DNA from: a virus
Taxonomy: Duplodnaviria; Caudoviricetes
Strand: one strand, 5' to 3'
DNA length: 64,000 nucleotides
Virus record (IMG/VR): IMGVR_UViG_3300033182_000922
Span: 519 to 64,518 of that record
Below, piece by piece: positions 1 to 64,000 of the stretch. Numbering within the stretch: the stretch's first letter is position 1; each line of letters begins with the position of its first letter. The position numbers and the translations under genes were made by a program. The notes beneath the pieces are model-generated. The model did not search any database. It was not told the DNA's origin and saw only the letters and a program-made list of their open reading frames with translations.

Positions 1-711
1 GGTTCAACTGGAGAGCAAGGTTATCAAGGTTATCAAGGTTCTACTGGTGTAGGTGGTAGAGCTGGATTCCAAGGTTCAACTGGAGATCAAGGATTCCAAG
101 GATCAACTGGTATAGATGGATTTAGAGGTTACCAAGGTTCTACTGGTACTGTTGGATCAGGTGGTGCTCAAGGTTTCCAAGGTTCTACTGGTGTAGGTGG
201 TAGAGCTGGTTTCCAAGGTTCTACTGGTGTAGGTGGTAGAGCTGGATTCCAAGGTTCTACTGGTACTGTTGGATCAGGTGGTGCTCAAGGTTATCAAGGT
301 GCTACTGGATTTAAAGGTGTTCAAGGTGATCCTGGTTATACTGGTGCAACTGGTGCTCAAGGTAAGCGAGGCTATTCGGGTTCTCAAGGATTAACAGGTT
401 TCCAAGGTGCTACTGGTGCAGGTGGTTCTCAAGGTTATACTGGTGCCACTGGTGCTCAAGGTTACCAAGGTAGACAAGGTTACCAAGGTTACCAAGGTTA
501 CCAAGGTAGACAAGGTGCTCAAGGTTACCAAGGTTATCAAGGTTACCAAGGTGCTGGGCATGCCCACTCATTTACCTATACAGGATCTATCGGTGGTAGA
601 AATGGATTCAATGGATTTGTACCAGATGATGCAGGACTACTGCCAGTAGGATGGGTACTCGTGGTAATTAGTGGAGCCACATATTGGGTACCTGCATGGA
701 ATGCACCATAA
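1..711 (+). CDS. Collagen-like (Gly-X-Y) fibre protein, 3' part (5' truncated by window edge)
   Basis: Frame +1 is open from base 1: GSTGEQGYQGYQGSTGVGGRAGFQ..., with Gly every third residue to about 555. A short aromatic C-terminal domain (...GWVLVVISGATYWVPAWNAP) follows, ending at TAA 709-711. Not in the ORF track. Confidence 0.85.
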   Translation, partial: GSTGEQGYQGYQGSTGVGGRAGFQGSTGDQGFQGSTGIDGFRGYQGSTGTVGSGGAQGFQGSTGVGGRAGFQGSTGVGGRAGFQGSTGTVGSGGAQGYQGATGFKGVQGDPGYTGATGAQGKRGYSGSQGLTGFQGATGAGGSQGYTGATGAQGYQGRQGYQGYQGYQGRQGAQGYQGYQGYQGAGHAHSFTYTGSIGGRNGFNGFVPDDAGLLPVGWVLVVISGATYWVPAWNAP

Positions 712-914
712 TGAAAACTATATATAGATTCATAAAGGCATTAGTAAAATACTTAATCTGGGGTGACCGGGTTTCTACTGAAGTTCAAAACTCCAGATTA
801 AGTATATGTAATTCGTGTAGTGATCTATGTGGAAAAAAATGTTGTGTGTGTGGGTGTTATGTTAACAAAAAAACGCAATGGTCAACAGAAGCTTGCCCAA
901 AAAACAAATGGTAA
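711..914 (+). CDS. Small Cys-rich putative metal-binding protein
   Basis: ATG overlaps the upstream stop (TAATG). Motif RLSICNSC..CCVCGC..K......CPKNKW is typical of small phage Cys-rich proteins. Confidence 0.6.
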   Translation: MKTIYRFIKALVKYLIWGDRVSTEVQNSRLSICNSCSDLCGKKCCVCGCYVNKKTQWSTEACPKNKW

Positions 915-916
915 AT

Positions 917-1051
917 ATGTGTGGATGTAATAAAAAAGTTCAAACCCCAAAGGAATCTCTTAATAAAAAGAGAAATATAATTAAGAGAATGTGGAATCAG
1001 GCAAAAAATGAAGAGAAACCTGTGGTGGTAAAAGAAATAAATAAATCATAA
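917..1051 (+). CDS. Small basic hypothetical protein (44 aa, MCGCNKK...)
   Basis: ATG 917 to TAA 1051 exactly fills the gap between neighbouring genes; below the ORF-track cutoff. Confidence 0.5.
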   Translation: MCGCNKKVQTPKESLNKKRNIIKRMWNQAKNEEKPVVVKEINKS

Positions 1052-1058
1052 TTTATAA

Positions 1059-1241
1059 ATGTTCATGGAAAAACCATCTTGTATAAGTCAACTTAAAGAC
1101 TTGGCTGAATCACTGTCAGATAGAGATATTAATCTGAAGGCGTGCATGCACGCTGTTAAGAAGGTGATATATAATGATGATCTAACAGATGAGCAAAAAG
1201 TACAAGAAATAAAAACTATTTGTAAGAAAAATGGCAAATGA
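1059..1241 (+). CDS. Hypothetical protein
   Basis: 60 aa ORF packed in tandem with its neighbours. Confidence 0.45.
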   Translation: MFMEKPSCISQLKDLAESLSDRDINLKACMHAVKKVIYNDDLTDEQKVQEIKTICKKNGK

Positions 1242-1560
1242 TCATCAAAACGGATGGAATGAATATTCTAAATTAGTCATTGCAGAATTGGAGAGACTTA
1301 ATGAAGGTATTATTAAACTTAATGAAGAGATTCAAGGTCTTAAGAGGGAAATAACTGAGCTTAAGGCTAAGGAAGATTTTTCTAAAGAAGTTTGGAGATG
1401 GAAAAAGGAAGTTGATGAAATTGCCTCCCCAACCCAGTTAAAAGAAACTATTAAAGATGTACAAGAACTGAAAACATTCAAAACACAAGCAATTACGGTT
1501 TGGCTCGTTGTACAAGTACTATTTGGAATGGCATTGGCTCTACTTAAATACTTTAATTAA
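1231..1560 (+). CDS. Coiled-coil protein with C-terminal TM helix (holin/XhlA-like architecture)
   Basis: Heptad-rich body plus hydrophobic C-terminus (AITVWLVVQVLFGMALALLKYF). A late-type GATATATAA lies at 1166-1174. Confidence 0.6.
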   Translation: MANDHQNGWNEYSKLVIAELERLNEGIIKLNEEIQGLKREITELKAKEDFSKEVWRWKKEVDEIASPTQLKETIKDVQELKTFKTQAITVWLVVQVLFGMALALLKYFN

Positions 1561-1578
1561 CCATATAATTTTTTATGT

Positions 1579-1611
1579 AAAAAGATCTGGATTTTCTTTC
1601 AGATCTTTTTT
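1579..1611 (+). terminator. Intrinsic terminator-like inverted repeat
   Basis: AAAAAGATCTG ... CAGATCTTTTT followed by further Ts. Confidence 0.55.
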
Positions 1612-1614
1612 AGT

Positions 1615-1627
1615 TTTGTTATATTTG
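1615..1627 (+). promoter_or_regulatory. Bacteroidota housekeeping-type -7 box (early promoter)
   Basis: TATATTTG at 1620-1627 matches TAnnTTTG. Related TTTGT(A)TTATATTT boxes occur at about 4554-4568 and 47552-47564. Confidence 0.5.
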
Positions 1628-1651
1628 AAATAAATAATCAAATAACATAAT

Positions 1652-1993
1652 ATGGAAGATTGGTTTAACACTAACCCTGATGATGGATTTGATCCAGAAG
1701 ATCATGGTATTGAAATGGATGAAATAGCGCAAATGTATGCAATGGCTGATATGAAAGATGATCATAGAAAATGGGCTAAGGAACAGGCCGAGAAATTTTA
1801 CCAAGACTTTGAGTCTTTGGATATTCCTGATGCGATCTCTGCCGTTGTGGTACTAATCAAAGCAAAGTCTGTTTCGTTGGAACAAACAAATTTAATGTTA
1901 GATAATATGATTCAAATTTTTCAGGACGATGAAGAATATGAAAGATGTCATGTATGTTTAGAAATTAAAAAAGGTGTCAATGCTAGAATTTGA
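1652..1993 (+). CDS. Acidic hypothetical protein with C-terminal UVR-like motif
   Basis: Ends DDEEYERCHVCLEIKK, resembling the UvrB/UvrC (UVR) EEYE motif. Confidence 0.6.
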   Translation: MEDWFNTNPDDGFDPEDHGIEMDEIAQMYAMADMKDDHRKWAKEQAEKFYQDFESLDIPDAISAVVVLIKAKSVSLEQTNLMLDNMIQIFQDDEEYERCHVCLEIKKGVNARI

Positions 1994-2270
1994 AGCAAAT
2001 AACTTAGAAGAACTTGAAGAAGAGGCAAAGCTAAAAGCCACTGAAATTTCATTGGCTATTGTCCAAGCAGTCTGTGATGGTCTTGATGAAGGTGCTGATG
2101 TAATTGCATTAGGTATCCTAAGTAGTCTTGATATGGATATCACAGTAAAAAGAAAAGACTACATGGAAGCTTTGGAACTTAACATTGGTAGAGTAGAGGA
2201 TGCTGAAGAATATGAATTATGTTCCCGTGCCATTAAGTGGATAGAACTACTTAAATCAGAGCAAGAATAA
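1980..2270 (+). CDS. Acidic hypothetical protein with C-terminal UVR-like motif
   Basis: Ends DAEEYELCSRAIKWIE. ATG 1980 is preferred over GTG 1974. Confidence 0.6.
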   Translation: MLEFEANNLEELEEEAKLKATEISLAIVQAVCDGLDEGADVIALGILSSLDMDITVKRKDYMEALELNIGRVEDAEEYELCSRAIKWIELLKSEQE

Positions 2271-2365
2271 AGGTGATCTACATACTTTCAGTTTCTTGCC
2301 TAATATTTTATTATTACTGTAAACAAACACTAATCAACTCCGTATAATAACTAAACTATTGGTTT

Positions 2366-3811
2366 ATGGATCTTATGACTGCACTTAAGGTAAAAGGTAC
2401 TACTACCGAAAACGGTATGAGTACAAATACTACATCACTTAATGCTAATGTTGACCTGTTCTTTAAGGCAGGTGCTATGCGTAATGCCGATGAATCCGAT
2501 ATCATTGCCCTTGTATCTAAAGCATGGGCTGAAGATCCTACTGTGTGTCTTAAGATCTTGTTTTGGGCTCGCGATGTCCGAGGTGGTGCAGGTGAACGTA
2601 GGTTCTTTAGAACAGCAATGGCTTATCTTGTAGATAAGGATCCTGCTGGGTTTGCTGATCTTATGGCACTCATTCCTGAATACGGAAGATGGGATGATCT
2701 AAAAGTTTTTGAAAATACTGATGCTGAAGAATACGCATTGGCTATGATTACTACTGCCTTAGAGCGCGGTGATGCACTCTGTGCAAAGTGGATGCCCCGT
2801 AAAGGTACCTTTGCTGCCAAGATCCGTAACTTCTTAAATCTTTCCCCTAAGCAATACCGTAAGCTTTTGGTAGGTCTCACTAATGTTGTAGAAACACAAA
2901 TGTGTGCAAAAGAATGGGAGAAGATTAACTTTGAACATGTGCCATCTTTGGCTATGTCTCGCTACGGAATGGCCTTTACTAAGAATGCACAAGATTCATT
3001 TAGTAAGTATGTACAGAGCCTTAAGAAAGGTGAAGCCAAAATTAACACCGGTGCAATCTATCCATATGATGTAACCAAGGCTTTATACAAAAACGATGCA
3101 GCCGAGGAACAATGGAAGGCTCTCCCAAATTTCCTAGAAGGTAATACTGAAAAGATTCTTCCTTTAGTTGATGTGAGTTGGTCTATGGGCACCGGATGCG
3201 GCGGTAATCTCACCTGTATGGATGTGGCAATTTCTTTAGGATTGTATATTAGCGAGAGAAATGAAGGCCCTTTTAGGGATCATTTTCTCACCTTCTCAAG
3301 TAACCCAGAACTGCAACACTTAACAGGAAGTCTTAAGGACCGCTTCCGTCAAATGCAACGTGCAGATTGGGGTATGAGTACAAATCTAGAAAAAGCATAT
3401 AAGCTTATCCTAGACCAGGCGGTTAAGCATAACATTTCACAAGAAGATATGCCTACGCAAATTCTTATTCTTTCTGATATGGAATTTGACCAGGCAACAA
3501 ATCAACGAGAAGAAGTATTTGGTTGGGGGGAACAGAGTAGAGATACCTGGAATCCTACTGCACAAGAGATGGTAGAAAAAATGTTTGCCGATGCAGGTTA
3601 TCAGGTACCAAACATTGTATACTGGAACATCCAATCCAGAAATGGAAATGTACCAGTTAGATTTGATGAGCGAGGAACCGCCCTTATTAGTGGATTCTCT
3701 CCATCTATTATGACCTCTTTGTTAGGCGGTGCTGAAATGAATCCACAATCTATTATGATGGAAACGATTGGTAAAGAAAGATACAATCAAATCAGTTATG
3801 AGAGTATTTGA
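2366..3811 (+). CDS. DUF2828-type TROVE/Ro60-like helical domain plus C-terminal vWA domain protein
   Basis: Helical-region motifs TENG, RDVRGGAGER, YGRWDDL and AKWMPR. vWA MIDAS-like DVSWSM, followed by WGMSTN, ILSDMEFD, IVYWN and SGFSP. Confidence 0.8.
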   Translation: MDLMTALKVKGTTTENGMSTNTTSLNANVDLFFKAGAMRNADESDIIALVSKAWAEDPTVCLKILFWARDVRGGAGERRFFRTAMAYLVDKDPAGFADLMALIPEYGRWDDLKVFENTDAEEYALAMITTALERGDALCAKWMPRKGTFAAKIRNFLNLSPKQYRKLLVGLTNVVETQMCAKEWEKINFEHVPSLAMSRYGMAFTKNAQDSFSKYVQSLKKGEAKINTGAIYPYDVTKALYKNDAAEEQWKALPNFLEGNTEKILPLVDVSWSMGTGCGGNLTCMDVAISLGLYISERNEGPFRDHFLTFSSNPELQHLTGSLKDRFRQMQRADWGMSTNLEKAYKLILDQAVKHNISQEDMPTQILILSDMEFDQATNQREEVFGWGEQSRDTWNPTAQEMVEKMFADAGYQVPNIVYWNIQSRNGNVPVRFDERGTALISGFSPSIMTSLLGGAEMNPQSIMMETIGKERYNQISYESI

Positions 3812-4280
3812 TCATCCTAAGTTTCAAGATACTAGAGAAGGGTATAAAATAGATAATACCAACGTAGACGCTTTAGTACCTAATGCTATAGATATAGGTG
3901 AAAGGTTTACTTCATCTATGGGTTCATGGATTATTGCACATGATGCTTCATTAGAACCTATTATAGGTAAAATTGTAGTTAAGAAAGTTGTGATAGGGAA
4001 TGGCGTATTTTTAGGACTAAATGCGATTGTTATGCCCGGTGTAACAATAGGAGATAATGTAATTATCGGTGCTGGTAGTATCGTAACTAAAGACATCTCA
4101 TCTAATTCTGTTGCTGTTGGTTCTCCTGCTAAAGTAATATGTACAGTTGAAGAATACATAGAAAAGAATTCTAAAAAGCACATTATGTTGGATGCATTAA
4201 AAGAGTTTACACTTAATGAATTTGCTAGGTTTAGAAATGATTGGGAAAATGAATATAGAAACCGAAACAATGTAACATAA
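3798..4280 (+). CDS. Hexapeptide-repeat (LbH) acyltransferase
   Basis: VVIGNGVFLGLNAIVMPGVTIGDNVIIGAGSIVTKD..VAVGSPAK. ATG 3798 overlaps the end of the upstream gene. Confidence 0.8.
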   Translation: MRVFDHPKFQDTREGYKIDNTNVDALVPNAIDIGERFTSSMGSWIIAHDASLEPIIGKIVVKKVVIGNGVFLGLNAIVMPGVTIGDNVIIGAGSIVTKDISSNSVAVGSPAKVICTVEEYIEKNSKKHIMLDALKEFTLNEFARFRNDWENEYRNRNNVT

Positions 4281-4293
4281 TTGCATATAAATA
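4265..4293 (+). promoter_or_regulatory. AAAC-N17-TATAAATA promoter driving the non-coding cassette
   Basis: Same bipartite motif as ten other sites in the window. No ORF follows before the terminator at 4427-4479. Confidence 0.6.
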
Positions 4294-4295
4294 AT

Positions 4296-4351
4296 AAAGG
4301 ATAAGTTCCGCAAACATTTTCTTTCAGCAAATTAGAAAAACCCTTATCCTG
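4296..4351 (+). ncRNA. Putative small structured RNA, unit 1 (Y-RNA-like)
   Basis: AGGATAAG (4298-4305) pairs perfectly with CTTATCCT (4343-4350). Single-stranded TTCCGCAAAC, then inner stem TTTTCT/AGAAAA. Confidence 0.55.
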
Positions 4352-4361
4352 TGAAATATAC

Positions 4362-4420
4362 AAAGGATGCTTACAGCAAACTTTTACTACTACAATAATC
4401 AATCAGTAAATAGCATCCTG
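4362..4420 (+). ncRNA. Putative small structured RNA, unit 2 (Y-RNA-like)
   Basis: AGGATGCT (4364-4371) pairs perfectly with AGCATCCT (4412-4419). Single-stranded TACAGCAAAC, then inner stem TTTACT/AGTAAA. Stem changes are compensatory relative to unit 1. Confidence 0.55.
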
Positions 4421-4426
4421 ACTTAT

Positions 4427-4479
4427 AGGTGGCCTCCACTGGATACGATAAGTATTTCAGAACCGAGGCCACCTTTTTT
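4427..4479 (+). terminator. Long hairpin intrinsic terminator
   Basis: AGGTGGCCTC (4427-4436) / GAGGCCACCT (4465-4474) followed by a T-run. The loop can form an extra imperfect stem. Confidence 0.7.
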
Positions 4480-4592
4480 ATGCTTGCAAATTGTTAATAA
4501 CTTTTTTCATTTTTAGAGAAAAAAGTTGGTGAAAAATTTTTTATTCCCAAAAATTTGTATTATATTTATAATATACAAAACTAAACGGAAAT

Positions 4593-5159
4593 ATGGATAC
4601 AACATTCTACAAACAAATCGGTCAATACAAAAACTCCGATGATCTCGTTCTGGGTAACCTCCGATTGGTGGTCCACCTCGCTAAGAAATACCAAGGTATG
4701 GGTCTGTCCCTCGAAGATTTGGTCCATGAAGGTACCATCGGTCTCTGTACTGCTCGCGACAAGTTCGATTCTTCAAAAGGTAAATTCTCTACCTATGCTG
4801 CCCAATGGATCAAGGCTACTATCCGCCAGGCACTTAACAACAAAAGTCGTACCATCCGCGTACCTGCTCACCGCACTCATCTTACTGAAGAGGCACCTAA
4901 GGTAAGCCAATTGGATACTGCCTACCAAGGTTCTTACATTCCTCAGGTGGATAAAAAATTCGAAGAGTCTCACCTTGATCATAAGATCAAAAATCTTCTC
5001 GGTAAGCTTAAACCTAAGCAACAGGAAATCATCAAAATGAAATTCGGTATCGGATATGACGAGGAAATGAAAACCTCTGAAATTGCCAAAGAACTTGGTC
5101 TGACTGTTCAGGCTGTCAATGGTAATATTCGTAATGCCCTTAAGCTGATGAAAGGATGA
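4593..5159 (+). CDS. Phage-encoded sigma70-family RNA polymerase sigma factor (regions 2 and 4)
   Basis: Region 2: NLRLVVHLAKKY, DLVHEGTIGL, KFDSSKGKFSTYAAQWI, RTIRVP. Region 4 HTH: EIAKELGLT. Confidence 0.9.
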   Translation: MDTTFYKQIGQYKNSDDLVLGNLRLVVHLAKKYQGMGLSLEDLVHEGTIGLCTARDKFDSSKGKFSTYAAQWIKATIRQALNNKSRTIRVPAHRTHLTEEAPKVSQLDTAYQGSYIPQVDKKFEESHLDHKIKNLLGKLKPKQQEIIKMKFGIGYDEEMKTSEIAKELGLTVQAVNGNIRNALKLMKG

Positions 5160-5665
5160 TACCAAAACTAAAACTTTATGCCGAGACGCTGAAGCCCTTA
5201 TTAGAATGGGCTTCGGCTAATCCGCAGGATAAAGATATTAAGTATACTATAACTAGGATCATCCGATTTTCATCTGCCAACCCTAAGGAACATGGTATTC
5301 CTTTCATGTATTCATTGGGTGCATTGGATGAGGTAAAGAAAAAAGGTCTTTCAGATCCAGAAGATAGACTGATGTGGACAAGATGGAAAGAGCAACTTCA
5401 TAAAAGAGGCCTCCAAGATATCGGTAGACAAAAAGGCATCTTCCACCAAGAACACATTGTTCCTGTTTCCCAGATAGCAAAAATGCTATATGATCTTAAA
5501 GACATTACGATTGAAAACATTTATCACATACTTGTAGATAATATGAAAATTGCATGGATACTGAAGACTGAACAAAAGACATTGGATTCTGTTTGCCGAA
5601 GCGGTGTTCGTACTCCTGAATTACTAACCTCCTTAGATATTCATATTAAAGGATTTAATTGTTAA
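5156..5665 (+). CDS. Hypothetical protein with EHIVP (HNH-like) motif
   Basis: HQEHIVPV motif; ATGA overlap with the sigma gene. Confidence 0.55.
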   Translation: MIPKLKLYAETLKPLLEWASANPQDKDIKYTITRIIRFSSANPKEHGIPFMYSLGALDEVKKKGLSDPEDRLMWTRWKEQLHKRGLQDIGRQKGIFHQEHIVPVSQIAKMLYDLKDITIENIYHILVDNMKIAWILKTEQKTLDSVCRSGVRTPELLTSLDIHIKGFNC

Positions 5666-5668
5666 GAT

Positions 5669-6505
5669 ATGCCAGAATTAGCAGAACTTAGATTGACTGC
5701 CGATTATATCAATAAGTCGGCAAATGGTTTGAAATTTATCAACATTGTAAAGAATCCTGTTCATAAAGGGCAAGATATTAAAGCACCCTTTAAGTTCTTT
5801 AAGATCTCAGCAGAGAGCAGAGGTAAAGAACTTATGCTTACTCTTGCTGATAACGATTCGGATCAAAAGAGGTACCTACTAATGACAATGGGTATGAGCG
5901 GTCATTTTGTTCATACAAATACAAGCAGAGAGAAAAAACACTCTCACTTAATGTTTATTGAAAAGGATGGCACCACCTTATCATTTGTTGATGTAAGAAG
6001 GTTTGGCAAATGGAAATGGGTTGATGGTTGGTCAGTTAACCGTGGACCAGATCCTACAACAGAATATGAAGAGTTTATTGACCATGTATTAGAAAACTTA
6101 GATAAGTCTGCGTTTAACCATCCTATTCATACTGTCTTAATGAATCAGTCTTACTTCAATGGTATTGGAAATTACTTGAGAGCGGAAATCTTATACCGCC
6201 TCCCTCATATTAATCCCTTTGAAGAAGCAAGAGAAGTCATAAAAAAGGAACCGGGTATTTTTTCTCTATGTAGAGATATTCCACTACAAGCATATGCATT
6301 GGGCGGCGGCCAACTTAAAGATTGGGAAAGCCCTTTTGATAGTGACCCAGAACCTTTCCGTAAGTTTATGAGATGCTATGGAAATCCTAGTATGTCCAGA
6401 AAGAAAGATAAGAACGGCAGAATGTTTTGGTATGACCCTAAATGGAATGAAGAAAATCTTTGGGATCATTATAGTGGTCTCCCAAATCCTACTGCATACA
6501 TGTAA
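5669..6505 (+). CDS. nei: Fpg/Nei family DNA glycosylase, NEIL1-like
   Basis: Catalytic N-terminal MPE, RGKEL, GMSG, FVDVRRFG and H2TH motif FNGIGNYLRAEILYR. No Cys4 zinc finger. Confidence 0.9.
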   Translation: MPELAELRLTADYINKSANGLKFINIVKNPVHKGQDIKAPFKFFKISAESRGKELMLTLADNDSDQKRYLLMTMGMSGHFVHTNTSREKKHSHLMFIEKDGTTLSFVDVRRFGKWKWVDGWSVNRGPDPTTEYEEFIDHVLENLDKSAFNHPIHTVLMNQSYFNGIGNYLRAEILYRLPHINPFEEAREVIKKEPGIFSLCRDIPLQAYALGGGQLKDWESPFDSDPEPFRKFMRCYGNPSMSRKKDKNGRMFWYDPKWNEENLWDHYSGLPNPTAYM

Positions 6506-6545
6506 ACTATTATGAGATGTAGCCATATAAAAAATAAATCAAAAT

Positions 6546-7040
6546 ATGGCTAACATAGATAATCAATGTAAAGATTTAGAAGTACGAGATTACTTTGCAG
6601 AGAACGGTTACGAGCATTCTAAAAATTCATTAGAGGATCTCTATTCACTACAAGCAGAAACTCAAAACATGTACTTTAAGAAACAAGGTCGTAAACCTTT
6701 TTCCGATTTTACTATCGGTGATGTTATTGATTTTCTTATGGTTACTAATCATGCAATTATTGATGAACTCCATGAAATGATGGATGCAGTAGGTGGCATT
6801 GAAGACGGTGTAGGTAATGCTGCATGGAAACCTTGGAAATCTGCTAATCCTGAAATTAGAAAACAAAAATTGTCAGATCTTACTCCAGGAGATCTTAAGG
6901 AACTCAAAATGGAATGGATTGATGTAATGCATTTTGTATTTAATGCAGGTTTGGCAATCGGTGTAACTCCATCCGAGTTTTATAATTACTATCTCTCAAA
7001 GAATGAAGAGAATTGGAATCGTCAAAAAAACAATTACTAA
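6546..7040 (+). CDS. All-alpha dCTPase/dUTPase (T4 gp56-like)
   Basis: DELHEM, WKPWK, ELKMEWIDVMHF and YLSKNEENWNRQKNNY match the dimeric dUTPase/gp56 pattern. Confidence 0.75.
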   Translation: MANIDNQCKDLEVRDYFAENGYEHSKNSLEDLYSLQAETQNMYFKKQGRKPFSDFTIGDVIDFLMVTNHAIIDELHEMMDAVGGIEDGVGNAAWKPWKSANPEIRKQKLSDLTPGDLKELKMEWIDVMHFVFNAGLAIGVTPSEFYNYYLSKNEENWNRQKNNY

Positions 7041-7062
7041 TCCTTACATATAAAAATAAAAT

Positions 7063-8472
7063 ATGCTTTTAGACATTACACAAGAAGACCGTACTTTATG
7101 GGTCTCATATTACAATATGAACGGTAAGACCGATTTTATGACCTATGAATTACAGCCTCACGATATGTTTAATTGGCAAGTATGTGATCCTAATGATGAA
7201 GGTGCTAGTAAGAAAATGAAAAACTGGGATGGCCGTTCTGTAAAGAAGGTTAAATCTAAGTTTCTTAATAAGTATCGTCTGATTGAATATGTAGAGAACT
7301 TGCCTTTCACGGACAAGAATACAATCTTTGGTTATGACTTTCCTAAAACATTTTTTGTTGATATTGAAGTTGAGGTAACCGATTCGTTTCCTGAACCAAG
7401 TAAAGCAGAAAACCCAGTAACAACAATATGTGTTGTAACCTCAGAGAGACAATGTATTGTTTTGGCAACAAAGGATTTAGATAAACCAACACAATCAAAA
7501 ATTCAAAAACAGATTGATGAACATTTTAAAGATATTGACGATGAGTTCTCGTTTATCTTTAAATGCTTTAAGTCTGAATATGATATGATGTACACCTTTA
7601 TGGATTCTTTCGTTAAGAAGTTTCCTATGATGACCGGTTGGAACTATGTAAAATTTGACTGGCAATACATTGTTAACCGCTGTAAAAAATTAGGCATTGA
7701 TCCAGGTATTGCTTCTCCGCTAGGAAGGACATTCGGTCGTGATGAATTCCCATGCCATGTAGGAGTAATGGATTATTTAGATATTTATGCCAAGTGGGAC
7801 AGGACCGTAGATATTAAAGAAGACTTTAAACTTGATACGGTAGGTGAAGCCGTAGTAGGCATTAAGAAGGTTAAGTATGAAGGTACTATTCAGGATATGT
7901 ATGAAAAGGATTATCCTAAGTATGTTTTCTATAATGCAATTGATACTGCATTGGTCTATCTCATTCACCAAAAGATTAAGACAATGGATATTGCATTAAC
8001 CATTGCTCACATGAGTCAAATCAGTATCTTTAAAGCCGCATCACCGGTTGCAATTACTGAAGCTCTTTTATGTAGAGAATTCTTAGGTAAGAATCTTGTG
8101 ATGGCATCAGATCCAAAATCACCGCCTTCTAAAAGAGAACAATTTGAAGGAGCCTTTGTAAAAGAACCAATCACAGGTATGCATAATGCTGTTGCCGCAT
8201 TTGACTTTGCTTCTCTATACCCATCAGTTATGAGGCAAATGAATATTTCTCCTGAAAGTTTTATTAAGAAGGTTGATCCTGATAAACGTGAAAACGAAAA
8301 AGGCAATGATAAAATTGTATCTGTCACGGGTGCAATTTATTCAACTGAAAGATCAATTCTTAAAGATGTTCTTACTCGTCTTTATTCCCAACGACGAGAG
8401 TATAAGAAAAAATCTTTTGATCTTCAACAAAAGGCATATGAGATGGAAAAGGAGTTAAAAAATGAGAACTAA
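7063..8472 (+). CDS. gp43A: Family B DNA polymerase, N-terminal subunit (3'-5' exonuclease, motif A, first fingers helix)
   Basis: ExoI DIEV, ExoII GWN..FDW.Y, ExoIII YNAID, and motif A DFASLYPS. The gene stops before motif B. Confidence 0.9.
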   Translation: MLLDITQEDRTLWVSYYNMNGKTDFMTYELQPHDMFNWQVCDPNDEGASKKMKNWDGRSVKKVKSKFLNKYRLIEYVENLPFTDKNTIFGYDFPKTFFVDIEVEVTDSFPEPSKAENPVTTICVVTSERQCIVLATKDLDKPTQSKIQKQIDEHFKDIDDEFSFIFKCFKSEYDMMYTFMDSFVKKFPMMTGWNYVKFDWQYIVNRCKKLGIDPGIASPLGRTFGRDEFPCHVGVMDYLDIYAKWDRTVDIKEDFKLDTVGEAVVGIKKVKYEGTIQDMYEKDYPKYVFYNAIDTALVYLIHQKIKTMDIALTIAHMSQISIFKAASPVAITEALLCREFLGKNLVMASDPKSPPSKREQFEGAFVKEPITGMHNAVAAFDFASLYPSVMRQMNISPESFIKKVDPDKRENEKGNDKIVSVTGAIYSTERSILKDVLTRLYSQRREYKKKSFDLQQKAYEMEKELKNEN

Positions 8473-8572
8473 AATCTTTCTGTTCATAAACCTACAAAAA
8501 TAAATAAACAACAATTAAATATGAATGTGCAACTTAGGTTGCATATTTAGTCAAAAAATATCAAAATATAAG

Positions 8573-9568
8573 ATGAGTAAATTATTTTCAGACCGTATTG
8601 CCTACAAGCCATTTGAATATCCAGAATATTACCTAGAAGGTTGGCTTCCTCAGGCACAGGCCTTTTGGCTTCATACAGAAATTCCAATGCAGAGTGATCT
8701 TAAAGATTGGAATGAACATTTAGATGAATCAGAAAGGAATTTGGTTGGAAATATTTTACTTGGTTTTGCTCAAACAGAATGTGCAGTATCAGACTATTGG
8801 ACTGGGATGGTAACAAAATGGTTTCCTAAACATGAAATTAAGCAAATGGCAATGATGTTCGGTTCTCAGGAAACTATCCATGCCACTGCGTATTCATATC
8901 TTAATGAAACATTAGGCCTTGAAGATTTTGAAGCATTCTTACATGAGCCATCAATCGCAGATCGTTTTGAATTCTTAATGGAAACAACTGCTGATTGGAC
9001 ACCGGAGGATTTAAAAACAAACCCAGAAGCCAGGAAAGAAGTTGCAAGATCTCTTGCTATATTCTCGGCTTTTGCTGAAGGCGTATCCCTTTACAGTTCT
9101 TTTGCCGTCTTATATAGTTTTCAAATGAGAAACCTTCTTAAAGGAATTGGTCAGCAAATGAAATGGTCTGTAAGAGATGAATCGCTTCATTCTAAAATGG
9201 GTTGTCGCTTATTCCGCCATATGTGTGAGGAGTATCCTGAATTAAAAGAAGAGGCTCGTGGCTCTATCGAAGAAGCTGCATCCTTTATAGTTCAGATGGA
9301 ACATAAATACATTGATAAGATCTTTGAACAAGGTGACTTAGAAAATCTTACTGCATATGATCTTAAGAACTTTATTCATAGAAGAACAAATGAAAAACTT
9401 GAAGAGTTAGGATATGAATCATTATTTGAATATGATCATGATTCTGCAAATAACTTGGATTGGTTTTATCACCTTACAGGAGGTCACACCCACACTGACT
9501 TTTTTGCAATTAGACCTACGGATTATGCAAAGGCTGGTGAAGGTGACGACTGGGATGATATTTGGTAA
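8573..9568 (+). CDS. nrdB: Ribonucleotide reductase class Ia beta subunit
   Basis: ETIHATAY (radical Tyr), EGVSLYSSF, RDESLH, DFF. ATG 8573 is preferred over 8525. Confidence 0.92.
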   Translation: MSKLFSDRIAYKPFEYPEYYLEGWLPQAQAFWLHTEIPMQSDLKDWNEHLDESERNLVGNILLGFAQTECAVSDYWTGMVTKWFPKHEIKQMAMMFGSQETIHATAYSYLNETLGLEDFEAFLHEPSIADRFEFLMETTADWTPEDLKTNPEARKEVARSLAIFSAFAEGVSLYSSFAVLYSFQMRNLLKGIGQQMKWSVRDESLHSKMGCRLFRHMCEEYPELKEEARGSIEEAASFIVQMEHKYIDKIFEQGDLENLTAYDLKNFIHRRTNEKLEELGYESLFEYDHDSANNLDWFYHLTGGHTHTDFFAIRPTDYAKAGEGDDWDDIW

Positions 9569-9586
9569 GATTTAAAGAAATTAATA

Positions 9587-11365
9587 ATGACAGTAGAACA
9601 ATTAGAAAAAGAATTAGGTTGGGAGTGCGGGGTTGATTACCCAGAATGGGGTAATACTGAAGTATACCTAAAGACAATATCAAAAGGGTATTGTTTAGCA
9701 AATGAAACCCCTAGAGATGCATATTGGCGAGTATCAACTACCGTTGCCAACAGACTTAAAAGACCTGAATTAGCAGAAAAGTTTTTTAAGTACATTTGGA
9801 AAGGATGGTTAAACTTGGCTACTCCAGTTCTTAGCAACACAGGTACCGAGAGAGGGTTGCCTATTAGTTGTTTTGGTATTGATGTTGCCGACTCAATTAA
9901 TGATATTGGTAATAAGAACTGGGAACTGATGTTATTGGCAAAACATGGAGGTGGTGTAGGTATCTGTCATAATCAGATTCGACCTGCCGGTTCTAATATT
10001 ACCGATAATGGAACAAGTGATGGCGTTGTTCCTTTTATTAAGATTAACGATTCTACTATTCTTGCCACCAACCAAGGTGCCGTAAGAAGAGGGGCTGCAA
10101 GTACTAACTTAAACATTGAGCATGGTGATTTTTGGGAATGGTTGGAAATTAGAGAACCTAAAGGGGACATTAATCGCCAATGTTTAAATATGAATCAGTG
10201 TGTTATCATTTCCGATAAGTTTATGAGAAGAATTGAGGAAGGCGATAGAGAAGCACGTCGTAGATATTCCGCCGTTCTTCAAAAAAGAAGGCAGACTGGT
10301 CAACCTTACATTATGTATAGAGGTAATGTAAATAAACAAAACCCTGAAGCATATAAGAAAAATGGTCTTAAGGTTTTTATGACTAATATATGTTCCGAAA
10401 TTACTTTACATAGTGATGAAAACCATTCTTTTGTATGTTGCTTATCTTCTCTTAACCTTTCAAAATATGATGAGTGGAAAAACACAAATCTTATTTATGA
10501 TGCTACTTGGTTTTTGGACGGTGTCTTAGAAGAATTTATTCAAAAGGCTAAGTTTATGAGAGGTATGGAAAATGCCGTTAGAACTGCCGAAAAAGGAAGA
10601 GCGTTAGGTTTAGGTGTTTTAGGATGGCATACATATTTACAACAAAGAGGAATTGCATTTGAAGGATTACAGGCTCAATTTGAAACAAGAAACATTTTCT
10701 CTCAAATCAAAATTGAAAGTGAAAGGGCAAGCCGAGCTTTGGCTGAAGCTTACGGAGAACCTCTTTGGTGTAGAGATACTGGTTTTAGAAATTCGCATTT
10801 AAGGGCAATTGCTCCTACCGTATCCAATTCAAAATTGGCAGGTGGTATTTCTGCAGGTATTGAACCGGTCCCTGCTAACATTTATACTGATCAATCTGCT
10901 AAAGGTACCTTTATTAGAAAAAATCCAATTCTTGAAAAATACCTAAAAGAAATTGGACATGATAATAAAAAGGTATGGGATAAGATATTGGCTGATGGCG
11001 GATCTGTACAAGATCTTAAGTTTTTAGAAGATTGGTGTTTCGTTAGAGGAGAGTTAATGAAATGTAAAAATGTACCAGAGTTTGAAGAAGCCACTCCTTT
11101 TAAAGATGTGTTTAAAACCTTTAAAGAAATCAATCAATTGGAATTAGTAAAACAAGCAGGTATTCGCCAACAGTATGTTGATCAAGCAGTTTCTTTAAAT
11201 CTTGCATTTCCTAAAGAAGCTACTCCTAAATGGATTAACCAAGTTCATATAGAAGCATGGAAGCAAGGAATTAAGACCCTTTACTATATGAGAACTGAAT
11301 CTGTATTACGTGGTGATATTGCAGCAACTGCAATGGATCCTGAATGTTTAAGTTGCGATGGATAA
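9587..11365 (+). CDS. nrdA: Ribonucleotide reductase class Ia alpha subunit (no ATP cone)
   Basis: ISCF, TNICSEI, VCCLSS, IAPTVS, KTLYY and C-terminal CLSC. Confidence 0.93.
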   Translation: MTVEQLEKELGWECGVDYPEWGNTEVYLKTISKGYCLANETPRDAYWRVSTTVANRLKRPELAEKFFKYIWKGWLNLATPVLSNTGTERGLPISCFGIDVADSINDIGNKNWELMLLAKHGGGVGICHNQIRPAGSNITDNGTSDGVVPFIKINDSTILATNQGAVRRGAASTNLNIEHGDFWEWLEIREPKGDINRQCLNMNQCVIISDKFMRRIEEGDREARRRYSAVLQKRRQTGQPYIMYRGNVNKQNPEAYKKNGLKVFMTNICSEITLHSDENHSFVCCLSSLNLSKYDEWKNTNLIYDATWFLDGVLEEFIQKAKFMRGMENAVRTAEKGRALGLGVLGWHTYLQQRGIAFEGLQAQFETRNIFSQIKIESERASRALAEAYGEPLWCRDTGFRNSHLRAIAPTVSNSKLAGGISAGIEPVPANIYTDQSAKGTFIRKNPILEKYLKEIGHDNKKVWDKILADGGSVQDLKFLEDWCFVRGELMKCKNVPEFEEATPFKDVFKTFKEINQLELVKQAGIRQQYVDQAVSLNLAFPKEATPKWINQVHIEAWKQGIKTLYYMRTESVLRGDIAATAMDPECLSCDG

Positions 11366-12026
11366 AAAAGTATTTTGTATAGGTACTTGGAAAACAGGTA
11401 CAACCTCAGTAGGAATAGCTCTTAACAAACTTATTGGAGGTAATCATCAAACATGTGATACACCAATGAATTCTGTTATGCATTCCTATGCATATTATGC
11501 AGTAGATAGAAATAATCCTATAGCCAAAAGAAAAATTTCGCTGGATAATTTTATTAATCCTTTTTCTACCTTTGATGATTTTCCTTGGGTTACTATGGGA
11601 TCTTTAGAATTACTTAAAGATCTTAAAGAATATTCTTATGTCTTAACAACGAGAAATGCAGATGAATGGCATTATAGCGCATATAAGTTTTTTAAAGAAA
11701 ATAGAAATGTACCTGGCAAATTTGATCACGTACAGTTAGGTACTTTATATGCCGATGAGTTTTCTTATGTATATGATAAAGAATACACTAGTGAAGAAAT
11801 AACAAATTTAATTGAACCAGACTTTGGCGGAATGGTAAAAAATAAATCAGTTTGGGTCAATTGGTTTAATGACAGAAATCAAAAGGTTAGAGAAATGTTT
11901 AAAGATAATCATTTCATGGAGTATAACATTTCAGATGGTTTAGGATGGAAGCCTTTATGCGATTTTTTAAAGGTAGAAATTCCTAGTGAACCCTTCCCAA
12001 AATTAAATACACAGAATTATGGATAA
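11358..12026 (+). CDS. Sulfotransferase-family (P-loop-like) protein
   Basis: KVFCIGTWKTGTTS; GWKPLCDFL...PFPKLN. Confidence 0.7.
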   Translation: MDKKVFCIGTWKTGTTSVGIALNKLIGGNHQTCDTPMNSVMHSYAYYAVDRNNPIAKRKISLDNFINPFSTFDDFPWVTMGSLELLKDLKEYSYVLTTRNADEWHYSAYKFFKENRNVPGKFDHVQLGTLYADEFSYVYDKEYTSEEITNLIEPDFGGMVKNKSVWVNWFNDRNQKVREMFKDNHFMEYNISDGLGWKPLCDFLKVEIPSEPFPKLNTQNYG

Positions 12027-12759
12027 GTATATTTTAGGACCATGTTCCTTAGAAAGTAAAGAAAACTGTAAAGAGGTACTTGATGTTTTAGTTCCTTTAA
12101 TGGAGAGAACTGAGTGGTATTTTAAAGGATCTTTTGATAAAGCAAATAGAACATCTATACACTCTGAGCGAGGTCCAGGTATACATAAAGGCTTAGCTAT
12201 TTTTGCATGGATTAAAGAAACCTACCCAGGTGTAAAACTGGTTACAGATATACATGAACCTTGGCAAGCAGAAAAACTTAGTGGGTATATTGATATGATA
12301 CAGATACCTGCCTTTCTTTGTAGACAGACTGACTTAATTATAGCGTGTGCAAAATGGTTCAGGAAAATTAATGTAAAGAAAGGGCAATGGTTAGCACCAC
12401 AGGCAATGGAACATGTAGTCAATAAGATTAAAGAAGTTAACCCAGAATGCAAAGTATACATAACCGAAAGAGGTACTTCGTTTGGTTATAGTGGTCTGTT
12501 ACCTGATTTTAGAGCAGTTGATATAATGAAATCATTTAGTGATGGTGTCTTTTTAGACTGTACTCATTCAACACAGAAACCTAAAGGGGAAACCACCGGA
12601 GGCGACAGGGAGTTAGCAAAAAAATATGCTTTGGCTGCTCATATCTTTGATTATGATGGCGTATTTATTGAAACACACCCAGATCCACAAAATGCAATAT
12701 CTGATGCCGATAGTCAAATTGAATTAGAGTGGATTGTGTCTCAAATAAATAATATATGA
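12019..12759 (+). CDS. kdsA: KDO8P synthase (3-deoxy-8-phosphooctulonate synthase)
   Basis: GPCSLE, KGSFDKANRTS, QIPAFLCRQTDL, NVKKGQW, ERG, DCTHSTQ, FIETHPDP, SD. Confidence 0.92.
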   Translation: MDKYILGPCSLESKENCKEVLDVLVPLMERTEWYFKGSFDKANRTSIHSERGPGIHKGLAIFAWIKETYPGVKLVTDIHEPWQAEKLSGYIDMIQIPAFLCRQTDLIIACAKWFRKINVKKGQWLAPQAMEHVVNKIKEVNPECKVYITERGTSFGYSGLLPDFRAVDIMKSFSDGVFLDCTHSTQKPKGETTGGDRELAKKYALAAHIFDYDGVFIETHPDPQNAISDADSQIELEWIVSQINNI

Positions 12760-13247
12760 AACAGAAACAATCTGCAGGTCTTGCTATAATCTATAATGGC
12801 ATGGTTCTATTAGGACATACAACTGGTCGCGGTTGGTATGGTTCTTATGGAATACCTAAAGGTGGTATTGAAAAAGGTGAGTCCCGCCTGGATGCAGCTA
12901 TAAGAGAAACTTATGAAGAAATTGGAATTAAGGTTCCTCGTTCTTTAATTGACCCAACTGAATATACATTTGCAGTAACCTCAAGAAAACAAGAATATAA
13001 CAAAATTGTATATTACTACATTGTTAAAATTAACAGTTTATCTCAAATTGGACTTAAAGACTTAAAGGTTCCTAAATCACAATTACAAGTTGAAGAAATT
13101 GATTGGGCTGGGTTTATATCTTATAAAGAAGCACAAAGAAGAATTATGAAATCTCAGCTTTCTTTAATTAATAACCTAGTAGGAAAGGGCCTTTTAGAAA
13201 ACACTAATAACATTTTAAAGTTTAAAGACTTTGGAGCTAGACTATAA
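12756..13247 (+). CDS. NUDIX hydrolase
   Basis: Nudix box GGIEKGESRLDAAIRETYEEIG. Confidence 0.88.
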   Translation: MKQKQSAGLAIIYNGMVLLGHTTGRGWYGSYGIPKGGIEKGESRLDAAIRETYEEIGIKVPRSLIDPTEYTFAVTSRKQEYNKIVYYYIVKINSLSQIGLKDLKVPKSQLQVEEIDWAGFISYKEAQRRIMKSQLSLINNLVGKGLLENTNNILKFKDFGARL

Positions 13248-14286
13248 TATATTACTTGGTAGAAATCCTATTAAAACGGATCCTAATACAATCCAAGATT
13301 ACATAAAGGGTAAAAGAATTATTGTTACTGGTGGGGCTGGTTCAATAGGGAGTGAAATAGTAAGACAGCTTTTAAATTTTGAAGCATCAAGCGTTGTTGT
13401 TTATGATAATGCAGAAGCATCAGTATTTCACCTGGAGCAGGAAATTTCTAGAACTTATCCAAAATCACACGTTAAATATGTAATAGGTGACGTTAGGGAT
13501 AAGTATAGACTTGAAGAAATTTTTGATTCATTTAAACCTAATGTAGTTTTTCATGCTGCTGCATATAAACACGTACCTATGATGGAACTTAATCCTATAG
13601 AGGCAGTTAAAACTAATGTATTAGGAACCATGAATGTTGCTAATATATCAAGTATGAATGAGGTTGATAAATTTGTAATGGTATCAACTGATAAGGCGGT
13701 GAATCCTACTAACATTATGGGTGCAACTAAAAGAATAGCAGAACTATATACCCAGTTCCTTGAAGAGAAATATCCTACGTCATATGTAGTTACAAGGTTT
13801 GGAAATGTCTTAGGTTCTGAAGGTTCTGTAATACCAACATTTCTTTCCCAGATAAAAAGAGGAGGACCTATAAGTGTTACTCATAAAGAAGTAATAAGAT
13901 ATTTTATGACTATTCCTGAGGCATGTCAATTGGTATTACAGGCCAGTTCATTAGGGAATGGTGGTGAGGTGTTTCTATTTGACATGGGAGAACCTGTTAA
14001 GATTAACGATTTGGCAAAAAATCTCATTAAGTATTTTAAGAGTGATGCCAAGATTGAATATATTGGGCTAAGGCCTGGGGAAAAGCTTTATGAAGAATTG
14101 CTATGCGACGGTGAAAATGTTATTCCTACTGATGATCCTAATATAATGAAACTTAAACATATAGATTATGACTTTAATAATCTTATACCAAAAATTGAAA
14201 AGCTTTCCAAACTAAGATCAAATGACTTTTATAAAATTCTTTTATTAGTTAAGAGTATTGTACCAGAATTTAAAAGAGAGGAGTAA
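13231..14286 (+). CDS. pglF: UDP-GlcNAc 4,6-dehydratase (PglF/CapD catalytic domain)
   Basis: TGGAGSIGSE, FHAAAYKHVP, STDKAVNP..MGATK, RFGNVLGS.GSV, RYFMTIPEA, GLRPGEKLYEEL. TTG start. Confidence 0.85.
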   Translation: MELDYNILLGRNPIKTDPNTIQDYIKGKRIIVTGGAGSIGSEIVRQLLNFEASSVVVYDNAEASVFHLEQEISRTYPKSHVKYVIGDVRDKYRLEEIFDSFKPNVVFHAAAYKHVPMMELNPIEAVKTNVLGTMNVANISSMNEVDKFVMVSTDKAVNPTNIMGATKRIAELYTQFLEEKYPTSYVVTRFGNVLGSEGSVIPTFLSQIKRGGPISVTHKEVIRYFMTIPEACQLVLQASSLGNGGEVFLFDMGEPVKINDLAKNLIKYFKSDAKIEYIGLRPGEKLYEELLCDGENVIPTDDPNIMKLKHIDYDFNNLIPKIEKLSKLRSNDFYKILLLVKSIVPEFKREE

Positions 14287-14837
14287 TGATAAACATTTAC
14301 GGTAAAGGTGGTCATGCAAATATGATTAAATCAAATCTAAAATCAGATCCAAAAAAGCATTGGGTAATAGGTGGTTTATATAATGATGATGATTATAAAT
14401 TAGCTGATGAATCGTTTTCTTGGATAATAGGAGTTGGAGATAATGACTCACGAAAATTAATTGCACAAAATAATTCATTTAAATACAGTACATTTATATT
14501 TAGTACATATGAAAATGCAAAAAATATTGGGGAAGGTTGTTTTCTTGGTTACGGTAGTGTAGTACAAAATAATGTAATTATAGGAAATCATGTAATTATA
14601 AATACATCAGCTTCAATAGATCATGATTGTGTAATAGGAGATTTTGTACATATAGCACCAAACTCAACCTTATGTGGAAACGTAAAGATTGGTGAAGGTA
14701 CTTTTATTGGGGCTGGTACAGTAATCATTCCTGGTATTACGATTGGAAAAAATTGTGTAATTGGAGCCGGTTCGGTTGTGGTTAGAGACATACCTGATAA
14801 TTCAAAAGCATACGGAAATCCTGCTAAAATAAAATAA
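14286..14837 (+). CDS. pglD: PglD/NeuD-type sugar N-acetyltransferase
   Basis: IYGKGGHA, GVGDN..R, NTSASIDHDC and LbH repeats. Confidence 0.8.
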   Translation: MINIYGKGGHANMIKSNLKSDPKKHWVIGGLYNDDDYKLADESFSWIIGVGDNDSRKLIAQNNSFKYSTFIFSTYENAKNIGEGCFLGYGSVVQNNVIIGNHVIINTSASIDHDCVIGDFVHIAPNSTLCGNVKIGEGTFIGAGTVIIPGITIGKNCVIGAGSVVVRDIPDNSKAYGNPAKIK

Positions 14838-14838
14838 T

Positions 14839-15945
14839 ATGAAAAGAATTTACTTATCACCACCTCACATGACAGGTACTGAACTTGAATATGTAAAAGA
14901 GGCATTTGATCAAAATTGGATTGCACCGGTAGGACCAGCCTTGAATAGGTTTGAAGAATATGTTGCAGAATATGTAGGATCAAAGTACGCGGTAGCAGTA
15001 ACATCAGGTACGGCTGGAATACATTTAGCATTACGTGCATTAGGTATCAGTGAAGGGGATAATGTTATATGTTCTTCTCTTACTTTTGCAGGTACGGTAA
15101 ACCCAATTAAATATCTTGGTGCTAACCCGGTGTATGTTGACTCTGATCCAATATATTGGAACCTTAATCCACTCCTTTTAGAGGAGGCTATACTTAAACT
15201 ATCTGAAAAACCAAAGGCTATTATACCTGTTCATATATTTGGGGTACCTTGTCAAATGGATGCAATAAAAAGAATTGCAGATGCATATGAAATTCCTATC
15301 ATTGAAGATGCAGCTGAAAGTTTAGGTTCTCAATTTAATGGTAAGCATACTGGTACATTTGGTAAGATTGGAGTATATTCATTCAATGGTAATAAGTTAC
15401 TAACAACATCAGGTGGTGGAATGATAGTAACTAATGATAAAGATTTGGCAGATCATATGAGATTTTTATCTACTCAAGCAAAAGATCCAATGCCTTACTA
15501 TTGGCACACTCAGATAGGATATAATTATCGTATGAGTAATGTTCTTGCTGCGATTGGAATAGGTCAAATGGAATCAATAGAAGATAAGATAAAAAGGACT
15601 AGGGAAATTCGTCAAAGATATGAAGAAGAATTAGGAAGTTATTTTATGACATTTCAAAATGAGAGACCAACCGATAGATCCAATATGTGGCTAAGCTGCG
15701 CCTTGTTAAAGGAAGAGTATAAACCAGAAGATCTTATTGAACATCTTAATAAAGCTAATATAGAAGCCAGAAGAATCTGGTGTCCTATGCATATGCAACC
15801 TATATACGCAGAGGATTCTAAATATATAAATGGAACGGCTGATGCTCTATTTGATCGTGGTATATGTTTACCTTCAGGCTCAAGTATGAATGATGAAGAT
15901 CTAAATAGAGTAATAGGTGAAGTAAAAAAATTCTTTAACGAATGA
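14839..15945 (+). CDS. pglE: PLP-dependent sugar aminotransferase (PglE/DegT family)
   Basis: IYLSPPHM, SGTAGIHLAL, EDAAESLG, SFNGNKLLTTSGGG, GYNYRMSN, LPSGS. Confidence 0.85.
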   Translation: MKRIYLSPPHMTGTELEYVKEAFDQNWIAPVGPALNRFEEYVAEYVGSKYAVAVTSGTAGIHLALRALGISEGDNVICSSLTFAGTVNPIKYLGANPVYVDSDPIYWNLNPLLLEEAILKLSEKPKAIIPVHIFGVPCQMDAIKRIADAYEIPIIEDAAESLGSQFNGKHTGTFGKIGVYSFNGNKLLTTSGGGMIVTNDKDLADHMRFLSTQAKDPMPYYWHTQIGYNYRMSNVLAAIGIGQMESIEDKIKRTREIRQRYEEELGSYFMTFQNERPTDRSNMWLSCALLKEEYKPEDLIEHLNKANIEARRIWCPMHMQPIYAEDSKYINGTADALFDRGICLPSGSSMNDEDLNRVIGEVKKFFNE

Positions 15946-16841
15946 ATGTAGTATCATATGAAGATTTTCTTTTATTAGAAAAACATGTAGGTCCTAATTT
16001 TGAAATTCTTTTAGAGAAAAACTTAACTAATGAAATTGATAAAAAGATTAAGTTTGGTATAGTTATGCCTACCCATAAAATTTCTGATGGCGGTGCTCAA
16101 ACTGGTAGAGAAAAGTTTATGAATACACCTGACTTACTTAAAGATTCTTTAGGTTCAATTAGAGACCAAAAATATGATAACTATGTAGTTTATTTGGTAG
16201 GTGATAAATATGACGGTGATGATGAAATTAAAAAAGTGATGGATGAAGTCATACCAAAAGGTAAACTTAAATATCATAATCTATCTACACCAGGAGAAAG
16301 AAATAAAGGTTTTTCAAAACAACAGTTTAGATATACTGCAGGATGTGGTGCTATGAATAAAGGCCTTCAAATGGCAAAGAATGATGGATGTGATTACATC
16401 GTAAGAATAGACCATGATGATAAGTGGAGCCCTGATCATTTAGAGCTCTTGGCAAAAGCATATACACAATATCCTGAATTGGCTTATGTATTTACGAGAA
16501 GCCGTAAAAAGGTAGATGCCACAAATTCTTCTAAAAAGTTTATGTATCAACCCAGAGAAGAGCGCCATACGACAACAATAGAACCAAATAACCTCGGCTA
16601 TACTCATGGCGATGTTAGTCATTCTGCTGTTTCATGGAGACCTAGTATGTGTGGTGACTTAAGATACCGTGATGCATCTCAACAGGCAAACACTGCTCCT
16701 AAAATACCAATGTCTAAAACTAACCCAGCTGATGTTGATATGTTTAATAGAATGATGAAAGCTATAAAAGATAAAGGTCATAAGTATATGTATATCCCAA
16801 GGCTAACAAGTTTCTATAGAAACAGAAAAGGTAAATTCTAA
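15942..16841 (+). CDS. GT-A (GT2-like) glycosyltransferase with N-terminal extension
   Basis: GIVMPT, SIRDQKYDNY, AMNKGL, DYIVRIDHDDKW.PDHLE. Confidence 0.75.
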   Translation: MNVVSYEDFLLLEKHVGPNFEILLEKNLTNEIDKKIKFGIVMPTHKISDGGAQTGREKFMNTPDLLKDSLGSIRDQKYDNYVVYLVGDKYDGDDEIKKVMDEVIPKGKLKYHNLSTPGERNKGFSKQQFRYTAGCGAMNKGLQMAKNDGCDYIVRIDHDDKWSPDHLELLAKAYTQYPELAYVFTRSRKKVDATNSSKKFMYQPREERHTTTIEPNNLGYTHGDVSHSAVSWRPSMCGDLRYRDASQQANTAPKIPMSKTNPADVDMFNRMMKAIKDKGHKYMYIPRLTSFYRNRKGKF

Positions 16842-16875
16842 AGAATATATAAAAAAACAATAAAAAATAACTATT

Positions 16876-17052
16876 ATGGAAAAATTTGAAGAAATTAAAG
16901 CACTCATCGAATCTGTAGGTGAAGATGTAGAAAAGTTTTACGTTAAAGGAAATAAGGCAGCAGCCGTAAGAATTCGTAAATCTATGCAAGAAGTAAAAAA
17001 TCTTGCACAAGAATTAAGACTACATGTTCAAGAGACTAAAAACAACATGTAA
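16876..17052 (+). CDS. Histone H1-like (Hc1 family) nucleoid protein, Bacteroidota type
   Basis: 58 aa ORF missing from the track: MEKFEEIKALIESVGEDVEKFYVKGNKAAAVRIRKSMQEVKNLAQELRLHVQETKNNM, containing the KF..KGNKAA..R.RK signature. Confidence 0.8.
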   Translation: MEKFEEIKALIESVGEDVEKFYVKGNKAAAVRIRKSMQEVKNLAQELRLHVQETKNNM

Positions 17053-17079
17053 ATAATACACGCCCAGACACCCTAAAGA

Positions 17080-17106
17080 GGGCCACTATTAAAGTGGTCC
17101 TTTTTT
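17080..17106 (+). terminator. Intrinsic terminator
   Basis: GGGCCACT-ATTAA-AGTGGTCC followed by TTTTTT. Confidence 0.75.
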
Positions 17107-17176
17107 AGTTTATAAAGTCCTATTTATTTGAAACCTTTTTCAAAACCTCTATATAATAATAAATCAGTTTGATTAT

Positions 17177-17731
17177 ATGGAAAGGTGCTTAATACTAGAT
17201 TTTGATGATACTTTAGTTGATACTATTGATACTCACGCAGATTCCTGGAAACAGGCATTGGAGAGAGTACTTAATACAGATATCCCTATTGAGACGGTTA
17301 TGGCCGATATTAATTATGGGATGGATGTTTTATTAAAAAAGTACCAACTAACCAGAGAAGAATCTATTTTAGCTCAAAGATATAAAAAGGAAATTTTTGA
17401 AAAGAATATACATAAGACAAAGGTAAATAAATTACTTTTGTATATTATTGAAAATAATCTTTTTGAAAATTGTATCATTGCATCAAATTCATCCAGAGAA
17501 AATGTTGATAAAATCATGGCATATCATGGAATTAATCAAGATCTGTTTTGGGGTATTTTTACCAGAGATGATGTAAAGAAAAAGAAACCTCATCCTGAAA
17601 TGGGTGAAACTATATTTAGTTTGCTAAGAGCTTCATACCAAAAAGAAGACTATCTTATGGTTGGGGATTCTGAGGTAGATAAAATGTTTGCACGTAAACT
17701 TGGAATTAAATGCATACTAGTAAAATTTTAG
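17177..17731 (+). CDS. HAD-superfamily phosphatase
   Basis: DFDDTL, ASNS, KKPHP, VGDS..D. Confidence 0.85.
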   Translation: MERCLILDFDDTLVDTIDTHADSWKQALERVLNTDIPIETVMADINYGMDVLLKKYQLTREESILAQRYKKEIFEKNIHKTKVNKLLLYIIENNLFENCIIASNSSRENVDKIMAYHGINQDLFWGIFTRDDVKKKKPHPEMGETIFSLLRASYQKEDYLMVGDSEVDKMFARKLGIKCILVKF

Positions 17732-18456
17732 TAGGGAACAGTGGAGATAAGGTTTATCTCCATGAAGATAAGGTTATTAAGGAAGCGGGGGTGTATCCTG
17801 AAAAGTTTAAACAACAAATGGATTGGTTAGTAAATTGCCACCATCCTAATTTTATTGATGTTAAACCTATTTCAGATACATCTTTTGAAATGAAAAGATA
17901 CCCAACATGGTATGACCAAATATGTAATCAGCCTCTGGTAAAATCTCTATCACAATTAGATGATCTTATTCACATCGTTAATTCATTTGAAGGGTATGGT
18001 AAAGATATAGATACCAGAGCATATCTTGATAAGTTGGAAGGTCGTACTGGTTATAAGTATGAAGGAAATCTTGATGGTGCATCCAAGTGGGGTTTTGTTC
18101 ATGGTGATCTAACCGTAAGTAATATTCTATATGATAAAGATTTTATCTTTATTGATCCAAGAGGAACCGAAGAACAAGATTACTATGACTTTGGTAAACT
18201 AATGCAATCCTTTACTATGGAATATGAGGCCCATATATACAATAACAACAATCCAAAATACAGTAAGTTTTGTAAAGAAGCAGAAAAAATAATGTATGAA
18301 TGGTATGATGAATATCTTCTGAAGTTTTACTTAGCAGTCCACCTTTTAGGGGCAGTACCGTTTTTTGAATTAAATGAAAGATATGAATTGGCTGGTATGT
18401 TCCTTAAGAAAGGGCATGAATTATTCAATGAATTAGAAATTAAGTATACAAAATGA
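17710..18456 (+). CDS. APH/choline-kinase-like phosphotransferase
   Basis: HGDLTVSNI, FIDPRG, YYDFGKL. Confidence 0.75.
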   Translation: MHTSKILVGNSGDKVYLHEDKVIKEAGVYPEKFKQQMDWLVNCHHPNFIDVKPISDTSFEMKRYPTWYDQICNQPLVKSLSQLDDLIHIVNSFEGYGKDIDTRAYLDKLEGRTGYKYEGNLDGASKWGFVHGDLTVSNILYDKDFIFIDPRGTEEQDYYDFGKLMQSFTMEYEAHIYNNNNPKYSKFCKEAEKIMYEWYDEYLLKFYLAVHLLGAVPFFELNERYELAGMFLKKGHELFNELEIKYTK

Positions 18457-19160
18457 GTAGAGTAAGAAAGGCAATTATTTTAGCCGCAGGTAAATCCACC
18501 AGGTATGGATCTAATAAATTAGTAGATCCAATTTTAGGAAAGTCAACAGTTCAATACTGTATTGAATTTTGTATTGAAAATGGAATTGAGGATGCATATG
18601 TTACAATTAGTAAATCTGACTTCTTCTTTAAGAACAGAAATACAAAACTGTCTCATCCTATTATTGAAAGTTTATCTAAGTATAAGGAAAAGATAAACAT
18701 TTATTATGAATTCCAAAAGGATGATGAATACGGACCAGGTGCTGCCATTAAAGCATGGGAAGGCAAATTTTATGAGCCTTTCTTATGTCTCTTTGGTGAT
18801 AATTATTACCAAGGAAATATTGGTTTAGAATATCATGATCCTAATACCTCTGTTGTTACATATAAAGATTATCAAACTCGTGCAAGGAACCTTCAACTTG
18901 CAACTATCTTAGAGGATGTGGTTATTGAAAAACCGCATGGTGTTGTAAACGGAAGATACTTTTGTGGTTATATGATATTTGCAAAAGAGGCATTTGATAA
19001 TTTGAGTAGTATTAAATTATCAAATAGAAATGAATATGAAATTACTCATTTGATCAATTCCATGAGTAATCTTAAATTTGAAGAATTAGACATATGTTGG
19101 TATGACTTAACATATGAACAAGATAAACAAGTAATAGAAGATATCATTCAAAGTTGTTAA
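18453..19160 (+). CDS. Sugar-1-phosphate nucleotidyltransferase (RmlA-like)
   Basis: KAIILAAGKSTRY, FGDN, EKP, SNRNEYEIT. Confidence 0.8.
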   Translation: MSRVRKAIILAAGKSTRYGSNKLVDPILGKSTVQYCIEFCIENGIEDAYVTISKSDFFFKNRNTKLSHPIIESLSKYKEKINIYYEFQKDDEYGPGAAIKAWEGKFYEPFLCLFGDNYYQGNIGLEYHDPNTSVVTYKDYQTRARNLQLATILEDVVIEKPHGVVNGRYFCGYMIFAKEAFDNLSSIKLSNRNEYEITHLINSMSNLKFEELDICWYDLTYEQDKQVIEDIIQSC

Positions 19161-19161
19161 T

Positions 19162-20424
19162 ATGAAAGAAAACGTAAAAAAGATTGGCTTTTTTAAATTA
19201 GGTAAAGCCATTAAGTTTAATGAAAACAGTTGGAATGCTATTGGTGGAGACTGTGAACCTAAGCAGTTGATCAGTGCAATTGCCAACAGAAACCCTAATG
19301 TTGAATATTGGCTTCTTAGCCCAAATGACTTAGGAAAGGTTAGGGCTAAACAAAAGCCTAAAGTTAATTCTCTATTTGGTCCACCTCCAACTAAAGAAAA
19401 TGAAATTCCTACAAACATTAAGGAATTCCATTCAACTATGAATGATCGTAAATCAACCGATGAAGCAGTTGAAACGATTAAAGGTTTAGGATTAGATTTT
19501 GTATTCTTTTACACAGGTCCAACAAGTACTGTTAATATTGAAAACTTTATCAATAAGGTTGATGGTTCAGGTACAGTTAAAACATTGGACTTTTTTAAGT
19601 ATTATGCGGCTCCTATCATTAAGGCAATGAATGAAATGCCTAAGACTCCTATTGTAGGATTATTGGTAGACAACCGTTATGTACTTTCATGTAAGGATTA
19701 CACTGCCCATAACAGACCTACATATTACTTGGCCCAGAATAATTTTGAATTGGATGAAGAGTATTTCTGCAATCCTCCTACTAGAGAGACTGCAAAAATT
19801 CACTCTACTTTTGAATATTCCGGAATTGAAACGGTGTTCCTTTTAGATAAAAAGCGTTATGATATTGATGAGCTCTTTGCTATGAAGAAGACTAATTCAT
19901 TTATGATGCTTCAGAACCAAGGGAAGGGTTCAGGTGGAATGGACCGTTGGGATCCTGTTCGTGATTACATTGTAGAGAATGGAATCCAAACAGACATTTA
20001 TGGTAAATGGGATGATGAACTTAAGGAAAAATATCCTGATTGGTTTAAAGGAGAACGCCGTATTGAAACCATGACCGAAGAATTACTTGCAACCAAGTAT
20101 ACTTTCTGTGTTCCTATTAAAGAAGGAATGGTCACTTCTAAGTATGCCGAAATGTTGCACTATGGTATTATACCTTTCTTGCATCCATCCTATGATACTG
20201 AATTTAATGTATTCCCTGAAGGGCATTTCATCAGATGTAAATCACCAGAGGATCTGAAAAAGAAAATTGAATTCTTAAATGCCAACCCAGAGCATTATAA
20301 GAAGCTATTCTACAATCTCCAAGAAAAGTATTTAAAGGATTCTTATTATACCGGAGAACATGTAGATAATAAAATCTGGGAAGCCTATAATCGTGTAAAT
20401 CAAATAGAAACTGCAAATGTATAA
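19162..20424 (+). CDS. GT-B glycosyltransferase, resembling phage DNA beta-glucosyltransferase-type enzymes
   Basis: The C-terminal lobe (DIYGKW ... TSKYAEML..GIIPFLHPSYD ... EDLKKKIEFLN) parallels GT-B nucleotide-sugar-binding lobes; it lies in a nucleotide-sugar operon. Confidence 0.55.
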   Translation: MKENVKKIGFFKLGKAIKFNENSWNAIGGDCEPKQLISAIANRNPNVEYWLLSPNDLGKVRAKQKPKVNSLFGPPPTKENEIPTNIKEFHSTMNDRKSTDEAVETIKGLGLDFVFFYTGPTSTVNIENFINKVDGSGTVKTLDFFKYYAAPIIKAMNEMPKTPIVGLLVDNRYVLSCKDYTAHNRPTYYLAQNNFELDEEYFCNPPTRETAKIHSTFEYSGIETVFLLDKKRYDIDELFAMKKTNSFMMLQNQGKGSGGMDRWDPVRDYIVENGIQTDIYGKWDDELKEKYPDWFKGERRIETMTEELLATKYTFCVPIKEGMVTSKYAEMLHYGIIPFLHPSYDTEFNVFPEGHFIRCKSPEDLKKKIEFLNANPEHYKKLFYNLQEKYLKDSYYTGEHVDNKIWEAYNRVNQIETANV

Positions 20425-21439
20425 TTCAGAAACTAAAATCCTAATCACCGGCGGTGCTGGTTTTGTAGGAACTAATTTTATTAATGATCTCCTTAACCGA
20501 GGTCATAATCCAAAATGTATAGCCGTGATTGATAATCTTTCGCACGGTACTTATTTACCTCAGGTACATGACCAAATTGAAAACTTTCATAAGGTAGATA
20601 TTCGCAATCAGTATGTAGAAAATATTATCGAGGAATTTAAACCTGATTATGTTTATCATTTTGCTGGTCTTGTTTCAATTTATGACTGTAACGAAGACCC
20701 TTATGAAGCAGTTGACAACAATATCTTAGGAAGTATTAATGTAATGAATGGCTGTGTTAAGGCTGGGGTTAAGAGAATCATCTTCAGTGAAACTTCTGCT
20801 GTTTATGAAAATTGTGAAATGCCTGAAGCTGGGTTTAATGAAACACAGTCCGATCCTACTACTGTTTATTCAACAACTAAAGCATGTCTTGCACTGTTGG
20901 CAGAATCTTACCAAAGAACAAAAGGCCTTAATTATACGGCATTAAGATACTTTAATGTTGCTGGCCCTCTTCAAGATTACAATAGAACGATCCCTCCTGT
21001 ATTTGCCGGATTTATCCTAAGAATTAAAGGGGGTCATAATCCTATCGTGTTCGGTGATTATATGAAAGCTCGTGATTACATTGATGTATCCGATGTTAAT
21101 GCATTCCATATTCTCTGTATGGAAAATGAGAATACCGCAAACCAAACATTTAACTTAGGTACGGGTAAAATGACTAACCTAATGGAACTTAAAAATATGA
21201 TTGGTGATATTATGGGAGTTGGTGAAGTGCCTTTTGACCATTATGATCCTATTGCAGGTGAAGCATTAAATATTCGTGGAGATATCTCTAAAGCTAAATC
21301 TATGGGATGGGAACCTAAAAAGGATATTAGAGATACAATTAAAGAAACTATTGTATATCTTGAAAATGAAATTGCCGAAGGTACAATTGATCCTTTAACA
21401 TTCATGGAGGATCTTGAAATAGAAAAAGTTAAAATATAA
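20417..21439 (+). CDS. NAD-dependent nucleotide-sugar epimerase/dehydratase (SDR)
   Basis: TGGAGFVG, YSTTK, LRYFNVAGP, RDYIDVSD, FNLGTG. Confidence 0.88.
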   Translation: MYNSETKILITGGAGFVGTNFINDLLNRGHNPKCIAVIDNLSHGTYLPQVHDQIENFHKVDIRNQYVENIIEEFKPDYVYHFAGLVSIYDCNEDPYEAVDNNILGSINVMNGCVKAGVKRIIFSETSAVYENCEMPEAGFNETQSDPTTVYSTTKACLALLAESYQRTKGLNYTALRYFNVAGPLQDYNRTIPPVFAGFILRIKGGHNPIVFGDYMKARDYIDVSDVNAFHILCMENENTANQTFNLGTGKMTNLMELKNMIGDIMGVGEVPFDHYDPIAGEALNIRGDISKAKSMGWEPKKDIRDTIKETIVYLENEIAEGTIDPLTFMEDLEIEKVKI

Positions 21440-21443
21440 TAGA

Positions 21444-22061
21444 ATGTCAGAGTATACGTTCAATGCAGATTATGCATCTATTGAATCTAGAGAATTACCT
21501 CAAGCAAAAATTCTTGCTAAATGGATTAAAGGATGCCTTAATCCTAATAGAGTAATTGATTTAGGTTGTGGTCCTGGTATCTATGTTCATGAACTCATTA
21601 ACCTCGGTGTTGATGCTATAGGATATGAATTAGACCCTAGGGCAAAAGAAATACCTCATGTAATTCATAAAAGTTTATTGGACGTTCATGACAAATCAGA
21701 TGTAGTTATCTCTCTTGAGGTTGCGGAACATTTAGAACCCAAGTATTCGCAAGCAATGGTTGATAAAGTATATGAAACATTGGAACCGGGTGGTACATTA
21801 ATATGGACCGCTGCTAATGTAGGTCAAGGTGGAACTGATCATATTAACTGTAGGCCTAAAGAATATTGGATAAAGAAATTTACCGATAAGGGACTGATCC
21901 ACTGTCATACATTAGAAGGTAATCTTAAAAGCACATTGCGTAGTGTAATACCAAAGGAATATCATGGATGGCTATATATGAACCTAGTAATTATGTATAA
22001 AGAAGACTGGGATGATAATCCAAGTAAGGCTGGATCTCTTATCGGTCTTGATTCAAAATAA
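21444..22061 (+). CDS. Class I SAM-dependent methyltransferase
   Basis: VIDLGCGPG, SLEVAEHL, GQGG.DHIN. Confidence 0.8.
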   Translation: MSEYTFNADYASIESRELPQAKILAKWIKGCLNPNRVIDLGCGPGIYVHELINLGVDAIGYELDPRAKEIPHVIHKSLLDVHDKSDVVISLEVAEHLEPKYSQAMVDKVYETLEPGGTLIWTAANVGQGGTDHINCRPKEYWIKKFTDKGLIHCHTLEGNLKSTLRSVIPKEYHGWLYMNLVIMYKEDWDDNPSKAGSLIGLDSK

Positions 22062-22072
22062 AACGATTAAAT

Positions 22073-23335
22073 ATGAGTAAAGAAATAAAATGGGGAACAA
22101 TCATACCGCTTATCGGTGGTAGTGCTATAGGCTGTAGCAAATCCACAGGAAATCAGCCATCATTTCATTTAAGTTACGATGCCTTTGCTGCAAACGAAAG
22201 CCATATTGAAAAATATTGGCCAGATGTTCCAATGTATAGATTGGACCATGAAGATTTAGAAATTCCTGGGGAAACTTTTGAAGGTGTAGATTATGTTAAT
22301 AGTGTTTGCCCTTGCGCAGGATTATCTCTTTTAAATTCTGCAAGTGGATCTGCCGCCTCTAGGGGATCTGATGCAGTTCAAAATAAATGGATGTATGATT
22401 CATCCGAATACATCTTGGAACACGTAAAGCCTAAAGTTCTCTGGGGCGAAAATGCACCTGGTCTTTTTACTAAGATGGGAGAGGGTGTAGTACAGAGACT
22501 TAGGGAAATTGCAGAAAAGCATGGATATAGTTTTTCTCTAATTAAAACCAATACTGAATTACATGGTATTCCACAGAGAAGAATGCGTACTTTCTATTTC
22601 TTCTGGAACACACCAACAGTTCCAATGTTGGAATGGAAGTTTAGAGAAAAGAAAAAACTTATTGATTATCTTAACGAAATTCCAGAGGATGCTACTCAAC
22701 AGGACATGTTTATGGTTCCTGGTAAAGTGTCCGAACATTTTAGACCTTATGAGTTTGTTTTAGAAAGGGAAGGCTTGACACATGCTGAATTTTCTGCTAA
22801 ATTTAAGAAAGGTACTATTGCACAATACCTTGATAAACATGAATTACTTGATGAGTGTATTGAATGGCTAAGAGAGAAATATCCAAAAGAAGGTTTTTCA
22901 AATAAGAAGTCAACCAAAACATTTATTGATATGTTAGAGCATCAAAAGAATAAGGTAAGCCAAGGTCTTGGTTATTGGGATGCTTCTCCTCACTTCTTCC
23001 ATGATTCGTTCTCTGCCTTAATTGGTCGTAACATGTTTAATGGTGTCCACCCTGTAGAAAATCGTTATCTTAATGTTAGAGAAATGTTACATCTGATGGG
23101 ATTACCTTTAGACTTTGAAATTGAATCTTCTCGCCAAGTTAATCATATTGCACAAAATGTACCGGTTACAACTGCAATGGATATGGCCAATGAAGTTAAG
23201 AAGTTCTGTGAAGGTAATGCTAAAATGACAAATTATACCTTCTTAAAACAGGATAACACAAATCATAAAATCATAGCAGCTGAGGAAATTGGCTCAACTC
23301 CTAAAAAGAAGTATAAAGTAAAAAGTGTAATATGA
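22073..23335 (+). CDS. DNA cytosine-C5 methyltransferase-like protein with atypical motif I
   Basis: Catalytic CPCAGLS (motif IV), ENAP (VI), PQRRMR (VIII), RYLNVREMLHLMGLP (IX), IAQNVP (X). Motif I reads IIPLIGG. Confidence 0.75.
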   Translation: MSKEIKWGTIIPLIGGSAIGCSKSTGNQPSFHLSYDAFAANESHIEKYWPDVPMYRLDHEDLEIPGETFEGVDYVNSVCPCAGLSLLNSASGSAASRGSDAVQNKWMYDSSEYILEHVKPKVLWGENAPGLFTKMGEGVVQRLREIAEKHGYSFSLIKTNTELHGIPQRRMRTFYFFWNTPTVPMLEWKFREKKKLIDYLNEIPEDATQQDMFMVPGKVSEHFRPYEFVLEREGLTHAEFSAKFKKGTIAQYLDKHELLDECIEWLREKYPKEGFSNKKSTKTFIDMLEHQKNKVSQGLGYWDASPHFFHDSFSALIGRNMFNGVHPVENRYLNVREMLHLMGLPLDFEIESSRQVNHIAQNVPVTTAMDMANEVKKFCEGNAKMTNYTFLKQDNTNHKIIAAEEIGSTPKKKYKVKSVI

Positions 23336-24342
23336 AAAAGAACGCAGTAGCTATCGGGGTATCAAGCCTCGAGTTTATGAACATTCTTTTAACCTATTAT
23401 CCTAAAGGAATTAAGGAAACCTTTGACTTTTACCTTTTTATTGATGATACTAAGGTAACATCAGATCAAGTAAATGAGGTTATAGGTAAACATGATATAC
23501 CTTCATTTAAATCTGCTAAGCATATTATCATTAGAGATTTATATGATTACTACGCAGAAAAACATGAGTATGAAGGTAAGGCTAAAGAATTCTTATACAA
23601 TCACGGATGCTTATTTAAGGTTCTTATGCCAATGTATCTTAAAGAAAAATTTAATGTCAACCGGACTTATGTTTCTGATGATGATGTTTTTATCTTTAAT
23701 GATCTAAGCTATATGTTTACTAAATATAAGGAATTTGGTTATAAGAAAGAAAACCTATTTAACCTTAGAAATAAAGATAAGTATGAAGTCTTAGGTGCAT
23801 TTAATGAAATCTTTGAAGTTGATTTTACCTTAGAACAAATGAATGCATTATCTATTAATGCAGGTAATATCATTTATGGAGATGATCCTAAAATGGAGTA
23901 TTACTTCAAGAGGTATATGAATCACCCAATGGTTCATCACTTATTCTTTGACTTTGAAGGGTACACCAGTTGGACGGTTGAACAGAGATTCCATCATTGG
24001 AACTTTCATAGGCTAATGGCTGAAGGTAGAACCGTTGATATATTAGGTCCTAAAGATTTAAGACTAATGCAAAATGTAAATAAGAAAGCTTTGGCAAATA
24101 ATGAACAACCTCTCTATTTAAGACAAGTTACACCTTCTCTTATGCATTATGCTATAGGTGTTAAGAAGCCAATTTTCTTAAGGCAGTTTTTAAGAGGGAT
24201 TGAATGGAAGTTTGGTTTTGAATATCAACCTCAATATGAGCTAAAGGATATCTTATATGATGAAACTTGGCAACCCCCTGCATTCAAACAAGTTCAAGCA
24301 GAAATGAAAGGCGCAAAAAGTAAAGTAACCTCTCTGTTCTAA
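23332..24342 (+). CDS. Putative GT-A glycosyltransferase (GT8-like)
   Basis: SDDDVF (DxD), INAG, EQ and late HY motifs. Confidence 0.5.
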   Translation: MKKNAVAIGVSSLEFMNILLTYYPKGIKETFDFYLFIDDTKVTSDQVNEVIGKHDIPSFKSAKHIIIRDLYDYYAEKHEYEGKAKEFLYNHGCLFKVLMPMYLKEKFNVNRTYVSDDDVFIFNDLSYMFTKYKEFGYKKENLFNLRNKDKYEVLGAFNEIFEVDFTLEQMNALSINAGNIIYGDDPKMEYYFKRYMNHPMVHHLFFDFEGYTSWTVEQRFHHWNFHRLMAEGRTVDILGPKDLRLMQNVNKKALANNEQPLYLRQVTPSLMHYAIGVKKPIFLRQFLRGIEWKFGFEYQPQYELKDILYDETWQPPAFKQVQAEMKGAKSKVTSLF

Positions 24343-24392
24343 CTTAAACTAAGTAATCATTAATCAATATAAAAATAAACAAATTCAAAACA

Positions 24393-25142
24393 ATGGAAGC
24401 AACAATTGAAAAAATCGATGGATACGAATTAAGTTCGTTCGTCAAAAAACTTCTTCCTATTGACAAATTCATCTTTATGAAAATTGGTCAAGAAGGAACT
24501 GTCTCGTCTGTGTATTTTCCAGAGAGGGATGCGGTTAAGTTGGTAAACACTCCAACTAAAGATATCTTTGAAACTGATATCACACAACCAGTTAAGGTAA
24601 GCTTTTACAATGGTACTAAAGTGATTGATGCATTGTCCCATTTTAATGGTGATGTAAAAGGTCGTATTAAGTATTCAGAATATGATGGCGAACTTATGGC
24701 AAGTGATTTTATTTTAGAGAATGAAGATCTACAAATTAATCTTGCATGTAGTGATCCTTCGCTATCTTTCATGGAGATGAGTAAAGAAGAAACAGATCGT
24801 GCGTTTGGAACAGATTCTAAAATGTTCGAATTTGATCTTTTAACTACCCACGTTGATCGCATGAAGTCTCTCTTTAACTTAGATAAAGACGAGGATATCT
24901 TTACTATCTACACTAGTGATAAAGGTATTGGAATCAAAGGAAGTTCATATGACGCTACGCTCTGCCACACATATGATTCAAATGTTGATACAGGTGCAAG
25001 GGTGGTTATTTATAAAAAGTATCTTAATCTTTTAGATAAGGAAAACTATAAAGTTGTGGTTTGTGAAAATAAAGTAGTATTCCGCTCTCTTGATACTAAC
25101 ACCCATTTAACCGTCGCAGTTGCAATTACTGACGAGGATTAA
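24393..25142 (+). CDS. Putative DNA sliding clamp (gp45-like)
   Basis: Acidic, 249 aa, alternating beta/alpha pattern, directly upstream of the polymerase C-subunit. No diagnostic motif recognised. Confidence 0.45.
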   Translation: MEATIEKIDGYELSSFVKKLLPIDKFIFMKIGQEGTVSSVYFPERDAVKLVNTPTKDIFETDITQPVKVSFYNGTKVIDALSHFNGDVKGRIKYSEYDGELMASDFILENEDLQINLACSDPSLSFMEMSKEETDRAFGTDSKMFEFDLLTTHVDRMKSLFNLDKDEDIFTIYTSDKGIGIKGSSYDATLCHTYDSNVDTGARVVIYKKYLNLLDKENYKVVVCENKVVFRSLDTNTHLTVAVAITDED

Positions 25143-25159
25143 TCACCTAATCAATAAGA

Positions 25160-26275
25160 ATGACAGAGGAACTTAAAAAGACTAAAGAAGAAGCGAGTAA
25201 GTATTACAACTATGAACAGGCCGTTAAGCTTATGCTTAACTCTATCTACGGTGCATTTGGTAATCCTTACTTCTACTTCTTTAATGTTGATATTGCTGAA
25301 ACTATTACTCTACAAGGTAAGGATGCAATTCTTTATACTGAAAAGCTAATCAATAAGTATTTTAAGGAATTCTGGCATAAAGATATAGATGCCCACAATC
25401 AATTAGGTATTAAAGTTACCGGTAAAATTGAAAAACCCGTGGGCATCTATATTGATACAGATTCAATATATGTTAAGTTTGATGAGATCATTAAAAAGTC
25501 TGATTGGGAAGGCTCGGAAAAGGATTTTATACTTAAGATATATAAAGTAAGATTAGCAGATTATATTGAAAAAATCTTACAAAAATATGCAGATGATAAT
25601 AATGCAGAAAACTTTTTAAGCTTTGAATTGGAGAGCATCGCAAAGAATGCGATATGGCTTGCAAAGAAAAAGTATATGCAGAATATTGTTTGGAAGGATC
25701 CTGATATCCACTATGATGAATTAACTAAAATTAGTGCCAAAGGATTTGAAATTATTCAATCATCAACGCCTGTTTTTGCTAGGGAAAAACTAAAAGACCT
25801 ATTGACATATATCTTTTCTGTTGATCAATTGGATATGAAAGAATTTGCAAATTTACTTAAGGATGTAAAACGACAATTTAGATTGGCTAACACTGATCAA
25901 ATTAGTTTTTCAAAGAAAGTTAATAATTACCAAAAGTATATTGTTAATGATTATGATTCATTTGAAATTGCATCTAAATGCCCAATCGGTGTAAGGTCGG
26001 CCGGGTATCATAACTATCTTTTAAATAACTCAGGTCTTAAAGGAAAATATCAACCATTAGGAAATGGAGAAAAACTAAAAATGTATTTTTCTGTTGATAA
26101 ATCATGTGATGTATTTGCATATGCCCCTGGTGACTATCCTTATGAATTTGCACCAGAAGTAGATTATGATCGTCAATTTGAAAAAACAATATTGGATCCT
26201 ATCAACAGGGTTGTAACTGCAATGGGATTTAAGGCATTTAATCGTAACCTTATTTATACTACGAGCCTATTCTAA
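25160..26275 (+). CDS. gp43B: Family B DNA polymerase, C-terminal subunit (motifs B and C, thumb)
   Basis: KLMLNSIYGAFG, ITLQG, YIDTDS, KKKY, KGFE. C-terminal SLF is a clamp-binding-like tail. Confidence 0.9.
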   Translation: MTEELKKTKEEASKYYNYEQAVKLMLNSIYGAFGNPYFYFFNVDIAETITLQGKDAILYTEKLINKYFKEFWHKDIDAHNQLGIKVTGKIEKPVGIYIDTDSIYVKFDEIIKKSDWEGSEKDFILKIYKVRLADYIEKILQKYADDNNAENFLSFELESIAKNAIWLAKKKYMQNIVWKDPDIHYDELTKISAKGFEIIQSSTPVFAREKLKDLLTYIFSVDQLDMKEFANLLKDVKRQFRLANTDQISFSKKVNNYQKYIVNDYDSFEIASKCPIGVRSAGYHNYLLNNSGLKGKYQPLGNGEKLKMYFSVDKSCDVFAYAPGDYPYEFAPEVDYDRQFEKTILDPINRVVTAMGFKAFNRNLIYTTSLF

Positions 26276-26288
26276 AAATAAAATTATT

Positions 26289-27476
26289 ATGACTAGTAAA
26301 AGAACATTCAGAATTCATGTATTAGGGCTACCTCATACAAAAACCACTAAAGATTTTACCGCTTGTGCATATACACAAAAGGTTTGGAAGTTTTGTAAAA
26401 TGATGAAAGGGCGTGGGCATTACATTATGCACTATGGGCATGAAGATTCAAATCCTGCCGCGGATGAAAATATCACTGTAATTACTAATGATGTTTGGAA
26501 TAAGGTATATGGTTCTCATGATTACAAAAAGAAACTTTTTAAATACAATACGAGTGACGAAGCCTATCAAACGTTTTATCGTAATGCAATTAGAGAAATA
26601 GGTAAAAGAAAACAACCGGGTGATATCATACTTCCATTCTGGGGATCCGGCGTAAGACCTATCTGTGATGCTCATAATGATTTATGTATTATTGAACCAG
26701 GAATCGGTTACGCCGGTGGTATGTGGTCGGTATTTAAAATATTTGAATCTTATGCAATATATCATGCATACTGTAGTTTGGAAAACGTTAGTACATGTAA
26801 ACAAAGTTGGTATGATCAAGTAATTCCTAACTATTTTGATCTTGATGAATTTGAATACAGCCACGAAAAGGAAGACTATTTTCTTTATGTAGGAAGAGTT
26901 TACGATGGTAAAGGTGTTAACATTGCCTTACAGACAACGCAGGCTATTGGGGCTAAATTAAAAATTGCAGGACAAATTGGCCAAGAGTTTTATGAAAAAA
27001 TGGATAAAAATAATTCTTGGCCTGATCATGTTGAATTTGTAGGTTATGTTAACGCTGAAGAGAGAAAGAATCTGATGAAAGGTGCTATCGCATCCTTCTT
27101 ACCTTCAATGTACGTAGAACCTTTCGGTGGGGTACAGATTGAAAATCTTTTATGTGGTACTCCAACAATTACAACTGATTGGGGTGCATTTGCAGAAAAT
27201 AATATTCATGGTCTTACTGGGTACAGATGTAGAAGTTTTGAAGAGTTTGTTAAAGCCGCCAAGAATTGCCAAGAAGGAAAGATTAGGCCTATTGATTGTA
27301 GAAATCATGGAGAAAACTTTTCACTTGAAGCCACTGCACCTAAATATGAAAAATACTTTTCACAGGCATTAAATGTTACTCAAGCAAAGGGTTGGTATAC
27401 TATTGAAGATCCTTCCTTATATACACAAGAATGGCTTGATGATCATAAGGATTTTGTTTTTGAAAAAAAAAGCTAG
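26289..27476 (+). CDS. GT-B (GT4-like) glycosyltransferase
   Basis: YVGR...KG, EPFGGVQIENLLCGTP.ITTDWGAF.E. Confidence 0.85.
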   Translation: MTSKRTFRIHVLGLPHTKTTKDFTACAYTQKVWKFCKMMKGRGHYIMHYGHEDSNPAADENITVITNDVWNKVYGSHDYKKKLFKYNTSDEAYQTFYRNAIREIGKRKQPGDIILPFWGSGVRPICDAHNDLCIIEPGIGYAGGMWSVFKIFESYAIYHAYCSLENVSTCKQSWYDQVIPNYFDLDEFEYSHEKEDYFLYVGRVYDGKGVNIALQTTQAIGAKLKIAGQIGQEFYEKMDKNNSWPDHVEFVGYVNAEERKNLMKGAIASFLPSMYVEPFGGVQIENLLCGTPTITTDWGAFAENNIHGLTGYRCRSFEEFVKAAKNCQEGKIRPIDCRNHGENFSLEATAPKYEKYFSQALNVTQAKGWYTIEDPSLYTQEWLDDHKDFVFEKKS

Positions 27477-27493
27477 AGATTAAAAAACCTAAA

Positions 27494-28375
27494 GTGGCAA
27501 CCTTTAATGAAAAAGGTTGGGCTATAGGTAGAATCCATACCGGGTTAGGTCAATCATTATCTGATGAATATGAGTTTGTTCATTATGATTGGTCTAACCC
27601 AGATCATGTAAAAGAACTATGGGCAGATGGTGGCTGGAAAGAATATGATATCATATTAGGAAACGGTACATTGTCAGATATTCCAAACCTACCAAGAGAA
27701 GCATACGCAAAAATGATATGTGGAATATGGTCTATACCAAACCTCAGTTCTCATTTTAGAGAAATCATTATTCCTAGAAAGGAAATACTCTGGGGGTCTG
27801 TTGGTGATGATCTTAGCAAATATTTAAAGGAAACTTATAACATAGAATCTCACCCAATCATCGCGGGCGTAGATGAACATTTATTTCATCCTTACAGAAA
27901 AATTACAAAGATTAGAAATTTAGGAATGAACGGTAAGCCTTTTGCGAATGATGGTTGGGATAAAGTAAAAAGACCACAGATGATGGTTGATATTGCCGAT
28001 GAAATTGATGGAAAGGCAATCTTTATACATGATAAAGAATTATCAGAAGGTCATTTAATGTATAAAGATATTGATATGTATGTTTGTGCTAGTACAAATG
28101 ATAGAGGGCCTTATGGGATAGCTGAAGCAGCATTTTCAAAAATACCTGTCATATCTACACCAGTAGGATTTGCAAAAACATTTAAAAGTATTAAAACATT
28201 TACCAGCGTTGAAGAAGCGGTTAAAATTATACATGAACTTAATTCCTCAGAAGAATTATTAAATGATTATGTTAATAAAGTTTATGAGGAATTTACACAA
28301 AAACTCAGTTGGCAATACGTTTCCCAAAGGTACTGGAAACCATTATTTGAAAAACGGTTATCATTAAACAAATAG
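27494..28375 (+). CDS. GT-B (GT4-like) glycosyltransferase
   Basis: YKDIDMYVCAS..DRGPYGIAEAAFSKIPVISTPVG. GTG start. Confidence 0.7.
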   Translation: MATFNEKGWAIGRIHTGLGQSLSDEYEFVHYDWSNPDHVKELWADGGWKEYDIILGNGTLSDIPNLPREAYAKMICGIWSIPNLSSHFREIIIPRKEILWGSVGDDLSKYLKETYNIESHPIIAGVDEHLFHPYRKITKIRNLGMNGKPFANDGWDKVKRPQMMVDIADEIDGKAIFIHDKELSEGHLMYKDIDMYVCASTNDRGPYGIAEAAFSKIPVISTPVGFAKTFKSIKTFTSVEEAVKIIHELNSSEELLNDYVNKVYEEFTQKLSWQYVSQRYWKPLFEKRLSLNK

Positions 28376-28406
28376 AGAAAATTTCAATATAAAAAATAAA
28401 TCAAAT

Positions 28407-29606
28407 ATGGCAAAAGAGTTTTCATTCGCGGACTTAAACAAAGAAATGGCAAAACACTCTACTTACGGAGACACTTTGGATAAATCTACAGTTTCAGAAA
28501 TTGATCATTTCATTCCAACCGGAAATTTTAATCTTAATGCATGTTTAACCGGTTCTTTTAGCGGAGGTTATCCTAATAACCGAGCAGTTGCATTAGCCGG
28601 GCCTTCAGGTACCGGTAAAACATTCCTCTTGTTAAATGCAATTAAACAGGCACAGGATATGGGATATAGTATTGTATTCTATGATTCAGAAAATGCAGTA
28701 GACAAAGATTTGGTAGAAAAATTTGGAATTGATTCAACTAAGTTTCGTTATGAACCATGTAATACCGTACAAGAATTTAGAAGCTCTGTAACTGCATTAA
28801 CTGATCTTCTTATTGAACAGAAAAAGAAAGGTGTAGAATTACCTAAGATTCTTATTGCATTGGATTCTGCAGGTAACCTTGCAACGCAAAAAGAAGTTGA
28901 TGATGCCAAGAGCGGTTCAGATAAAGCGGATATGACTCGTGCAAAACTGCTTAAGTCTACGTTTCGTATTCTTATGACCAAGTTAGGTATTTGTAAAATC
29001 CCTTTCCTATTTACAAACCACACATACCAAACACAAGACCTTTTCTCTCGCCAAGTAGGTGGCGGTGGTACTGGTCCTGAGTATGCTGCTTCTATTATTT
29101 TATTCTTAGGAAAGGCAAAACTTAAAGAAGGCACAGAACAGACAGGAATTATTGTAACTGCAAAGCCTAATAAAAACCGATTTGCTAAACCTCTACCGAT
29201 TAAATTTCACATATCTTTTAACAAAGGTATGAATCCTTATATTGGATTAGAGGAATATATTAGCTGGGATAACTGTGGAATTGAAAGAGGGAGATTTATT
29301 AATCAGAACGCATATAATAAATTAACAGATGCAGGAAAGGCTGAATGTAGAGAACACATATATGAAAAGGATGGTAATGATATTACAATTTATTTCCAAT
29401 CTGCAGCAACTGCTAGGAAGATCTGTGTAGCCCATCTTAATGATACTGTTGAACTAAATGAACTCTTTACACCTAAAGTAATTACACAAGAAGTTTTAGA
29501 TAGATTAGAACCTATTGTAAATGAAAAATTCAAATACGGTACTGATGATTTGGATTTAGGTAATCTTTCTGAAATGCTTGAAGCTGATGTTACCGAAGAC
29601 GCTTAA
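28407..29606 (+). CDS. uvsX: RecA-like recombinase
   Basis: GPSGTGKT, YDSE, LDSAGNL, DMTRAK, NHTY, GGG.G..YAAS. Confidence 0.9.
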   Translation: MAKEFSFADLNKEMAKHSTYGDTLDKSTVSEIDHFIPTGNFNLNACLTGSFSGGYPNNRAVALAGPSGTGKTFLLLNAIKQAQDMGYSIVFYDSENAVDKDLVEKFGIDSTKFRYEPCNTVQEFRSSVTALTDLLIEQKKKGVELPKILIALDSAGNLATQKEVDDAKSGSDKADMTRAKLLKSTFRILMTKLGICKIPFLFTNHTYQTQDLFSRQVGGGGTGPEYAASIILFLGKAKLKEGTEQTGIIVTAKPNKNRFAKPLPIKFHISFNKGMNPYIGLEEYISWDNCGIERGRFINQNAYNKLTDAGKAECREHIYEKDGNDITIYFQSAATARKICVAHLNDTVELNELFTPKVITQEVLDRLEPIVNEKFKYGTDDLDLGNLSEMLEADVTEDA

Positions 29607-29886
29607 TACATCAAAGCTCAAGGTTAAATATGTATTAGGAAATCATTCATCAGTACCTGGTTATCCTGATGCAGAAGATATTATCTTTGAACTTATCCGA
29701 GATTATTGCGGTAAAGTTGCCAAAGAAATTAAATTTACCAATGTTTCTTTACAAAAGAAATACAGCTTAACAGAGGAAAAGGCATCTTCCATTATAGAAA
29801 AATTAGTGGCAGATGGTATTTTAAAAGTATCACTTCAAAATTCTGCATATACAACATATGAAGTTATCCGTAATCCTTATGAATAA
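29587..29886 (+). CDS. Hypothetical protein (possible winged helix)
   Basis: ORF between uvsX and the helicase, containing LQKKYSLTEEKASSIIEKLVADGIL. Start is uncertain (29578 TTG or 29587 ATG). Confidence 0.55.
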   Translation: MLPKTLNTSKLKVKYVLGNHSSVPGYPDAEDIIFELIRDYCGKVAKEIKFTNVSLQKKYSLTEEKASSIIEKLVADGILKVSLQNSAYTTYEVIRNPYE

Positions 29887-29920
29887 ACTAAGCATAGATT
29901 TATGCATAAAAAAATAAAAT

Positions 29921-31207
29921 ATGAACAGTAGCATAGATCACGAAAAAATATTCTTTAACTATTTCTTAAAGAAGCCAAGCTATCTAAAGAGTGTTCGTCC
30001 TGGGTTTTTCTCAAACCGGGATTTAGATCAGGTTGCAAAACTAGCAAAGGATTTTTACATTAAGTTTGGAGAAAGCCCATCTAAAGAACAAATGAAGGCC
30101 TTGGTTAAAGATGATCCTAATGAAATTCCTTCTGATATTGTTACTGCTGTTTATGAAGTTAATATTGCGGAATATGATCAGGATTGGTTAAAGAGAACCG
30201 GTGAAGCTTGGGTTAAATGGAAACATTTTGATAAGCAATTGGTTAAAACTATTGAGTTTGTAAAAACACAAGACGTATCACCAGAAAATGTTGAAGATGT
30301 AGTACAGAGAGCAATCGGTATGATCTCAACCGAAGGTTCACTTAACTTTGATACTGATGTAGGTTTGGACTTCTTTAACCCTGAAGACCACATACAGAGA
30401 AAAACTAAAAAGCTTGAAACAGGTTGGACTTTTATTGATAATGTATCAGGTGGTGGTTATGATCCTAAAGCCCTTGTGATTTATGCAGGTGAACAGAATG
30501 TAGGTAAATCTATTTGGTTAGCAAATGATGCCGCTAATTTTGTTCGTATGGGTCATAATGTTGTATTCATCACAGCAGAGATGTCTGCACGAAAGGTTCT
30601 TAAAAGAATAGGATCTAATGTATTAGATATCTCTATGATGGAATATGATGAAAAATCAGCCAATAGAGATTTTGTAAAAAGAAAATTGGAAAGAGTATCA
30701 AGAGGATTACTTCCACCAGGAAAACTATTCGTAAAAGAATTTCCAACATCCCAAGGTACTGTTCTTGATATTGAAGCTTACTTAAAAGATTTGGAAGAAA
30801 GCCAGGATCATAAAGTTAATGTACTCGTAGTTGATTACATTAATATTTTGGCTAACTATAGAAACCCAAATACTGAAAACACATACATGAAGATTAAGCA
30901 AATTGCAGAAGATCTTCGTGCACTCGCTGTTAAGAGGGATATGTTGGTAATATCCGCTACTCAGATTAACCGTGGTGCATGGGATTCAACTGAAATTAAA
31001 ATGGAAAACATTGCTGAATCTGCCGGTCTTGCTCACACCGCCGATGTTATGTATGCAATTATCCAGGATGCTATGATGCATGCCAATCGTGAGTACTGGT
31101 TAAAAATACTAAAAATTAGAGACGGTCAAGGTAAAGGATCTAGGTGCAGATTTGAAATTGATTATGATCATATGAGAATTACCGAAACCGACGACATTAC
31201 ACATTAA
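29921..31207 (+). CDS. gp41: Replicative DnaB-like helicase
   Basis: GEQNVGKS, ITAEM, VKEFPT, VVDYIN, ATQINR, AESAGL, KIRDG. Confidence 0.9.
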   Translation: MNSSIDHEKIFFNYFLKKPSYLKSVRPGFFSNRDLDQVAKLAKDFYIKFGESPSKEQMKALVKDDPNEIPSDIVTAVYEVNIAEYDQDWLKRTGEAWVKWKHFDKQLVKTIEFVKTQDVSPENVEDVVQRAIGMISTEGSLNFDTDVGLDFFNPEDHIQRKTKKLETGWTFIDNVSGGGYDPKALVIYAGEQNVGKSIWLANDAANFVRMGHNVVFITAEMSARKVLKRIGSNVLDISMMEYDEKSANRDFVKRKLERVSRGLLPPGKLFVKEFPTSQGTVLDIEAYLKDLEESQDHKVNVLVVDYINILANYRNPNTENTYMKIKQIAEDLRALAVKRDMLVISATQINRGAWDSTEIKMENIAESAGLAHTADVMYAIIQDAMMHANREYWLKILKIRDGQGKGSRCRFEIDYDHMRITETDDITH

Positions 31208-31208
31208 T

Positions 31209-31643
31209 ATGCAAGACGATAAAATATTCAATAATTCGTATGGTGATTATGATCCATCCGAAAGTAAAATATCATTTAACGTATCTCCAACATACGGTGA
31301 TGATATGGATCCAGATGATAAGATGCACTATGAATTACTATTTAAGAAAATTGATAACTTAATTAAAGGGAGTGAATTTGAACATTTAAATGAAGTAACA
31401 ACAGATGGTGTTATTAAGAAACTAAATAAAGTACAAATCAATAAGGTTTATTTTTACATTATTGAAAACTTAGGAACTTCTTATACTAGGATTGATTTAT
31501 TTGCTGTAATTTCAGATTACTTTGATGTATTTCCTAACAAGTTTTACAATTCGTTATCAAATAAATTTAAGGATGAACTTATCAAAGAATTGGATGATAA
31601 GTACAACATCTTAGAAAAGAGAAAAATCCGCAAACTTTTTTAA
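31209..31643 (+). CDS. Hypothetical protein
   Basis: 144 aa ORF in the replication operon. Confidence 0.6.
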   Translation: MQDDKIFNNSYGDYDPSESKISFNVSPTYGDDMDPDDKMHYELLFKKIDNLIKGSEFEHLNEVTTDGVIKKLNKVQINKVYFYIIENLGTSYTRIDLFAVISDYFDVFPNKFYNSLSNKFKDELIKELDDKYNILEKRKIRKLF

Positions 31644-31644
31644 T

Positions 31645-32733
31645 ATGGCTAGAATATGGATGGTTAGTGATTCACACTTAGGGTGTAGATCAAATTCAGT
31701 CTTATGGCTAAATATCATTGAAGATTATTTCTTTAACTTTTTTATTCCTCTTACAAAAAAGGAATACAAAAAAGGTGATGTACTTTTTCATTTAGGTGAT
31801 GTATTTGATAATCGCCAAAGTTTAAATCTTGCTGCACAGGATTTAGGTATTCGTGTTTTTGAAGAGCTTTCAAAAATATTTCCAGAAATTCATGTAATTG
31901 TAGGTAACCATGATATTATGAGAAAGAATTCAAATGAAATATCATCGGTTGACTGTATTAAGTATATTCCTAATGTTAATGTTCATAAAGAACCTAAGAT
32001 CTTGGAATATAATGGAGTTAAATGTTTACTTATGCCATGGCGTAGAGATTCTGCTCATGAAAAGGAAACTCTTGGAAAGATAAAAGGCAAGATAGATTAT
32101 ATGTTTTGTCATACAGAAACCCAAGGTGTTCAAACTAGTCCAAGTACTCGCCATCTCCATGAAGGTGGAAATGATCTTAAAACATTTAAAAGGTTTAAGA
32201 AGGTTTATTCAGGTCATATTCATTATCGCCAAGAAAAGGAAAACTTTATTCTTGTGGGTAATCCTTATCAAATGACAAGATCCGACCGAGGTAATCAAAA
32301 AGGTATCTATATCCTTGATTTAGAAACCGGAGACCACCAGTTTATCCAGAACGAGAGATCACCGGTCTTTATACGGTATTATATTAATGATATCTTAGAG
32401 AGGCGAATGGAGGATATATTAAAGGAAATAGAAGGTAATTTTGTAGATATTTTTATTCCATCAAATGTATTAGGAAAATACAATATCAATAAGTTTATGG
32501 ATTTTCTCGACGGTCATGCAAAGAAACTTGAGCCTAGAATTTATGATGAAGAAAACCCAGTAGATTTTGAAGATGAACAAACTTCAGATTTTAGCGGAGA
32601 ATTAAATCTTATGAATATTGCAGCAGATTACATTAATGGTTTAAGTTACGACGACGACCTTAAGGAGAGATTGGTTAAATCTGTATTGGAACTATATAAA
32701 CAAACACTAACCCCTACACATGAAGATATCTAA
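31645..32733 (+). CDS. gp47: Mre11/SbcD-like recombination nuclease
   Basis: SDSHLG, LGDVFD, GNHD, SGHIH. Confidence 0.9.
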   Translation: MARIWMVSDSHLGCRSNSVLWLNIIEDYFFNFFIPLTKKEYKKGDVLFHLGDVFDNRQSLNLAAQDLGIRVFEELSKIFPEIHVIVGNHDIMRKNSNEISSVDCIKYIPNVNVHKEPKILEYNGVKCLLMPWRRDSAHEKETLGKIKGKIDYMFCHTETQGVQTSPSTRHLHEGGNDLKTFKRFKKVYSGHIHYRQEKENFILVGNPYQMTRSDRGNQKGIYILDLETGDHQFIQNERSPVFIRYYINDILERRMEDILKEIEGNFVDIFIPSNVLGKYNINKFMDFLDGHAKKLEPRIYDEENPVDFEDEQTSDFSGELNLMNIAADYINGLSYDDDLKERLVKSVLELYKQTLTPTHEDI

Positions 32734-34387
32734 AGTACAATTCAAAAATTTTGCCAGTTACGGTAACAGAATCCAGACTATAGAATTTGATAAAGAAAAA
32801 AGTGATCTTTATTTAGTTTTAGGTGGAAATGGTGCAGGTAAGAGTACGTTAGCAAAAGTAATTACCTATTTATGTTATGGAAAGGTTGAAGGGGCTAACC
32901 TTAGGGACTTACCTAATCGTGTTAATGGTGCTCTTTGGGGTAAGATTTGGATGGAGAGTAAAGGTAATCAGATTGAAATTGAAAGGGGCATTAATCCTGG
33001 TGCTTTTAATGTTTCTATAAACGGAACAGAATATGATGTTGCAGGTAAAGCAAATCTTCAAGAATTCCTAGAAACTGAAATTTATGAAATACCTTATCAT
33101 GTCTTTAAGAATGTCATTATCCTGTCCGTTAATGATTTTAAGTCATTTATTACAATGTCTCCTTATGATAAGAAACAAATCATTGATCGTATCTTTGGTT
33201 TTTCTGTCATAAATGAAATGAGAGAACTTGTAAAAAATAAGAGAAGATCTATCATAGAAGAAATCAGAACGTTTGAGGATGAAATTAGAACTCTTGATGA
33301 TTCTATTAAATCTGTACTTCAAAAGATAGAAGAATATGAAGCGGTTAATAAAGAAAAGGATGCATCAAAAGTTGCAGACCTAAAGAAAAAATTAGTAGAT
33401 CTTAATGAAGCGAGAAAAAAGCTAAAAGAAGCCAATGACAAGACAAAGGAGAAGATACAACAAAACGACGAGGAATATAGGAAAACGAGTAAAAGGGAAT
33501 CCGAGATTAAATCCGAAATCAATTCGGTTAAGAAAGGTCTTGAACTCTATGAGAACAATTCATGTCCAACATGCCAAGCACCATTAGATTCAGAATTTCA
33601 TCAACACATTAAAAAAGAAAAGGAAGATACCCTAAACGAATTAACAAAAGATTATAAATCTGTAAATGAAGAAGTTTCCCAAATAGATGAAAAACTAAAG
33701 GGGTTGAGAGAACAAGGTAAACAGATACATGTTAAAGTTGGTCAATTGGAAAACCAAATGAGTAGCCTTAAAAATGAACTTATATCACTTGCAGAAAAAG
33801 AAGGTGACACTGATGGTCATCTCCAAGATCTTATTAAAGAATTTAAAGAAAAGAAAGAGGAGAAGGATAGGGACAAGCTTAAAAGCGAAGGTGAGGATTA
33901 CTATTTAACAATTCTGGAAAATCTTATGGGTGATGATGGAATTAAGAACTTAGCAGTAAGATCAATTTTACCTTCATTTAATAATCACATCCTTATAATG
34001 GGTAAGGAGATGGGTATTCCGTTTGGAATCCGATTTGATGATAAGTTTAATTGTACCCTTCATCATTTAGGTCAAGAGATTAGCCCAAAGACACTAAGTA
34101 CCGGAGAAAAGAAAAAGGTTGATTTTGTAATTATTATGGCGTTAATGAAAATGATTAAGGTTAGATTCTCAAGTCTTAATATTTTATTCTTAGATGAAAT
34201 CTTTTCATCAATAGACAGTGACGGCGTCTATCATATCATTAACATACTTCATGAAACGATCCAGGACATAGGATTAAATACCTTTGTTATTAATCATACA
34301 GTTTTACCTAGTGAATATTTCGATAAGAAATTGGAAATCACTAAAGATGCTGGGTTCTCTGAATTTACCATTCAAAGCATTGGATAA
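32720..34387 (+). CDS. gp46: Rad50/SbcC-like ATPase
   Basis: KNFASYGN, GGNGAGKST, CPTC zinc hook within coiled coil, LSTGE, LDEIF. Confidence 0.9.
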   Translation: MKISKVQFKNFASYGNRIQTIEFDKEKSDLYLVLGGNGAGKSTLAKVITYLCYGKVEGANLRDLPNRVNGALWGKIWMESKGNQIEIERGINPGAFNVSINGTEYDVAGKANLQEFLETEIYEIPYHVFKNVIILSVNDFKSFITMSPYDKKQIIDRIFGFSVINEMRELVKNKRRSIIEEIRTFEDEIRTLDDSIKSVLQKIEEYEAVNKEKDASKVADLKKKLVDLNEARKKLKEANDKTKEKIQQNDEEYRKTSKRESEIKSEINSVKKGLELYENNSCPTCQAPLDSEFHQHIKKEKEDTLNELTKDYKSVNEEVSQIDEKLKGLREQGKQIHVKVGQLENQMSSLKNELISLAEKEGDTDGHLQDLIKEFKEKKEEKDRDKLKSEGEDYYLTILENLMGDDGIKNLAVRSILPSFNNHILIMGKEMGIPFGIRFDDKFNCTLHHLGQEISPKTLSTGEKKKVDFVIIMALMKMIKVRFSSLNILFLDEIFSSIDSDGVYHIINILHETIQDIGLNTFVINHTVLPSEYFDKKLEITKDAGFSEFTIQSIG

Positions 34388-34412
34388 ATAGAATATAAAA
34401 TAGATCTAATGC

Positions 34413-35354
34413 ATGAGTGCCTATAATCAAGAATTTAATAAGGACAACACAATCTTAAGATACATAACCGTTGCTACATTAGCGGAATTAAGAAATAAGG
34501 TATTCTATTACAATCAGACCGAAGAAGATTTGGTGACTAAGATTCCTGTACCTTTTTATTATTCAATTACAGGTAACGAAAGATTTCTTGCAGATAATTT
34601 TCTATATGATGCTGTTGCTGATGGGAAAGCAATAGGTGATTATGAAGCAGTTCCTAGAGGTATTCTTCAGCTAAATTCTTTAGCTATTGATTCAGGCAGT
34701 CAAACTAATAAATTTACTCGTGGTGAATTTGTACATGAAGTTGAAGGTCAATTAAAAACGTTTGCATTAAATACCAACTTCCTACCTTTAACTATGACGT
34801 TTGGTGTAACCGTTGTTTGTTCCAACAATTTAGAAATGCTGAAGGTTACCGAGTCAATTATGACAAAGTTATATAAGACAACTATGTATAGCGTAGATTT
34901 AGGCATGTTTAGGGTTGAAGCTTCTATGGCAGTTCCTGAAGACTATTCGCAAGATAGACTTTTTGAATTTGGTCTAAATGATAAGAAAGAGTTTAATGTT
35001 ACTTTTGATTTAGAAGTTAAATCCTTTATGCCTGTATTTGAAAATGGGATTTTATTAACTGAAGTTTCTGAAATGGCTAAACAATCAACAGGCCAAGGCA
35101 TTGGATTATTTAGAACTGGCCCTAACGGAGAAATAGGAATACAATTCGGTGGAATATTCCAGAAATTTGAATATATGATTGAAGATGTTAAGAAAGCTCC
35201 TATTGAAGGAGAGACTTCAAATAGTGGTTATGTTAACCAAGATTCTATTAAAACAGGAGGTCCTTACATAGAGACTACAATTGACGGCGCCCCTATAACA
35301 CCAGAGGCAAGTGGAAGTAAAGAATATAGGAATGCAGAGGGAGATGAAGGGTAA
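34413..35354 (+). CDS. Tail sheath stabiliser/terminator (gp15-like)
   Basis: IPVPFYY, ERFL and VPRG pattern; located at the start of the structural block. Confidence 0.55.
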   Translation: MSAYNQEFNKDNTILRYITVATLAELRNKVFYYNQTEEDLVTKIPVPFYYSITGNERFLADNFLYDAVADGKAIGDYEAVPRGILQLNSLAIDSGSQTNKFTRGEFVHEVEGQLKTFALNTNFLPLTMTFGVTVVCSNNLEMLKVTESIMTKLYKTTMYSVDLGMFRVEASMAVPEDYSQDRLFEFGLNDKKEFNVTFDLEVKSFMPVFENGILLTEVSEMAKQSTGQGIGLFRTGPNGEIGIQFGGIFQKFEYMIEDVKKAPIEGETSNSGYVNQDSIKTGGPYIETTIDGAPITPEASGSKEYRNAEGDEG

Positions 35355-35403
35355 ATTAACTTTTAGATCTTAGAATATATAAAACAAATCAAAGTACTTA
35401 AAT

Positions 35404-37236
35404 ATGAATAGTTCAGTCAACGAAGGACAAACTCAGGTTTATATGGATGGTGGAATTGATCCTCAGTATGGTGTTAATACAGGTGCACCGTATTTGAATA
35501 ATCCTCCACAGCAGCTTATAGACATTATTAATGAGTTCTATAAAAGCGGCAAATCAGATTCCCAGATTTTATCAATTCTTGTAGGTATGGGTACACCTCA
35601 ACAATTGGCCATGTCTGGAATTAATGCCTTTAAAGCTGGAATGAATATGTATAACGAAAATAACAATAAACAAAAAAATCATAACAAAATGAACTTTACA
35701 CTTACAGAATTGTATGAAAATGTTATGAAGAGTATCAATGGCCTAAAGGAAATGGAATCTGATAATTCAAGGGTTTCTTATACTGCCAAGAACGCTCTTA
35801 ACATTTTAGAAAATTCATTAGGATCATTTCCTATGAGATTCAAAAGCGAGGATGTATCTGTTGTCAGTGAAGAAATTGAAAACAGTGTTAATCCTACTCT
35901 TAAGTTTAAAATCGCTAAAGATTTGCATAACAGCCTTTCTTCTGCAGGATGGCTTAATCCTGTAAAAGAATTAAGATCTTATATTGCTAATACTTATGAT
36001 AACGGAAAATGGTCATATAAGGTTGCTGAAGCAGTTGAAAGAAATTCTTCTCAAAGAGGTAAACTTTATGAAGGGCTTACTAATTCATTGACAGAATTAC
36101 TTTCTGAATCTGAAGATACTATTAAATCTAAACTTGGCGTAGTTGCTTCTAAACACCCATGGTCAAATGATTGTAAATCAATCTTAAATGAAATGGCTGA
36201 AGCTGAACATAAAGCAACTGCAAATAACAGTGGTAAGATTGTTTCTGTTCTTTCTCCAGTATTGGAAAATGAAAATGGATTAACATTCCACTTACATGGT
36301 AAAAACTATTCCTTTAACGGAAAAGAAATTACTGAAGCAAAAGTAGAAGATTCAAGATTCTTCGATGTTCTCGAAGGACTGAAGTTATTTAAGCATACTG
36401 GAGATTCTTTAGTAACATTCAGCGAAAATGGTAAAACATTAGAATTTAATCTTGCTGAAGGTACTCTTAAGTTAGGTGATGTTGATTTAACTAACTCAAG
36501 CGTTATTGAATTAAAGGAATCTTTAATGGCAACTAACTTCTTTGGTTATAGAGATCAATGGAAAGTTGATCAAGTTTGCAAATTCTTTGAATCTACTGAT
36601 ATGTTAGCTGAGATGGATAACTTTACAAATATCCAATCAACTGAATTCTTAAATCTTTACTTAACCATGATTGCTGTTGAAGAAGGAATCTGGGTAAATA
36701 AAGTTAACGGCGGAATGCAACTTAATGAAATGAAATTTATTCCAACTGCAACTGAAGCCGTTGAGGTTATTAAAGAATTTATTAATTACGATGCTTCTTC
36801 TATTCTTTCTGAAAAATTAATCTCTGAAGGAAATGAAAAGGCTGCTGCCGAAAAGAAAAGATCTGAAATTAATGATAAGATCTCTTTCTTAGAAGAAAAG
36901 AAAGCTAAGGTCGCTGAGGCCACCAAAAATGTAGGAGAAACTGAAGAGCTTAAAGAAGCTATGGATTTGTTAGATTCTGAAATTGCTAAGTTTGAAAAGG
37001 AACTCCAAGAAACCTTTTCCGTGGTTGAAAAAAAAACTAAAGACGAGTATCTAGATGACGGATACGTTGAAGCCGAGGTGGTAAAAACCTCAGGTGGTCT
37101 TAGAAAAGGTGACCAGGTTTTAGTAAATGCTGAAGAGTATACATCTCTAGGTGATGATGATTTATTAAACGCGGTTGATCCTAAAACCGGAAAATCCAAA
37201 ATCATCAAAAAGGAAATAGTTAAAGTACAACTTTAA
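35404..37236 (+). CDS. Large acidic putative virion/prohead core protein with C-terminal coiled coil
   Basis: 610 aa; late-type GAATATATAA at 35373; several (L/I/V)xE sites; possible internal start at 35689. Confidence 0.55.
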   Translation: MNSSVNEGQTQVYMDGGIDPQYGVNTGAPYLNNPPQQLIDIINEFYKSGKSDSQILSILVGMGTPQQLAMSGINAFKAGMNMYNENNNKQKNHNKMNFTLTELYENVMKSINGLKEMESDNSRVSYTAKNALNILENSLGSFPMRFKSEDVSVVSEEIENSVNPTLKFKIAKDLHNSLSSAGWLNPVKELRSYIANTYDNGKWSYKVAEAVERNSSQRGKLYEGLTNSLTELLSESEDTIKSKLGVVASKHPWSNDCKSILNEMAEAEHKATANNSGKIVSVLSPVLENENGLTFHLHGKNYSFNGKEITEAKVEDSRFFDVLEGLKLFKHTGDSLVTFSENGKTLEFNLAEGTLKLGDVDLTNSSVIELKESLMATNFFGYRDQWKVDQVCKFFESTDMLAEMDNFTNIQSTEFLNLYLTMIAVEEGIWVNKVNGGMQLNEMKFIPTATEAVEVIKEFINYDASSILSEKLISEGNEKAAAEKKRSEINDKISFLEEKKAKVAEATKNVGETEELKEAMDLLDSEIAKFEKELQETFSVVEKKTKDEYLDDGYVEAEVVKTSGGLRKGDQVLVNAEEYTSLGDDDLLNAVDPKTGKSKIIKKEIVKVQL

Positions 37237-37252
37237 TTACCATCAAATAACT

Positions 37253-37285
37253 AAAAGGCCGAATGTTAAACATTCGGCTTTTTTT
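37253..37285 (+). terminator. Intrinsic terminator overlapping the gp55 promoter
   Basis: AAAAGGCCGAATGT-TAA-ACATTCGGCTTTTTTT. Confidence 0.75.
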
Positions 37286-37312
37286 GCATATAATTATAAA
37301 ATAATATAGATT

Positions 37313-37678
37313 ATGCCAAGGAAAAGAAATTATCTTAACAATAGAGACCTTTTAGAAGAAATCATTAAGTCTCAAGAACAAGACGAGTTAACACCAAAAG
37401 CTTTAGAATTTTTAATGTTATTAGCAGATAAATGTTCCCTAAAACTAACTTACCGTGATCCTAAAGATAGAGAAGACTGTATAGCATATGCCTATATGGA
37501 TCTTTATAGATATTGGAGAAACTTTAATCCTGAAAAGAGTACGAATGCATTTGCATATTTTACTGAAATTGCAAAAAGAGGTTTTGCAAAAGGATGGAAT
37601 AAACTTCACCCTAAGAAATATGCAGGAACAGTATCAATTGATGGCAGCGCTGATAGCGAAGGAATCTACACAATTTAA
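37313..37678 (+). CDS. gp55: Late-transcription sigma factor (T4 gp55-like)
   Basis: NYLNNRDLLEEI, REDCI, NFNPEKSTNAFAYFTEI. Confidence 0.8.
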   Translation: MPRKRNYLNNRDLLEEIIKSQEQDELTPKALEFLMLLADKCSLKLTYRDPKDREDCIAYAYMDLYRYWRNFNPEKSTNAFAYFTEIAKRGFAKGWNKLHPKKYAGTVSIDGSADSEGIYTI

Positions 37679-38154
37679 TGAGCATAAAGAAAGTTAAACC
37701 AACCGCGAAATCAGGTTACAAACAAGGTTATTATAAACCTAAATATCCTGAAAAGTATATGGGGCCTGGTCCTATTATATACCGTAGTAGTTGGGAACGA
37801 AAATTCTGTCATTGGTGTGATCATAATGAACAGGTTATCAAATGGATATCAGAACCATTTGCAATTAAGTATTTTAATATCCTAGATAAAAAATTTCATA
37901 ACTACTATCCAGACTTTTATGTAAAGATGGAAAAGGAAGGTGTAATACAAGAATATGTAGTTGAAATAAAACCTAAGGCACAATTACAAAAACCTAAACC
38001 GCCTAAGAGAAAGACTGCAAAAGCAATGGCTAATTTTAAATATGGTTATGAAACTTATGTTAGAAATCTTTGTAAAACTGAAGCTCTTAATAAAGCAGCA
38101 GAACAAAGAAACTTTAAGGTTATGCTAATAACTGAAGATTCAAATTTATTTTAA
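37678..38154 (+). CDS. gp4: Head completion nuclease (gp4-like, TnsA-type fold)
   Basis: PEKYMG...IIYRSSWERKF, YYPDF, VEIKP, FKVMLITE. Confidence 0.85.
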   Translation: MSIKKVKPTAKSGYKQGYYKPKYPEKYMGPGPIIYRSSWERKFCHWCDHNEQVIKWISEPFAIKYFNILDKKFHNYYPDFYVKMEKEGVIQEYVVEIKPKAQLQKPKPPKRKTAKAMANFKYGYETYVRNLCKTEALNKAAEQRNFKVMLITEDSNLF

Positions 38155-38156
38155 TT

Positions 38157-38729
38157 ATGATAGTTGGTAATTTTCAAGACGATTTAGGTATTTACCTTGC
38201 TGAAAATAAAGGTAGGAGCGGTGCATCTAAAGCATCCACCAAAGCCTTGGCAAAAATAGGCCAAAAATCAAAGGGTGTTTTAGATCAAGGTAAAATGTAC
38301 AGCTTTAGATACTTTACCGAAGATGAAACATTTTATGATACCTATCCAATTGTAATTGGTCTAGGAAAATCAATAGACGGCCATCAATTAGGAATTAATT
38401 TACATTACATTCCTTATGATGCAAGAATCCCTTTTGTAAAAGATATAGTAAGATCATTTGGTAGTATAATGGAAAGAGAATCAGGAAAGGCTTTAGGTAA
38501 TGCTAATGCGCAAAGCTTTCTTGCTGATTTTAATTATGAAACTGTTAAAAGATCTTTAGGTATGAAGTATAATATTAAATATGCAATAAGGCAGTATAGG
38601 TTAGATCGTATGAAAAAGCCAAGAGTACTAGGCTATGAAGATTGGTATATTGGCACAGTTAACGATGATAACTTTTTCTTTGGTGGAACAATACTAAATG
38701 CGCAAGCATTATATTACAAGAATATATAA
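38157..38729 (+). CDS. gp2: DNA end protector (gp2-like)
   Basis: GKMYSFRY, FYDTYPIV, GINLHYIP. Confidence 0.75.
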   Translation: MIVGNFQDDLGIYLAENKGRSGASKASTKALAKIGQKSKGVLDQGKMYSFRYFTEDETFYDTYPIVIGLGKSIDGHQLGINLHYIPYDARIPFVKDIVRSFGSIMERESGKALGNANAQSFLADFNYETVKRSLGMKYNIKYAIRQYRLDRMKKPRVLGYEDWYIGTVNDDNFFFGGTILNAQALYYKNI

Positions 38730-38748
38730 AACAACAAATAAATAAAGT

Positions 38749-40398
38749 ATGGCAGGTTTTACTGACAGACGAGGTCCTCTTACAAACACAAACCCAGTTA
38801 GAAAGATTTTAAAGGATTTATCTAACTTAGGTATGGCTTACGATGATATGATCATTCGTAACTCTAGGGCCGTAGGATTTACTGAAAATCAGATAGGTTA
38901 TACTATGAACCCTATGGGTTCAGATGCAGATGATATCTATTCTGCTTTTGCTGCATTATCCTTAACTGATACAACTCTTAAAAAGAATATTTCATTCTTT
39001 GATAAGGACTATGAAAAGAAAAGAGATCAATTAAGAACCTTTGCTGTTCAAGATGAGATTGAGGATATCTTAGATGTTTTAACTGATGAGGCTATTGTAT
39101 TTGATGAGAGTAATTATTGTGCATATGCAGAATTTAATGGTCATATAAGTAATAAGATTGAAGAAGAGATTGCCGACATATACAATAATATTTACAATTA
39201 CTTTGGATTTAATGATGCTATTCAACCTTGGAATTATTTTAGGAAGTGGTTAGTTGATGGTTTCCTTGCATTTGAAATAGTCTATAATGATAAACAAACA
39301 GAGATTATAGGATTTAAAGAATTGGACCCTATATCCCTAATGCCTGGTATTGATACTGATACAGGAAAGAAACAATGGGTACAGTATAAAGGTGGTGGGG
39401 CCAAAGAAAGAAAGCTTTGGGATTCTCAAATTATTTACCTTTCATATTCTCAGGTTAATTCACCACAAAGAATATCATACGTTGAAAGACTTATCCGTTC
39501 TTTTAACCTTTTAAGAATCATGGAGACTACCAGAATTATCTGGGCTGTTTCTAATGCTTCATTTAAGACCCAGTTTATTATCCCAGTAGGTGGTAAATCT
39601 AAAACAAGAGCAAAACAGTCATTGGCACAGTTAATGAATTCTTACCGTGAAGTTGTAGACTTCAATTATGAAAGTGGTGAGATTCAGACAAACGGAAAAC
39701 CAATGATGCCATTCAACAAAGAATATTGGTTACCATCAAAAGATGGAGAATCTCCAGAAATTAGTACTATTGGTGGAGATGGACCTGATTTAGGTGATAC
39801 TGAATCTCTTAAGTATTTCTCAGATAAATTGAAGATGGCCTCTAAGATTCCATTCTCAAGATTTGATAAGGAAGGTGGAAATACATATGAGATGGATGCA
39901 AGCGGTATGATGAGAGATGAAATTAAATTCTCTAAGTTTATTGACCGCTTAAGATCAATGTGGCAGGAAATCTTAGTTAAACCTGTATATCTTCAAATGT
40001 GTCTTAACCATCCAGAACTTAAGAATGATGTTGCATTTAAGGCTGGTTTAGGACTTAAGTTTGTTAAGGACAATGTCTTTGAAGAAATGAAAGAAATGGA
40101 ATTACAAACAAAACGAGTTGACTTTATTGGAAATATGAAAACTCAATTAAGTGTAATGGATGCTGAGATGAACGAAATACCATACTTTGATTTAGGATTC
40201 TTGATTAAGAGATACGGTGGCTTTACTAGAGATGACCTTAAGGCTAATCAAAGGGCTAAAGATCGCGCTAAATTAGAGGAAGAAGGTTATAAAGAAGATG
40301 ATATTGAAAAGATCCTTTTAGGTGCCGATAAGGCCGATTTTAAACCAGAGAAAGATAGCGGTGGCGTTGAAGAGGATCCATTAGCCGGTCTTGGATAA
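38749..40398 (+). CDS. gp20: Portal protein
   Basis: FRKWLVDG, SYVERLIRSFNLLRIME, EYWLP, IPFSR, RDEIKFSKFIDRLR. Confidence 0.9.
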   Translation: MAGFTDRRGPLTNTNPVRKILKDLSNLGMAYDDMIIRNSRAVGFTENQIGYTMNPMGSDADDIYSAFAALSLTDTTLKKNISFFDKDYEKKRDQLRTFAVQDEIEDILDVLTDEAIVFDESNYCAYAEFNGHISNKIEEEIADIYNNIYNYFGFNDAIQPWNYFRKWLVDGFLAFEIVYNDKQTEIIGFKELDPISLMPGIDTDTGKKQWVQYKGGGAKERKLWDSQIIYLSYSQVNSPQRISYVERLIRSFNLLRIMETTRIIWAVSNASFKTQFIIPVGGKSKTRAKQSLAQLMNSYREVVDFNYESGEIQTNGKPMMPFNKEYWLPSKDGESPEISTIGGDGPDLGDTESLKYFSDKLKMASKIPFSRFDKEGGNTYEMDASGMMRDEIKFSKFIDRLRSMWQEILVKPVYLQMCLNHPELKNDVAFKAGLGLKFVKDNVFEEMKEMELQTKRVDFIGNMKTQLSVMDAEMNEIPYFDLGFLIKRYGGFTRDDLKANQRAKDRAKLEEEGYKEDDIEKILLGADKADFKPEKDSGGVEEDPLAGLG

Positions 40399-40443
40399 AA
40401 ACTTTACAAAGATATAATATATAAATCAAATAATAATTAGAAA

Positions 40444-42150
40444 ATGTCAGGAAAGAAGCTTTTAATTCTTGAAAGGTCAACATCTAACTTGGATTATAAA
40501 ACAGACAAAGACGGTTCAGTAGTCTTAGAGGGTGTTTTTACCGAGATTGGGGTTCGTAATAAGAATAACAGAATCTATGAGGAAAAAGAAGTTCTCCCTC
40601 ATATTAATGAATTGCAAGAAAAGGTTAAGTCAAGTAAACTTTTAGGTGAATTAGACCATCCAAAAGATTTTGATATTAGTCTTTCAAACGTTTCTCATGT
40701 TGTTGAGGATTTAAGATATGATGAAGACAATAAACAGGTTCTTGGAAAGATTAGATTATTAAATACTTCAAAAGGAAAGGAAGCACAAGCTCTTATTAAA
40801 GATGGAATCCCTCTCCACATTTCAAGTAGAGCCGCCGGAACCGTTGATGAGAGTGGTAAGGTTAAAATTAAGAAATTCTTTACCTATGACCTGGTTGCTG
40901 ATCCTGGATTTGAAAACGCTGAATTATCAAGAGTTAATGAGTCTTATGGCTTTGGTAATGATAGTGGAGTAATTATTTATGAAATGGAAGAAACACAAAA
41001 TACAGAAGATAAAAAAGATCTAACAATGGAAAATAACGAATTCGTAACCGTTGAAGATTTTCAAAAGTATACTGAGTATGTTTCAGGTGTACTAAACAAT
41101 GTCAAGGAATCTGCTAATTCAAACAACAATGAGTTAGTTGAAAAGCTTGTTAAGTATTCAGAGCATATTGCAGAAAAGGTTAATCAATTAACTGACTATA
41201 CAGAATACTTATCTGAAAATCTTGACAAAAACATTTCTTACTCTGACTATCTTGCAGAGAATGTTAACAAAATTAAAGATTACACAACCTACTTGGCTGA
41301 AGAATTAGATAACTCTATTTCTTATGCTGAGCATGTAGCTGAACAGGCTGACAAAGGTATTCAGTATTCTAACTACTTAGGTGAAAGCTTAGAAAAAGGA
41401 ATTGAGTATACTGAATATGTTGCTGAAAAGGTTGATCAAAATATTGCTTATTCTGAATACCTTGCCGAAGGTTTAGATAAGAGCATTAAATACTCTGAGT
41501 ACATTGCAGAAAATGTAAACTCTGGAGAAGCTGCTACTCTTAATGAAGGTGTAGGCCATGCTTCGTTATCTGCTGCCCCTCAGGAAGAAGAAGTAGAAGA
41601 AACTAAAGCTGAAGAAAAAGATTATAAAGATTCTATTGAAGAAGCTCTAAATAAATTAATTGCTAAAGCAGAAGCCAAGAATGTTTCTGAAATGCATTTT
41701 ATGAACTTCTTATCTGAATCTAAGAAAAACGAATTTAACTCTCTTTCTGAAGAAAAGCAAACTGCGATTGTTGAGTCAATGAATGCAACTCCAATTATGT
41801 CAACGGTACAAGCCGAGAACATCTGGGAGTCTTGCTTTACTGAAAAGAGAAAAGAATTGAACTTTATTGATGATATGCCAGAGAAATTCCGCGCCAGGTG
41901 GGATAACCTTTCTGAAGCTCGTCAATCGCAAATCATTGCGGAATCTAAGTTCCACCAATTAAATACACCTTATGCAATTAACAATTTCTGGTCTACCAGA
42001 GATATGAGATCTGCACAAGTTGAAACTGAGAAATTAAATGAAAGTAAAACCGCTGCTGAACAAACCGCCGCTGCTAAGAAGGAACCTTTAATTAATGAAT
42101 CCTTTGCTGCTGATTTGATCAACAGGGTTAAATTTAATTTAGGAAGATAA
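40444..42150 (+). CDS. gp21: Prohead protease (gp21-like) fused to scaffold/core (gp22-like)
   Basis: NKNNRIY, GELDHP, VSH, ISSRAAG and DLVADPGF, followed by a long acidic coiled-coil/repeat region. Confidence 0.85.
   Translation: MSGKKLLILERSTSNLDYKTDKDGSVVLEGVFTEIGVRNKNNRIYEEKEVLPHINELQEKVKSSKLLGELDHPKDFDISLSNVSHVVEDLRYDEDNKQVLGKIRLLNTSKGKEAQALIKDGIPLHISSRAAGTVDESGKVKIKKFFTYDLVADPGFENAELSRVNESYGFGNDSGVIIYEMEETQNTEDKKDLTMENNEFVTVEDFQKYTEYVSGVLNNVKESANSNNNELVEKLVKYSEHIAEKVNQLTDYTEYLSENLDKNISYSDYLAENVNKIKDYTTYLAEELDNSISYAEHVAEQADKGIQYSNYLGESLEKGIEYTEYVAEKVDQNIAYSEYLAEGLDKSIKYSEYIAENVNSGEAATLNEGVGHASLSAAPQEEEVEETKAEEKDYKDSIEEALNKLIAKAEAKNVSEMHFMNFLSESKKNEFNSLSEEKQTAIVESMNATPIMSTVQAENIWESCFTEKRKELNFIDDMPEKFRARWDNLSEARQSQIIAESKFHQLNTPYAINNFWSTRDMRSAQVETEKLNESKTAAEQTAAAKKEPLINESFAADLINRVKFNLGR
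41155..41520 (+). repeat. Nine tandem 14-aa (42 nt) repeats in the scaffold domain
   Basis: YSEHIAEKVNQLTD / YTEYLSENLDKNIS / YSDYLAENVNKIKD / ... / YSEYIAENVN. Confidence 0.85.
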
Positions 42151-42225
42151 AAATACTAATCTAATAGCTAAGAAGCAAAAAGCTACAGATTTGATTAAAT
42201 AAAACGCGAAAAAAACAATTTAAAA

Positions 42226-43959
42226 ATGTACGCAAATCAATTAATTAATGAGGCCGAAGTACAAAAGACTTGGGGACCTATTATTGAGGAGGCTACTGGC
42301 GTTACTGAAAAGTCTAAGTTATCTTGGATGTCTAAGTACTGTCACTACCATAACCTTAATGAGTCGGTTTACAATACTGTACACCTCAATCCAAACATGA
42401 ACACCCAAGCTATGGGTGCACCAACGTTCCCGGCTGCGCCAACTACCATGGATGCATTCAATAATCCTGCTACGCCTGGATTAAAAGGTTCTGGAGATAG
42501 ACCATTCTCTTTGTTGCCACTTGCTATGCAGGTTGCTGCTCAGACTGTAGGTTTAGACTTAGTACCTGTTGTACCAATGCAAGGTCCTATGGGAGTTCTT
42601 ACTTACTTAGACTTTGTATATGGTGGAGGTAGAGTTAGCAATGCCGGTAATAAAGTTACTGACAGTGCGCCATTGATGATTAAAGCTGACTACACATTGG
42701 CTTCAGGAGTTTCCGCTCTTGCTGTTGATGATTTAGTTTACGTTGGTACCGGTTCTTACGGTTCTTACGAATTAACTTATGTAGGTAAGTCTCGTATCGA
42801 TGGTTACGGAATCTTCCGTGTAAGAGGTAAAGGTACAGATGCTGCTAAAGGAACTGACGCTTACGCTCAAGGTGAAGAAGGTTACGAAGCAATCTATGAA
42901 GCAATCACTGGTTCTACTAGCTTGTATTCTAACGATGACCTTTCTACTGATATCGGTGACTGGGCTGATACTCCTGAATTGGTAAAAGCTTTAGAAGACC
43001 ACATTCCTGGATTCTCTGGAAATGCCTTCGAAGCTAACAACCCATTATCTGGAGATCCTGCATTCTCTGAAGCTATCGATTCTCCGAATCCATACGAAAG
43101 AGGTGTTGGTGAGGCTACCCCTGATAACATCATGGGTCTATCATTGTTCAACAAATCAGTTGCTGCTAAAACTTACCAAGTTGCTGCTGCTGTTACTCGT
43201 GAGCAAGTACAAGACCTTAAGCAATTCGGAATCGACGCAGTTGCTCAAGTAGAAGCTGTATTAGTTAACGAATTAACTCAATCTATCAATAAGTACATCT
43301 TGGATAGAATCTTCCGTAACGGTGCAACTAATGCAAATAACGTTAATACAGTAGACGGATTGAACCTTTCTGCTTACTACGTTACTGCTGCTGCATCTAC
43401 TACTATTAACTTAGGACCTGGTAACTCTAGTAACACTGCCGTTACTTTGACTACTGCTGGTACTGTTGTTAACGGTGGAGGTGAAACTCAAGGTACTTTA
43501 CAACGTAGAGTTCTTACTAAGATCTTAGCTGCTTCTAATTTGATCGCTACTCGTGGTCGTAGAGGACCTGCTACTTTCGCAGTAACTTCTGGTGAAATTG
43601 CAACCGCTCTTCAAGATGTTGCTGGATTCGTTCCTTACCCATTGTCAAATACAGTTAACCAAGCTGGTGGATCTCTCTACCCAATCGGTGCTGTTGCTGG
43701 TGTAACTATTTATGTTGATCCAAACATGGCTTGGACTGACTACAGAGTTGCAGTTGGACGTAAAGGTGACGGAAACTCTCCAGGTTTGGTATTCATGCCT
43801 TACTTAATGGCTGAATCTGTTGAAACTATCGCTGAAGGAACTATGGCTCCTAAAATCGCGGTTAAATCTAGATTCGCTTTAGTAGACGCTGGATTCCACC
43901 CAGAAACTATGTACTACACTTTAGGTTTTGCATTCGGTTCAGGTGTAAGCTTGATCTAA
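42226..43959 (+). CDS. gp23: Major capsid protein
   Basis: KTWGPII, DLVPVVPMQGP.G, EQVQDLK..GID, NELTQSINK, IATRGRRG, VYVDP-like IYVDP, GLVFMPY, PKIAVKSRF. Strongly biased codon usage. Confidence 0.92.
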   Translation: MYANQLINEAEVQKTWGPIIEEATGVTEKSKLSWMSKYCHYHNLNESVYNTVHLNPNMNTQAMGAPTFPAAPTTMDAFNNPATPGLKGSGDRPFSLLPLAMQVAAQTVGLDLVPVVPMQGPMGVLTYLDFVYGGGRVSNAGNKVTDSAPLMIKADYTLASGVSALAVDDLVYVGTGSYGSYELTYVGKSRIDGYGIFRVRGKGTDAAKGTDAYAQGEEGYEAIYEAITGSTSLYSNDDLSTDIGDWADTPELVKALEDHIPGFSGNAFEANNPLSGDPAFSEAIDSPNPYERGVGEATPDNIMGLSLFNKSVAAKTYQVAAAVTREQVQDLKQFGIDAVAQVEAVLVNELTQSINKYILDRIFRNGATNANNVNTVDGLNLSAYYVTAAASTTINLGPGNSSNTAVTLTTAGTVVNGGGETQGTLQRRVLTKILAASNLIATRGRRGPATFAVTSGEIATALQDVAGFVPYPLSNTVNQAGGSLYPIGAVAGVTIYVDPNMAWTDYRVAVGRKGDGNSPGLVFMPYLMAESVETIAEGTMAPKIAVKSRFALVDAGFHPETMYYTLGFAFGSGVSLI

Positions 43960-43984
43960 TCAACCTAATAAAGTATATCTTTAG

Positions 43985-44012
43985 AAAGGTCCACTTCGGT
44001 GGACCTTTTTTT
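43985..44012 (+). terminator. Intrinsic terminator with cUUCGg tetraloop
   Basis: AAAGGTCCAC-TTCG-GTGGACCTTT followed by a T-run. Confidence 0.9.
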
Positions 44013-44057
44013 ATTTATTGCTCCAATATATAATACAACAGAAAAATAATACCTATC

Positions 44058-45086
44058 ATGAAATTATTATCTTTTGAAGGATATAGAATGTTAAATGAAT
44101 CTGCTAAAACATTTGAAGCTGATTTAGATAAAATATTAAACGAAAACATTGGAGCTGCATTAGGTAGCCCTATCAAATTTACCAAGATCAAAAATAATGC
44201 TAAAAAGTACCAACAGGCTTTGGTACAGATTGCAATTAATAATCTTGACTTTGAAAAGAAGAAGGCCGCCGGTAATATGGATAAAGATAAAGCCGATGTT
44301 CTTAAAGCCGCAAATGCTCAAAAGAACCAGGCTCTTAAAGACCAGTCTAGCGCTATTTCTGATAGGATGGATCAATTGGCCACAACGCCTGGCCTTAAAA
44401 AGGTTGCTTCTATTGCAAAGAATAAGTCAAGAATGGCCGCTGCTGAAACTGCACTTAAGACAGCAGATGGAGAAGAAGCAAAGGCACTTAAGTTAAAGAT
44501 TAAGTCTCTTAACCAAAAGGTTGCTGCTGATCAACAAGAACTTAAAGATTACGAAAAGGCCGACGATAAGAAAGAAGGACCAGAAGGACCAGACCAACAG
44601 AATCTTGATAATGCAAAGACTGATGATGGTAAGCCAGAAAAAACTGATGGTAAAGATGGCAAGCCAGAAAAAACTGATGGTAAAGATGGTAAAGATGGTA
44701 AGCCAGAAAAAACTGATGGCGGAGATGGTAAAGATGGTAAGCCAGAAAAAACTGATGGTAAAGATGGTAAGCCAGAAAAAACTGATGGCGGAGAAGGCGA
44801 ACCAAAGGAACCTACAACTCGACCAGAGAGTGGTAAAAACTCTAAGGATGATATGATTGCCAGATACCAAAAACTAATTGATGATACTAAAGACGAGGAA
44901 AAGAAAAAGAAATATCAGGATAAGATTGATAAGCTACAAAAAGAATCTGAAGAAAGATTCCTAGATCCTGAATTCTTAGCGGTAATGGAGTCAGAATTGG
45001 TTGCATTTGAATCAGAAGCAAGTTCATCGTACTTAAACGAATCAGTTTCTGCTAAATTCAGAAGGCTGATGCAAAATAAAGCTTAA
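44058..45086 (+). CDS. Charged low-complexity protein, putative internal head protein
   Basis: N-terminus MKLLSFEGYRMLNE; late-type promoter at 44025; KPEKTDG repeats. Confidence 0.6.
   Translation: MKLLSFEGYRMLNESAKTFEADLDKILNENIGAALGSPIKFTKIKNNAKKYQQALVQIAINNLDFEKKKAAGNMDKDKADVLKAANAQKNQALKDQSSAISDRMDQLATTPGLKKVASIAKNKSRMAAAETALKTADGEEAKALKLKIKSLNQKVAADQQELKDYEKADDKKEGPEGPDQQNLDNAKTDDGKPEKTDGKDGKPEKTDGKDGKDGKPEKTDGGDGKDGKPEKTDGKDGKPEKTDGGEGEPKEPTTRPESGKNSKDDMIARYQKLIDDTKDEEKKKKYQDKIDKLQKESEERFLDPEFLAVMESELVAFESEASSSYLNESVSAKFRRLMQNKA
44625..44788 (+). repeat. Five copies of AAGCCAGAAAAAACTGATGG (KPEKTDG), coding minisatellite
   Basis: Copies start at 44631, 44661, 44700, 44739 and 44769; spacing is 30/39/39/30 nt, all in frame. 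Confidence 0.9.
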
Positions 45087-45577
45087 TGTACAAAGTTCGT
45101 AAAATTAACTTTGGATGGTATAGAAGGCGGCATGGTATTCTTTTGGAGAATCTGCCGCCTTCAAAGCAACGATTCATGGATGAAAGTAACTATCTTAAAT
45201 GGTTAGAGCCAGATCCACAAACATATGAGATCATATTTAAGGTGGAAGATATGAATGACCATGAAAAGAATCCTAACAGAATCTTATGGAATCCTTTTAG
45301 GGAATCTTTTACTAACATAAAAGAATTGGAAGCTGATTCAAATCTAATAGACTGGAATTGTGCAATCTGTCAGGTTGATATTAAATCCAGAATGGATTCC
45401 AAGAACATGGAAAATTTTGTTTGTAAGAAGTGTTCAGAAGCACATAACCGACGAAATAAAAGGGTTGATCAAAGGATAATAGATTCGTCCATTAAATTTA
45501 CAAAACACTGTAAATCTCTTCTAAAAGGTGAACAGAGGGAGTTCCTCACCTATGTTCGCAGATCATCGAAAGGATAA
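45086..45577 (+). CDS. Hypothetical protein with CxxC...CxxC zinc motif
   Basis: CAIC and CKKC. Confidence 0.6.
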   Translation: MYKVRKINFGWYRRRHGILLENLPPSKQRFMDESNYLKWLEPDPQTYEIIFKVEDMNDHEKNPNRILWNPFRESFTNIKELEADSNLIDWNCAICQVDIKSRMDSKNMENFVCKKCSEAHNRRNKRVDQRIIDSSIKFTKHCKSLLKGEQREFLTYVRRSSKG

Positions 45578-46357
45578 CGCTTTATCATAATTTATTTTAG
45601 GAAAGCAATTAATGTTACTTATTGGAGAAGCGTTAAAAACTTGTATATTCTTTTCTATTAATATGTTTGCTAGTATTTCAAATCCTGGTAAAAATTGATC
45701 TCTATAGATTTTATCAGATGTTACAGGAACTGGATATCCATCATGGAAATGACCTTTCTTTCCATCATTCTTCATATCATATCCCAATAAGATTATTCTT
45801 TTGGCCCCTAAATGATATGCTAAATTAATTGCTGCATATCCACTATTATTTCCATGGGAAAGGCGATCTCTTGGTTCTTCTAACCCAAATTTCATTCCCT
45901 TTCTTAGTACTTTAATATCTTTTGTATACCCAACCCACGGTCTTATAGTATATTTTAAACCTTTAAAATTATTGATGTCATTTGTGTACCATCTATAAAA
46001 CCTGGAATCGGTCCAATATAAAGCATCTGCTTTTGGGTAAGTCATAAATGCTTTATTAATTGCTATTGTTTTTTTACCAGCTAATCCATTCCAATTAAAG
46101 TTATGTAGTGAAGTACCTCCACCTATTATGTAAACCGTTTCACCTTTCCATAAAGGTTCTACCTTTCCATTATATTGTTCTTTAGGTGGTGTGGCCCTGT
46201 GGGTTATTTTCTTTTCGCCTCTGGTAACGGTAGGTATGTTATTAGACTTAGCGGTTATTTTCGTTATTCTTTTTCCTCCTGCTTTTGTCACATACTTATT
46301 TGAGTTTTCCTCAACTATAATAGGCGTTTTTCTAACTATCTTTCTAACCCTTCTCAT
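45563..46357 (-). CDS. DUF115/Maf-like (CstII-fold-like) putative glycosyltransferase with basic N-terminus
   Basis: VYIIGGGTSL, TIAINKA, NSGYAAINLAYHLGAKRIILLGYDM, VFNAS. The only convincing minus-strand gene in the window. Confidence 0.65.
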   Translation of the reverse strand: MRRVRKIVRKTPIIVEENSNKYVTKAGGKRITKITAKSNNIPTVTRGEKKITHRATPPKEQYNGKVEPLWKGETVYIIGGGTSLHNFNWNGLAGKKTIAINKAFMTYPKADALYWTDSRFYRWYTNDINNFKGLKYTIRPWVGYTKDIKVLRKGMKFGLEEPRDRLSHGNNSGYAAINLAYHLGAKRIILLGYDMKNDGKKGHFHDGYPVPVTSDKIYRDQFLPGFEILANILIEKNIQVFNASPISNINCFPKINYDKALSFR

Positions 46358-46430
46358 TAAGCTTTAGATTTTTTTATTTATTTTGTCTTAAACCTAACGG
46401 AGTTTCTTCATATAAAAATAAATTCTACAT

Positions 46431-47393
46431 ATGCGGAACATTCAAAATATTCTATTAACTGAAAAGTACAGGCCAAAAAATTTAGATGATCTTATTACAC
46501 CTAAAAGAGTAGGTGATAAATTGGCAAAGGGTGTTTATCAACATTTGCTTTTACACGGGAGTCCAGGTACCGGTAAAACTTCAGCAGCAAAGGCATTGGT
46601 TAAACATTTTAATCATCCTTATCTTTACATTAATGCTTCAACTGATACATCAGTTGATATTGTGAGAAATCGTATTACCGATTTTTGTGCTAATCGTTCT
46701 ATCATGGATGAGCCAGGAAAAATGAAGGTCATTATTCTTGATGAGATTGACGGTGTATCTGATCAATTCTTTAAAGCATTAAGAGCAACGATGGATCAAT
46801 TTAATGTAAATGCAAGATTCATTGCAACATGTAATTACATTAATAAAGTACCTGATCCAATCCAGTCAAGATTTGAAATGATTGATTTTGATTTTAGTAA
46901 AGAAGAAGAAACTGAAATCATGAAGAGTTACATTATGAGAATTCTTCAAATCTGTAAAGAAGAGGAAATTGGTATTGATAAACACGCGGCGGTTGAATTA
47001 GTAAAACGTAAGTTCCCTGATTTAAGAAATATGTTAAATCAGTTACAAGGATTTAAATCTCAAGGTAAAGATACGATTACTGTTGAGGATATCAAACAGT
47101 TTAGTTCTGTCTATAAGGATGTATTTGATCTTATCATTGATGAAACGGATCCTGTAAAGAATTACCAATATCTTTTATCTAATTACTCAAATCGTACTGA
47201 TGACGTGTTATCTTCTCTTGGTGCTGAATTCATTCAATATATACAACAGGAGAGACAATCATATACACAGTTTATTCCACAGATTATTGTAACTGTGTCT
47301 AAGTATCAATCGCAAAGACAACAAGTAATTGATCCTGCAGTATCAATGCTTGCATGTATCTACGAACTGCAATCAATATTAAATGGAGCATGA
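46431..47393 (+). CDS. gp44: Clamp loader ATPase subunit (RFC-like)
   Basis: EKYRP, GSPGTGKT, INAS, ILDEID, PIQSRF, FPDLR. Confidence 0.9.
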   Translation: MRNIQNILLTEKYRPKNLDDLITPKRVGDKLAKGVYQHLLLHGSPGTGKTSAAKALVKHFNHPYLYINASTDTSVDIVRNRITDFCANRSIMDEPGKMKVIILDEIDGVSDQFFKALRATMDQFNVNARFIATCNYINKVPDPIQSRFEMIDFDFSKEEETEIMKSYIMRILQICKEEEIGIDKHAAVELVKRKFPDLRNMLNQLQGFKSQGKDTITVEDIKQFSSVYKDVFDLIIDETDPVKNYQYLLSNYSNRTDDVLSSLGAEFIQYIQQERQSYTQFIPQIIVTVSKYQSQRQQVIDPAVSMLACIYELQSILNGA

Positions 47394-47551
47394 CACCTGA
47401 ATTTTTAGATCAATTAATTAAACTCTTTCCTAATAATTATGAATTAGGAAATGCAATCAGATCCTTTTGGCATATGAAGAGGGATAAGCCAAATGTATCT
47501 GTTATTGAATTAGAGAATGAGTTTCTTAGAAACTTTCAGAATAACATTTAA
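47390..47551 (+). CDS. Small hypothetical protein
   Basis: ATGA overlap with gp44; FPNNYELGNAIR motif. Confidence 0.5.
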   Translation: MTPEFLDQLIKLFPNNYELGNAIRSFWHMKRDKPNVSVIELENEFLRNFQNNI

Positions 47552-47582
47552 TTTGTTATATTTTACTAAATAAAACATTAAT

Positions 47583-48803
47583 ATGAAGAAAACCGGCAGA
47601 CATACATTTGTCATAGATGGTAATTACTTTTTGTTTAGAACGCTGTATGTATTACCTAGACATGGCAAATCAAAAGAAATGCTTGGTACACAGGAAGACA
47701 CTAATGCCTTTATGAAAAAATTGGCAACTGATTTTGCTTACCAAGTTCGGTTATTTGAAGGTCTTATTGATAAAATTGTTTGGACTCAAGATTCAAGATC
47801 TTGGCGTAAGGATTTTTATCCAGAAGCAGACTATAAAGGTAATCGTAAACAAGATAGTTCTATTAACTGGGAAAACTTTTCAAAAGTAACGGAGGATTTT
47901 ATTTCTCTTATATCTAAAAGCGGTGTAATTATATCTAAGGTAGATGGCGCTGAAGGCGATGACCTTATGTATGCATGGAATACGGAATCATTGGCTAACG
48001 ATAAATCCGTTATTATGTTTACTGGTGACCGTGACCTTGTCCAATTAGTTAACAAGAGTGTAAATAACAATACTCATACCATTTTGTTTTCACCGGCGCA
48101 TAAAAAGCTGTATACATATCAAGGATTTACTGAATGGATGGATTCTCAAGAAGACCAGGAAACTACTGATATCTTTGATTTAATGAAAGTTTCTATTTCA
48201 CCAGAAAACCAAGCCAAGAAGTTATTACAGACTCTTATTAAAAAGAAAAAGGTAAACGTTGTAGAAGTTGACCCAGAAGAATTCCGTTTTCGTAAAGTTC
48301 TTACTGGTGATGCAGGAGATAATGTACCACCTGCATATTGGTATGTATCTAAAAATCGTAGATATGGTATTAGTGAGAAAAAAGCAATAGAAATCATTTC
48401 TGAATTTAAAGAAAAACATGGAGTCCTTTCTCACATGTATCTTTATAATGATGAGTATATTACCGACCTTGCAAATATCCTTATTAGAGTAATGAAGGCA
48501 AAACATATGAGCCGAGAACAGATCATTACTAATCTAAAGTCTAATGTTAACCTTATGGTTCTTGCTGCTGAGTCTATCCCTGAAGGTATCCTAGATGAGA
48601 TGTTCCGCTCTGTTGAATCTAAAATGAATCATAATGCTTTGGAACTTAAAAGAGTTTCAACAATGAAATCGTTATTGGAAAATACTTCTTATGGCGGAAA
48701 CGATAGTATTGCTGTATCGTCAAAGATATTTAAAGATGACGATGACGATGGCGATGACTTCTCATTCATTAAGGATAAAAAATCCCAAAAGAAAATTTTC
48801 TAA
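47583..48803 (+). CDS. rnh: 5'-3' exonuclease / RNase H (T4 rnh, FEN family)
   Basis: IDGNY, WRKDFYP..YKGNRK, EGDD, TGDRDL, GDAGDNVP. Confidence 0.85.
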   Translation: MKKTGRHTFVIDGNYFLFRTLYVLPRHGKSKEMLGTQEDTNAFMKKLATDFAYQVRLFEGLIDKIVWTQDSRSWRKDFYPEADYKGNRKQDSSINWENFSKVTEDFISLISKSGVIISKVDGAEGDDLMYAWNTESLANDKSVIMFTGDRDLVQLVNKSVNNNTHTILFSPAHKKLYTYQGFTEWMDSQEDQETTDIFDLMKVSISPENQAKKLLQTLIKKKKVNVVEVDPEEFRFRKVLTGDAGDNVPPAYWYVSKNRRYGISEKKAIEIISEFKEKHGVLSHMYLYNDEYITDLANILIRVMKAKHMSREQIITNLKSNVNLMVLAAESIPEGILDEMFRSVESKMNHNALELKRVSTMKSLLENTSYGGNDSIAVSSKIFKDDDDDGDDFSFIKDKKSQKKIF

Positions 48804-48846
48804 TTTAGAAACTATTTTATTACTTTTCATATAAATAATAAAGGAT

Positions 48847-49257
48847 TTGAAACTATTTGATTACATAAAAGTTTTATTCGGTAAGGATGAACATTGGGAT
48901 AAGGTAACTAATTACGATAAGTCAAAAAACTCATTTATGACAAATCGTTTTATGAGTATTAAATTTCCTATCCAGGCAAATCTATTTAATACACTTAAAA
49001 TTGATCCAGTAGGTCAAGCCGAAGCATGGCGTATGGTTGCATCAAAATTTAATAGAGTTCCTGGTTTTATTTACACTAAAGTAAAGAAACAGCCTAAAGT
49101 AAAAGAATGGGTACCTAATCCAAAGGCGGTTGAATTATATATGAAATTTAATGAAATTGGTAAGCGTGAGTTTACTGAAGCACTAAAACATAACCCATCC
49201 CACGTTCAATCTTCGATAGATATATTAGAAAAACAGATGGGCAATGATGCTGATTGA
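48847..49257 (+). CDS. Putative clamp loader small subunit (gp62-like)
   Basis: LFDYI ... FMTNRFMS ... AN pattern; size fits; near gp44. TTG start. Confidence 0.45.
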   Translation: MKLFDYIKVLFGKDEHWDKVTNYDKSKNSFMTNRFMSIKFPIQANLFNTLKIDPVGQAEAWRMVASKFNRVPGFIYTKVKKQPKVKEWVPNPKAVELYMKFNEIGKREFTEALKHNPSHVQSSIDILEKQMGNDAD

Positions 49258-49909
49258 CAATACCTTTGAATTAGGAATCCCTACACACATTGAGTTTACT
49301 CTTTATAAATTTGATTACATTGATAGTATCATAATTTCTAGAGTACTTAAAGAATGTAAAAATTATAATGAAGATTCTACTGTGTATACTGTAAAGGTGG
49401 ACTCATTCAGAAGAGCAGTAAAAGGCAGTAAGAAACTTCATAGAGAAATACAAAAAGTCTTAATCAACGGATTATCACCCAACCCAGATAATAAACCTAA
49501 CACTATTCATTTCTTGTGGTCTATTATGGATCGCTTAGTTAATTTAGAGTGGTTTACATTTAAGATTTCTTATGATAATAAATACTCAAGAATGATTAAA
49601 GTTGAGAACAGGGAAATAATGAGCTTTTACTTTAAAATCAATGAAGGTTTATTTGATCTTACTAAGATATATGATAGAAAAGATTTGGATGCCATTAACA
49701 AAAAGATCATTGAATTTGGTATGATGCCAAATAAGTATCTTGAAAGATCTCCTTATTTTTATATGAAAGCATCGGTGCTTTTTGATCTTCTTGGTCAGTT
49801 GGAAATAGATGGAACGGTTGGCACTTTTGATTTTCTTAATCAAATTGACCCAAAGCTAGAGGAAGACGATCCTATACTAACCGTAAAGACAGACTATACC
49901 CCATATTAA
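49244..49909 (+). CDS. Hypothetical protein
   Basis: 221 aa ORF overlapping the upstream gene. Confidence 0.6.
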   Translation: MMLIDNTFELGIPTHIEFTLYKFDYIDSIIISRVLKECKNYNEDSTVYTVKVDSFRRAVKGSKKLHREIQKVLINGLSPNPDNKPNTIHFLWSIMDRLVNLEWFTFKISYDNKYSRMIKVENREIMSFYFKINEGLFDLTKIYDRKDLDAINKKIIEFGMMPNKYLERSPYFYMKASVLFDLLGQLEIDGTVGTFDFLNQIDPKLEEDDPILTVKTDYTPY

Positions 49910-49937
49910 GGGAATATATAAACAAAAATATTCTCTT

Positions 49938-50363
49938 ATGCGAAAGTTTTTAAGCAGGTGTTGCGAATCCAAAAGAGAATGCATCACCTATCTAGTAGTT
50001 TTTCTTTGGGTAACTGTTGGAGTTATAGCTACCTATTTTGATACAAATTTTACTGACCTGGCTGCGTACTTTGTTTCTCTTACTGGTTTTGTCGCAACTT
50101 ATATCTTTGGTGAAAGTGTAAGAAAGAGTGAGAAGAGTTCAATTTTTCTTAAAGGGCCAACGAGTAGAAGAGAAATGATGATGTACATAACAATAGGCTT
50201 ATGGGCAATCGTTGGTATCTGGGTAATAGTACAAAGAGCCGACCTTATTGGAGTAAGCGCATATTTTGCAGCACTAACGCCTTTTGTTGGATCATATATT
50301 ATTGGAGAAACGTTTAAAAAAGAATCAGAAACTTCTGATGAAGTTCAACAAATAAACTCTTAA
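49938..50363 (+). CDS. 4-TM membrane protein made of a duplicated 2-TM unit (holin candidate)
   Basis: Two copies of RE...Y....LW..VG......AYF..LT.FV..YI.GE...K. Late-type promoter at 49913. Confidence 0.6.
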   Translation: MRKFLSRCCESKRECITYLVVFLWVTVGVIATYFDTNFTDLAAYFVSLTGFVATYIFGESVRKSEKSSIFLKGPTSRREMMMYITIGLWAIVGIWVIVQRADLIGVSAYFAALTPFVGSYIIGETFKKESETSDEVQQINS

Positions 50364-50367
50364 GTTA

Positions 50368-52329
50368 ATGGCAGTTACAGGAACAACCACAAACGAGAAC
50401 GGTGATGCTATTCTTATAAGTCTACAAGAACCTTATAAAAATGTTGTTGAGGTAGTATCTTATTCTGACGTAACTGTTGGTGAAGACACTTCAGTGTTTT
50501 TTAGTAAATCTTTTAGATGGGGAACTGATGGTGTTACATATTCCGATTGGGTTCCTTTAACAAATGTGAATCTAGAAGCCTTGTTATTGGATCCAAATAA
50601 ACCGTTTTGGGTTCAATATAAGTATGAACAGGTGGGCGACGGCACACTAGAATTTAAGTCTATATCACTTGAAATAGTTACCGATGGAGGGGTGATCTGT
50701 AAAGTACCTCAAGTTGAGTGCTGTGATGGTCAAACATTATCAGGTGCGCAAAACCTAGTAATAGACTGTTGTGGAACTTCATGGAACCCTTATGATTTAT
50801 CCAGGGCTTCACAAATGTATAATCAGCTATCTCAGGTTGCATCTAACCTATTCGGCTTTTGTGTTGACTATTTTAAGACTGCTGCTGACCAAAGAAGTAA
50901 AGATGTTATTCTTAAAGAGTATTCATTATTCGATGTTATTGCAAATGCTGAGGTTAAAATAATGATTCCTGATAATGAACTGCCAACAAGAGAGATTCAG
51001 TTTAATCCTCTTATGATGGATTTTCCAGTTCAGTTTGAAGTTCATATTGTTAAATCTGCATTTGAGGCAGTGTTTGGGGCTGGTGCAAAACCTCAGATGA
51101 GAGACTACTTATACTTTAAACAGTATATGAATAGGATGTACGAAGTTGATGCAGTAGCAGAAGCTGATGACTTTTTATATAGTGGATCTTATTGGAGAGT
51201 AAGTCTTGTCCCATATCAACAAAGAACCGCTGTTCTCTATCCTGATAAAAATATTGAGGATGTTAAGGATTCTTTAGTTTCTAATGTAGAGGATAAGTTC
51301 AAGGAAGAGAGAGAAGATGAATTTGCCGATGTAAGAAAACCTAATCAGTATAACACAATCGGAACCCAATCAAATGATTATGTTAGAAGGATTCTTGATA
51401 AGAAGCTAATCATTAAGGAGGAAAATGTTTACAATAACTGGACTATTATATCTAAATATCATTATCAATTAAAAACATTAACCACCCAGGAAGAAGGCGT
51501 GGAATACAGATATGATAAAGGCTGGTCTACAACCGATGATAGGGCTTTTACATTTTGGTTAAGACCTCAATACGATAACCCAATTGGGCAAAATGTTCTT
51601 ATTACAGGAATAAGCAATAGCAGTGGAAGGGTAAAGCTAAACACCGCAGGCTTGCCTGAAAAAATCGCCGAAAAATTATCAGTTGGTGATTGGGTTAAAG
51701 TTAATGGAACTAAATCATATAATGGAATTCATAAGATAACTGCAATAGGAAACACTAGCATAGATTTAGATGTTCCTTATGTAGATAACATTACACAAGG
51801 TACTCCTAGATTTAATAGAGAGAAAAGCTGTAACTTTATGATATATGAAAATGACCTATTGCCGCCAACGCAATATGTTTCAATTACATATACTCCTAAT
51901 TGGTTCATTATAAAGATCGGTGACACTTACTTTAAATATGATCTATCATCGCAAGGATTAATTCTTAATAAAGATGATTGGTATGCATTTGTAATAAATC
52001 TAAATAGTACCGCTAAACAGTTAAGCTTATTTGGCTACAATACTTTAGAAACCACCGGCGCAATAAATCCTGAGGACACACAAATTCTAAATAAGTTATT
52101 TAGTGAAATCAAAACATATAACCCAACAGCGGTTCCTGATTTAAATAAGTGGAAACTTTTAGGTTGCCCAACAGACATAACAAATATTAGGATCTGGAAA
52201 AAGCCTATTGAGGAAGAATTACAAGAACTTATTTTATCCCAGTACGTAGTAAAAGATACTCATTTATCACTTCTCCTTGATAATGCAGCTCCTCAATTAT
52301 TACTTAACAGGGAAACCGACCCTCGTTAA
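50368..52329 (+). CDS. Neck protein (gp14-like core) with additional beta-rich domains
   Basis: D.ILKEY, FEAVFG...PQMRDYLYF...RMYEV core; C-terminal LamG-like pattern (FTFWLRP, WYAFVIN, NIRIWK). Confidence 0.55.
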   Translation: MAVTGTTTNENGDAILISLQEPYKNVVEVVSYSDVTVGEDTSVFFSKSFRWGTDGVTYSDWVPLTNVNLEALLLDPNKPFWVQYKYEQVGDGTLEFKSISLEIVTDGGVICKVPQVECCDGQTLSGAQNLVIDCCGTSWNPYDLSRASQMYNQLSQVASNLFGFCVDYFKTAADQRSKDVILKEYSLFDVIANAEVKIMIPDNELPTREIQFNPLMMDFPVQFEVHIVKSAFEAVFGAGAKPQMRDYLYFKQYMNRMYEVDAVAEADDFLYSGSYWRVSLVPYQQRTAVLYPDKNIEDVKDSLVSNVEDKFKEEREDEFADVRKPNQYNTIGTQSNDYVRRILDKKLIIKEENVYNNWTIISKYHYQLKTLTTQEEGVEYRYDKGWSTTDDRAFTFWLRPQYDNPIGQNVLITGISNSSGRVKLNTAGLPEKIAEKLSVGDWVKVNGTKSYNGIHKITAIGNTSIDLDVPYVDNITQGTPRFNREKSCNFMIYENDLLPPTQYVSITYTPNWFIIKIGDTYFKYDLSSQGLILNKDDWYAFVINLNSTAKQLSLFGYNTLETTGAINPEDTQILNKLFSEIKTYNPTAVPDLNKWKLLGCPTDITNIRIWKKPIEEELQELILSQYVVKDTHLSLLLDNAAPQLLLNRETDPR

Positions 52330-52360
52330 CCTGGAATATATAATCTAAATTTAGGGATTA

Positions 52361-52975
52361 ATGAAAGAAGAGTCTAAGGATAAGTTTAGAGATAGCCTTG
52401 GTGATTTATTAAATGATTTACCTGACGAGGTTCCGGGTTTAGATGAGTCTCCTCAGCTACCAAAGGTAAGAGCAGAAAATACGCAATCCGCTCAGTTAAT
52501 TAAAGCAAAAGGTAAAGCTCAAAGGGTTATGAATAATCTTTTAAAATTTTATCTTAGTGAACAGATAATTGAGGAACATGAGTATATTAAAGCTAAAGCA
52601 GATTTAGATGAATATGCATTAAGTATGCTTATTCGCCAAATGCAAAATAGTGAATATGCCATCACTGCTTTAATGGATCAAATTAACGAAGGTGATGTAT
52701 CTCCTAGAATGTTTGAAGTACTTAGTGATTTACAGAGAACTTTGCTGGATATCATAAAGAGCCAAACAATGTACATGGTTGCGATTGAAGAAAATGCAAA
52801 AAAGATTTCCAGAGACATTGATGTATATCATGGCGGTTCTGATACAGGACAATCTACTAATAAGTCAAATGGTGGAATTAAATCCAGAGGTACAAAAGAT
52901 CTAATGAGAGCCTTACAGGATACTATTAACGAAGAAGATATTCAAGATGTCGATAGCAATGAAGATGAAGAATAA
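52361..52975 (+). CDS. gp16: Terminase small subunit (gp16-like)
   Basis: SPRMFEVL and GTKDLM motifs; lies upstream of the large terminase. Confidence 0.6.
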   Translation: MKEESKDKFRDSLGDLLNDLPDEVPGLDESPQLPKVRAENTQSAQLIKAKGKAQRVMNNLLKFYLSEQIIEEHEYIKAKADLDEYALSMLIRQMQNSEYAITALMDQINEGDVSPRMFEVLSDLQRTLLDIIKSQTMYMVAIEENAKKISRDIDVYHGGSDTGQSTNKSNGGIKSRGTKDLMRALQDTINEEDIQDVDSNEDEE

Positions 52976-53231
52976 GTATGTTCTTGTAAAAGAACTACCA
53001 CAAGAAACGGTTACCTCCGGTGGAATAATTATACCTGAGGAAAAGTATAACCGTAAAGCTATTGTAATTTCCGCTTCTGATGATATAGATGTAAAGGAGG
53101 GGGATACAATAATAAAAACAATAGGTAAGGGTACGATGTATACTTTTGGTGATGAAGAATTAGAAATCCTTCATGAAAATCATATTCTTGCCGTCATAGA
53201 AGAAAATGGCACAAAGACCACAGGCACCTAG
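52959..53231 (+). CDS. groES: GroES-like co-chaperonin
   Basis: VLVK...ETVTSGGIIIPE, VKEGD, ILHENHILAVI. Exact start uncertain (52947-52965). Confidence 0.8.
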   Translation: MKMKNKYVLVKELPQETVTSGGIIIPEEKYNRKAIVISASDDIDVKEGDTIIKTIGKGTMYTFGDEELEILHENHILAVIEENGTKTTGT

Positions 53232-55023
53232 TGCAGGATTTGAATTTAGCGTAGGTAAAGCTGAACAATCTTTTTCATGGACGAGTGAAAAGGTTGAGCA
53301 ACTCATGCTTGCATTAGAAGAAGGGTATAAACCTAAGGCAACCCCTTTTTATGAAGGTAACCCAAATCTCAGAAAAGGTAACATTGTATTTAATTATACT
53401 CCTCATGAAATTAGGGAGATAAAGAAATGCGCAACTGACATTGTGTATTTTGCAAATCATTATTGTACTGTTATGACCGATCATGGTTTACAGACAATTA
53501 CATTAAGACCTTATCAGGAAGAAATGTTAAGGCAGTTTCAGGCAGAGAGATTTAATATTTGTCTTGCTGCAAGGCAGATTGGTAAAACAATTTGCTCTTC
53601 TATTTTTATTGCTTGGTATTCTCTTTTTAACTTTGACAAGAATGCTCTTATTCTTTCAAACAAAGGTGCAACGACCAGAGAGATTATTGATAAAGGTAAA
53701 ACAATTCTTGAACACTTACCTTTCTTTTTAAAGCCAGGCGTTCTTAAATGGGATGTATTTAATTCTAAGTTTGATAATGGATGTAGAATCATTGGTCAAA
53801 CTACAACCAAGAAAGCAGCAATTGGTTTTACTATTCATTTGCTATTTATGGATGAGTTTGCCCACATACCCCAAAACTTTGTTAACACCTTTTATGAAAA
53901 CGTGTATCCAACGGTATCCGCTTCTACGAATTCAAAAGTAATTATTACAAGTACCCCTAATGGGTTTAATAAATTTTATGATATTTACTCAGCGGCAGAA
54001 AAAGGTGTTAATGAGTATGCGCCTTTTAGGGTAGATTGGTGGGATGTACCTGGTCGTGATGAAGCTTGGATGAAGCAGGAAGTTTCTAATCTCGGATCCG
54101 AAGAAGCATTTAATCGACAATATGGAAATCAGTTTATTGCTAGTTCTTCTTTACTACTTGGCGCAGATAGCCTAAAAAAATTACAAAATAACCAAAAGGA
54201 GTTTGTTCATCGTGAGCTGCCGGCTTTTGAAGAAGAGGGCGTAGTTTATGATGGTTTACTTTGGGATCCTGATTTTGATTTAGATGAAGTGGAAGAAGAC
54301 ACCAATTATTTTGTGTTTTCAATTGATATAGCTGAAGGTAATGGCGGGGATTATTCAATTGTAAATATCTTTAAAGTTGAGATGATGGATGAAAAGGATT
54401 GGGGTAAGGTTACATCACCTGGAAGCTTTGTTGACTTTTTTAGAATTAGACAAGTAGGAAGGTTTAGAAGTAATGAACATACTATTGAAGAATTCGCAAA
54501 AGCAATTTACATTCTTGCATTTGATATGTTCTATTCAGAAAATGTTAAAATGATCATTGAGTGGAATATGTTTGGTGGGGAGGTTATTAAGAGATTAGAA
54601 ACTGTCTTCCCACAGAGAAATGATTTTGATGAGGAAATGGTTGTTAAGTTTAAGCATCGTATTGATGCAAGAACAAAGCAATTTGGTCTTAAGGTTAAAA
54701 AAGATAATAAACCTATTTTTTGCCAAAATTTTAAGAAGTACATTACACAGAATAGAATAATCATTAATGATAAGAAAACTGTTTATGAAGCCTCAACGTT
54801 TGGAAAGATGCCAAATGGATCTTATGCAGGCCAATTAGGTAATGATGATCTTATAATGACATGTATAAATAGTTCGGAATTCTTCTTTACATTGGACTTT
54901 TCCGATTTTGCAGAAGAGATTTATGATGAGATTGATGAGTCTGTACAAAATAAGATTGATGAAATTCTAGAAAAAGATTCAAAGGGTGGTAACCTCAATT
55001 ATGATATCTATGATCTGGTATAA
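53206..55023 (+). CDS. gp17: Terminase large subunit
   Basis: LRPYQ, ARQIGKT, MDEFAH, ITSTPNG.N.FY, DIAEG.GGDYS, DDLIM. Confidence 0.93.
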   Translation: MAQRPQAPSAGFEFSVGKAEQSFSWTSEKVEQLMLALEEGYKPKATPFYEGNPNLRKGNIVFNYTPHEIREIKKCATDIVYFANHYCTVMTDHGLQTITLRPYQEEMLRQFQAERFNICLAARQIGKTICSSIFIAWYSLFNFDKNALILSNKGATTREIIDKGKTILEHLPFFLKPGVLKWDVFNSKFDNGCRIIGQTTTKKAAIGFTIHLLFMDEFAHIPQNFVNTFYENVYPTVSASTNSKVIITSTPNGFNKFYDIYSAAEKGVNEYAPFRVDWWDVPGRDEAWMKQEVSNLGSEEAFNRQYGNQFIASSSLLLGADSLKKLQNNQKEFVHRELPAFEEEGVVYDGLLWDPDFDLDEVEEDTNYFVFSIDIAEGNGGDYSIVNIFKVEMMDEKDWGKVTSPGSFVDFFRIRQVGRFRSNEHTIEEFAKAIYILAFDMFYSENVKMIIEWNMFGGEVIKRLETVFPQRNDFDEEMVVKFKHRIDARTKQFGLKVKKDNKPIFCQNFKKYITQNRIIINDKKTVYEASTFGKMPNGSYAGQLGNDDLIMTCINSSEFFFTLDFSDFAEEIYDEIDESVQNKIDEILEKDSKGGNLNYDIYDLV

Positions 55024-55077
55024 AAAGTATCTATGTTGTGGATATATAAAAAAAGCAAATAAAAAAAATAATATAAG

Positions 55078-58000
55078 ATGGCACTAGATCCGAAAATCGC
55101 TTCTCTTAAAGCTGCAGGTACTTATCGTTTTGAATTCGATAAGAGTCAGGTTGTAAGTATTCCTGCCAACCAGACGAGATTAATCGTAGGTTTCTCGAAA
55201 AAAGGACCTTTCAATACTCCGGTCTTTGTCCCAGATACAGCATTCTTTAAACAAGTGTTTGGTGATATTGATAGAAATTTGGAAAGAAAGGATTCATTTT
55301 TCCACAGAAGCTGTTTATCAGCATTAGAAAGAGGTCCTATTTTGGCACTTAATCTTTTAGCTTTAGATTCAGACGATAACGTTGATTACATTAAGTTTGG
55401 TACAGCTTCTACACCAGAGGCACAGATTAATACAGGAGCTTCAGGCGAATATCAAAAGTTTTACAATAGAGATAAATTCTTTTACCCTGATAGCGATGCA
55501 TTTTTAGATAACGTTGGAGCAAACAGAACAACTTTAAGTTCTACTTCAACTAATGACTTATTGGACTTTGTTAATTTAGGACAAAATCCAATTTCAGTTA
55601 TTGTTAAGAAAGCTGCAAATGCAAATGTAGCTGCATTTAATGTAACTGTTGAAGAATGGTACGGCGCAGCTAATGTACCAGGCTTCTTAGATAAGGATAG
55701 TTTAATTTCAGACTTCATGGTTGATATATTCGTCATTGGCGGAGACTTCGGTGGAGACTTTAGTTCTGCTACGCCTTATGAGAGATTTGAAGCTGACCCA
55801 ACATTCCAAACTTACTTTGATCCAACTAAAGGTATTCAAAGAAAGGTATTTACATCTGATGCTACCGATACTAAATTAACTGAATTCTTTAACGAATCAG
55901 AAGTTAACTTAATCGCAACTTATACTGCATGTTTAATTCCTGATTTTGTTGATTTGATTGGAAATAACCTTTTCGTTGAAAAGCTTGTTAACGCAGATAC
56001 TGCTACAACAGGTTTATTCTGTACTGTTAATGAAGATCTATTCAGTGGAGACTTCTTAATTGACGGTGTTGCAGGTGGTATTGATTTAATTGGACATAAC
56101 ATTGAGTATACTCAAGCAACTAGCATCCAGGATGATGTTAACTTCTTATCATATGGTGCACCTATTGTATCTGATCTTTCTTATGCAAGAAATGCTCAGG
56201 TAACAAATACTGCAACTGTAACTACTGAGGTACTTTCGGTTTCAACTACAACCGATGGAAACATTCAGGTTCAATTGACCGGATCTGCTAGTGATTCGGT
56301 ATATGATGCATTTGCTTCAATGACGGCAAATGATTCTTCTGCTGTAGGATCTTATATCTTAGGTGCTGTAAGTGGAGAATACATTCCGGTATTATCTGTT
56401 AATATTACAACTAATGTTGTTACCTTAGTATTATCAGGCGCTGGTTCTACTGCAGTTGGAGATTTCCCAACTGCCGGAGGTACAGTGTATACTTACATTA
56501 ACGAATCTGACTTTAACTTTACTGTTCAGGAATATCCTAATACTAATACAGGTATTGTAGGTTCTTACGGATCTGCGATGTACACTGCATTCTCTAACGG
56601 TACTCTTACCGATGGTGATGAAGCTGTATATGAAGTAGGAGGTACACAATATACTTCGTTCTTGGTATTTAATGCTGCTGAATACGGATACATCCATACA
56701 GGTGTTCCTACCACAGCTGTTGATAAAATCGCTATTTCAGATCCAGATTACTACTTACCAGTTGCTACGGTTACTGCGTATGAAGAAGATGGATTTGTAA
56801 ACTTAACCCCAAGAGCCCAGTTTGATTTAGATGGTACAGGTGTATTCTTGGATTCTGATGGTACTGCACTTGCTGCAAATACTTTAGGAGTTCAAACTCT
56901 TAAGGGAGCATTAAACCTTACTATTGATATTTTAGCCGATGCTGCTAGTGAACCTTCTCTTAAGCCTAACCAAGTACTTATTTCATCCACTTCACCAGAA
57001 GCTGCTGATTTGGTTGTAGGAAATTACTTATTACATTTTGAAGGTTCTATCGCGGTTCCTCATTCTAGGTTAACTAGAATTAATGAAGTTGTAGGAGGAT
57101 TAACAATTAATGAATATCCTATTATTCCTGCCGGAACTACTGCATTACTTGTAACTTGTCAATCTGAGATTTCTGTAACTACTGTAGGCGGTGTTAAGAA
57201 AGTAGAATTGTATTACCCAATCGATGAATGGGTTGATTACTTAAACATATTTACTTTAGATGGATTCCAATTGGATGTTACTAAACATGTACCTGATGGA
57301 TCTAATGATAGACAAAACGCAATATTAAGCGGTACATTAAGCGGTACCAATTTATATAAGGCACTTACTGATAGAGAAACAATTAACTTCCGCTATGTGG
57401 TTGATACCTTCGGGAACGGAATTGAAAGTGGATCTAAGGCAATTTACACTCAGTTGTGTAACGATAGAAAAAATGCATTCGCTATAATTAATGCACCTTC
57501 TGCTAAGGACTTTAAAAATAGCACTGATCCTTCTTTCTTAGATGCAACTGGAAGCCTTTCATCTAGATTGATTTCTACTGGTGGTGATCTTACTAAGAAT
57601 CCTACCGTTAGATACTCATTACCATCACCAACACAAGGTGGTAGCTGGGGAGCATTCTATTATCCTTACATTACCGTAAGAGATCTTGGAAAGAACATTA
57701 ACGTTCCACCTGCTGCTTATGTTTCTAATAACTTTATTGCAAAATATGAAAATGCTTTACCATGGTCATTAGTTGCAGGAGTTCGCCGAGGCGTTGTAGG
57801 TGGTACTGGAGTTGTGGGATTAGAACTTAACTTGGATAAAGAAGATAGAGAATACTTAGAACCATTTGGATTAAATCCGATTGTATTCCAAAGTGGAACT
57901 GGTCCAACTATCTTCGCAAACAAAACTGCTCAACAAACTCCAAAATCTGCATTAAGCTCAATTAATGTTAGAGAGGTTGTTATTTACATCCAAGATGGAA

Positions 58001-58281
58001 TTGAGGCAATCCTTAAGAACTACTTGTTCGAGTTCAATACTGCTCAGACAAGATTGGAAATTAAGACACTTGCTGATAACTTCTTATCAACTGTACAAAA
58101 CGACGATGGGGTATATGACTTTAGAAATATTATGGATGAAACCAATAATACACCTGAAGTTATTGATCAGAACATTGGTATTCTTGATACCTATATCGAA
58201 CCAGTAAGAGGTATGGAGGTTCTTGTACAAAGAACTACAATCTTAAGAACTGGGGCAATTAGCACAGGAAACTTCCAATAA
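55078..58281 (+). CDS. gp18: Tail sheath protein (extended, 1067 aa)
   Basis: GFSKKGPFN near the N-terminus; C-terminal FYYPY, VPPA, PW...AGVRRG, LNPI, INVRE, FEFN, DETNNTPEVID. Confidence 0.9.
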   Translation: MALDPKIASLKAAGTYRFEFDKSQVVSIPANQTRLIVGFSKKGPFNTPVFVPDTAFFKQVFGDIDRNLERKDSFFHRSCLSALERGPILALNLLALDSDDNVDYIKFGTASTPEAQINTGASGEYQKFYNRDKFFYPDSDAFLDNVGANRTTLSSTSTNDLLDFVNLGQNPISVIVKKAANANVAAFNVTVEEWYGAANVPGFLDKDSLISDFMVDIFVIGGDFGGDFSSATPYERFEADPTFQTYFDPTKGIQRKVFTSDATDTKLTEFFNESEVNLIATYTACLIPDFVDLIGNNLFVEKLVNADTATTGLFCTVNEDLFSGDFLIDGVAGGIDLIGHNIEYTQATSIQDDVNFLSYGAPIVSDLSYARNAQVTNTATVTTEVLSVSTTTDGNIQVQLTGSASDSVYDAFASMTANDSSAVGSYILGAVSGEYIPVLSVNITTNVVTLVLSGAGSTAVGDFPTAGGTVYTYINESDFNFTVQEYPNTNTGIVGSYGSAMYTAFSNGTLTDGDEAVYEVGGTQYTSFLVFNAAEYGYIHTGVPTTAVDKIAISDPDYYLPVATVTAYEEDGFVNLTPRAQFDLDGTGVFLDSDGTALAANTLGVQTLKGALNLTIDILADAASEPSLKPNQVLISSTSPEAADLVVGNYLLHFEGSIAVPHSRLTRINEVVGGLTINEYPIIPAGTTALLVTCQSEISVTTVGGVKKVELYYPIDEWVDYLNIFTLDGFQLDVTKHVPDGSNDRQNAILSGTLSGTNLYKALTDRETINFRYVVDTFGNGIESGSKAIYTQLCNDRKNAFAIINAPSAKDFKNSTDPSFLDATGSLSSRLISTGGDLTKNPTVRYSLPSPTQGGSWGAFYYPYITVRDLGKNINVPPAAYVSNNFIAKYENALPWSLVAGVRRGVVGGTGVVGLELNLDKEDREYLEPFGLNPIVFQSGTGPTIFANKTAQQTPKSALSSINVREVVIYIQDGIEAILKNYLFEFNTAQTRLEIKTLADNFLSTVQNDDGVYDFRNIMDETNNTPEVIDQNIGILDTYIEPVRGMEVLVQRTTILRTGAISTGNFQ

Positions 58282-58320
58282 GAAAAAGAAAAGAGAATAA
58301 ATAAAAAAATAAGATAAGTT

Positions 58321-58875
58321 ATGCCATTACCACATTATACGCAATCAAGGGCTAGCAGTCAAAGATATGAACCGATTCAACCTAACTTGTTTGAGGTTAC
58401 TGTCTTTAGTCCACTAGGCGATGATACAGGTTTGATCTTAGAGCACGTTAAGACTATTGGAGGTTTGAATAACCTTAACCCAAGTGTAGATGCTATCGGA
58501 CAGAAATACAAATTTGCTGACCGTTCATTTGCAAGTATGCCAGGACAGACTTTCGTCGACTTAACGCTGAACTTCACTCTTAACTTGAATGAAGCAAATG
58601 AAAACTACATCTATAATACCTTCCGCAATTGGTATAAATTAATCTATGATCCGTTGACTGGGGAAATGGGATTAAAGAAAGACTATGTTGGAAGTATGAT
58701 CATTGTACAATACAACAGAGCAGGTGATATCTTTAGAAAGATTACCCTCAAAGATGTATTCCCAACCGGTCAACCTGATTTTGTGGATGAATTAAGTTAC
58801 GAAACTCCGGACGCAGCTGAATTATCAATGACTTACCGTTGTGATCACTGGGTTGAGGAAAACGTAGGATCTTAA
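58321..58875 (+). CDS. gp19: Tail tube protein
   Basis: PNLFEV, FRNW..LIYDP.TG, YNRAG, FPT, LSY, CDHW; follows the sheath gene. Confidence 0.85.
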   Translation: MPLPHYTQSRASSQRYEPIQPNLFEVTVFSPLGDDTGLILEHVKTIGGLNNLNPSVDAIGQKYKFADRSFASMPGQTFVDLTLNFTLNLNEANENYIYNTFRNWYKLIYDPLTGEMGLKKDYVGSMIIVQYNRAGDIFRKITLKDVFPTGQPDFVDELSYETPDAAELSMTYRCDHWVEENVGS

Positions 58876-58890
58876 TCTAACTTTTATACT

Positions 58891-58918
58891 AAAAACTGGC
58901 CTTAGGGCCAGTTTTTTT
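58891..58918 (+). terminator. Intrinsic terminator (possibly bidirectional)
   Basis: AAAAACTGGCC-TTAG-GGCCAGTTTTTTT. Confidence 0.85.
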
Positions 58919-58961
58919 GTCATTACACTAATATATAATATAGAATACATATTACATAATT

Positions 58962-59432
58962 ATGATCATATTTAAAGTTGAAAATGTTAATGACGGTAAA
59001 GTTTACATTGGCCACTCTGTAAATGATAACCCAAATAACTTAGGAACGGGAAAATATATCAAAAGAGCAGTTAAAGATTTTGGTACAAAAACATTTACCC
59101 GAGAGATCCTAGAGCAATTTGATAATGAAGAGTCTCTAGGAAAGATAATGGATAGAGTGGAATATTGGATTAAAAAGTATAAAGCCGATAATCCTAAATA
59201 TGGGTATAATGAAAGTGTCCAAGAAATGATTCCTCAAAAGAAAAGACTAACAAAAAAATTACAAGTTCTTTTAACACCTGAGGATGAAGACAATCTAAAT
59301 TCAATTATCATACAAAAATCAATGGAAAATGGTATTAAGCCACTTCCAGTTTCACGTTATGTAAGAAACCTTATAGTTGAACATATCGTCGAAGAAACTT
59401 CACCAGAAAAACAATTAACAAAAATTAAGTAA
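58962..59432 (+). CDS. GIY-YIG-like (Seg-type) domain with C-terminal ribbon-helix-helix-like segment
   Basis: IIFKVEN..DGKVYIG, FTREILE, E.WI, GYN; then KKLQVLLT...VSRYVRNLI. Confidence 0.6.
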   Translation: MIIFKVENVNDGKVYIGHSVNDNPNNLGTGKYIKRAVKDFGTKTFTREILEQFDNEESLGKIMDRVEYWIKKYKADNPKYGYNESVQEMIPQKKRLTKKLQVLLTPEDEDNLNSIIIQKSMENGIKPLPVSRYVRNLIVEHIVEETSPEKQLTKIK

Positions 59433-59434
59433 AC

Positions 59435-60454
59435 ATGAGCAACCACGAGGAAGACATTAAAAAAGAATTTGAGGCAGCAGAAGGCATCCAAGATGCACAA
59501 GTTGTTGAATCAAATGAAGTTACAGAGAAAAATGAAGATGGTACCGTTTCATCTTTAGGTAAGGTTGATCCTTCAAGAGGTAGGGGTATTACTTCACCGG
59601 ATGATCCAGAAATTAAAAGAATTCAAGAATTAGCAGGATATGTTAAGTTAGATTTAACAAGATTACCTTCAGGCGGTAGATTTTACAGGGATGATTTTGA
59701 AATTCATATGAGAGCTGCACGAGTTGGTGAGATTCGTGATTTCTCTACAATGGAAGAAGATAACATTAGAGATGTAGATGAAAAGCTTAATTCTTTAATT
59801 GTTAATTGTACTAAAATTATGTACGGTTCTACAAGAGGATCTTATAGAGATATCTTAGAAGAAGACCGTATTTTTGTTCTTTTATCAATTAGAGAACTTA
59901 CCTTTAAACAAGGTGAGAATAAACTTATGATGCCAGTAGGTAAAAAGAAATGTACATCTGGTGTATGTAAGTCTCAGGATAGTATGGAACTTAAAACTGA
60001 TAATCTTCAATTTCAAATTGTAGATGATCTTCTTGAAAAATATTACGATCCTGTAAATAAATGCTATACCGTTACCACTAAAAATCATGGTGAGGTTGTG
60101 TTAGCACCTCCTACGATTGGGGTTATGCGATCTGTTACTGATTGGGTTAGAAAAAGAGAAGAAGAAAATAAACCTTGGGATAAATCAACTCTTAGTATCA
60201 TTCCTTATATTCAAAGAGAATGGCGAGGATTTAATGATAGGGAAATCTTTTCTTTGGCTTCATCTTTACAAGGATGGGATTCTACCAAATATTCAATCAT
60301 ATACAGACTTATTGAAAAACTAAAATTGGGAGTAAAACCTGAGTTTACGGTCCCATGTGAATCCTGTGGCGCGGAGGTCACAGTTCCGCTTTCCTTTCCC
60401 GGAGGCATCAAGGCTCTCTTCATTGTTTCAGATATCTCTTCTGAACTTCTTTAA
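59435..60454 (+). CDS. Baseplate hub assembly protein (gp26-like)
   Basis: LPSGGRFY, DRIFVLLSIRELTF and C-terminal CESCG. Confidence 0.65.
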   Translation: MSNHEEDIKKEFEAAEGIQDAQVVESNEVTEKNEDGTVSSLGKVDPSRGRGITSPDDPEIKRIQELAGYVKLDLTRLPSGGRFYRDDFEIHMRAARVGEIRDFSTMEEDNIRDVDEKLNSLIVNCTKIMYGSTRGSYRDILEEDRIFVLLSIRELTFKQGENKLMMPVGKKKCTSGVCKSQDSMELKTDNLQFQIVDDLLEKYYDPVNKCYTVTTKNHGEVVLAPPTIGVMRSVTDWVRKREEENKPWDKSTLSIIPYIQREWRGFNDREIFSLASSLQGWDSTKYSIIYRLIEKLKLGVKPEFTVPCESCGAEVTVPLSFPGGIKALFIVSDISSELL

Positions 60455-60704
60455 GATTAGGGTCTTACTTATGGAGAAATTGCATATCCAGCCAACTGAG
60501 TTGGATATGCTCCCTTTCTATGAATATGAGTATACTCTTGAGATATACAATGATATCATGAAAGAGCGTAACGACGAAGAAAAGAAGGCAAGTTCTTCAT
60601 ATGAAGATAAATACAATCCTAGCTCTATGCAGAAGTCGGCACAAAAACAGATGAGTAGTTACAAAATGCCATCTATGCCTAGTATAAGCATGCCGAAGTT
60701 CTAA
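60423..60704 (+). CDS. Baseplate hub assembly catalyst (gp51-like)
   Basis: NFFKIRVLLM..LHIQPTELDMLPFYEYE pattern. Start uncertain (TTG 60423, ATG 60471, or frameshift from the upstream gene). Confidence 0.55.
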   Translation: MFQISLLNFFKIRVLLMEKLHIQPTELDMLPFYEYEYTLEIYNDIMKERNDEEKKASSSYEDKYNPSSMQKSAQKQMSSYKMPSMPSISMPKF

Positions 60705-60716
60705 ATATATAATGTA

Positions 60717-63700
60717 ATGGCAGCTGTTACACTTAAAGACTTAATGGATCCGCTATCCAAAATTGCAGCGGCGGCAGAAGCGACTAACGAAAAATTAGAC
60801 GCTTTTGTTGCTATGGCGACCGGGGCAAGCGGTGGTGCTGGTCTAGAACAGGCCATTTATACACAATTAGAAACCCAGACTACATATCTTAAACTTATTT
60901 ATGAAAATACTAAAGGTGGCGGTCTAGGTGGTATTTTTAGTGGTAAGAGTTCTAAGAAAGAAGTTGCGTCAGCAGGTAAAACTTTAGAAGCATTAGGATT
61001 AGGTGCAAAGTCAACAGCACAAGGAATGTTACTTTGGATGTTAGTACCTTCAAAGGCAGTCAATAAATTTATTGACTTCGTTACACGAACATTTGAGGCA
61101 TTAGCGGAACAGGACCAAAAGAAAGTCAAAGAAGGCGTAAAGGTTCTTGATATGATGGGTGGCGCAATTAAATCATTTGCATTAGGATTGGCTGTTGCTA
61201 CATTAGCAATTATACCAGGTATGATTGCCATACCATTCTTGGCCATCTCTGTGGCTGCAATGGGCTTAGTCTTTACCTTACTTGGTAAAAGAGATAAGCA
61301 GATTAAGAAAGGTGCTAGAGTGATGGATAAGATGGGAGATGCCATGAAGTCCTTTGCCATAGGATTAGCATTCTTTGCTCTCACTGCTTTCGTTGTAGTA
61401 ATGGCACCGGTTGTTTTATTAGGTATGGTTGCCTCCCTTGTCTTAATAGGTGGTGCATTTGCTTTACTTGGTAGTAAAAAGATGTCTAAAAATATCCGAA
61501 AGGGTTCAGCGGCAGTAGCATTAATAGGCTTAGGGTTAATTGTATTTTCTGTTGGTCTTGGAATATTCCGTCTTGCTACCGCGGGTATGGGACTCATGGA
61601 TGTTTTAATACAATCCGCTGTTATATTAGGTGTTGGGATAGCTACTGCTCTTGTAGGTAAATTTGGTTTAAGTAATATTGCACAAGGTGCTCTTTCATTG
61701 GCTCTTAATGGTATTGGCTTATTGGTCTTTTCATTAGGCTATGTACCTTTTGCTAAAGCTACAAAAGGGCAAGGCCTTACTGATATCTTAGTACAGTCAG
61801 GTATCCTATTGGCGGTAGGTGGTGTAATGGCTTTAGCTGGTCTTGCTGTTGCTGCAACAGTCGGAGCTGCTCTACTAGGCCCCGTTCTTTTTGCTGCTGC
61901 TGGTGGTGCATTACTACTTTTAGCCCCAGGTCTTGAGGCAATGAAAAAGCTGGACTATTCTGAGCAGGATTCTAAAGATCTTGCAACTACATTAGGTGCC
62001 GTTGCAATGGCATTCTCTGGTGTTGATCCTGAAGCCGGTGTATTTGGAATGATCGGTGGATTATTTACCAGGGTTGTTCAGAGTGGAGGTGGCCTTGCCG
62101 CTGCTGGCATGTATGCTGCTGCTGGTGGTGCATTACAAGTATTATCAAAAGGTCTTGGTGATTTTCAGAAATTAGATTTTACTGAGGAAGATTCAAAACA
62201 ATTAGGTATTGCTTTAGGGTCGGTTAGTGGAGCATTTGCTCAAGCTGGTGGAGAACCTGCTAGCCCTGGTGGATTATTTGGTGCAATATTTGGAAATACA
62301 TTTAGTCCTAATGCAACCGAAAGAGGTATTAAATCAGTTATGAAATCTGGTGATGCTCTTACCGAAATTACAAAAGGCTTGGCTGCATTCTTGGATCTTA
62401 AAAAGAAATATAATTTAGGACCAGAATCATTTGAAGAAGGTGGATACCTTAATGTTGCTATCACGGACACGTTAGGATTCTTAAGTAAGGCTTTTGCTAC
62501 CATCGGCGGTATGGAAGTACAGGATGGGTGGGGTCCATTTAGCTGGGATGAGAACCTTGTTGAAAAAGGTATTGATGCAGTTAAAGGTGCAGGCCGAGCT
62601 CTTACTGAAATCACAGGTGGATTAAAATCATTCCTAGACTTACAGGTTGAATATGGTCTAACATCTGAATCATTCCAAGAAGGTGGATATTTAGCAACAG
62701 CAGTTACAGATACATTAGGGTTTGTAAGTAAGGCTTTTGCTACCATCGGCGGTATGGAAGTACAGGATGGGTGGGGTCCATTTAGCTGGGATGAGAATCT
62801 TGTGGAAAAAGGTGTTGATGCGGTTAAGGGTGCTGGTACAGAATTAACAAACATTGCAAATGGTCTCAAATCATTCCAAGAATTAATTGATCAAGATATT
62901 GATTGGGATAGGCTAAGAACTGCGGTAACAAACTCTTTAACAACTGTGGCCGAAGCGTTTAAGGCAATTGGTGGAATGGAAGAAACTGATGGTTGGTTTA
63001 TCTTTAGCTGGGATGAGAATCTTGTGGAAAAAGGTGTTGATGCGGTTAAGGGAGCAGGTTCTGAATTGACTAACATTGCAACAGGATTAACATCATTCCA
63101 GGATCTGATTGATAAAGATATTAATTGGTATACGCTAAGACAAGCTGTTACTCAATCTCTCACCACGGTTGCCGAAGCATTTAAGGCAATTGGTGGAGAG
63201 GAAGAATCAGATGGTTGGTTTATCTTTAGATGGGATGAGAATAAAATTGCAAAAGGTGTTGATGCAGTTCAAGGCGCTGGTCAAGAGCTTAAGAACATTG
63301 CAGACGGTCTTAAAATGTTTGCAGAGAACGACGATATTGATTGGGTTACATTAGGCGATCAAATTAGTTTTGTTTTAACCACGGTGGGATCTGCGTTTGC
63401 TTCTATTGGAAAAAGTGAACCTTCAAGTAATCCATATTTAAGTTTCTTTGGATTCCAACAGAATGCGGTACAAGAAGGTATAGAAGCAGTCTCTGGAATT
63501 AATGATGCATTAATAGAAGTAACTGATGGTCTTAAATACTTTATGGATATTTTCCAAGGTGAGTTCGAGGATGCTAAATCAGTAGGGGATGCTATATCAT
63601 ATACTCTTACTGCTGTAGGTAATGCATTTGCTCATATTGGTGGTCAACAGGTTACTAAAGAAGTTAAAGGAATGTTTGGTTTTAGCGCATCATGGAGCCA

Positions 63701-64000
63701 AAATGCTGTTGAGGTAGGTATTGAAGCAGTCAAAGGAATTAACAGAGCATTAATTAGTACTGCATTTCAGTTAAGAATGTTCATGGATACAATTGGAGAT
63801 CCTTATGCTGTTGCTGATGCAATAAGTGCTCTCTTTACTTCTATTCAAGATTCGTTTATGTTCTACTATGATAATCCTGACTTCCCAGAGAAGGTGGATC
63901 ATATGAAAGGGTTCTTAACTGAAATTTCAGATCGTGCAGCAGATGGTTCATTAACCGTTGCAGCTGATGAGATGCAAAGAATTACGGCTGCTATTAACAA
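60717..64000 (+). CDS. Tape-measure-like protein (3' truncated by window edge, >1090 aa)
   Basis: ATG 60717 (MAAVTLKDLMDPLSKIAAAAEATNEKL...). The same frame is still open at the window end. Ala/Gly-rich with a long hydrophobic block and Trp-containing repeats; follows the tail and baseplate genes. Not in the ORF track. Confidence 0.75.
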   Translation, partial: MAAVTLKDLMDPLSKIAAAAEATNEKLDAFVAMATGASGGAGLEQAIYTQLETQTTYLKLIYENTKGGGLGGIFSGKSSKKEVASAGKTLEALGLGAKSTAQGMLLWMLVPSKAVNKFIDFVTRTFEALAEQDQKKVKEGVKVLDMMGGAIKSFALGLAVATLAIIPGMIAIPFLAISVAAMGLVFTLLGKRDKQIKKGARVMDKMGDAMKSFAIGLAFFALTAFVVVMAPVVLLGMVASLVLIGGAFALLGSKKMSKNIRKGSAAVALIGLGLIVFSVGLGIFRLATAGMGLMDVLIQSAVILGVGIATALVGKFGLSNIAQGALSLALNGIGLLVFSLGYVPFAKATKGQGLTDILVQSGILLAVGGVMALAGLAVAATVGAALLGPVLFAAAGGALLLLAPGLEAMKKLDYSEQDSKDLATTLGAVAMAFSGVDPEAGVFGMIGGLFTRVVQSGGGLAAAGMYAAAGGALQVLSKGLGDFQKLDFTEEDSKQLGIALGSVSGAFAQAGGEPASPGGLFGAIFGNTFSPNATERGIKSVMKSGDALTEITKGLAAFLDLKKKYNLGPESFEEGGYLNVAITDTLGFLSKAFATIGGMEVQDGWGPFSWDENLVEKGIDAVKGAGRALTEITGGLKSFLDLQVEYGLTSESFQEGGYLATAVTDTLGFVSKAFATIGGMEVQDGWGPFSWDENLVEKGVDAVKGAGTELTNIANGLKSFQELIDQDIDWDRLRTAVTNSLTTVAEAFKAIGGMEETDGWFIFSWDENLVEKGVDAVKGAGSELTNIATGLTSFQDLIDKDINWYTLRQAVTQSLTTVAEAFKAIGGEEESDGWFIFRWDENKIAKGVDAVQGAGQELKNIADGLKMFAENDDIDWVTLGDQISFVLTTVGSAFASIGKSEPSSNPYLSFFGFQQNAVQEGIEAVSGINDALIEVTDGLKYFMDIFQGEFEDAKSVGDAISYTLTAVGNAFAHIGGQQVTKEVKGMFGFSASWSQNAVEVGIEAVKGINRALISTAFQLRMFMDTIGDPYAVADAISALFTSIQDSFMFYYDNPDFPEKVDHMKGFLTEISDRAADGSLTVAADEMQRITAAIN
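62482..63260 (+). repeat. Tandem 74-81 aa repeats in the tape-measure-like gene
   Basis: 73 nt identical at 62482-62554 and 62725-62797 (period 243). 50 nt identical at 62781-62830 and 63003-63052 (period 222). A fourth WDEN unit lies at about 63225. Confidence 0.85.

What the first reader, a model, noticed from the sequence alone, without database searches (positions are those of the whole stretch)
17131..24342. Eight-gene operon for candidate DNA sugar-hypermodification, directly upstream of the clamp and polymerase C-subunit
Seen: one replication-class promoter (17131-17159) precedes tightly coupled genes. They encode a HAD phosphatase, an APH-like kinase, a nucleotidyltransferase, a GT-B resembling phage DNA glucosyltransferases, an SDR epimerase, a SAM methyltransferase, a C5-DNA-MTase-like protein and a GT-A. 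A gp56-like dCTPase/dUTPase sits next to the polymerase N-subunit. Known: T-even phages pair gp56 with glucosyl or arabinosyl transfer to modified cytosines. Inference: kinase, phosphatase, nucleotidyltransferase and epimerase make an unusual NDP-sugar that one or two GTs attach to a modified cytosine. No dCMP hydroxymethylase or TET gene is visible in this window, so the acceptor chemistry may be new.
Basis: partly seen in the sequence, partly recalled or inferred. Interest (0 to 1): 0.72.

Follow-up and report, generated by a model that had tools for sequence, protein, structure and literature searches.

The report
Phage DNA sugar-modification operon, T4-like
A common marine giant phage carries an operon that most likely makes its own activated sugar and attaches it to modified cytosines in its DNA, a variant of the trick that phage T4 uses to hide its DNA from bacterial nucleases.

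Summary
The eight-gene operon is real. It runs from 17177 to 24342 and is bracketed by two copies of a recurrent promoter motif. Seven of the eight gene calls hold. The "clamp" next door could not be confirmed.

The key enzyme (19162-20424) belongs to a phage family whose nearest solved relative is T4 DNA beta-glucosyltransferase, by sequence profile and by fold. The T4 catalytic Asp100 aligns to a family-invariant Asp.

Homologues in three other phage lineages sit beside a thymidylate-synthase-like gene, a HAD phosphatase and a fused nucleotidyltransferase-kinase. That layout matches the RB69/DLP3 DNA-arabinosylation clusters published in 2026.

The "missing" acceptor enzyme is not missing. 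Eight of nine related contigs encode a T4 gp42-type dCMP hydroxymethylase, about 14 kb past the end of this 64.5-kb contig. The window itself holds a gp56-like dCTPase.

Best reading (about 0.65): 5-hydroxymethylcytosine DNA is glycosylated with a phage-made, 4-epimerised NDP-sugar. In some strains the sugar is methylated or extended by a GT8-like second transferase.

The acceptor chemistry is therefore probably classical, not new. The sugar and the role of the conserved C5-methyltransferase-like protein remain open.

The neighbouring bacillosamine, Kdo and other glycosyltransferase genes vary between strains and may serve another glycan.

Verdict: new variant of a known kind. No chemistry was tested.

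The parts
17128..17159 (+). Promoter of the operon (AAAC-N17-TATAATAA; also TTGAAA-18-TATAAT)
   Evidence: The motif occurs 10 times against 0.67 expected, all on the + strand. The next copy, at 24346, closes the unit.
17075..17105 (+). Terminator-like hairpin that separates the operon from the upstream genes
   Evidence: 13-pair stem followed by a T run.
17177..17731 (+). HAD-IA-type phosphatase (or phosphomutase). Inferred to trim a sugar bisphosphate to a sugar-1-phosphate.
   Evidence: HAD_2 at 1.4e-23. Only sub-threshold NCBIfam hits. Present in 33 of 39 related loci; the misses are truncated loci.
17710..18456 (+). APH-fold small-molecule kinase. Inferred to be an anomeric sugar kinase.
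   Evidence: APH at 0.0038. Atlas APH clusters at 0.98. Weak HMM hits to the kinase halves of the XG4 fusion (16.7 bits), RB69 gp52 (11.8 bits) and the phage 9183 fusion (6.6 bits).
18453..19160 (+). Sugar-1-phosphate nucleotidyltransferase
   Evidence: Best PDB match is ST0452-type sugar-1-P nucleotidyltransferase (7e-7).
19162..20424 (+). GT-B glycosyltransferase of the T4 beta-glucosyltransferase family; candidate DNA glycosyltransferase
20417..21439 (+). GalE-like NDP-sugar 4-epimerase (SDR)
   Evidence: Epimerase at 8.7e-48. Best PDB match is UDP-glucose 4-epimerase 4zrm at 2.5e-43. Present in 39 of 39 loci.
21444..22061 (+). Class I SAM methyltransferase, strain-variable; inferred sugar-tailoring enzyme
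   Evidence: Methyltransf_23 at 2.7e-11. Found in only 3 of 39 related loci. Other methyltransferases or no gene occupy this slot elsewhere.
22073..23335 (+). C5 DNA-cytosine-methyltransferase-fold protein, conserved; role unresolved
   Evidence: DNA_methylase at 1.2e-18. Motifs read CPC, ENA, QRRMR and QNVP, with a divergent motif I. Present in 39 of 39 loci. Also lies next to the GT-B homologue in phage XG4.
23332..24342 (+). GT-A (GT8-like, DxD) glycosyltransferase, accessory; inferred second-sugar transferase
   Evidence: pLDDT 89. Top Foldseek matches are XXYLT1 (5e-8), LgtC, glycogenin and LARGE1. D117-D118 are invariant. Present in 24 of 39 loci.
6546..7040 (+). gp56-like dCTP pyrophosphatase
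   Evidence: tblastn hits 1456 phage records. Best is the Thanatos-2 dCTPase (34.5%, 3e-23); RB69 gene 56 gives 38.7%.

Best explanation
The operon is a DNA cytosine-hypermodification module of the T-even type, equipped with its own sugar-nucleotide supply.

Inferred sequence of events:
1. The gp56-like dCTPase (in the window) and a gp42-type dCMP hydroxymethylase (just beyond the contig's end; seen in relatives) replace dC with 5-hydroxymethyl-dC during replication.
2. The kinase, HAD enzyme and nucleotidyltransferase turn a host sugar phosphate into an NDP-sugar, via sugar bisphosphate and sugar-1-phosphate. This is the logic of the RB69/HY126 AfhE/AfhF route and of GDP-heptose synthesis.
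3. The GalE-like SDR epimerises the NDP-sugar at C4.
4. The T4-BGT-family GT-B transfers the sugar to the hydroxymethyl group in duplex DNA.
5. In some strains, including this one, a SAM methyltransferase tailors the sugar and a GT8-like GT-A adds a second sugar.

The purpose would be protection from restriction and CRISPR nucleases.

Shown here: the operon structure, the folds and families, BGT homology with the conserved catalytic Asp, the gene linkage in other phages, and the presence of dCTPase and hydroxymethylase in the lineage.

Inferred: the DNA acceptor, the identity of the sugar, the order of steps, and the protective role.

For: 2. Linkage elsewhere.
- Pseudoalteromonas phage XG4: TS-family gene, small HAD-like gene, NTP-transferase+APH fusion, GT-B (30% identical), a second GT-B, C5-MTase-like gene (33%).
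- Enterococcus phage 9183: dTMP kinase, thymidylate synthase, dUTPase, HAD, NTP-transferase+kinase fusion, GT-B (27%).
- Metagenome loci L055/L056: dNMP kinase, NTP-transferase+kinase fusion, small HAD, GT-B (38%), three ORFs without a match, TS-family gene.

3. Lineage.
- 8 of 9 related IMG/VR records searched hold a second, divergent TS-family gene.
- Its best PDB hits are CMP hydroxymethylase MilA (2.3e-25) and T4 dCMP hydroxymethylase (4.6e-24); the best true thymidylate synthase scores 2.8e-13.
- It reads KDFVCT...MRSND...TATD, i.e. D143, D169 and D177, as does the T4-type gp42 of phage PP01. RB69's 5-hydroxy-dCMP synthase has N169 (diagnostic residues from PMC13326640, section 28).
- Records G002, G003 and G004 each hold the dCTPase (88-91%), the operon and this gene.
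- G002 is collinear with the window up to its end.

4. The core genes (HAD, kinase, nucleotidyltransferase, GT-B, SDR, C5-MTase-like) keep their order in all 12 relatives mapped. The flanking sugar genes vary.

5. The operon sits in the replication module and carries the same promoter motif as the dCTPase, polymerase and uvsX genes. The RB69 cluster likewise lies between uvsX and gene 43.
Against: - No chemistry was measured; nothing shows that this phage's DNA is modified.
- The hydroxymethylase is not on this contig. It is inferred from relatives whose GT-B is 80-87% identical to the window's.
- A conserved C5 DNA-methyltransferase-fold gene in the operon is hard to reconcile with full replacement of C by hmC. 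Such an enzyme would have no substrate in phage DNA.
- The HAD, kinase and nucleotidyltransferase show only weak or no sequence similarity to their RB69, XG4 and 9183 counterparts. The kinase scores 6.6-16.7 bits, the nucleotidyltransferase at most 8.3 bits and the HAD about 1-2 bits. The parallel is therefore one of composition, not orthology.
- The operon is embedded in a large sugar island: bacillosamine-type genes, KdsA, a sulfotransferase, GT2, two GT4-type transferases and a sialyltransferase-like gene. A review of jumbo phages reads such clusters as tools for remodelling host surface polysaccharide (PMC7824862, passages).
- GT-B folds are common, and BGT leads the next chain by only about 2.5 Z units.
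- The nearest large relative, LR756500.1, has the hydroxymethylase-like gene (54%). It gave no GT-B match in the whole record, and none of the operon's genes lies within about 12 kb either side of its clamp-like gene.
Confidence: 0.65

Rival explanations
1. The operon is part of one large glycan-building island (11358-28375) whose product is not DNA-linked. It would remodel the host's LPS, capsule or S-layer glycan during infection (superinfection exclusion, receptor masking), or glycosylate virion proteins. The BGT-like enzyme would be just one more GT-B acting on a sugar or protein acceptor.
For: - The neighbours encode a PglF/PglD/PglE-like trio, KdsA (278 bits, above its cut-off), a sulfotransferase, GT2 and two GT4-type enzymes.
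- Relatives add an arabinose-5-phosphate isomerase next to KdsB.
- A sialyltransferase-like gene sits beside the capsid genes.
- These genes are swapped between strains, as O-antigen loci are.
- PMC7824862 (passages) proposes this role for sugar clusters in jumbo phages.
Against: - The variable genes are the flanking ones. The HAD-kinase-NTPtr-GT-B-SDR core is fixed in order.
- The GT-B family's only solved sequence relative is a DNA glycosyltransferase.
- Its homologues in three other lineages lie among thymidylate-synthase-like, dUTPase and dNMP-kinase genes, not among polysaccharide genes.
- None of 20 island proteins has a hydrophobic 19-residue window of 1.6 or more on the Kyte-Doolittle scale. 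So no initiating phosphoglycosyltransferase, flippase or polymerase is evident. This is a crude scan.
- The operon is not under a late promoter class shared with structural genes.
Confidence: 0.17
2. The acceptor is created on DNA by the C5-methyltransferase-fold protein (22073-23335), not by a nucleotide-level hydroxymethylase. Either 5mC is later oxidised, as in TET phages, or the enzyme, with its rewritten motif I, installs a different C5 group. The adjacent GT-B then glycosylates that group at specific sequence motifs only.
For: - The gene is present in 39 of 39 related loci, always two or three genes after the GT-B.
- It is again next to the GT-B pair in the distant phage XG4 (33% identity).
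- The catalytic Cys and the ENx, QRR and NVP motifs are kept, but motif I reads IPLIGG.
- The TET-MTase-GT precedent is cited in PMC13326640 (introduction passage).
Against: - No Tet_JBP match in the own contig or in 4 related records; all are fragments.
- Both lineages that carry this protein also carry a gp42-type hydroxymethylase (relatives) or a TS-family gene (XG4), which makes a second route unnecessary.
- The family has 2106 homologues, including eukaryotic transcripts at about 55% identity and 600-700-residue fusions. It looks like a general marine DNA methyltransferase family.
Confidence: 0.08
3. The lineage makes 5-hydroxycytosine-linked (ether) glycans, as RB69, DLP3 and RL38J1 do, rather than hydroxymethylcytosine-linked ones.
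For: The composition is the same: TS homologue, HAD, kinase, nucleotidyltransferase, GT-B and dCTPase. [quoted passage not shown]
Against: - The relatives' TS homologue keeps Asp169. PMC13326640 found Asn at this position in all 5-hydroxy-dCMP synthases tested.
- The GT is BGT-like, whereas the paper states that RB69 and DLP3 lack BGT homologues.
- The isomerase sits next to KdsB, so it fits Kdo synthesis.
Confidence: 0.07

Closest known systems
Phage T4 hydroxymethylcytosine glucosylation (gp56 dCTPase, gp42 dCMP hydroxymethylase, beta-glucosyltransferase)
   Same: - A gp56-like dCTPase lies in the window.
- Relatives carry a gp42-signature TS homologue.
- The GT-B is related to T4 BGT by sequence profile and fold, with the catalytic Asp conserved.
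- The genes lie in the replication module near the polymerase and uvsX genes.
   Different: - T4 takes UDP-glucose from the host. Here the phage encodes a kinase, a HAD enzyme, a nucleotidyltransferase and a 4-epimerase, so a different sugar is likely.
- The GT is only 12-14% identical to BGT in the structural alignments.
- There are extra genes: a methyltransferase, a GT8-like transferase and a C5-MTase-fold protein.
- The polymerase is split, and the genome is probably of jumbo size.
RB69 / DLP3 / HY126 arabosyl-5-hydroxycytosine clusters (PMC13326640: abstract, sections 25, 27, 28 and passages read)
   Same: - The same set of activities stands next to the DNA GT: HAD phosphatase (AfhF-like), APH-fold kinase plus sugar-1-P nucleotidyltransferase (AfhE-like), TS homologue, nucleotide kinase and dCTPase.
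- The position beside the polymerase and uvsX genes is the same.
   Different: - Kinase and nucleotidyltransferase are separate genes here, not a fusion.
- The HAD belongs to another subfamily, and sequence similarity is marginal.
- The TS homologue has Asp169, not Asn169.
- The GT is BGT-like, not GT4-like.
- No isomerase is in the operon, and an epimerase is added.
Uncharacterised modules in Pseudoalteromonas phage vB_Psh_XG4 and Enterococcus phage 9183 (Denvervirus)
   Same: True homologues of the GT-B (30% and 27% identity over more than 90% of its length). In XG4 the C5-MTase-like protein is homologous too (33%). In both phages the genes are adjacent to TS-family, HAD and nucleotidyltransferase-kinase genes.
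   Different: - I found no paper on DNA modification in these phages. One full-text search on enterococcal phages gave a paper on another phage whose DNA is unmodified; phage XG4 was not searched for.
- Their kinase and nucleotidyltransferase are fused.
- No epimerase or GT8-like gene was seen in the stretches examined.
Shewanella phage Thanatos pentosyl-cytosine (PMC12838424, abstract only read)
   Same: A T4-like aquatic phage with a sugar-modified cytosine and a phage-encoded NDP-sugar pyrophosphorylase. Its dCTPase (from Thanatos-2) is the best phage match to the window's (34.5%).
   Different: PMC13326640 reports that the Thanatos TS homologue carries D169N and makes 5-hydroxy-dC. The present lineage has Asp169.

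Membership tests
T4 beta-glucosyltransferase family (DNA GT-B) | Two-Rossmann-domain GT-B fold closest to BGT | tested here: met
T4 beta-glucosyltransferase family (DNA GT-B) | Detectable sequence homology to BGT | tested here: met
   The profile of 73 homologues gives E=4.1e-8 and 9.7e-8 to 1nzd and 1bgt. The single sequence finds nothing.
T4 beta-glucosyltransferase family (DNA GT-B) | Catalytic base Asp100 (its role is recalled; the 1nzd title names a D100A mutant) | tested here: met
   The HMM alignment puts BGT F-T-D100-I-R on the family's invariant D170-x-R172.
T4 beta-glucosyltransferase family (DNA GT-B) | Transfers a sugar to 5-hydroxymethylcytosine in duplex DNA | not testable with these tools
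   Needs an enzyme assay or nucleoside LC-MS.
T-even hmC replacement pathway | dCTP pyrophosphatase (gp56) | tested here: met
   6546-7040 matches gp56 or dCTPase genes in 1456 phage records, up to 3e-23.
T-even hmC replacement pathway | dCMP hydroxymethylase (gp42) with Asp at ThyA positions 177 and 169 | tested here: inconclusive
   Absent from the own 64.5-kb contig. Present in 8 of 9 related records with the gp42 signature. In collinear G002 its position is about 14 kb beyond the window's end.
RB69/DLP3 arabinosyl-5-hydroxycytosine (Afh) system | TS homologue with Asp169 changed to Asn (5-hydroxy-dCMP synthase) | tested here: not met
   The relatives' homologue reads MRSND, i.e. D169. RB69 gp48 reads MRSQN. 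The criterion comes from PMC13326640, section 28.
RB69/DLP3 arabinosyl-5-hydroxycytosine (Afh) system | Bifunctional AfhE (nucleotidyltransferase-kinase fusion) and small AfhF HAD | tested here: not met
   Here the kinase and nucleotidyltransferase are two separate genes, and the HAD is a 184-residue HAD-IA type. HMM scores to the RB69, XG4 and 9183 counterparts: HAD 1-2 bits, kinase 6.6-16.7, nucleotidyltransferase at most 8.3. The activities may still be equivalent.
RB69/DLP3 arabinosyl-5-hydroxycytosine (Afh) system | Arabinose-5-phosphate isomerase in the cluster | tested here: not met
   No SIS domain in the own contig. Two of 4 relatives' records have one far from the operon; in G001 it is adjacent to KdsB.
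TET-dependent 5mC to 5hmC to glycosyl pathway | TET/JBP dioxygenase next to the C5-MTase and the GT | tested here: not met
   Tet_JBP: 0 of 1 own contig and 0 of 4 related records. All are fragments, so absence from the whole genome is not shown.
Surface-polysaccharide (O-antigen or capsule) gene cluster | Membrane steps: initiating phosphoglycosyltransferase, flippase or ABC exporter, polymerase or ligase | tested here: inconclusive
   A Kyte-Doolittle 19-residue scan of 20 island proteins gives a maximum of 1.54; none reaches 1.6. The test is crude, and the host could supply these steps.
GT8-like retaining GT-A (for 23332-24342) | GT-A fold with a DxD metal site | tested here: met
   Model pLDDT 89.4. 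Foldseek matches XXYLT1 (5e-8), LgtC, glycogenin and LARGE1, with TM only 0.37-0.50. D117-D118 are invariant in 25 sequences. There is no Pfam hit and no PDB profile hit.

The most novel reading that the evidence does not exclude
An abundant marine jumbo-phage lineage decorates every cytosine of its DNA with a strain-variable oligosaccharide built on hydroxymethylcytosine. The first sugar would be a phage-made, 4-epimerised and sometimes O-methylated sugar. It would be extended by the GT8-like enzyme and perhaps by the neighbouring GT2 and GT4 enzymes, using bacillosamine-type, Kdo or sulfated sugars. The conserved methyltransferase-fold protein with a rewritten cofactor motif would not be a methylase. 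It would be a base-flipping enzyme that acts on the 5-substituted cytosine. That would make this the most elaborate DNA glycan known, with a new use for the C5-MTase fold.
Probability: 0.1. Interest if true: 0.85.

Novelty: new variant of a known kind. Interest (0 to 1): 0.55.

Why it matters
If the reading is right, hypermodified, sugar-coated DNA is not a curiosity of coliphages. It would be a fixed trait of a phage lineage seen in many aquatic metagenomes. The GT-B alone has more than 150 close homologues, one of them also carrying a Tara record, on contigs of up to about 219 kb.

Such DNA resists many restriction enzymes and Cas nucleases. It can also distort sequencing and cloning, so it bears on how marine viromes are sampled.

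The module is also a compact, self-contained source of an unusual NDP-sugar together with a DNA glycosyltransferase. That would be of interest as an enzymatic DNA-labelling tool.

The strain-to-strain swapping of tailoring genes inside a fixed core would be a clear case of an arms race written into DNA chemistry.

Tried and rejected
- Single-sequence searches of the GT-B and the kinase against PDB sequences found nothing useful. Only the family profile and the fold gave the BGT link.
- blastn of the operon against 50,697 phage records found no match.
- The alignment A1 was too divergent for the search for related loci (error).
- Two distant GT-B representatives gave no confirmed locus in IMG/VR. 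The metagenome scan then gave two loci.
- The listing of cluster members on 10 GT-B representatives gave no organism names.
- Clamp identity of 24393-25142: no Pfam or PHROG hit. There was one unannotated tblastn hit, and no PDB hit with an 8-sequence profile. Left open.
- Sequencing runs: no RNA holder was listed. All listed holders are DNA contigs with a share of 0.25 or less, so I did not lay reads.
- The enterococcal type IV restriction paper (PMC11322646, passages) concerns a phage with unmodified DNA and does not bear on phage 9183.
- A search for 'dCMP hydroxymethylase / marine / jumbo phage' listed nothing on this cluster. A search for HY126 plus arabinose returned only PMC13326640. 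So I did not see the primary Afh paper, nor any supplement. Supplements are closed, and Fig. S10/S11 of PMC13326640 may bear on the pathway comparison.
- I considered Kdo as the operon's sugar (KdsA, then a KdsC-like HAD, then a KdsB-like transferase). I set it aside because Kdo activation needs no kinase, and relatives carry a true KdsB elsewhere.
- I considered a dCMP methylase (XP12-type) for the relatives' TS homologue. Asp at position 143, as in gp42, argues for hydroxymethylation. This rests on one sentence of PMC13326640.

Full report
WHAT IS THERE.

The window is almost all of a 64.5-kb viral contig. Its G+C content is about 33% and nearly all genes lie on one strand.

It carries T4-like replication and morphogenesis genes:
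- a family B polymerase in two parts (7063-8472 and 25160-26275);
- ribonucleotide reductase, a UvsX/RecA-like protein and a gp41-like helicase;
- SbcCD, a clamp loader, portal, protease, major capsid protein, terminase and tail sheath.

The nearest public genomes by polymerase are uncultured huge phages. LR756500.1 (462 kb) is 60% identical. The nearest cultured phage listed is a Pelagibacter myophage at 36%. CheckV estimates for this contig and eight of the nine related records searched are 15-65% complete, which points to a jumbo-sized genome.

Eight ORFs from 17177 to 24342 overlap or are separated by at most 11 bases. The motif AAAC-N17/18-TATAAWWA occurs 10 times, all on the + strand, against 0.67 expected; 0 of 100 shuffles reach 10. 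It stands at 17131 before the first gene and at 24346 right after the last. A terminator-like hairpin lies at 17075-17105. Other copies of the motif precede the dCTPase, the polymerase N-part and uvsX, so the operon belongs to the same promoter class as the replication genes.

Seven of the eight family assignments are borne out. The kinase call rests on sub-threshold Pfam evidence (APH, 17.5 bits) plus protein-language-model neighbours. The claim that the next gene (24393-25142) is a sliding clamp could not be confirmed by any search.

THE KEY ENZYME.

The 420-residue protein from 19162-20424 has more than 150 close homologues (77-86% identity among the 120 listed) in aquatic metagenomes, on contigs of up to about 219 kb. 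It has 380 representatives at the 50% clustering level.

A profile of 73 diverse members finds only T4 DNA beta-glucosyltransferase at E<1e-5 among all PDB sequences (4.1e-8 and 9.7e-8). In that alignment the T4 catalytic Asp100 falls on the family's invariant Asp170, within a D-x-R motif.

GENE LINKAGE IN OTHER PHAGES.

Only 8 of 50,697 phage records hold a homologue.

- Pseudoalteromonas phage XG4 has this order: TS-family gene, small HAD-like gene, a 559-residue nucleotidyltransferase+APH-kinase fusion, the GT-B homologue (30%), a second GT-B, and a C5-methyltransferase-fold gene that is 33% identical to the window's.
- Enterococcus phage 9183 has this order: dTMP kinase, thymidylate synthase, dUTPase, HAD, a 544-residue nucleotidyltransferase+kinase fusion, then the GT-B homologue (27%).
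- In two Agathobaculum phages a weak partial GT match (E=1e-3, 28% coverage) lies about 150 bases from a gene annotated as deoxyuridylate hydroxymethyltransferase.
- In two metagenome contigs with a 38%-identical GT-B the order is: dNMP kinase, fusion, small HAD, GT-B, three ORFs without a match, TS-family gene.

The kinase-nucleotidyltransferase fusions link the two activities that are separate genes in the window. This composition is that of the RB69/DLP3/HY126 cluster. There a bifunctional AfhE (sugar-phosphate 1-kinase plus UDP-sugar pyrophosphorylase) and an AfhF HAD phosphatase make UDP-arabinose for DNA glycosyltransferases, next to a TS homologue and a nucleotide kinase (PMC13326640, sections 25 and 27). 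In RB69 that cluster lies between uvsX and the polymerase gene, the same neighbourhood as here.

THE 'MISSING' ACCEPTOR ENZYME.

The own contig has no TS-family and no TET/JBP gene. But 39 IMG/VR loci carry the operon, with GT-B identity of 78-95%.

Of nine longer records searched, eight hold a second, divergent TS-family gene of about 80-88 bits. Two of them also hold a normal ThyA of about 292-299 bits. A tenth record was not held.

The divergent protein's best PDB relatives are the CMP hydroxymethylase MilA (2.3e-25) and T4 dCMP hydroxymethylase (4.6e-24), well ahead of any thymidylate synthase (2.8e-13).

In alignment A2 it reads KDFVCT ... MRSNDLILGTATD. The gp42 of T4-type phage PP01 reads SDFMCT ... 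MRSNDVVFGFRND. RB69's 5-hydroxy-dCMP synthase reads MRSQNCAVVMQLD, and the relatives' own ThyA reads QRSVDVFLGLPFN. In E. coli ThyA numbering the lineage's enzyme has Asp143, Asp169 and Asp177. According to PMC13326640 (section 28), position 177 sets cytosine versus uracil, position 143 tracks hydroxymethyl versus methyl, and Asn169 marks 5-hydroxylation. The enzyme is therefore of the classical gp42 type.

It is flanked by a guanylate kinase, a thymidylate-kinase-like gene and an ATP-grasp gene. Record G002 is collinear with the window (76-88% protein identity from terminase through 59435-60454; the last window ORF is about 40% identical) up to the window's end, and carries this gene about 14 kb further on. 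Records G002, G003 and G004 each hold the dCTPase (88-91%), the operon and the hydroxymethylase.

The window's own dCTPase matches gp56 genes in 1456 phage records. The acceptor is therefore most likely ordinary 5-hydroxymethylcytosine.

CORE AND ACCESSORY PARTS.

These counts use tblastn at E<=1e-5 with more than half of the query covered, across the 39 loci.

| Gene | Loci with a match | Note |
|---|---|---|
| GT-B, C5-MTase-like, clamp-like gene, PolB C-part, UvsX | 39 of 39 | |
| SDR | 39 of 39 | one match partial |
| Kinase, nucleotidyltransferase | 34 of 39 | misses are loci that start at the GT-B |
| HAD | 33 of 39 | misses are truncated loci |
| GT8-like last gene | 24 of 39 | |
| Window's methyltransferase | 3 of 39 | 51%, 51% and 26% identity |
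| Sulfotransferase | 0 of 39 | |
| First GT4-type transferase | 18 of 39 | |

Gene order is fixed in all 12 loci mapped. The slot between the SDR and the C5-MTase-like gene holds the window's methyltransferase, a different Methyltransf_23-like gene, an unassigned 205-residue ORF, or nothing. One relative has an FkbM/RfbT-type methyltransferase between the kinase and the nucleotidyltransferase. A fixed core with swappable tailoring enzymes fits strain-level diversification of one glycan.

The last gene folds as a GT-A (pLDDT 89.4). Its best matches are GT8-type enzymes that add a sugar onto a sugar: xyloside xylosyltransferase, LgtC, glycogenin and LARGE1. E-values go down to 5e-8, but TM is only 0.37-0.50. 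It has an invariant Asp-Asp pair. I read it as an optional second-sugar transferase.

The SDR is closest to UDP-glucose 4-epimerases (4zrm, 2.5e-43).

WHAT DOES NOT FIT.

(a) The C5-methyltransferase-fold protein is as conserved as the GT-B and recurs beside it in XG4. Yet a C5 methylase has no substrate in fully hmC-substituted DNA. It keeps the catalytic Cys (CPC), ENA, QRRMR and QNVP, but motif I reads IPLIGG. Its family is large (2106 hits) and includes eukaryotic transcripts at about 55% identity and 600-700-residue fusions. It may be an ordinary methylase acting on other DNA, or something new. I cannot tell.

(b) The window's HAD, kinase and nucleotidyltransferase are at best marginally similar in sequence to the fused or small versions in RB69, XG4 and 9183. 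The parallel is functional, not orthologous.

(c) The operon lies in a much larger sugar island. This holds a PglF/PglD/PglE-type trio, KdsA, a sulfotransferase, GT2 and two GT4-type enzymes, plus a sialyltransferase-like gene at 45563-46357. Relatives add an arabinose-5-phosphate isomerase next to KdsB. These genes could feed a different glycan on the host surface or the virion, as a review of jumbo phages proposes for such clusters (PMC7824862, passages). They could also extend a DNA glycan. None of 20 island proteins shows a membrane-span-like segment, but that test is crude.

(d) LR756500.1 has the hydroxymethylase-like gene (54% identity), but none of the operon's genes matched within about 12 kb either side of its clamp-like gene. 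The whole-record search found no GT-B there either. So the operon is lineage-specific.

VERDICT.

This is a real operon. It is most likely a T-even-style hydroxymethylcytosine glycosylation system with a BGT-family transferase, combined with a phage-encoded sugar-nucleotide supply of the kind recently described for RB69-like phages. It also has strain-variable tailoring genes.

It is a new variant of a known kind. The concept and each enzyme class are known. The particular combination, the likely new sugar, the conserved methyltransferase-fold partner and the marine jumbo-phage setting are not described in the papers I could search.

Everything about the acceptor, the sugar and the biological role is inferred from sequence and needs chemistry.

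Noticed in passing
L047:2365-3582 and L054:3103-4104 (relatives G001, G002): An ATP-grasp ligase gene directly follows the gp42-type hydroxymethylase in relatives. Pfam hits are weak: YheC/D and 'sugar-transfer associated ATP-grasp'. It could add an amino acid or another group to the modified base or sugar.
   Followed up: partly
window 12019-12759; L050:1387-2759 (relative G001): The window's KdsA scores 278 bits, above its cut-off. A relative carries an arabinose-5-phosphate isomerase (35% identical to RB69 gp55) immediately followed by a true KdsB (219 bits). The lineage thus encodes most of a CMP-Kdo pathway, spread over two places.
   Followed up: partly
window 45563-46357 (- strand): The only sizeable minus-strand gene in the window is sialyltransferase-like (phrog_4603, 4.8e-40). 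It lies between the capsid region and the clamp loader.
   Followed up: no
window 22073-23335 and one search hits: The C5-MTase-fold family has eukaryotic transcriptome homologues at about 55% identity. Many are 600-700-residue fusions, and one carries a zf-CXXC domain. This hints at exchange between marine viruses and plankton.
   Followed up: no
L052 (LR756500.1) 13385-13702 and 15871-16683: In the 462-kb uncultured phage the polymerase C-part matches in two pieces about 2.2 kb apart. That suggests an intein, intron or inserted gene inside it.
   Followed up: no
L035:8202-9923; L003:13563-14261: Relatives carry insertions inside the conserved block. One is a 573-residue helicase (ResIII/Helicase_C_2) between the nucleotidyltransferase and the GT-B. 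The other is an unassigned 232-residue ORF between the clamp-like gene and the polymerase C-part.
   Followed up: partly
window 16876-17052: A 58-residue ORF, followed by the terminator-like hairpin, sits between GT2 and the operon promoter. No function was looked for.
   Followed up: no
window 1-711; L054:8013-10289: There are collagen-triple-helix repeat proteins in the window and in a relative. They may be virion fibres and so possible glycosylation targets.
   Followed up: no
window 7028-17130 and 24346-28365: No copy of the promoter motif lies between 7028 and 17131, or between 24346 and 28366. By this motif alone, the bacillosamine/Kdo/GT2 genes would be co-transcribed with the polymerase N-part and RNR genes. 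The two GT4-type genes would be co-transcribed with the clamp-like gene and the polymerase C-part.
   Followed up: partly
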